A stretch of 34,248 nt of DNA from Catajapyx aquilonaris (GCA_000934665.2 JYFJ02004157.1:1-34248), one strand, 5' to 3'; shown: positions 1 to 34,248, counted from the stretch's first letter. Notes: a model not told the origin generated them from the letters alone. Numbers and translations: made by a program.

Positions 1-141
1 GTCCAGAAGCTGGTGGTTCTCCAGCAGATCCAGGACCAGTCTGGACAACAGCTGGTCCTCCTCACCTTCCTCACGCAGATTCACCCTGCCTCCATGAGAG
101 TCCTGCAGGACAAGAAGCAACAGCAGGCAGTACGCCAGCAT
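1..141 (-). CDS. Divergent ionotropic receptor, copy A: 5' part of exon 1 only (continues beyond the window start)
   Basis: ATG at 141 reads MLAYCLLLLLVLQDSHGGRVNLREEGEEDQLLSRLVLDLLENHQLLD, essentially identical to exon 1 of copies B-D. Signal-peptide-like N-terminus. Confidence 0.85.
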   Translation of the reverse strand, partial: MLAYCLLLLLVLQDSHGGRVNLREEGEEDQLLSRLVLDLLENHQLLD

Positions 142-1064
142 GGTTGCCTCGCACTGCGTACACTTCCCATTCTCCTCGCACTGAATATGCACTCCAATTT
201 TCCTCTCAATACCTGCGTCATGCGTGACTAAATTTTTCACCATCCCACGTGATCCTATAGGAACAGCCCATCTACCTAGCAGCTTTTATTGTAATCGAAG
301 TAGAGTGCCTCCCAGAAAGGTATCATTAAATAAATGGTGTTCCATATCCTGAGTGCCTTGCTGTTATTCCCTATAGGTATGAGATATGTCGAAATAATAA
401 TTATGCAGCTAAGCAGAAGTGTTGGTACCCCCGACCTGTAGTACTTACAGTCATTGTATTGCTGTAAATCATTCAGTATAGCGTATGCATTATCTGATAT
501 TGATTTTCATTGGCGAAATCCAGTCAGTTGCGTAACTTATTTGATCTAAAATGATTTCAGCTGGAGTGGGCCAGAAATGTTGCAAGAAATACGTGTCACC
601 TGCTGGGATGTAATCTTCAAATCACAGGAACCCCATTAAAAATAATTATTGCAGTCATTTCACTATGCATTCCTACCAATAAGTAGAGTCACCTTTGACA
701 TTACAATTTCTTGACAGCAGAGTAAATATAACAGTATGCAGTATACACACGGCGAATGCATTGACTGTACGCTTGCGGTGTAATCACTCCATCGATTGCG
801 TAGTAATTACCCGCGCACTCCCACATGTAGGGCTCTGTATGTACGGTGAAGCATCACCTGCTTTGGCATTTATTTGTAACTGACACTTCCACGGATTACG
901 TACAGGTTTTTAAAAAACCACCGACTGGTCACCAATGTCACTGTTTTGGCTTCTAAACTAATTTTCCTGAAGGGAGGAAAATGGTACTTACTTTTCTCTC
1001 TGAATAATAATTTTATTCATCGATTCGTAATTTTCGTATTTTAATTATTTATCCACTGCTTGTA
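1..1064. repeat. Segmental duplicate of 20150-21765 (IR 5' end plus upstream region)
   Basis: Colinear near-identity at an initial offset of 20149. The other copy carries an extra ~78 bp (about 20757-20834) and a solo LTR (20875-21331). Homology stops at ctgcttgta (1064), where the old LINE tail begins. Confidence 0.9.
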
Positions 1065-2356
1065 AGTAAGTAAGTAAATTTGTTTATTCCCATTTGGAGC
1101 CCTAAGGCCCCGAGTATAGGAAGGAGTCGTTACATAGATAATTTCACATCGACCCTCGTACCCTTATAGCTCTATATCACAAAACCTCAATACCTTAACG
1201 AAACATGAAAAAAAAATTATACAATGCAAAGGCATCTCCCGTATCAAGATTGATCCATATCTGCAACATCTTGTCAGGTGGTACTTTCGGCATCTTACCA
1301 ATATATTTCTACCTTTGAAACATCAGAAACTGACAGTTGTAAACTACGTGGTGTATACTCCATTTCTCCCTCACATTACACAAGCTACAGTATTCCGCTT
1401 CATCCGCGGAAACTAACGTAATCTTATACCCCATCAATACAAAGTTTCAAGAAGTATACCTGGACTCTTTCTATTCGCCTCCAGCTCGACATAGCCCAAA
1501 TGGGTGCCCCCATATAACACCGTGGGCAAGATCTTCGAGTTAAATAGTTTCATTGCCGTGGCGAAATCCATTAAGCTTAGCTTACTTAGTCAAAACTATC
1601 CACATGGAATTTACCGCCATCAACCCTGTATTTATAAAAAAAACTTGGCAGTATTCGTGAACTTCGTAGATGCATGAAGCGGGATGCCCAAGTATTTGTA
1701 TGATTGAGAGATCAAGATCTCTTCGTCTCCCCACCAGAACCTGTCGTTCTTCGCAGGCAGCCCCCCCCCCCTTTCTATATATCACCATCTGTGTTTTTAA
1801 CAGCCGGTGTAAAGTTACATTAAAATAATAGTTTTTCTTAGATTCTAATAGCTTCTTATATTCCCGGTGCGCAGATACAAACTTACCTCTTTCTCCCTCA
1901 GAGCCCGTACCCTTCCACTTCCGTAACAATTCTGTTACGAGTTTCTTCCTTTCTAAAAGTGTACTACCAAATCAAGGTTCCTTGCCCCTCCTCCTACGGG
2001 GGCTTGACGACTCCCTTTTTATAATTTTTAGTTCCTTCAAGATTATGACTATTATCGCTTTGTATCGCTTTGTGATCGGTACCCGCTTCAGCCAACCCTT
2101 CTCTTGCCAAGGCCCCCACCTCTCTTTGTAACCTCTCCTCTACCAAATCCCAATTACTACTTATAGGGGACAGTATCCATTTTGGGTCATTTTTGACGCT
2201 CACACTTGATAACGGGTACCATATGGTTAGGAGAATTGGGAAATGGTCAGACCCTAATACATTCAGTACGACGTGGAAATGGCCAATATTGGAGACCAAG
2301 TCCAAAGAAACCAAGCCCAGATCTCCTGAGCTTTGGCCCTGTGTTGCTCCATAAGT
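1062..2356 (-). mobile_element. Old, internally deleted RTE-X-like LINE, 3' portion
   Basis: Minus-strand fragments: endonuclease end (GSDHFPIL, 1994-2314), post-RT motif KLFNSKILPTVLYGAPIW (~1497-1550) and zinc knuckle CSLCNVREKWSIHHVVYNC (~1332-1388). Ends in AATAAA plus a (TTAC)n tail at 1062-1088. RT core not found. Empty site visible in paralogous DNA at ~21761 and ~12105. Confidence 0.8.
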
Positions 2357-2511
2357 TGTTTTTTTTTAATTATTATTATGTACCCCGTTGTGGGCCTAAG
2401 CCCTATTCCTTTCCCTTACAAGATAACATAAACAGAGAAAACATTATGTGAAAAAAAACAGAAAAAAGAAGGAGAAGAACAAGAATAGCAAGAAAACATA
2501 ATCTGTATACA

Positions 2512-5500
2512 TCAAGAATGGAAGGTGCCAATGCGCTTAATCAGTTGTCGGAAGAAGGCATGCAGGGAATAGATGTCCTCCTTCACTGGAGCATAAAACA
2601 AGAAATGCGACTTATCAGGAGGGTATCGGGGTAGATTAACCAAATGCTCAGATCTTGCTGCATGGAAATATTGACACTCATATAACACATGAAAAATTGA
2701 GAAAGGAGTGCTCTGATCACACCAGTCACATTCAATAGCAGAAAATTTGTTAGTAAAATCCAGCTTAAATCCATCGATTAGTAAATAAGGTGAGAGGTTT
2801 CTTAAGTTGATAATAATCATTCTCACAAATTTAATCGGTAGGTTAAGCTGGAATATGTATTTTTGATCAATTACAGGCTCATAGTCCAAATAGTGCACAT
2901 AGCGAGTTGTATTATTCAAGGCTAGGAGTATAGTTGATGTCAGCGAGGCGCGAACGGAAACCATAGCCTCCTGCTGTTGATCCGGCGAAGGGACACCCAC
3001 TACCTGCAGCTGCTTCACATTAACCGAATACCAATTTGCTGAGGTAGTGTGTGTGGCCTTCAAGTATAAATAGGCAATTTTAACCAGCCTGGAATCATCT
3101 AGGGCTTCCAGTTTCACAAAGAGGCGGAGGAGCGCTTTCAATTTTTTTTTCTCTAAGTGGGATCAGGCCTGTCTCACAGTATATAAAATAGCCATCTGTC
3201 GTAGGGGGCAGTTGCAAGGTCTTTTTCAAGAAAAACAGAAGAACTCGGTCAATGTCGTCCAAATGCCTAGCTCCCCAAATTGGGGCAGCATACAGTATAA
3301 TGGGCGCAATGTGAGAATTAAACAATTTAACTATTACATCAAGGTTACGAGTTCTCATCTTAATCAATAAGTCCCTTAGTGCCAAGATAGCTTTTTTTGC
3401 CTTCATCACAAGATGGTCCGCAGCCATGAAAAAAGAACCAGAGCTTTTAAAGGGAATACCGAGGTAGGTATACGAGGCAACCTGGGATAACGGGAAGCCT
3501 TTATAGTAGAAAGTTCTGGAGGGAGCCTTGCCCGCCTTCCTGAAACACATCATCTTAGACTTATCAACATTAAGGGTGAGTCCATTCAAAAATAAATAAT
3601 CCGCAATCGCGTTAATGCTTTTCTGTAAGTAAAGTGGGTTATCGGAAAATAATATTAAATCATCTGCATAAAGAAGAACCGGCAAGTCAGGGGAACCAGG
3701 ACCAAAATTGACACCAGTCGCCCCGTGATCAATAAGAAAATTGGGTAGATCAGCTAAAAATAAGTTAAACAACGTTGGACTAAGTACTTCCCCTTGCAAC
3801 ACCCCTCTGACAAGTGAGACTTCAGGTAACGCATCAAGGTCGGGTATTAGGCGGAATTGCCTATAGATGTCCATGAGTAAGTGCAAAAAGGAAGGGCTAA
3901 CTCCAAAATTGTTAAGTTTATTAAAAAGAAGTGAATGGCACACTGAATCAAAAGCCTTACTCAAATCAATAAATACTGTATAAAGTTTACCCTTTGGTTT
4001 GCTGGTATACTTCTGAATTAAGGCAGTCAGTGTTAGAAGGTGGTCAATACAGCCCCGTCCCGCACGAAACGCTACTTGCGCCTCCGGCACTATCCCGTGC
4101 GCATCTGCCCAACAGACAAGCCGGTTGTTGAGTATGGATGTGAAAAGTTTTAAAATATTATTAACCAAAGAAATCGGGCGGTAGTTTGAGGGTTGCGTCA
4201 TGTCACCCGATTTATATATTGGTATCATCCTGGCCTGAGCCCACTGAGCGGGTATCTTAGACGTGAGTAAGCATTTGTTAAACATGACGAGTAGGGTTTG
4301 GCATAGAGCATTAGATTTCAACTTAAGCAGCGCATTAGGTAAATTATCCGGTCCAGGGGCTGACTTCGAACGCAGACCTCCCATAGCACGAAGAAGTTCA
4401 TGCATAGATATCGCTCGCGCCAGGCTTGGATCCGCATCAGGTAACAGGATAGGTAAAACACCCGTTTCAGTACTCATCGGACTCAAATCAGCAAGTTGAA
4501 GGTTACGGAGGTGGGCCCACCACACGCTCGGGTCCAAAGGTATGACAGTTAGTTTTGATATAAATTTTTTAATTTCAGCCCAAAATTCCTGAGAAGAGCT
4601 AGCTTGGGAGAGCTTATCAGGGAGGGTCGTGGAAAAAAACTTTAGTTTTTTGGCTTTCCTCAAATTCGAGTACTGTTTTCTCAGAGAACAGTAATCATCA
4701 GATGCACGGGAAGCACGCCAATCTCGAAGTTTACGATTTAGTGACCGCTTCATCTCATGCAATTCCATATCAAACCATGGTACAGAGGCCTTACGTGCAT
4801 GGGCAGGGCTATTAGGCACGGTATCATAAAGAAAACCACCATAGTAATGAGGTCATCGTTAGTGTAAAAAGCAATGCCTGTTGGGTAAGATCATCAGTCT
4901 GGTCAACTGAACATAATAGGTTATCATCAACTGCGGGTATAAGGTGCGCAAACTTATCATCAGGTATGATCAGAACACTCCTCTTAAATGGAGGGGGGGG
5001 GGAGCAAAAAGTAATAGCGAATTGAAAAAAAGACAGTATAGCCATGTGCTGGGAATCAGTGACGGGAACCACCAAAAAATCAGTCACATAACGGAGTAGA
5101 GTACATGAAACACAACAGTAATCTATAACACTCTGACCAAGTTTATTTAGAAAAGTAAAGTTGCCATCTATATCAGAGGGCAGAGTGCCATTTAATACTT
5201 GCATAGCATTGTCGCCTAAAAATTTGAGGAGTTTTCTGCCTCTAGAATTATTCAAAAAGGGGTCACAAGAATTACGTACTGAAGAGGAATCATATGTCAC
5301 TTGGGGGGGAAATAGCATGATTGACAGGCTGCGACTCTCGAGTTCAAATCACCCATAAAAATAATGTCAGTACCTCCCTCGGCCCAACGGTCAAGGAGGG
5401 GTTGAATCTGATCAAAGAGTAAGTCTGGATCAGATGTGGGCGGAATATATGCTAACAACAACAGAGCGGTGGACAGAAGGGGGGGGGGGAGGTTCACTTG

Positions 5501-5768
5501 AAGCAATATAAAGGAACTGTCAGATGCAATCAAAACAGGTGACAACTAGCTGTTTGTGAGCAAGGAGCACCAAGCCCCCAGCAGCCCTTCCCCTTTTTGC
5601 AGTTCTAATAGCCGCAACGGAAAACAACACATAATCAGTAAGGGGACTGGCAACCGGGGGGGAAGTCATCCATGTCTCTAGGAAACCAAAGACCACAGTA
5701 TTGGGTTGGTCGAAGTGGGAGATGGCAGAGGGTAAGTCCAAACCAGCAATATTCCAGGAACACATCAT
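2512..5768 (-). pseudogene. LINE ORF2 (APE endonuclease, reverse transcriptase, C-terminal CCHC), broken by 4 frameshifts
   Basis: APE motifs SWNIAGL, LETW, GGLVLL, MGDLNSR, SVIDY, and SQH in place of SDH. RT motifs PGPD, YRPISL, FIDLSKAFDSV, GVLQGEVLSP, YADD. C-terminal CDWC-X9-H-X4-C. Frameshifts near 5545, 5305 (C7 run), 4850 and 3145 (A9 run). Confidence 0.9.
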
Positions 5769-5969
5769 CACAGTGGCCTCTTGTGTAACATTTGTCTCGG
5801 CAGCATAACATATACTATTTGGCGACTCACCCAGAACAGGCACGGACAGGCTAGAGACTCCACACTGATCACTCACCACCGAGCAATTATCACTCAATTT
5901 TTCACTGCACACTAAAGAGCCCGGGGGCGGCGGCGTAAGGTTATATGGCGAGGGTGGCTCATCACATCT

Positions 5970-6773
5970 TCAATTCTCCTGGACAGGTGCAGGCGCCACC
6001 GCTGATTTCTTCTGAGGCAAAGATTCAGGCGGCGATGAAGAGGGACCCCGCTTATTTGGATGGGCCCGCTGCTGATTTGCAATCATAGGGTACAGCTCAC
6101 GCAGCTCGGCCAGTGCGTAGAATCGCCCCTCCAACTTCAACTTATCCGCCCGAAGGGTTGCCTTCTTTCCCTCCGACTTGAAGTGTCGCAGGAACGGGAG
6201 TAAATCACCACGAATCGCACGAGTCGCAAAGGAAAAATCCTCGCTTATGTTGATGCCAGTGTCCTTGAGCCGGTAACCGCGTGACATGATGCTCTCGCGG
6301 TCCTTGAAAAAGGAGCAATAAAGGACAATAGGTCGAATGCGCCCAGCATTGAATGCACCAATTTGATGACACCTTTCCACGGAAAGGGCATAGTCCTGAG
6401 GAATCAGTCCTTTGGCACGCAACAAGTGGAGGGTCTTATCTTTTGTGTCACGCCAGGTCTCCTGAAGGTCAGGTTTCAAGCCAAATATCACAATGTTTCC
6501 CCGCCTCGAGCGGTCTTCCATTTCTTGCAACTTTTTGGTCAGCATAATCACCTCCTCCTTGGATTTACGTACCTCTTCCTGAAGTCCCTCCACCATGCTG
6601 GCAAGCAACGTGAACTTCTCCTCGAATTTCGCCAGACCAGAATGAATAATCGTCCTGAGATCTTCCTTCAAGGAAACTGCCATCAGTGCTCGAGCATCGG
6701 CATTGGTAGCCTCTTGCCGTTCCTCCATGCTGTCCTTCAGTAGGGACTGAATGTCTTTCAGTGTCGCCCCCAT
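5970..6773 (-). CDS. LINE ORF1p, L1-type (coiled coil, RRM, CTD)
   Basis: Heptad-rich region, then EDRSRRGNIVIFGL, ERCHQIG..RPIVL and GINISEDFS, typical of L1-like ORF1. First ATG at 6773; the frame is open to 6809. Confidence 0.88.
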   Translation of the reverse strand: MGATLKDIQSLLKDSMEERQEATNADARALMAVSLKEDLRTIIHSGLAKFEEKFTLLASMVEGLQEEVRKSKEEVIMLTKKLQEMEDRSRRGNIVIFGLKPDLQETWRDTKDKTLHLLRAKGLIPQDYALSVERCHQIGAFNAGRIRPIVLYCSFFKDRESIMSRGYRLKDTGINISEDFSFATRAIRGDLLPFLRHFKSEGKKATLRADKLKLEGRFYALAELRELYPMIANQQRAHPNKRGPSSSPPESLPQKKSAVAPAPVQEN

Positions 6774-6880
6774 TGCACTCGCGTTAACACGGGCAGATAG
6801 TACAGCCAAGGCCGAGAGGAACAGGGGCTAGAGAGCTCAGCAAGCTCGTTTGCACGCAACGGCAGCAGGGAGTGGAGTGG

Positions 6881-7090
6881 GTTGCTCCATAAGTATGATC
6901 ACCCGAAGAAAATATCTTTCGTCATACCATTCACCACCATAATTGATAGCCTATCGCACATATCTGTCAACATGCGGCCCCTTTGGTTAATCTTCTTATC
7001 CAATAACAGACTCTTTTCCTGTAAATGTGGGTTATGAAAAAGCCCAGGGTAGTTATAGTCCCCAATACGCGCATTCAAGTCGCCCATTAT
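6881..7090 (-). mobile_element. Old LINE, 5' portion (endonuclease fragment); 5' boundary unresolved, possibly up to ~7570
   Basis: MGDLNARIG...INQRGRML...VVNG. Removing the nested LINE and one TSD copy joins GDHTYGA to TQGQSSGDLGLVSLDL...GSDHFPI in frame. Confidence 0.8.
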
Positions 7091-8317
7091 TATTCACATT
7101 ATTATTGCACATTCAATATTCACAACCAGCAGGCTATCATAATTTTCAATTTATTGCTCGTTGTGATTTTGTTTGTGGATCATGATTTCCGTGCTCTGGA
7201 TAATTATGTGACAGGAGACATGGCAAAGCATCCAATGAACATGGTAATAATTTTTTTCCCTTTGGTCGTAAATAAAAAGCGCAAAATCAGACATTCGCGT
7301 TTCCTGGTGTTCTGAAATAGGTCGCCTGGTTTTGATAATGGCCTACAGGAGACTTATTGCAGTATGATTTACTGAGATCTGTACTTACGAACGGGTTCCC
7401 AAGGCTGTGCAACAAGGACCAATATATTGTCTACAAAGGGGTGCGGAGGCCCGGAAAGATTAAGAACCTCTGCTCCATGGCCATTTCCGGGAGAGGGTGC
7501 CTCGTCATCGTCAGTGTAGAGGAAGTACGATCAGACTCTCCAGAACTTGTGGCTTCACTTCCTTGATAACTAAGCAATTACTCTGGAATATTATGACTAC
7601 ACAATATATAATTAAAATCCTTCGTTGTTTGTGAAAGGATTTCGATTGGAATATCAATATTGAATCAATTGACTATCTACATGCGTATTTGATAGAGTCA
7701 CAATCATAAGATTTTAAATAATTCAGGCAAAATCTCTCTCCGTTCACATGAAGATGATGAATAGACTATGGGATTCGAAAACAACAGACCATATCACTCT
7801 TTAAAAAAATTCGAGTGGTTTTTCCCTCTATTTGAGAGGTTTTTCACTCATTCTACCACTTGAAATGCAACGCAGTCTTTTTGAGTGAAAACCACCAGCC
7901 AATATGGTGGTCTTGGATTTTCAATCTGCAGGAAAATAATACACAAGGATGTTATGAAGTGGATTAGTGCAACTTTTATTTTCACTTCGTATTGTATGCA
8001 GATACAGTACATCTAATTTTTGGACAATTCAGACATGATTTGTCTCTCTATACATGCATCTGTGGAAAGAAATCAATGTGGGATTCGAAAGCAACATATA
8101 AGATGTCATTGCATTTTAACATTTTTAGGGGTACTTTTAATGCTCCATTAAGATCCATCAATGCCATTGGCATGACACAGACGAAGTCATTTAATGGTTG
8201 AGATTTTCTGACATTGTGTGTTTTGTCTGATGAATCTCTATATACTCTGAATTTCATTCCCAAGGCTTGTGGCATATTTTCTGATGCGGGAATGAGGAAT
8301 GAGGCATTCTACTTTGC

Positions 8318-10435
8318 TTATTTATTGCCCTCTTTGCGTGAGAACAAGTTTGCACCCTTCAAAATTCCAAGCTCAAAGATGAATACCAGTGTAGAAAGAG
8401 CGATTCCAGTGGCCCAGAAAGCAAACACAACAAGAAGATTTTCAGCTTGGACCACGTCTTTCACGTCATCTTTCTTCACGACGCCTTCTTCGAGACGCAT
8501 TTTTCGGAGATTGGTCCAAAAATCGCTGAAGATGCCTTCTCGCTTCCATTCCTCGACGATGCCACTCTCCCACATCATCGCTTGAAAGATGAGGACTCTT
8601 GGTACCTCAACGTCACCCTTCCCGTGGACAACAGAAGAATAAATGTCGTAAGCATGCTCAGGTGCCACTCTCACAGTGGGATCTCCATTCTCATCCCTCA
8701 TTTTGCCTTCGTCTCGGTGAATGAAGTAGTTGAACAGCAGACAGGCTTTCATTGGAGTGTCCACAACCAGTGACATACAGCCCTCGGGATTAGTAGTGAT
8801 TGCTGATCGGTTGATGAAGCCTTCGTATGCTGTGTTGGCGTTGACTTGAGAGACGGCCACTAGGTTTCCGTAGGGTATCAGCGTCTCGTACCCTTCATGG
8901 ACGAGGTCACCAAAGGTCTTTGGCATTTCCTCCTTGGACAGCACGGCCAGGAAGGCCAGAAGTTTGGTGACATATGCGCAGGAGACGATGATGGCCATGA
9001 GCCTCATTGCCCCTTCGAACTCACGAGAGGCTGTGAGTTGGGGAAGGTCGTGAGGCTGACCGATGGGCATCTTGAAGAGAGAGGCCGTGGCTGATCCCAG
9101 GCTGATCTCCTCCCCTGAGAGACGGATGATCATCCACAAGGCTACTCCTGAGATCACCCAGGTCACCAATATCAAAGCCCACAGTGGGGGATCAAAAGGG
9201 TCGAACAGAATGGTCCAAGGGATTACCTCTTTTGGCAAGGCTGTGACGAAGGTCATGAAGAAGTCCATCACATATGGAGAAAATAGCACGTACCGGGGGA
9301 CCTTGTCAGACATGATGTACACCATTCCAAAATGGACTTTTCCGGAGAGGAGGTCTCCAACTGTCCCCGTCCAGGTTCCGTTTGGACGCATCATGTCCCA
9401 GTCTCCCGCAGTGAGGTCAGCAGTGGGATCTACGATCTTCACCTTTGCATTGAAGGCGTCCTCCCAGGCGAGGGAAGCCTTCTGCGCTAACCTGAGGCAC
9501 AATCGCCCACACTCCTCTAGGTGTTTGCGTGACATCTCTGTGTCTTCGACATCAAAGTGTGAGAAAATGACGATACGCCCATGCAGGTCTCCGCTAGTGT
9601 CCGGATACACATCTACAGGGAATGTGTCCGGATAGCTGCCCAGTTCCATCCAGTTGGGTTGTCCGTGGTCGCAGTAGAAGCAGACAGTCTCAAGTGTCAA
9701 CTGCATCTCTGCTTCCTTGGTTCTGAATGATAAGGGATCGACACGCATGACCTTTAGTAGTAGACAGTTTTAGTTTGACAAGAGCATAATTATTGTTGTG
9801 TTTAACAAGGATGAATCATTAATATCTGCTGTGTAAGCACCATTGCTTAAATTACATCAATACCTGCTCGATATGATCTTGTACCGGATCCCTCTGGCTG
9901 GGTGATCCAGCAGCATATCCTTGTTCTGATCCGTCATGTTGCGAAAGTGCAACACGAAGTGGTCGTGCAGATTCCGGAGCTGGACTGTCCCTGCCAGTTG
10001 AAGCAGCTGGTCGGGCAGGGTGGACGGAGTGTCGCAGACCAAGAGGTGCAGGACACACCTGTCTCCGAGGTTCACCTGGTACAGCATGTCCGGAGGCATG
10101 GTGGTGAAGGAGTGCATCTGCTCAGGACCAGTGACTCCGAGGTACTCTCTCCATGGCCTGGGTCGAAAGGCCTTGTCCTTCCCTGCACCGAGTGTGACCG
10201 TCGTGTGGTACCCTCCATATCGTTCAGTCAACAATCCGGACAGAGGACCACTCGTGTTGTCCTCTCCTTCGCCCAAGGACAGCACCAACGAGCAGTCCAG
10301 AAGCTGGTGGTTCTCCAGCAGGTCCAGGACCAGCCTGGACAACAGCTGGTCCTCCTCACCTTCCTCACGCAGATTCACCCTGCCTCCATGACAGTACTGC
10401 AGGACAAGAAGCACTGGCAGGCAGTACGAAAGCAT
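8318..10435 (-). CDS. Divergent ionotropic receptor, copy B; exons 10435-9864 and 9722-8318, 658 aa
   Basis: Phase-2 GT-AG intron 9863-9723 (AG|gtattg...ttcag|A) joins the two ORFs in frame. Signal peptide; S1 NGTWTGTVGDLLSG; M1 PFDPPLW; pore IGQ; AYVTKLLAFL for [10 protein letters not shown]; last TM ending FIFELG. An alternative ATG lies at 10453. Confidence 0.9.
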
Positions 10436-10784
10436 GGTTGCCTCGCACTGCATACACTTCCTATTCTCCTCGCAATACCTGCGTCACGTGTGACTAAATT
10501 TTTCACCATCCCACGTGAACCTAGGATAGTAGCCTAACTAAGCGAATCCAGAAACAGCCCGTCTACCTATAGTTGCTCATTGTGTTATAATCGAAGTAGA
10601 GTCCCTCCCAGAAACGTATCATTAAATAAATGGCGTTCCATATCCTGAGTGCCTTATTACTGTTATTCCATATGTATGAGACACTTCCAAGTCACATATA
10701 ACGATGCAGATAAGCGGAAGTGTTGGTGCCCCTATCACCCACAGTCATTGTTGTAAATCATTCAGTATAGGGTATATGCCTTAT

Positions 10785-11765
10785 TAGTACAGTCAAATAA
10801 TTAGGGTTTTCGAATGACAAACAAGGTAGAAAGCTGAAAACCGGTGTGCATATGGATTTGAAGGTGCTGAACACGAATCCGTTGAGTCCCACTCTCTACC
10901 GGATGGGGAATTGCCGCCATCTCGGTTTCAATTCCGCCATTCTTGATTTATGCATTCGTTCCTATTTTCGACCCGTGCTGGGTGCTCAAGTAAGATATTG
11001 CTGCGGGACTTGTTGCAAAGTGTTCCCAATAAAGTGTTGTCTCTTTCGGTACCAGTACGTTGGCGGTGTCGCGTGTATTTATTTAAATATGGTCCCTATG
11101 GTATGCAAGTTAGCTTTCGTGAAACAGGCTGTTGACAATGTGATGTCCGTTTCTGCTACTTTTAGGGGTGGGATCGGAAAATGTTTCAAACGAAAGTTGT
11201 AGAGCACACTTTCACTTATAATAAACAGTTTTTACAATGACGATGTCATGAATAGCAGAAATCAACATGTACACAGGGGCTTCTGGGCTTGCGTGAGCTA
11301 CCAGAAGGACTACGATGTCAATATCTTCCCCAACCTCTACAGCAGTGAAACCCTCTTCAACTTTATCTAAAGCCGTTCTCACAATCATTGTATCTGGGTC
11401 AGATTCAGCTTGAACCACATTCATGCCGCCATCTAGAAGGTACTTCATCAGACGTGCAATGAACTGTGCTTTGTTGTTGTTATTTGCTAGGAACATGCTC
11501 TTGTCCGTCAGGATCACCAAGACTCACGATAACGTCTCTTGAAGTTAGTTTCCGTGACCGCCTGTTGTGTTCGACGTCTTTGGTACTCGGACCAGCACGG
11601 TCAGGTATGTGAGAGGTACCCGGACTACGTCAAGAAGAACTATGGAACCGGTGCATCAGTTGTGTTTGACGGGTATGGTGCTGGTCCGAGTGCCAAAGAC
11701 GTCGAACACAACAGGCGGTCACGGACCTCTGATGGCCTTGACAGTCCCGCCTCGATCCGGCCGCC
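10785..11765 (-). mobile_element. AcademX-like DNA transposon remnant upstream of IR copy B
   Basis: Starts TAGTACAG where B and C diverge from A and D. XPG/FEN-like fragments VVFDGY..PS(A/T)KDVEH.RR, FLANNNNK, QAESDPDTMIV and GEDIDIVVLL. No second terminus found. Family call from recalled motifs. Confidence 0.65.
11551..11725. repeat. 48-bp inverted duplication (11551-11598 / 11678-11725) with a 79-bp spacer
   Basis: The arms are reverse complements with one mismatch. The transposase reading frame switches strand here. Confidence 0.92.
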
Positions 11766-12604
11766 CAGCAGAGTAAATATTAAGTCTACAGTACACACTG
11801 CGTCTGCATCTACTGTACGCTTGCGATGTAATCACTCCATCGATTTCGCAGTAATTACCTGCGCACTGCCAAGTGTAGGGCTCTGTATGTACTGTGAAGC
11901 AGTACCTGCTTGGCATTTATTTGTAACTGACACTTCCACGGATTAGATACAAGTTTTAAAAAACCACCGACTGGTCACCAATGTCACTGTTTTGGCTTGC
12001 AAACCAATTTATCTGAAGGGAGGAAAAGGGTAATTATTTAATTCTCTCTGCATAATAATTTCATTCATCGATTCGTAATTTTCTTATTTTATTTTATCCC
12101 CTGCTTGTATTGGGCGATTTAAATATATATATATATATATATATCCTCGCTCTCCCTTGATGTCATCGTGTAGAGAATGTTACACTCTTAACCATTTATC
12201 TTCTCGGCATATGCAGATTACTCTGGTTATTTGACATACAGTATGTGGTTAAATTCAAGACATGTTGACAACAAACCCTTTGCAACATATACTTTTCTTG
12301 GTTGCAGTTACATAATGACAATAATTCGGTGTTTATCATGCAGTAATATCTTGTGCACACAATGTTTTTATATTTTATTGGTCAAAATTATTTTCTAAAA
12401 TGACTTATAACTTGAACTTTTCTATTCTCAATCTATAATCGTTCTATTGACAGGCTCCCGTTCCGTATTGCTTCATGGTTGTCAACGGGAGTTCTTTTTT
12501 CCCCCCCTCTTATGACCGCTATCTTATCGTCGTCCACCGGAAACTTCCTTTTTATTACCAACCATTTTTGCGCAGTGTTCCTGTTAATTTTCGCGTGATT
12601 AGTT
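11766..12604. repeat. Duplicate of 21407-22270 (and in part 715-1064), far-upstream IR flank
   Basis: Colinear from cagcagagtaaatat to ttttcgcgtgattagtt. It is joined through a short filler to the IR 3' flank at ~12628. Confidence 0.9.
12123..12144. repeat. (AT)11 microsatellite
   Basis: Read directly. The paralogous site near 21785 is not expanded. Confidence 0.9.
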
Positions 12605-12894
12605 TGTTCAGGTGTCAACCCTTGCTTTGTCTCTCTATACATGCAGCTGTGGAAAAAAAACAATGTGGGATTCGAAAGCAACATACAAGATGTCATTGCA
12701 TTTTAACATTTTTTGGGGGTACTTTTAATGCTCCATTAAGATCCATCAATGCCATTGGCATGACACAGACGAAGTCATTAAATGGTTGAGATTTTCTGAC
12801 ATTGTGTGTTTTGTCTTCTGAATCTCTAAACTATGAATTTCATTCCCAAGGCTTGTGGCATATTTTCTGATGCGGGAATGAGGAATGAGGCATT

Positions 12895-15023
12895 CTACTT
12901 TGCTAATTTATTGCCCTCTTTGCGTGAGAACAAGTTTGCACCTTTCCAGAATCCAAACTCAAAGATGAATACCAGTGCAGAAAGAGCGATTCCAGTGGTC
13001 CAGAAAGCAAACACAACAAGAAGATTTTCAGCCTGGACCACGTCTTTCACGGGATCGATCTTCACGATGCCTTCTTCGAGACGTATTTTTCGGAGATTGG
13101 TCCAGAAATCGCGGAAGATGCCTTCTCGCTTCCATTCCTCGAGGATCCCACTCTCCCACATCATCGCTTGAAACATGAGGATTCTTGGAACCTCAACGTT
13201 ACCCTTCCCGTAGACAACAGAAGAATAAATATCGTAATCATGCTCAGGTGCCACTTTCACAATGGGATCTCCATTCTCATCCCTCATTTTCCCTTCGTCT
13301 CGGTGAATGTAGTAGTTGAACAGCAGACAGGCTTTCATTGGAGTGTCCACCACCAGTGACATGCAGGCCTCGGGATTAGAAGTGATTGCTGATCGATTGA
13401 TGAAGCTTTCGTATGTTGTGTTGGCGTTGATTTGAGAGACGCCCAGTAGGTTTGGGTAGGGTATAAGCGTCTCGTACCCTTCATGGACGAGGTCACCAAA
13501 GGTCTTGGGCATTTCCTCCTTGGACAGCACGGCCAGGAAGGCCAGAAGTTTGGTGACATATGCGCAGGAGACGATGATGGCCATGAGCCTCATTGCCCCT
13601 TCGAACTCACGAGAGGCTGTGAGTTGGGGAAGGTCGTGAGGCTGACCGATGGGCATCTTGAAGAGAGAGGCCGTGGCTGATCCCAGGCTGATCTTCTCCC
13701 CTGAGAGACGGATGATCATCCACAAGGCTACTCCTGAGATCACCCAGGTCACCAATATCAAAGCCCACAGTGGGGGATCAAAAGGGTCGAACAGAATGGT
13801 CCAAGGGATGACCTCTTTTGGCAAGGCTGTGACGAAGGTCATGAAGAACTGGATCACATATGGAGAAAATAGCACGTACCGGGGGACCTTGTCAGACATG
13901 ATGTACACCATTCCAAAATGGGCTTTTCCGGAGAGGAGGTCTCCAACTATCCCCCTCCAGGTTCCGTTTGGACGCATCTTGTCCCAGTCTCCCGAAGTGA
14001 GGTCAGCACTGGGATCTACGACCTTCAACTTTGCATTGAAGGCGTCCTCCCAGGCGAGGTAAGCCTTCTGCGCTAACCTGAGACGCAATCTCCCACACTC
14101 CTCTAGGTGTTTGCGTGACATCTCTGTGTCTTCGAGTTCAAAGTGTGAGAAATCGACTGTACGGCCATGCAGGTCTCCGCTAGTGTCCGGATACACATCT
14201 ACAGGGAATGTGTCCGGATAGCTGCCCAGATTCATCCAGTTGGGTTGTCCGTGGTCGCAGTAGAAGCAGACAGTCTCAAGTGTCAACTGCTTCGCTGCTT
14301 CATTGGTTCTGAAATGATGAAAGGATCGACACGCATGACCTTTAGTAGTAGACAGTTTTAGTTTGACAGGAGCATAATTATTGTTGTGTTTAACAAGAAT
14401 GAATCATTAATATCTGCTATGTAAGCACCATTGCTTAAATTACATCAATACCTGCTCGATATGACCTTGTATCGTATGCCTCTGGCTGGGTGTTCCAGCA
14501 GCAAATCCATGTTCTGATCCGTCATGTTGCGAAAGTGCAACACGAAGTGGTCGTGCAGATTCCGGAGCTGGACTGTCCCTGCCAGTTGAAGCAGCTGGTC
14601 GGGCAGGGTGGACGGAGTGTCGCAGACCAAGAGGTGCAGGACACACCTGTCTCCGAGGTTCACCTGGGACAGCATGTCCGGAGGCATGGTGGTGAAGGAG
14701 TGCATCTGCTCAGGACCAGTGACTCCGAGGTACTCTCTCCATGGCCTGGGTCGAAAGGCCTTGTCCTTCCCTGCACCGAGTGTGACCGTCGTGTGGTACC
14801 CTCCATATCGTTCAGTCAACAATCCGGACAGAGGACCTCTCGTGCTGTCCTCTCCTTCGCCCAAGGACAGCACCAACGAGCAGTCCAGAAGCTGGTGGTT
14901 CTCCAGCAGATCCAGGACCAGTCTGGATAACAGCTGGTCCTCCTCATCTTCCTCACGCAGATTCACCCTGCCTCCATGAGAGTCCTGCAGGACAAGAAGC
15001 ACTAGCAGGCAGTACGCAAGCAT
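12895..15023 (-). CDS. Divergent ionotropic receptor, copy C; exons 15023-14452 and 14308-12895, 661 aa
   Basis: Same 572-bp exon 1 and phase-2 intron (14451-14309) as copy B. Intact frame and the same IR motifs. Confidence 0.9.
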
Positions 15024-15361
15024 GGTTGCCTCGCACTGCATACACTTCCTATTCTCCTCGCAATACCTGCGTCACGTGTGACTAAATTTTTCACCATCCC
15101 ACATGATCCTAGGATAGTAGCCTAACTAAGCGAATCCAGGAATAGTCCGTCTACCTAGTTGCTTATTGTGTTGTAATCGATGTAGAGTGCCTCACAGAAA
15201 CGTCTCATTAAATGGCGTTCCATATCCTAAGTGCCTTACTGTTATTCCATATGTATGAGACACTTCGAAGTCACATATAATGATACAGATAAGCGGAAGT
15301 GTTGGTGCCCCTATCACCTACAGTCATTGTTGTAAATCATTCAGTATAGGGTGTGCCTTAT

Positions 15362-16015
15362 TAGTACAGTCAAATTGGGGTTTTCGAATGACAAACAAGG
15401 TAGAAAGCTGAAAACCGGTGTGCACATGGATTTGAAGGTGCTTAACTCTAATCCGTTGAGTCCCACTCTCTACCGGATGGGGGAATCGCCGCCATATTGG
15501 TTTCAATTCCGCCATTTTTGATTTAAGCCTTGGTTCCTATTTTTGGTTCCTATTTTGGGAGGTTATGGCAGCTTAAATCGTAATTAGTTTATTAAGGAAG
15601 GCAAACAAATTTAAAGAATATTTAACGTTTCAATATTGTGAAAATGTAAGTACCTGGTGGAACACGCGCAGACTGTGCTGTTGTGCGGCTGCAGACGTTG
15701 GCGGAAGTTTAGCCAATTCGAACTTGCCGTTCACCGGTTGACTTGCCACGGCCTTGTGGTACTGCTTGAATCTTGTCTTGTCCAGACCGTCTTCCTCTTT
15801 TCCGCCGTACAATTAAGCACCAAGAAACCTTCCCCTGCACGGACGACTTCTTCTAAAGTTGAATCTTTGTTATTAAAAGTATAGCTACTTTCTCCTGTAG
15901 ACCCTGACTGGATTTCAGCTTACGGTAAGCCCTCCATTTCCCCATCTGGTAGAGAGCTGATGTGGTGCCGCATCCTGTCATCGTATGCAGGAAAATCACC
16001 ACTCTCTTTTTCTTA
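15362..16015 (-). mobile_element. AcademX-like transposon remnant upstream of IR copy C
   Basis: Same TAG terminus and first ~185 bp as at 10785. Fragments IFLHTMTGCGTTSALYQMGK (H3TH-like) and LYGG...LAKLPPTSAAAQQHSLRVFHQV. Confidence 0.65.
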
Positions 16016-16100
16016 CCGAAGGGAAAGATTTTGATATAATTTCAGTTCTTTTTTTAAACCCCTTCCCAGTACCAGATATACCGCCATCGCCTATAGGTTG

Positions 16101-16248
16101 TCGCTGACTCGTACCCTGAACACAAGGACAACATATTTAATATCTTGTCCTTGTCTTCAGAGTACGAGTCAGCGATACGTACATCACTCTAGCTGTTATT
16201 ATTTGTAAAATCTTTACAAATAATAACAGGTACAGTGATATACGTATC
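16101..16248. repeat. Two abutting 75-bp near-perfect palindromes (16101-16175 and 16174-16248)
   Basis: Arms of 37 and 36 bp, three mismatches each, with 1-3 nt at the centre. The two hairpins are unrelated in sequence. Confidence 0.9.
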
Positions 16249-16326
16249 ATATCATACTAACTAGTTTATGCTCTAAACTACAGTCTGCACTATGAATGTA
16301 TTGGAGACGCTTTTCGTCGCTTACAA

Positions 16327-17199
16327 CAACAACATCACGACATTTCCCTGTGAGGGGTAGTCAGCGATGAAGGGAGACGCAAGCCAACCCAACATACGAA
16401 CTAATAAAACTCATGAGAATAAACCTAAAAACAACCCGTCCCATCCCCCACCCCTGCCCTCCTCAGACATCACCTTATCCTCAGACATATTTACCTATTT
16501 ACCCATTAATTAACCTACGCCATTTACACCTATCCAAACAAACAACCCTAGCCTCAGCCACGTCCATGGCCCTATTGACACAAGAACGTCTCGGCTTAAC
16601 ACTAGCAACACCCTTAAGACACTGGCCCACCTGGTCCAACCATGTCTTCCTAGGCCTACCCTTGCCCCTCTTACCAACGACTCCACCCAAATAAACCTTC
16701 TTCACAATCTCCTCCTCCTTCATCCTCTCCACATGGCCAAACCACCTTAGAGTAGACCTACACACCTTATCTTTAACAGTCTCCTTAACATTACACCTCT
16801 GCAAAATCTCCTCATTCCTAAACCTATCCAACTTGGTAACCCCACAAACAGCCCGGAGATAACGCATCTCTGTAGCCAACACCCTACTCTTATGCCTATC
16901 TGACCAAACCCACGCTTCACTACCACACATAAGTGAAGGAACAATAACGTGAGAATAGACAGACAACCTACAGGCAGAAGATAAGTCCTTATTTCTAGAA
17001 AACTTACTTGTGGCACCTATTACTTTCAACCCAGAACTAACTCTCCTGTCTATTTCCCCATCAATTCTACCATTACTCTCAAGGACACTACCCAGGTATA
17101 CAAACTGGCTGACCTGCTCAACCAGTTTTCCTCGTATCTGCAACATTCAAGGAGAAACCTGCTGTCCCCTCTCAAATACCAATACCTTAGTCTTATCTA
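16327..17199 (-). mobile_element. 5'-truncated RTE-clade LINE (C-terminal RT/thumb region plus 3' UTR)
   Basis: KTKVLVF, FVYLGS, GSEAW, EMRYLR, LRWFGHVERM, GKRGKGRPRKTW. (TTG)n tail. 12-bp TSD cgtcgcttacaa at 16315-16326 and 17200-17211. One in-frame stop near 17148. Confidence 0.92.
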
Positions 17200-18153
17200 C
17201 GTCGCTTACAAGTCCCTAAAATACTTTTCACGGAGATAGTCGGAAAAAAAACGAAATTCGAGTGTGCTATACCAGCCAACGGTTAGCCTGATTTAAATAT
17301 GAAATAGCCTAAACGTTAAAATATACGAACTGTACCGGACGAATTTGCTGAAATCGTAGTACTTTGCAAGAATTCGATCAATACTTATCAGCGGCTTGCC
17401 TCCGTCACAACTGAAAACTCCCAAACGTACCCCCGCGAGCATAAATATGGAGCCGGCAGGCCCTTTTTTGACCTTTCTCTATCCGACTCAAATTAATGAA
17501 CTCTGTTTGGACCGAGTTAACTGCATCAGGCGTGTGTTCGTGTATTTATGACAGTATAATTTATACCGTTAATAGCTGCAATTGGCAGAGCAGCCTGCCG
17601 AAGGTGAGGGCCTGCCGTCTCCATCTTTATGCTCGAGGGTGTACTTAATTTTCGCGAAATGCGAGTGGCTTTCCCCGCTATTTGAGTGGTTTTTCCTGGG
17701 ATTTTCACTCTTTCTTCTACTTGAAATGTAACAGTCTTTTTGAGTGAAAACCGCCAACCAATATGGTGGTCTTGGATATTCAATCTGCAGGAAAATAATA
17801 CTACACACAAGGATGTTATGAAGTGGTTTTGAACTTTTATTTTCAATTCGTATTGTATCCAGATACAGTACATTTAATTTTTGGACAATTCAGACATGAT
17901 ATGTCTCTCTATACATGCAGCTGTGGAAAAAAAGCAATGTGGGATTCGAAAGCAACATACAAGATGCCATTGCATTTTAACATTTTTTGGGGGTGCTTTT
18001 AATGCTCCATTAAGATCCATCAATGCCATTGGCATGACACAGACGAAGGGTTTTCTGACATTGTGCGTTTTGTCTTCTGAATCTCTAAACTCTGAATATT
18101 ATTCCCAAGGCTTGTGGCATATTTTCTGATGCGGGGATGAGGAATGAGGCATT

Positions 18154-20290
18154 CTACTTTGCTAATTTATTGCCCTCTTTGCGTGAGAACACGTTTGCAC
18201 CTTTCCAGAATCCAAACTCAGAGATGAATACCAGTGCAGAAAGAGCGATTCCAGTGCCCCAGAAAGCAAACACAACAAGAAGATTTTCAGCTTTGACGGC
18301 GTCATCCACGGCATCATCTTTCTTCACGATGCCTTCTTCGAGACGCATTTTTCTGAGATTGGTCCAGAAATCGCGGAAGATGCCTTCTAGCTTCCATTGC
18401 TCGACGATGCCACTCTCCCACATCATCGCTTGAAAGATGAGGACTCTTGGTACCTCAACGTTACCCTTCCCGTAGACAACAGAAGTATAAATATCGTAAT
18501 CATGCTCAGGTGCCACTTTCACAATGGGATCTCCATTCTCATCCCTCATTTTCCCTTCGTCTCGGTGAATGTAGTAGTTGAACAGCAGACAGGCTTTCAT
18601 TGGAGTGTCCACCACCAGTGCCATGCAGCCCTCGGGATTAGTAGTGATTGCTGATCGGTTGATGAATCCTTCGTATGTTGTGTTGGCGGTGATTTGAGAG
18701 ACGGCCAGTAGGTTTGGGTAGGGTATAAGCGTCTCGTACCCTTCATGGACGAGGTCACCAAATGTCTTGGGCATTTCCTCCTTGGACAGCACGGCCAAGA
18801 AGGCCAGAAGTTTGGTGACATATGCGCAGGAGACGATGATGGCCATGAGCCTCATTGCCCCTTCGAACTCACGAGAGGCTGTGAGTTGGGGAAGGTCATG
18901 AGGCTGACCGATGGGCATCTTGAAGAGAGAGGCCGTGGCTGATCCCAGGCTGATCTTCTCCCCTGAGAGACGGATGATCATCCACAAGGCCACTCCTGAG
19001 ATCACCCAGGTCACCAATATCAAAGCCCACAGTAGGGGATCAAAAGGGTCGAACAGAATGGTCCAAGGGATGAACTCTCTTGGCAAGGCTGTGGCGAAGG
19101 TCATGAAGAACTGAATCACATATGGAGAAAATAGCACGTACCGGGGGACCTTGTCAGACATGATGTACACCATTCCAAAATGGGCTTTTCCGGAGAGGAG
19201 GTCTCCAACTATCCCCCTCCAGGTTCCGTTTGGACGCATCTTGTCCCAGTCTCCTGAAGTGAGGTCAGCACTGGGATCAACGACCTTCACCTTTGCATTG
19301 AAGGCGTCCTCCCAGACGAGGTAAGCCTTCTGCGCTAACCTGAGGCACAATCGCCCACACTCCTCTAGGTGTTTGCGTGACATCTCTGTGTCTTCGAATT
19401 CAAAGTGTGAGAAATGGACTGTACGCCCATGCAGGTCTCCGCTAGTGTCCGGATACACATCTACAGGGAATGTGTCCGGATAGCTGCCCAGATTCATCCA
19501 GTTGGGTTGTCCGTGGTCGCAGTAGAAGCAGACAGTCTCAAGTGTCAATTGCTTCGCTGCTTCATTGGTTCTGAAATGATTAAGGGATCGACACGCATGA
19601 CCCTTAGTAGTTGGCAGTGCTTTAGTTTGACAAGAGCATAATAATTATTGTTGTGTTTAACAAGGATGAATCATTAATATCTGCTGTGTAAGCACCATTG
19701 CTTAAATTACATCAATACCTGCTCGATATGATCTTGTATCGTATGCCTCTGGCTGGATGATCCAGCAGCAGATCCTTGTTCTGATCCGTCGTGTTGCGAA
19801 AGTGCAACACGAAGTGGTCGTGCAGATTCCGGAGCTGGACTGTCCCTGCCAGTTGAAGCAGCTGGTCGGGCAGGGTGGACGGAGTGTCGCAGACCAAGAG
19901 GTGCAGGACACACCTGTCTCCGAGGTTCACCTGGGACAGCATGTCCGGAGGCATGGTGGTGAAGGAGTGCATCTGCTCAGGACCAGTGACTCCGAGGTAC
20001 TCTCTCCATGGCCTGGGTCGAAAGGCCTTGTCCTTCCCTGCACCGAGTGTGACCGTCGTGTGGTACCCTCCATATCGTTCAGTCAACAATCCGGACAGAG
20101 GACCACTCGTGCTGTCCTCTCCTTCGCCCAAGGACAGCACCAACGAGCAGTCCAGAAGCTGGTGGTTCTCCAGCAGGTCCAGGACCAGTCTGGACAACAG
20201 CTGGTCCTCCTCACCTTCCTCACGCAGATTCACCCTGCCTCCATGAGAGTCCTGCAGGACAAGAAGCAACAGCAGGCAGTACGCCAGCAT
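18154..20290 (-). CDS. Divergent ionotropic receptor, copy D; exons 20290-19719 and 19570-18154, 662 aa
   Basis: Same 572-bp exon 1 and phase-2 intron (19718-19571). Intact frame and the same IR motifs. Confidence 0.9.
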
Positions 20291-20874
20291 GGTTGCCTCG
20301 CACTGCGTACACTTCCTATTCTCCTCGCACTGCATATGCACTCCAATTTTCCTCTCAATACCTGCGTCATGCGTGACTAAATTTTTCAGCATCCCACGTG
20401 ATCCTATAAGAAGAGCCCATCTACCTAGCAGCTTTTATTGTAATCGAAATAGAGTACCTCCCAGAAACGTATCATTAAATAAATGATGTTCCATATCCTG
20501 AGTGCCTTGCTGTTATTCCCTATAGGTATGAGATATGTCGAAACAATAATTATGCAGCTAATCAGAAGTGTTGGTACCTGTTGACCTGTAGCACTTACAG
20601 TCATTGCTGTAAATTATTCAGTATAGTGTATGCCGTATCTGAAATTGATTTTCATTGCCGAAATCCAGTCAGTTGCGTAACTTATTTGATCTAAAATATT
20701 TCAGCTGCTGGAGTGGGCCAGAAATGTTGCAAGAAATACGTGTCACCTGTTGGGATGTGCTAATATTGTCAGTAATCTACTATTTAATTTTAAAAAATCT
20801 TACGAATATTAATAGAGAATCTCCTGAAATGATTGTAATCTTCAAATCACCGGAACCCCATTCAAAATAATAAT

Positions 20875-21331
20875 TGTCGGCGTTGGCTTTTCAACCAACG
20901 TTAACTATCGTGTAGGTTCAAATAATTGAGGGTAAGGCTGTATTAAAAATGAATTTAATGTGATGTATATTTACACTGGTTCTCAAATAGTTACAATACA
21001 CTGTTCTCTAAGATATGGTTGTTTCCAAAGTTCACAAGTTAATGCCAATTAACAAATTACGTTGTCTCAGCAAAGGCCTGGCCAATGCCAGCCTCACGGT
21101 TTAAATCTGAGCAGCTACATACCCAATCGTGAGCCCTAGCCCGCGCCCAGGAACTCTCTAGTCCTGTTCCGAAGTTACTCTTATATACTGGGCTGTGCAT
21201 GACAACATGAGGAAACCCTCCTATTGCACAAGCAAAGTTAGCATGTTTTTGCCCAATGTGTTTGCCCAATGTGGCAAGACTAATACTCGTGTGGCTCATC
21301 AAGATATGGATTGCCAAATCCACTTGTAACA
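20875..21331 (-). mobile_element. Solo LTR, 457 bp
   Basis: TGT...ACA termini and a 4-bp TSD TAAT (20871-20874, 21332-21335). Absent at the paralogous site (~643). The minus strand has TATATAA (~21185) followed by ATTAAA (~20958). Confidence 0.8.
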
Positions 21332-22189
21332 TAATTATTGCAGTCATTTCACTATGCATTCCTACCAAGTAGAAGTAGAGTCACCTTTGACATTACAATT
21401 TCTTGACAGCAGAGTAAATATAACAGTCTGCAGTACACACGGCGTCTGCATCTACTGTACGCTTGCTAAGTAATCACTTCATCGATTGCGTAGTAATTAT
21501 TACCTGCGCACTGCCAATAAGTGTAGGGCTTTGCATGTACGGTGAAGCAGTACCTGATTTGGCATTTATTTGTAACTGACACTTCCACGGATTACGTACA
21601 GGTTTTTTTAAAAAAAAAACACCACTAGTCGGTCACGAATGTCACTGTTTTGGCTTGCAAACTAATTATTCTGAAGGGAGGAAAAGGGTAATTACTTTTC
21701 TCTCCGAATAATAATTTAATTCGTCGATTCGTAATTTTCGTATTTTAATTTATCCACTGCTTGTATGGGGCGAGATTTTTCTTTAAATATAATTATTATC
21801 ACTCTCTCTTGATGTCAACGTGTACAGAATGTTACACTCTTAACCATTTATCTTCTCGGTATTATGCAGACTACTCTGGTTATTTGACATACAGCATGTT
21901 GTTAAATTCTGGACATGTTGACAACAAACCGTTTGTAACATTTATTTTTCTTGGTTGCTGTCACATAATGACAATAATACTGTGCGTTCGGTGTTTAACA
22001 TGCAGTAATATCTTGTGCACACAATGTTTTTATATTTTATTGGTCCAAATTATTTTTCTAGAATGACTTATAACTCTTGAACTCTTCTATTCTGAATCTA
22101 TAATGGTTATTTTGACAGGCTCCCGTTCCGTATTGCTTCATGGTTGTCAACGGGAGTTCTTTTTTTCCCCCCATCTTGTGACCGCTATC

Positions 22190-22375
22190 TTATCGTCGTC
22201 CACCGGAAACTTCCTTTTTATTACCAACCATGTTTGGCCAGTGTTCCGGTTAATTTTCGCGTGATTAGTTCGTGCTTCTGTGGCGAGCGTGTCAAGTGAC
22301 CTGTGTGTGTCCAGTTATTTGTGTTTGCGCTAACGATAACTACTGCTACAATGGAGATTCCTGATTCAGGTAGTA
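22190..22375 (+). promoter_or_regulatory. Putative promoter and first exon facing the ankyrin-TPR cluster
   Basis: CCGGAA, TTTTCGCG and TTAGTT-like motifs, local CpG enrichment, possible donor CAG|gtagta at 22370 and an acceptor cccag at 22974 before the ATG at 23005. Inference only. Confidence 0.3.
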
Positions 22376-23004
22376 TCGCCTTAACACCTCTGTTATTTCG
22401 AGTCAAATACATAGTGGCCGACATTTAAAAAAAATTGAAAAATGGCAAAAAAATTGATCATTACACAAGCACAATATATTGTGCCAACTAAAATTTCCTT
22501 TATTATTCAAGTTGCATAACAAATTATTTCTACCGATGATTTTAACGATCTATCTCATGGTTCAATGCCAATTAAATAATGTGGTCCAATCGCTTGTCTT
22601 TCTGTCTAATATCGTGTCCTGGGCTAGTACTTTTGGTCTCCCATATTTGGGAAACTCCCATTCCTTCCTTATTAGGCCCGGATGGGACATTCATTTTATC
22701 ACAGATTATACCCGATCATCCGTGGTACGGGTTGCCTGACTCATTACTGGCTCTCCTGAATGATACTGGCACTATGGCTACTTCCAGGTGGCGCTTCGTC
22801 GGACCTATTTCCGGACTGGGATGGCCATGAAGACCAACGTGTGCCGCTCCCAAATGGCTTCCCTATTGCCGCTCCCTATTCGGTACTAACATCCATTAGG
22901 CGTAAGATAAAATTCTGGGACTCGGACACCTTGTTCCTCTTCTGATATACCAATTCACCACTTGACTGCCCCAGGTGTGGGTGTGATCTACCGAGTCCAT
23001 ACAA

Positions 23005-25697
23005 ATGGCGTCACCAGAAGAGAAGGACAGGAGGACGTGGAGTGATCTTCACGTAGCATCCGAGAGCGGTCACTTCCAGATTGTGGAAGATCTCCTCCGA
23101 CGAGGGGAAGATGTGAATATCCGAACTGGTGTCCTCCGTCTGACCCCACTCATTTTGGCAGCTAGGGCTCCCTATCTGGCGGTCTGCGATGAGCTGCTGT
23201 CCCACTCTCAATGTGATGCCAACGCACAGGACGAGTTGGGTAGGTCAGCTCTGCACGAAGCTGCTCGGAGTGGCAGCGTTGGAATATGCAGTCTCCTATT
23301 GGACTGTGGTGCTCAGGTGGACATCCAGACCAACGAGCAGGTCACCCCGTTGCACGTGGCCGCCAGGGCTGGTCATCTGATGGTGGCCAAGCTCCTGGTC
23401 CAGAATGGAGCTGACCTTTTGGCCAAGACCAAGGACGGAAAGACCGCCTCGTATTTTGCAGCCGAGGAAGGGTATAATGACCTGTGTGGGTTCCTGAAAG
23501 GCGAGATGGATAAACCTATTGGAAATCAGGCCGAACAGAGGTAATATTCCTTTGTAGGCCTTTCATGTAAAGATTGAAGCTCCGCAACAACTGTCTCTGG
23601 TTAGGTCGAACTTTTCTACCAAAATTTCTCGACTCTGTTTGCATTTCAGGCTGATAGATTCTCACGCATCTGCAGCAGGGACTGATCAAAATGGTGCGCA
23701 GTGGTCGACTCAGGTAAATTATCACCCCTATTCTGAATACCTATATTGATGAGCATGACTGTGATGTCTAATGTGGGTAATAGAATGACATCAAGACCTG
23801 CGCCTGCATTTGTATTGAAGGACAGCATTGGGTCTTATAGTTATTGTCGATTAACTCTCAATTCTCTTTCCCCTTAGAATACATCGCCCTACGCTTCACG
23901 TCTTCTCTGGCAGCCTCGTGTCTTCTTTTTGTTGGCCCTCATGGTGAGTCGGGGTTTCGTCTACTTGGCTTCTTTTTACTCTCAAAACAACCTTTATTTC
24001 TGTCTCCTTTTTATAGCCCCTATACGTGCAGTAAATCTTGTCTCTTTCAGGTGGCCGTTACCTCCCTTCTAGTCGCATATATCGTCACTGGTGAACAGGG
24101 AGGAAGATTATCAAGTGAGGCTACTTGTATGCTCGCTTCTGTTGACGCACTGTATGACGCAGGAAAATGGAAGGAGGCTTTCGCAGCCCTTAGGAAGGTT
24201 TTAGTAGAGGAGGAGGAAGTGTTGGGACATGACCATTGGAAGACTCTTGCCACAAAGCAAAACATGGCCATCTTGCTACAGAATCAAGGGAAGTATGACG
24301 AAGCCTTGAGTGTTTCCAAAGAGGTTTTGGAAAAGAGGGAAAAGGTGTTGGGTCAGGACCATCCAGCCACTCTTAGGACAAAGAGTCGCATTGCCGCCAC
24401 TCTAAAGCACAAAGGAAACTACGACGAAGCCTTGTGGGCTCACAGGGAGGTTTTGGAAAAGAGGGTAAAATTGCTGGGTCATGACCATCCGGACACTCTT
24501 AACACAAAGCATAACATCGCCAACTTGCTAGAGAAGCAAGGGAAGTATGACGAAGCCTTGCATGTTTCCAAGGAGGTTTTGGAAAAGAGGGAAATGGTGT
24601 TGGGTCAGTACCATCCGGAGACTCTTAGAACAAAGAATAACATTGCCGTCACTCTAGAGCAGCAAGGAAACTACGACGAATCTTTGCGTGTTTACAAGGA
24701 GGTTTTGGATAAGAGGGAAAAGGTCTTGGGCCATGATCATCCGGACACTCTTACCACAAAGGATAACATGGCCTCCGCCTTTCGAAGCCAAGGAAAGCAC
24801 GACGAGGCAATGTGGATTTACAGGGAGATTTTTGATAGGAGGAGAAAGGTGTTGGGTTACGACCATCCGGGCACTCTTGCCACAAGGCATAACATGGCGT
24901 ACATGCTAGAGCTGCAAGGAAAGTATGACGAGGCCTTGGGGGTCTATAGGGAGGTTTTGGAAAAGAAGGAAAAGATGTTGGGTCATGACCATCCGGAAAC
25001 TCTTAGGACAAAGAGTAACATGGCCGGCGCATTACGAGGACAAGGGAAGTATAACGAAGCCTTGAGTGTCTACAGGGAGGTTTTGGGCAAGATGGAAATG
25101 GTGTTTGGTCATGACCATCCGAACACTCTTGGAGCAAAGAATGACATGGGAGTCGTATTACATGAACAAGGGAAACGTGACGAAGCCTTGCTGGTTTTTG
25201 GGGTGGTTTTGGACAAGATGGAAAAGGTGATAGGTCATGACCATCCGAGCACCCTTGCCACAAGGCATAACATGGGGATGGTAGAGCACCAAGGAAAGTA
25301 TGAAGAATCATTGTGGGCTTATGAGAAGGTTTTGGATAAGACAGAGAAGGTATTGGGTCATGACCATCCGCACACTCTTACCATAAAGAGTAACGTCGCC
25401 AAAATTCTAGAGCTGCAAGGAAAGCATGATGAAGCCGTGTGGGTTTGCAGGGAGGTATTGGATAAGAGGGAAAAGGTGTTGGGTCATGACCATCCGGACA
25501 CCCTTACCACAAAGAATAATGTGGCCTCCGTGCTGGAGAAGCAAGGGAATTATGACGAAGCCTTGTGGATATACAGGGAGGTTTTGAAAAAGAAGGAAAA
25601 AGTCTTGGGTCATGACCATCCATCCACTCTTGCCACAAAGCATAGCATCGAAGGCTTACAAAAGAAGAGTATGGAAGCCAAACATGGAATTGTTTAA
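23005..25697 (+). CDS. Ankyrin-TM-TPR protein, copy 1; exons 23005-23540, 23650-23713, 23878-23943, 24051-25697; 770 aa
   Basis: All introns are GT-AG with compatible phases (2, 0, 0), and the exons are conserved in the paralogues. Four full ankyrin repeats plus a partial fifth, a linker, the hydrophobic segment VFFLLALM|VAVTSLLVAYIV, then about 12 TPRs. AATAAA at 25706-25711. Confidence 0.82.
24222..25650 (+). repeat. Coding tandem repeat with 126-bp period (42-aa kinesin-light-chain/NPHP3-like TPR)
   Basis: Twelve LGxDHP-type motifs from 24222 to 25605, a distance of 11x126 minus 3 bp (one 41-aa unit). Confidence 0.93.
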
Positions 25698-26569
25698 CTG
25701 GCAACAATAAATGTTATTTTCATTGTAATGCAACTTATTAGGATGGAGTAACATTCCTTTTTAAATTTCCTGAACAATATTGAATGACAGCCACACAGCT
25801 ATAGGTTACAACGAAAGCAATTATTGTAATGTGATTAGGGGGATTTATTTGGAGATGAAAGGACCATATGTATGCAGCAAGCCCCATTTTGGGAGAAGGT
25901 GAATCACGAGAGACGTATAAAAGGTTTCAAGATTGTACCAGTGAAAGATAAGTTAGCATCAGTTTTTGCTCATTTTACGACCAGTTTTTCGAAGTTGACT
26001 TTAGCCGTTTTAGATCTCAGACCCTCTCAGTTTTGTTGTTGTGAATGACTGAAATAAATACACTGCGATTATGTTAACAAGATTTAATTGAATTATTGTA
26101 ATCTGCATATTTGTGTAGCAGGTCACAATATATCAGTTTTGGTAATAAGCAGTGTCGCACAGCTATCAACACCCGACATGACACTTTTGAGTGGAAGCGA
26201 GTGTTATCTGAAATCTATTACAAATTATATTTACCTCCTTAACGTTGTAAATGATTCAGTTCTGAAAAGATGGAGGTATGAAGAAGTGTTACATCATTTC
26301 AGGAACAAATAGTAGCCTAGTAATGATGACATCGAACCTTTTGTCCTCATATGACATTTCGTATGGTGGAACTGTTGAGTTTAGGGAAGAAAAGAAGTTA
26401 AATAAGGGAGGTACTGTTATTATTCGGCTAAAATGGAGAAACATTTACTGACGGATTTATAGATGTTAAATGAAATTGTTTCTGATTATGTAGGGTTGCA
26501 TTTGACTGATGTTTCTCTCCGCTTATACAATCAGTAAAGTAAGTTTTACTTAATTATTGTAACACGTAA

Positions 26570-27115
26570 TGTAAAGAGAAAATGCTTTCGTTTCAAATAT
26601 TTTAAGCCTTTTCGGTACCCAATCTTACCTCATCTGATTGGACGGGTATATATGCAGTATAAGCCGAATGTCAGATGCATGAGGCTTGATAACAAGATAA
26701 AGTTGTATTCAGTGCTGTGGAAAGTATGGAATGGCATCACACCTTGGAGTCGAACTGAAATATCTGTCTGGAACTTAATGTGATAAAAACCCAATAACCT
26801 GCTACAAAATAATAACTTAGGCGTCTGCACGTCTTATCTTTTTAGATAGAGCAATCTTGGCATGTACATCGTCTTTTCTGCGCTGAAAATCCGGAGCATT
26901 CAACCCAACCTTCCTTAGCTGCACAGATCATGCAGGTCAGTTGTTATTATTTTATCATTGTCTTGTTATGCATGTAGGTATAGTCCATATAGCCATCAGC
27001 ATCCATCAGCACCAGGGGGAAACAAATCCACAAATTTGTGACGCATGTGGATTAACTGTAATGTCGTGAATGATTTTTAAGGAGAGTTATATGAAGCATT
27101 TTTCCTAATGACGTG
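26570..27115. repeat. Upstream region of copy 2, homologous to ~31790-32320 upstream of copy 3; probable non-coding exon
   Basis: Colinear similarity, a shared donor-like GCAG|gtcag (26936 and 32161), and acceptor-like sites 30-40 nt before each ATG. Confidence 0.6.
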
Positions 27116-27346
27116 GAAAGAATAATATTTGATAATATGCTTGCGAGGAATTGATTTAGGACACGTAGCAATCCGGATTTACACAACCTTGTACAATCAT
27201 GTACTGTACCCCCATTTTATGACCTTTCTTTCATCTCGTACCTCTATCAGAGTCGACAATTAATATAGCTTTATGCAAATTAACTGTCTGGTGTGCAACC
27301 GTCTCCAGATGTCCCTGCTGTAGTCTGATCTACCCAGCCCAGGACA

Positions 27347-29871
27347 ATGTCATCAAAACAAGAGAGGGCGGACAGGAAGACGTGGAAAGATTTTCATATA
27401 GCAGCAAAGAGAGGGAACTTCCGGATGGTGAAATATCTCCTCCGACGAGGGGTAGACGTGAACATCCGAACGAATTTTCTCCGTCGGACCCCCCTAATTT
27501 TGGCAGCGAGGCCTCCTCCCTACTTTGGAATCTGTAAGAAGCTGCTGTCCCACTCTAACTGCCTCGTCGATGCACAGGACGAGTTGGGTAGATCAGCTCT
27601 GCACGAAGCTGCCGATAGTGGCAATGTTAAAATATGCCAGCTCCTACTGAACCATGGTGCCCAGGTGGACATCCGAACCAACGAACAGGTCACCCCTTTG
27701 CACGTGGCCGCCAGGGCTGGCCATCTGATGGTGGCAGAGGTCCTGGTTCACAATGGAGCTGACCCTTTGGCCAAGACCAAGGATGGAAAGACCGCCCTAA
27801 ATCTTTCTAACGAGAAAGATCATACAGACCTGTGGATGTACATGAGAGGCGAGGTGGATAAACTTAGAAACCAGGCCGAACCGAGGTAATTCCTTCGTAC
27901 ACTACGCTTACCTTATTATGTAAAGATTAAAGGCCCTCGACGACTAGCATTTCTAATGAGTTCACCTTTCTGCATCAATATCTTCTGGAAAATTCTTCTC
28001 ACTCGATAAAAGTATTGTACATTTTTTCATGCTTTTTTCTGTCTTAATTGACAGGTTTTGCCATGCCACCCAGAGTGACTTGTTACATATTAGACTCGTG
28101 CTTTGCTGTATTCAATTTGACTTACAGAATGTTTCTATTTCCATTTCAGGCTGACAAATTGTCATGCATCTGCAGGCACTGGTCAAATTGCTGCGCAGCC
28201 ATCGACTCAGGTAAATATCTCTTCTGGAAAATAGTTGGTGCATGTGGGGTAGAATGTGGGTGATAATGATGACCTCAACATCTGCCCATGTATATTTTGT
28301 CTTCGTTGTTGCCAACTCTCTGCTGGTACAGTATAGTTATAATAATTATACTGTACTTACAAAAATTCACATCTAATTGCCTAACATTCTACATTGGTTT
28401 CGAATCTATTATAATGCTGGTACTGGTACCCAATAATCCTAACATAATATTGTCTCAGTTCTCTACTAACATACTCTCAATTCTCATTTCCCGTAGAATA
28501 CATCGCCCTACGCTTCACTTCTTATTTGGCGACCTCGCGTCTTCTTGGCCATCATGGTGAGTCGGGGCTTCATCTACTACTTGTCTTCTTATCTCCCAAC
28601 TCTCCCAACAACTTATTCTAATCTACTCCTGCCTCCATTTTTATTGCCTGTTAAGTATTTTATCTAGTTTCCACGTCTCGGAAGAATAGCCTGTTGTCTG
28701 TTAAATTGCTTGGGTGTTGCACTCATGGTCTCTTCACAAAATATGAGATAGAAGAAACTATGTATTTGATATTTAAAAATCAAAGTAGAGAGGAATCATT
28801 CTTACGCGACTCTGATTGTTTTGAAATCCAGGTAATCGTTGGAAGTGAGAGATAAATCGGACTTTGGATTGTGTGTTGCATTCATATTGATCAATATTTT
28901 GTGTGGGTAACTCGAGTAAGTGAATGATGTGCACTTGTCTCTTTCAGGTGGCCATTACGTCCCTTCGAGCCGCATGTAACGTCGTTGATCTGACAAAAGG
29001 ACGAATTATTCAGCCTTTTCATAATTTTACAGGAGAGCGAAATGAAACCTGTAAACCATTATGCAAATACATAGAATGGAGTTTTGATTTTCCGTTCCAA
29101 TTCGGACGCTGCATGTCCCTTGTGTTCGCCGTTTGGACAGAATGCGACCCAACACTTGATGGTGTTGGCAGAGGTCAAAATAATATTTTAGCAAATATGT
29201 CGAATTCATCCTTTGGTCAGATTAACGACGATATCATCATAGGTGAGGCTACTGAAGAATTATACATGGAAACCCCCAGCACTGGTCAAAAAATACTCGA
29301 GGTAGGACCATTCCCAATTGGCAGTAATGGAAGTAAGACAACGAAGGAGGATTCGAAGGATCGTGTTCGGGGGTCGAGCGGGGATGAGCAGGATTCTAAT
29401 GGCACAGACTCCTCAAGGCAACATAATGAGATGGGAATGTGGAAGGAGGCGGTTGATCCTGTTCAGGTCATATTTCAAGCAGACAAATGGAAGGAGACTT
29501 TATCAGTCCTCCTTAGAGTCTTTAGGAGGCTTTCGGTGAAAGAGGAAACTGTGTTGGGTCATGACCATCCCGAGACCCTTGCCACAAAACATATCATCGA
29601 CAAAATGCTGCAGAGTAAAGGGAAGTACGACGAAGACTTGCGGATCGTTTTGGAAAAGATGGAAAGAGTGTTGGGTCATAACCATCCGGACATTCTTAGG
29701 ACAAGAAATAACATTGCTCATTATTTTCTAGTGAAGCAAGGGAAGTACGCTGAAGCCTTGCCGGTATTAAGGGAGGTATCGGAAAAGAATGAAAACATCT
29801 TGGGTCATGACAATCTGCTGGAGCGGCAAGGGAAGTATGACGGAGACTTGTGGATTTACAGTTTTTTTTAA
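27347..29871 (+). CDS. Ankyrin-(TM)-stalk-TPR protein, copy 2; exons 27347-27885, 28150-28210, 28497-28556, 28948-29871; 527 aa, C-terminally degenerate
   Basis: Same exon phases as copy 1 and a TACTAAC branch point at 28464-28470. An extra Cys- and sequon-rich region precedes only about 4 partly deleted TPRs. Stop inside a T8A8 run, and a second early TAA at 29936-29938. Confidence 0.72.
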
Positions 29872-30174
29872 AAAAAAGATGGAAAAAGTCTTGGGTCATG
29901 ACCATCCGGACACTCTTGTCACAAAGAGTAACATGTAAACCGCACAAAAGAGGAGGAACAAAGCCAAATCTGTAATATAAATGGTAACAATAATTCTATT
30001 ACTTTTTATTGTAATGTCACTTACTATATGTTAGTACTGTGACGTCCCACATACTAGGGGGTTGGGCTGACCTTGTTCTTCCCCTCCTGGTGTGTGGGGC
30101 GTCAAGGAAAAGGCCCAATAAGAGAGGAGCATCCTTGCCTCTTCCTCCCCAACCCAAAACCCAAGGTCTGTTAA

Positions 30175-30881
30175 CTTGGAGTGCAAGCAGGGAGCATAAT
30201 TATACTACATAGGAGGCGCAAACATCTGTCGGCGCCTTTGATGTTCGCGTCTCTCTGTTTGGGGCCGTTGCCAAGGCTGGCGGCCATCTTGAAGTGTGGG
30301 TAACGCCAACGAGGTATAAATAGGGTACATGCAAAAATATGGTCCGTCATCATTGATGGTTTTGGCGGCCATGGCAACTACACGGCAAGAACACGCGCGA
30401 ATCAAAGATGGCGGACCCTATTTTTGCCTGTAACCTATTTATACCTCGTTGGCGTTGCACATACTTCAAAATGGCCGCCAACCTTGGCAACGCCCCAAAC
30501 AGAGAGACGCTAAAATCGAATGTTCGCGCCTCTTATGTAGTATATGCTCCCTGGTTCAAGGTTGAGCTAGAACAATAAAACATGTGCAGGAATTATGCAC
30601 CCATTTTGCAACATTTTGTACCACCGAGAAAGAGTTTTGCACCCCTATCGTTAGTGAGTTAGTTAGTTATTAAAGAAACAAATTTGCACTCCAAGTTTAC
30701 GCTGCAATGCAAGTCACTCAAAGTAACGGTTTCTTTGGCTTGGAGTGCAAATTTGTAAATAATAACCTTAATAACTATAGGGGTGCAAAACTCTTTCTCG
30801 GTGGTACAAATAAATGTTGCAAAAATGGGTGCAGAATTCCTGCACATGTTTTATTGCTCTAGCTCAACCTTGCACTCCAAG
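30175..30881. mobile_element. TTAA-flanked MITE (piggyBac-like target) with long inverted arms
   Basis: TTAA-CTTGGAGTGCAAG...CTTGCACTCCAAG-TTAA. The arms match over ~100 bp once the inner element is removed. Confidence 0.85.
30188..30553. mobile_element. Nested fold-back MITE, 366 bp, CAGGG...CCCTG (P- or hAT-like ends)
   Basis: Inverted arms of about 150 bp. 7-bp TSD gtgcaag/gttcaag with one mismatch (30181-30187, 30554-30560). It interrupts the left arm of the TTAA element. Confidence 0.85.
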
Positions 30882-31002
30882 TTAATATACCTCAACACCA
30901 AGGCAGTTGTAAAGTAGACCCGGTACGAGCCGGTTGAGTAGTGAGTCAATACATCTGTGCAAAGTGAACCCACTGAGTATTATTGAGTAGTCGGGTATAC
31001 GA

Positions 31003-31221
31003 GTTTTGAAAAAGAAGGGAAAAGTCTTGGGTCATGACCATCCATCCACTCTTGCCACAAAGCATAGCATCGAAGGCTTACAAAAGAAGAGTATGGAAGC
31101 CAAACCTGGAATTATTTAACTGGAAACAATAAATATTATTTTCATTGTAATGCAACTTATTAGGATGGAGTAACATTTTAAAAAAAAATCCTGGACAATA
31201 TTGAATGACAGCCACACAGCT
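31003..31221 (+). pseudogene. Orphan 3' remnant of a copy-1-like ankyrin-TPR gene (last 38 codons, stop, polyA signal, 3' flank)
   Basis: Near-identical to 25581-25801. Reads VLKKKGKVLGHDHPSTLATKHSIEGLQKKSMEAKPGII, with the stop at 31117-31119. Confidence 0.85.
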
Positions 31222-32333
31222 GTACCAGGCTTGTGTACAGTGCATGCCAATTATTGCACAGTTTGATATATTTCTTTAGAGAATAATATTTTTTGCCAAT
31301 TCTATCTGGTATGGACGTGGTCCAATCACAACCCTGATATAGTCTACTATTGCTCTTCAAAAGTGCAGTACAGTATTTGGTGCAATATAAGTACAGTATT
31401 AGGCCCCAATGTTGTAAAGACAATTTTTATTTCAGTGTCAAATCTATTTAATTTTTATTAATTTATTGAGTATGTTTAGCTACAATAAAGTCTGATTCCC
31501 TTTAATATTTGTTTCAGAATAATAATACAGTACTTTCCTTTATTTTCAGAAAAAACCTTAAGGTAATTTATATGTTGTTTACGCTATGTGAATATTTCAA
31601 CAAATCTGATTATTGCACATCAGACCATCATTATTTTATTGACTAAAATAATAGCGAGTAAGATAATGGGGGTGAAGCCATGTCGTGGAAGTTGAAAAAA
31701 TGGTGGTGTCATCGCCGAGAATAAAGTGAGTAAGATTGGCAAATCAAACGAGCGTGATTAGAGTAGACTTTTTCTTTGTAATGTAAAGACGTGTAAAGAG
31801 GGGAAATGCTTTCATATCAAATATTTGAAGCTTTGTAGGTACCAAATGTTATCTCATCTGATTGTAGTCTTTACACGCATTGAGGTCAGTCGAATGTCAC
31901 CTGCATGAGGAGCACACATGCTAACAAGATAAAATAGTAATCAAAGTGATTAAGTGACTGTGGAATGACGTCACACTTTGGAGTCGAGCTGAAATATCTG
32001 GCAGGAACTTCATGTGATAGACACCAGATAACTTGCTACAAATAAACCCAAAGGCGTCTACAAGTCTTTTATCTTTTGGATCGAGCCCATCGTTCACATT
32101 GTCTGTTAGGAGCTGAAGATTCGTTGCATTCAACCCAACCATTCTTAGCTGCATGAAGCAGGTCAGAGGTCGTTTATTATTGTCTTGTTATGCGTGTGGG
32201 TAGGCTCATAACCATCAGCACTAATGGGGAATAAACTCCACAAATTTGTGCATATATGGATTAACTGTAATTATATGAATGATTTTTAAGAAGGATTGTA
32301 TATGAAGAATTTCCTAACGGTGCATAACGAATA

Positions 32334-32640
32334 CAGGGTGTTCCGCTTAAAGATATAATAACATAAAAATTCATAACTTCCAAAGTACTACTTGTAATGA
32401 CACCCATTACAAAGTGAAAATTTGAAATATTTTTTATGTAACTGAGAAATTTAATAGGCCTGTACTATGTTAATACGAACAGGTTTCTCCGAAAGGCAAT
32501 GTTTGGTGTGGGATCCTAAAAGTGAAAATCAGTGTCCGCCAACATACCCTATTACTGTAAAATATTATTTTCACATATCCGTACTTATAATGTAGATTCT
32601 ACAAGTTCTTAAATTCGATGGTCTGTTATGGTACACCCTG
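32334..32640. mobile_element. Tc1/mariner-type MITE, 307 bp
   Basis: TA-CAGGGTGT(T/A)CC inverted termini with TA on both sides. Absent from the homologous region upstream of copy 2. Confidence 0.75.
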
Positions 32641-32794
32641 TATGTCCTGGTTCTAAATAACTTTGTACATGTATCACATTTAATATACAGTTGCTTATCA
32701 GAGTCAATCATAATTTTTATCACTTTGCGCAGGTCAACAGTGGAGTGTGCAACTATCTTCAGATGGTCCTTCTGTGGTCTGATTTACCGAGTCT

Positions 32795-34039
32795 ATGCCA
32801 ATTGCATCAGCAGAAGAGAGGGACAGGAGGACGTGGAGCGATCTCCATATAGCAGCCAAGAGCGGTCACTTCCAGATTGTGAAGGATCTCCTCCGAGAAG
32901 GGGAAGATGTGAACATCCGAACAGGTGTCCTCCGTCTGACCCCACTCATTTTGGCAGCTAGGGCTCCATACCTGGCGGTCTGCGAGGAGCTGCTGTCCCA
33001 CTCAGACTGCCTTGTCAATGCACTGGATGAGTTGGGTAGGTCAGCACTGCATGAAGCTGCACAGAACGGCAGTGTTGGCATATGCCAACTTCTACTGGAC
33101 CGTGGCGCCCATGTGGACATCCAGACCAACGAGCAGGTCACTCCCTTGCACCTGGCAGCCAGGGCTGGTCATCTGAGGGTGGCCAAGCTCCTGGTCCAGA
33201 ATGGAGCTGACCTTTTCACCAAGACCGAGGATGGAAAGACCGCCTCATATTTTGCCAACGAGGAAGGGTACACAGACCTGTGGAATTACTTGAAAGGCGA
33301 GATGGATAGACATGGAAACCAGGGTGAAGAGAGGTACTGTAATTCCTTCGAACACTTTGCACTTACTTGTTACGTAAATATTTAAGGGTCTCGCCGACTG
33401 TCTCTTATTAGGTGAAACTTTTCTACCTCAATTTCTTCTGGGAAAATTCATCTCCCTCCATTCAAGTTATTATGTAAATTTTTCTTGTCTTTTCATAATA
33501 ATTGACATGTTTTGCCAAGCCACTCAAAGATCAGTGACTCGTTTCATATTAGGGTCATACTTTGTACTGTTCGTTATTGTATTGTGCAGGATGTCTCTGT
33601 TTGCATTTCAGGGTGATATCTGCAGGCACTGATCAAAATGGTGCGCAGCAGTCGACTCAGGTAAATTATCATTCCTCTTCTGGAATGCAATTGGTGCATC
33701 TGGAGTCGAATGCGGGTGATAATGACCTCAGGACCTATCCCTGTATTTGTCTTTAAGTACAGCTTTGTTGCCAAATTAGATTATAATTATTATTTAAGCA
33801 CAAAATGTACTACAGGGAAAAGTCAGAGTAATCTAGACACAATAGAAGGTGTTACAAAAAATACATTTTAATTACATATCATTCTACATTGATTTCTAAT
33901 CTAAATAATGGTGCACTAACACTAACAGTAAGTTCAGTACTAACTCTCTCTTCTCTCTTGCCGTATTGTATAGAATGCATCGCCCTACTCTTCGCGTCTT
34001 ATCTGGCGGCGTCGTGGCTTCTTTTTATTTGCCGTCATG
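32795..34039 (+). CDS. Ankyrin-TM-(TPR) protein, copy 3; exons 32795-33333, 33612-33660, 33974-34039; last exon beyond the window
   Basis: Ankyrin exon close to copy 1. Exon 2 reads (R)VISAGTDQNGAQQSTQ and exon 3 reads NASPYSSRLIWRRRGFFLFAVM, followed by gtgagt. Confidence 0.8.
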
Positions 34040-34248
34040 GTGAGTCGGGGCTTCGTCTACTACTTGTCTTCTTCTCTTCTTGCTCTCCTAATTCTCTCAG
34101 CAACTTTTATTTTATTCCTGTCTCCTCATTTCATTTTATCTTGTAAATTGCGGTCTTAAGGTGGAAATGAAGCTAGAGTCACTCAATGAGAATTTTATGA
34201 AAAAAACATATGTTACGCAGTTTTGTGTCCTCTTATCAATGGTGCAAA

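Follow-up and report, generated by a model that had tools for sequence, protein, structure and literature searches.

The 34,248-nt stretch of Catajapyx aquilonaris DNA analysed here (JYFJ02004157.1; hereafter the window) carries on its + strand what we are inclined to regard as three tandem paralogues (P1, P2 and P3) of a lineage-specific four-exon gene, encoding a single-pass protein of N-in/C-out orientation in which ankyrin repeats and TPRs are separated by one hydrophobic helix. In this scheme exon 1 would encode the N-terminal ankyrin domain and micro-exon 2 a hydrophilic linker, micro-exon 3 would contribute basic residues and eight residues of the helix, and exon 4 would supply the other 12 together with a short linker and an array of 42-residue TPRs of the kinesin-light-chain/NPHP3 type.

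The P1 model begins with an exon of 536 nt (23005-23540), which carries the ATG, preceded six codons upstream by an in-frame stop, and the ankyrin domain in 178 codons plus 2 nt. Its donor, GAG/GTAATA (the slash marking the splice site), scores 6/9. Micro-exon 2 (23650-23713, 64 nt), bounded by the acceptor TTTGCATTTCAG/G and the donor CAG/GTAAAT (8/9), encodes a hydrophilic linker that restores the frame, while micro-exon 3 (23878-23943, 66 nt, phase 0-0), with the first-ranked acceptor among 24 AG sites and the donor ATG/GTGAGT (8/9), encodes a conserved N-x-S/T sequon, basic residues and the first eight hydrophobic residues of the helix. Exon 4 (24051-25697, 1647 nt including the stop) then runs from the last 12 helix residues through a linker of about 24 residues and a capping helix to the TPR units and the stop codon. 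Rebuilt by script, the model amounts to 2313 nt and thus reproduces the 770-aa product proposed in an earlier, sequence-only reading of this DNA.

In P2 the corresponding exons lie, likewise on the + strand, at 27347-27885 (539 nt, ankyrin domain), 28150-28210 (61 nt; acceptor first of 40 AG sites, donor 8/9), 28497-28556 (60 nt, reduced by an in-frame deletion of 6 nt) and 28948-29871 (924 nt), totalling 1584 nt and 527 aa in the scripted rebuild. Exon 1 of P3 occupies 32795-33333 (+, 539 nt, ankyrin domain), micro-exon 2 33612-33660 (+, 49 nt; acceptor tied for first of 41 AG sites, donor 8/9) and micro-exon 3 33974-34039 (+, 66 nt; donor 8/9, acceptor fifth of 41); its exon 4 falls past the window end, and no TPR match belonging to P3 was found by tblastn/blastn within the window. 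All modelled introns in the three copies are of the GT...AG type. Since exons 1 and 2 together measure 600, 600 and 588 nt in P1, P2 and P3 and exon 3 measures 66, 60 and 66 nt, the frame is preserved in every copy. The two micro-exons previously claimed for all paralogues (64/61/49 and 66/60/66 bp) were thus recovered with the coordinates, lengths, splice dinucleotides and frames originally assigned to them.

This arrangement suggests that the ankyrin ORF and the TPR ORF most probably belong, as exons, to a single gene in which two conserved micro-exons join them, and we infer their splicing from the following signals. In all three copies the micro-exons fall where the gap has its two strongest donors and acceptors close to the strongest: of the GT sites in the gap (33, 68 and 62 in P1, P2 and P3), the two micro-exon donors alone match the consensus at 8/9 positions, they read CAG/GTAAAT and ATG/GTGAGT in every copy, and the acceptors used in the model come between first and fifth of the 24-41 AG sites. 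Such a coincidence argues against an organisation with two genes per unit, one for an ankyrin-only protein (about 179 aa, with its stop inside the donor) and the other for an independent cytosolic TPR protein initiated at an internal ATG, in which the micro-exons would be non-coding DNA conserved from a recent duplication. We consider this organisation unlikely, even though the donors of the ankyrin exon are weak, matching 6, 7 and 5 of 9 positions in P1, P2 and P3 (the P3 donor ranking 17th of 62), read-through of the donor meets an immediate stop in P1 and P2, such that an ankyrin-only product could be made, and a Met lies in frame in the P1 TPR ORF about 27 codons past the acceptor. Two separate genes are also difficult to reconcile with the hydrophobic halves that flank the exon 3/4 joint exactly, with the retention of the ankyrin-TPR pairing in each unit where it is visible, and with the lack in P1 of any polyadenylation signal separating the ankyrin exon from the TPR stop. 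Neither AATAAA nor ATTAAA occurs on the + strand from 22900 to 25706, where the first such signal, an AATAAA (25706-25711), lies 9 nt 3' of the P1 stop codon.

Comparison of the copies bears on the same question. Micro-exon 2 of P1 is 82 and 90% identical to that of P2 and P3, the only gaps being of 3 and 15 nt, and micro-exon 3 is 88 and 85% identical, with gaps of 6 and 0 nt only, whereas identity in introns 1, 2 and 3 is 71/77, 62/68 and 49/54%, respectively, and introns 1 and 2 contain 162-169 gap columns. Exon indels are therefore all multiples of 3, as the sequence-only reading had maintained, against more than 160 gap columns in the introns, a pattern at odds with non-coding micro-exons. 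Likewise, P1-P2 blastn alignments consist only of islands centred on exons, P2 micro-exon 2 being one such island. Exon 1 of P2 is 79% identical to that of P1 in nucleotides and 67% in amino acids, and that of P3 82% in amino acids. The dN/dS ratio is 0.31-0.58 in the ankyrin exon and 0.58-0.96 in the micro-exons; the latter estimate, from about 30 synonymous sites and near 1 for P1-P3 and P2-P3, implies scant protein-level constraint. Moreover, a dS of about 0.35 means that neutral DNA may still show some 70-75% identity, and both considerations lend something to the two-gene organisation. About 30 nt of intron 3 past the donor are conserved to the same extent as exon 3; this conserved intron start, together with the weak exon 1 donors and the low constraint on the micro-exons, counts against the four-exon gene.

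In P1 the exon 3/4 joint generates a 20-residue hydrophobic stretch (model residues 215-234) with a Kyte-Doolittle 19-residue mean of 2.65. No other window of the 770 aa exceeds 1.6 (maximum elsewhere 1.44), and consequently there is no signal-like segment at the N-terminus. By simple hydropathy, P1 thus has the anatomy of a type II protein, with one internal hydrophobic helix, a hydrophilic N-terminus and no signal peptide, in agreement on the predicted helix and on the missing signal peptide with what had been proposed. The complete 20-residue helix, formerly ascribed to the family at large, is visible in P1 alone: the P2 equivalent comprises 19 residues including an Arg (mean 2.02), and P3 retains within the window only the exon-3 half. 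Basic residues do precede the helix in the three copies (QPR, RPR and RRR). The 15-residue N-flank of P1 contains two Arg and the C-flank two Glu and one Arg, the N-flank being the more positive, and this charge balance favours the N-in/C-out orientation earlier predicted from the positive-inside rule. Eukaryotic ankyrin repeats are cytosolic or nuclear. The 770-aa product of P1, which has no signal peptide, most probably spans a membrane once; the helix would serve as its signal anchor, and the N-terminus would be kept cytosolic by the positive N-flank and an already folded ankyrin domain. With the N-terminus so held, the TPR solenoid would be exoplasmic, in a lumen or at the cell surface.

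A single gene could also produce a hydrophobic stretch that is not a bilayer-spanning signal anchor, being instead optional (with exon 3 as a cassette) or a peripheral or organelle anchor, so that most of the protein, the TPR array with it, would operate in the cytosol as other TPR_10/12 arrays do. Skipping of exon 3 (66/60/66 nt) would keep the frame and drop 8 of the 20 hydrophobic residues, the closest solved relatives of the array are kinesin light chains, which are cytosolic, and its TPR_10/12 relatives are, among the matches listed, all bacterial, fungal or metagenomic; TPR_10/12 arrays are known to act intracellularly. Similarly, sequons are absent from the 536-residue C-side of P1, where 1.81 would be expected (P 0.14), and it contains 2 Cys, a composition that looks cytosolic rather than secretory and would equally suit an independent cytosolic TPR protein. 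We nevertheless judge such a non-anchoring stretch rather improbable, because its hydrophobicity equals that of a classical membrane helix, because the basic flanking residues recur in all three copies, and because two large domains cannot share one side of a single-span helix. In addition, the stalk that follows the helix in P2 is enriched in N-x-S/T sequons (6, where 1.44 would be expected; P about 0.001) and contains 4 Cys, which we take as one independent hint of an exoplasmic C-side. The sole P1 sequon, an N-side one, precedes the helix by 14 residues and reads NTS, NTS and NAS across the copies. This conserved N-side sequon, the sequon-free C-side of P1 and the Arg in the P2 helix also count against the signal anchor.

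The repeat domains flanking the putative anchor are well defined. All three first exons contain 33-residue tandem repeats above the Pfam gathering thresholds, at 106-111 bits for Ank (cut-off 21.1) and 95-102 bits for Ank_2 (cut-off 27.3); the Ank E-values are 3.2e-31 in P1 (Ank_2 2.2e-28), 1.1e-32 in P2 and 8.2e-32 in P3, and the domain comprises about five repeats. In P1 exon 4 the 42-residue units likewise exceed the gathering thresholds of TPR_10 (1.9e-132, 428.5 bits, 11 stretches) and TPR_12 (2.5e-107, 351.7 bits). Tandem Repeats Finder reports a 126-nt period in 11.4 copies, and a script counts 11 full units and one partial; these are near-identical, with variation at positions 8, 18, 19, 22, 31 and 33. 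AlphaFold2 folds residues 22-544 of the exon 4 translation into 26 helices (mean pLDDT 86.9), the first 19 residues (pLDDT below 50) lying outside the TPR fold, and the nearest solved structure is the TPR domain of the kinesin light chain KLC2 (5ojf, 2e-46).

Exon 4 of P2 encodes the second half of the weakened, Arg-containing helix, a 164-residue non-TPR stalk and about three TPR units (TPR_10 1.2e-10, 41.5 bits) before a premature stop. None of 5000 shuffles left the stalk stop-free, such that this ORF is not expected by chance, and no Pfam family matches it at E up to 10. Remains of the TPR array, located by tblastn/blastn, extend over 29873-31224 (+), beginning with out-of-frame units (29873-29976, +). 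An inverted-repeat search located nested inverted repeats, that is, foldback insertions of about 1 kb (30201-30544 and 30554-30875), and the last TPR unit, tail and 3' flank (31003-31224, +), with an AATAAA at 31128 (+), are 93% identical to P1 25581-25803. The truncation, insertions and out-of-frame remnants, a fairly high dN/dS (reaching 0.58 for the ankyrin exon) and the failure to find a close relative in databases could all reflect a recent segmental duplication whose products are now pseudogenes, decaying and not expressed. This we hold to be quite improbable, given that the 770-codon frame is intact across the four exons of P1, that ankyrin exons, start codons and splice sites are all intact in the three copies, and that the ankyrin-exon dN/dS is below 1. 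Furthermore, the P3 start codon has been replaced rather than lost, lying two codons 5' of the P1-equivalent position, which is TTG in P3, with the ORF kept. The cluster of membrane-protein genes that we favour would instead have evolved by birth and death, with P1 intact, P2 changed by weakening of its helix, gain of a glycosylation-type stalk and collapse and interruption of its TPR array, and P3 intact up to the window end. With one intact, one decayed and one end-cut copy, the window does not bear out the notion of a tandemly expanding family.

The function formerly suggested, a TPR sensor outside and an ankyrin adaptor inside, would be an extrapolation from this layout. Tentatively, the genes might represent an animal receptor-like family with an exoplasmic KLC-type TPR solenoid, one helix and a cytosolic ankyrin adaptor, in which the variable TPR positions would form a fast-evolving ligand surface. 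Because part of the helix derives from exon 3, a symmetric cassette of 66 nt, the same protein could alternate between a membrane-anchored form, when that exon is included, and a soluble ANK-TPR form, when it is skipped.

Among the 328 matches listed, none combines ankyrin repeats with this TPR type in one protein, nor do the two domains occur together at any of 34 metagenome loci, and no relative of either domain exceeds 51% identity among the matches listed. The array itself resembles those of kinesin light chain and nephrocystin-3 in its 42-residue helix-turn-helix TPRs with a G-H-D-H-P-x-T-L type motif. In kinesin light chain six TPRs come after an N-terminal heptad-repeat region that binds kinesin heavy chain, and in NPHP3 the TPR_NPHP3 domain is accompanied by an N-terminal coiled coil and a tubulin-tyrosine-ligase (TTL)-like region. 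The present array instead comes after ankyrin repeats and a hydrophobic helix, with no heptad region, coiled coil or TTL-like part seen, and its 11-12 near-identical units compare with six in kinesin light chain, an identity rejected on these grounds. Nephrocystin-3 was likewise rejected despite a TPR_NPHP3 score of 136.6 bits for P1 exon 4 (cut-off 100), as no other part of NPHP3 is present; much higher scores are obtained with the generic TPR_10/12 models.

Both repeat types do share one polypeptide, as proposed here, in the plant ANK-TPR subfamily, whose rice genes likewise form a tandem cluster (PMC8211194), and in animal TANC1/2 (PMC5533708), although the available portions of their descriptions mention no helix between the repeat domains and do not report the TPRs as TPR_10/12. 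The literature search, as far as the accessible text extends, yielded ANK-TPR proteins without a membrane helix and none with one. Long near-identical 42-residue TPR arrays with few variable positions and tandem birth-and-death evolution recall NLR-like STAND proteins, such as cnidarian NB-ARC/NACHT-TPR proteins and fungal NLRs, for which the accessible text describes highly similar TPR sensor arrays (PMC4986451). In the present proteins a membrane helix stands in place of the nucleotide-binding module, and an NLR/STAND receptor was rejected, neither NACHT nor NB-ARC being found in five exon translations (Pfam, E up to 0.01).

One paper (PMC12107779), in its available part, names an ANK-TM subfamily in plants, and Kidins220 was among our ankyrin matches. 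With such proteins (plant ANK-TM, Kidins220/ARMS and zDHHC13/17) the proposed product would share an N-terminal cytosolic ankyrin domain, there followed by membrane helices. These proteins are multi-pass and carry other C-terminal modules, and we know of none with an exoplasmic TPR array. TPR-like solenoids are exoplasmic in TMTC1-4 and SEL1L, which belong to another TPR class, are multi-pass or type I, and have no ankyrin domain; the family proposed here would resemble them in exposing a TPR-type solenoid on the exoplasmic side and differ from them in its ankyrin domain.

The anatomy of the ankyrin/TPR locus, whose three units begin at about 23.0 kb on the plus strand, is real. On reading the sequence directly and then rebuilding the models by script, we recovered every exon coordinate of the sequence-only reading. 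P1, the first copy and the only intact one of the three, has exons at 23005-23540, 23650-23713, 23878-23943 and 24051-25697 (2313 nt, 770 aa); the exons of P2 lie at 27347-27885, 28150-28210, 28497-28556 and 28948-29871 (527 aa), and those of P3 at 32795-33333, 33612-33660 and 33974-34039, the window ending after exon 3. As had been claimed, all introns of the three models are bounded by GT-AG and the exon lengths keep the frame: exons 1 and 2 together measure 600, 600 and 588 nt, the third exon 66, 60 and 66 nt, so that the frame is preserved in P1, P2 and P3. The first exons of all three copies encode ankyrin domains (Pfam), and the fourth exon of P1 encodes a TPR_10/TPR_12 array matched by Pfam in 11 stretches (1.9e-132), with a repeat period of 126 nt and, by scripted count, 11 full units of 42 residues each and one partial unit.

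A frame-keeping route across a 500-nt gap is by itself unsurprising. When donors were graded by a crude 9-position consensus score, the sites scoring 8/9 in each gap were just the donors of the two micro-exons, exons 2 and 3 (2/33, 2/68 and 2/62 GT sites), and the acceptors of the models ranked 1 to 5 among 24-41 AG sites. Between copies the micro-exons are 82-90% identical, with gaps of only 3, 15 and 6 nt; the introns are 49-77% identical, introns 1 and 2 with 162-169 gap columns, and in a blastn comparison of P1 with P2 the alignment is restricted to islands centred on exons. The ankyrin exons have dN/dS values of 0.31-0.58, and in P3 the start codon is replaced two codons upstream, with the ORF kept. 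On the plus strand from 22900, neither AATAAA nor ATTAAA occurs before 25706, 9 nt past the stop of the P1 TPR exon, and in P2 an AATAAA likewise follows the surviving end of the array, at 31128. Against a single mRNA stand the weak donors of the ankyrin exons (6, 7 and 5 of 9), the immediate stop met in P1 and P2 on reading through the exon-1 donor, the micro-exon dN/dS of 0.58-0.96 (over about 30 synonymous sites) and the first 30 or so nt of intron 3, which are as conserved as exon 3. Taking both sides together, we consider it quite probable that the four predicted exons form one mRNA, and sequence signals give the predicted gene model good support. The top-scoring acceptor of P1 intron 3, at 24016, was also tried as the start of exon 4 and rejected, as it yields a stop after exon 3 and does not match the frame of the TPR array.

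The splicing of exon 3 to exon 4 was said to create a hydrophobic stretch of 20 residues, and the P1 model does contain one across this joint (residues 215-234), whose Kyte-Doolittle mean is 2.65. Since nothing in P1 outside this helix exceeds 1.6 in any Kyte-Doolittle window, the N-terminus is not signal-peptide-like, in agreement with the reported absence of a signal peptide. AlphaFold2, run on P1 exon 4 alone as a single sequence, predicted 26 helices over residues 22-544 (mean pLDDT 86.9, pTM 0.75), and the first 19 residues, comprising the exon's half of the helix and a linker, fell below pLDDT 50, so that the hydrophobic dodecapeptide lies outside the solenoid. If the helix spans a membrane, the ankyrin and TPR domains must be placed on opposite sides.

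An N-in/C-out orientation is favoured by the hydrophilic N-terminus, by the approximately 214 residues, carrying the ankyrin fold, that are made ahead of the emergence of the helix, and by the two to four arginines immediately N-terminal of it, together with the net-negative C-flank in P1. A further, independent hint comes from P2, where the stalk, a 164-residue non-TPR stretch following the helix region and without a Pfam family, carries 4 cysteines and has 6 N-x-S/T sequons where 1.44 would be expected (P about 0.001), its ORF being stop-free in 0/5000 shuffles; this composition would fit an exoplasmic juxtamembrane region. In the opposite direction, the 536 residues on the C-side of P1 include two cysteines and lack sequons altogether (1.81 expected, P 0.14), and the sole sequon conserved in all copies is on the N-side, 14 residues ahead of the helix. 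The reading that we prefer is that of a lineage-specific single-pass protein in which the ankyrin domain would be cytosolic and the TPR array, of kinesin light chain (KLC) type, exoplasmic, and we regard the whole chain of splicing, membrane insertion and N-in/C-out orientation as only slightly favoured. For such a predicted protein we would infer a receptor/adaptor function.

The family had also been described as tandemly expanding; the word family stands here for three linked copies, of which just P1 is intact. P3 is intact through exon 3. The helix region of P2 has an arginine inside and a Kyte-Doolittle mean of 2.02, and after the stalk its exon 4 retains about three TPR units before the stop at 29871. 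Downstream of this stop, out-of-frame TPR units give way to nested inverted repeats of about 1 kb, in which an inverted-repeat search delimited two adjacent foldback elements inside the remains of the TPR array (30201-30544 and 30554-30875). One has arms of 99 nt with 88% complementarity and nested outer arms, and the other arms of 54-55 nt with 87-94% complementarity; both resemble MITE-like insertions. The segment 31003-31224 (plus strand), which holds the final TPR unit of P2 with its tail and 3' flank, is 93% identical to P1 25581-25803, whereas elsewhere P2 and P1 share only 65-82% identity (blastn), a difference that suggests either that gene conversion took place or that the duplication had another boundary. 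The stop, the out-of-frame units, the foldbacks and the remnant end thus mark P2 as a truncated copy, decaying or re-purposed, and the evolution of the cluster is probably one of tandem birth and death.

The window is eukaryotic, and an Rfam search gave no match. A LINE-type retrotransposon occupies 1582-6827 on the minus strand, with a reverse transcriptase ORF at 3095-4852 (RVT_1, 9.4e-35, Pfam); two further ORFs lie upstream of it, at 4824-5969 and 5970-6827, and by eye resemble endonuclease and ORF1 parts, the latter ORF having no match in a Pfam scan. Also on the minus strand are three tandem gene copies (8318-10483, 12895-15071 and 18154-20434), each with an ORF of 483-502 residues and an upstream ORF of 208-240 residues. 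Pfam assigned nothing to the first copy at E up to 0.001, and an exhaustive representative search with the second found only relatives of 22-29% identity, six of the top ones being Lig_chan/Lig_chan-Glu_bd proteins (ligand-gated ion channel); the nearest Protein Atlas clusters, which serve as a lead only, are arthropod ionotropic-receptor-like proteins. The cluster looks like a set of very divergent variant ionotropic glutamate receptor genes. The plus-strand ORF translations 12451-12789, upstream of the second receptor-like gene, and 22096-22299, just upstream of P1, have in common a long, nearly identical peptide stretch, probably a dispersed repeat. ORFs of 103-215 residues at 16499-17146 (minus) and 11212-11946 have no Pfam family, and the former resembles, by eye, the C-terminal part of a LINE reverse transcriptase.

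TPR_10/12 arrays are intracellular scaffolds and also serve as sensor domains in NLR-like proteins, and ankyrin domains are intracellular adaptors. The P1 model, if true, would wire these two very common repeat modules in a new way, one on each side of the membrane in a single-pass protein; we know of no earlier indication of a kinesin-light-chain-type TPR solenoid acting outside the cytosol in an animal, and this would then be the first. Gene finders readily overlook exons of 49-66 nt that encode half a membrane helix, and the locus would then be annotated as two unrelated soluble repeat proteins.

The nearest solved structures are kinesin light chain TPR domains for the TPR side and generic ankyrins for the other. 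Against longer proteins the ankyrin exon gave 120 listed matches at 33-40% identity, dominated by giant ankyrins and with no TPR unit in any (0/120), and against proteins of 301-959 aa the TPR exon gave 120 listed matches (29-51%; fungi, bacteria and metagenomes), none with an ankyrin domain (0/120). An ankyrin profile listed 88 matches among proteins of 97-314 aa (best identity 46%), with a TPR unit in 0/88; identity among the matches listed in all three protein searches reached at most 51%, and since the top of these lists is taken up by repeat-rich proteins, short-array relatives may be hidden. The same profile matched 34 metagenome loci at 25-45% identity, with TPR adjoining ankyrin in 0/34. 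The Protein Atlas search with the TPR exon returned generic TPR clusters and nothing more specific, and the literature search nowhere found an ankyrin-helix-TPR protein described. An ANK-TM class of ankyrin proteins is described in PMC12107779, and those parts of PMC8195603 that treat oyster receptor-like immune architectures describe others than ANK-helix-TPR. Soluble ANK-TPR proteins, described for a rice cluster (PMC8211194) and for TANC (PMC5533708), also carry both repeats in one protein; those accounts speak of no membrane helix between them.
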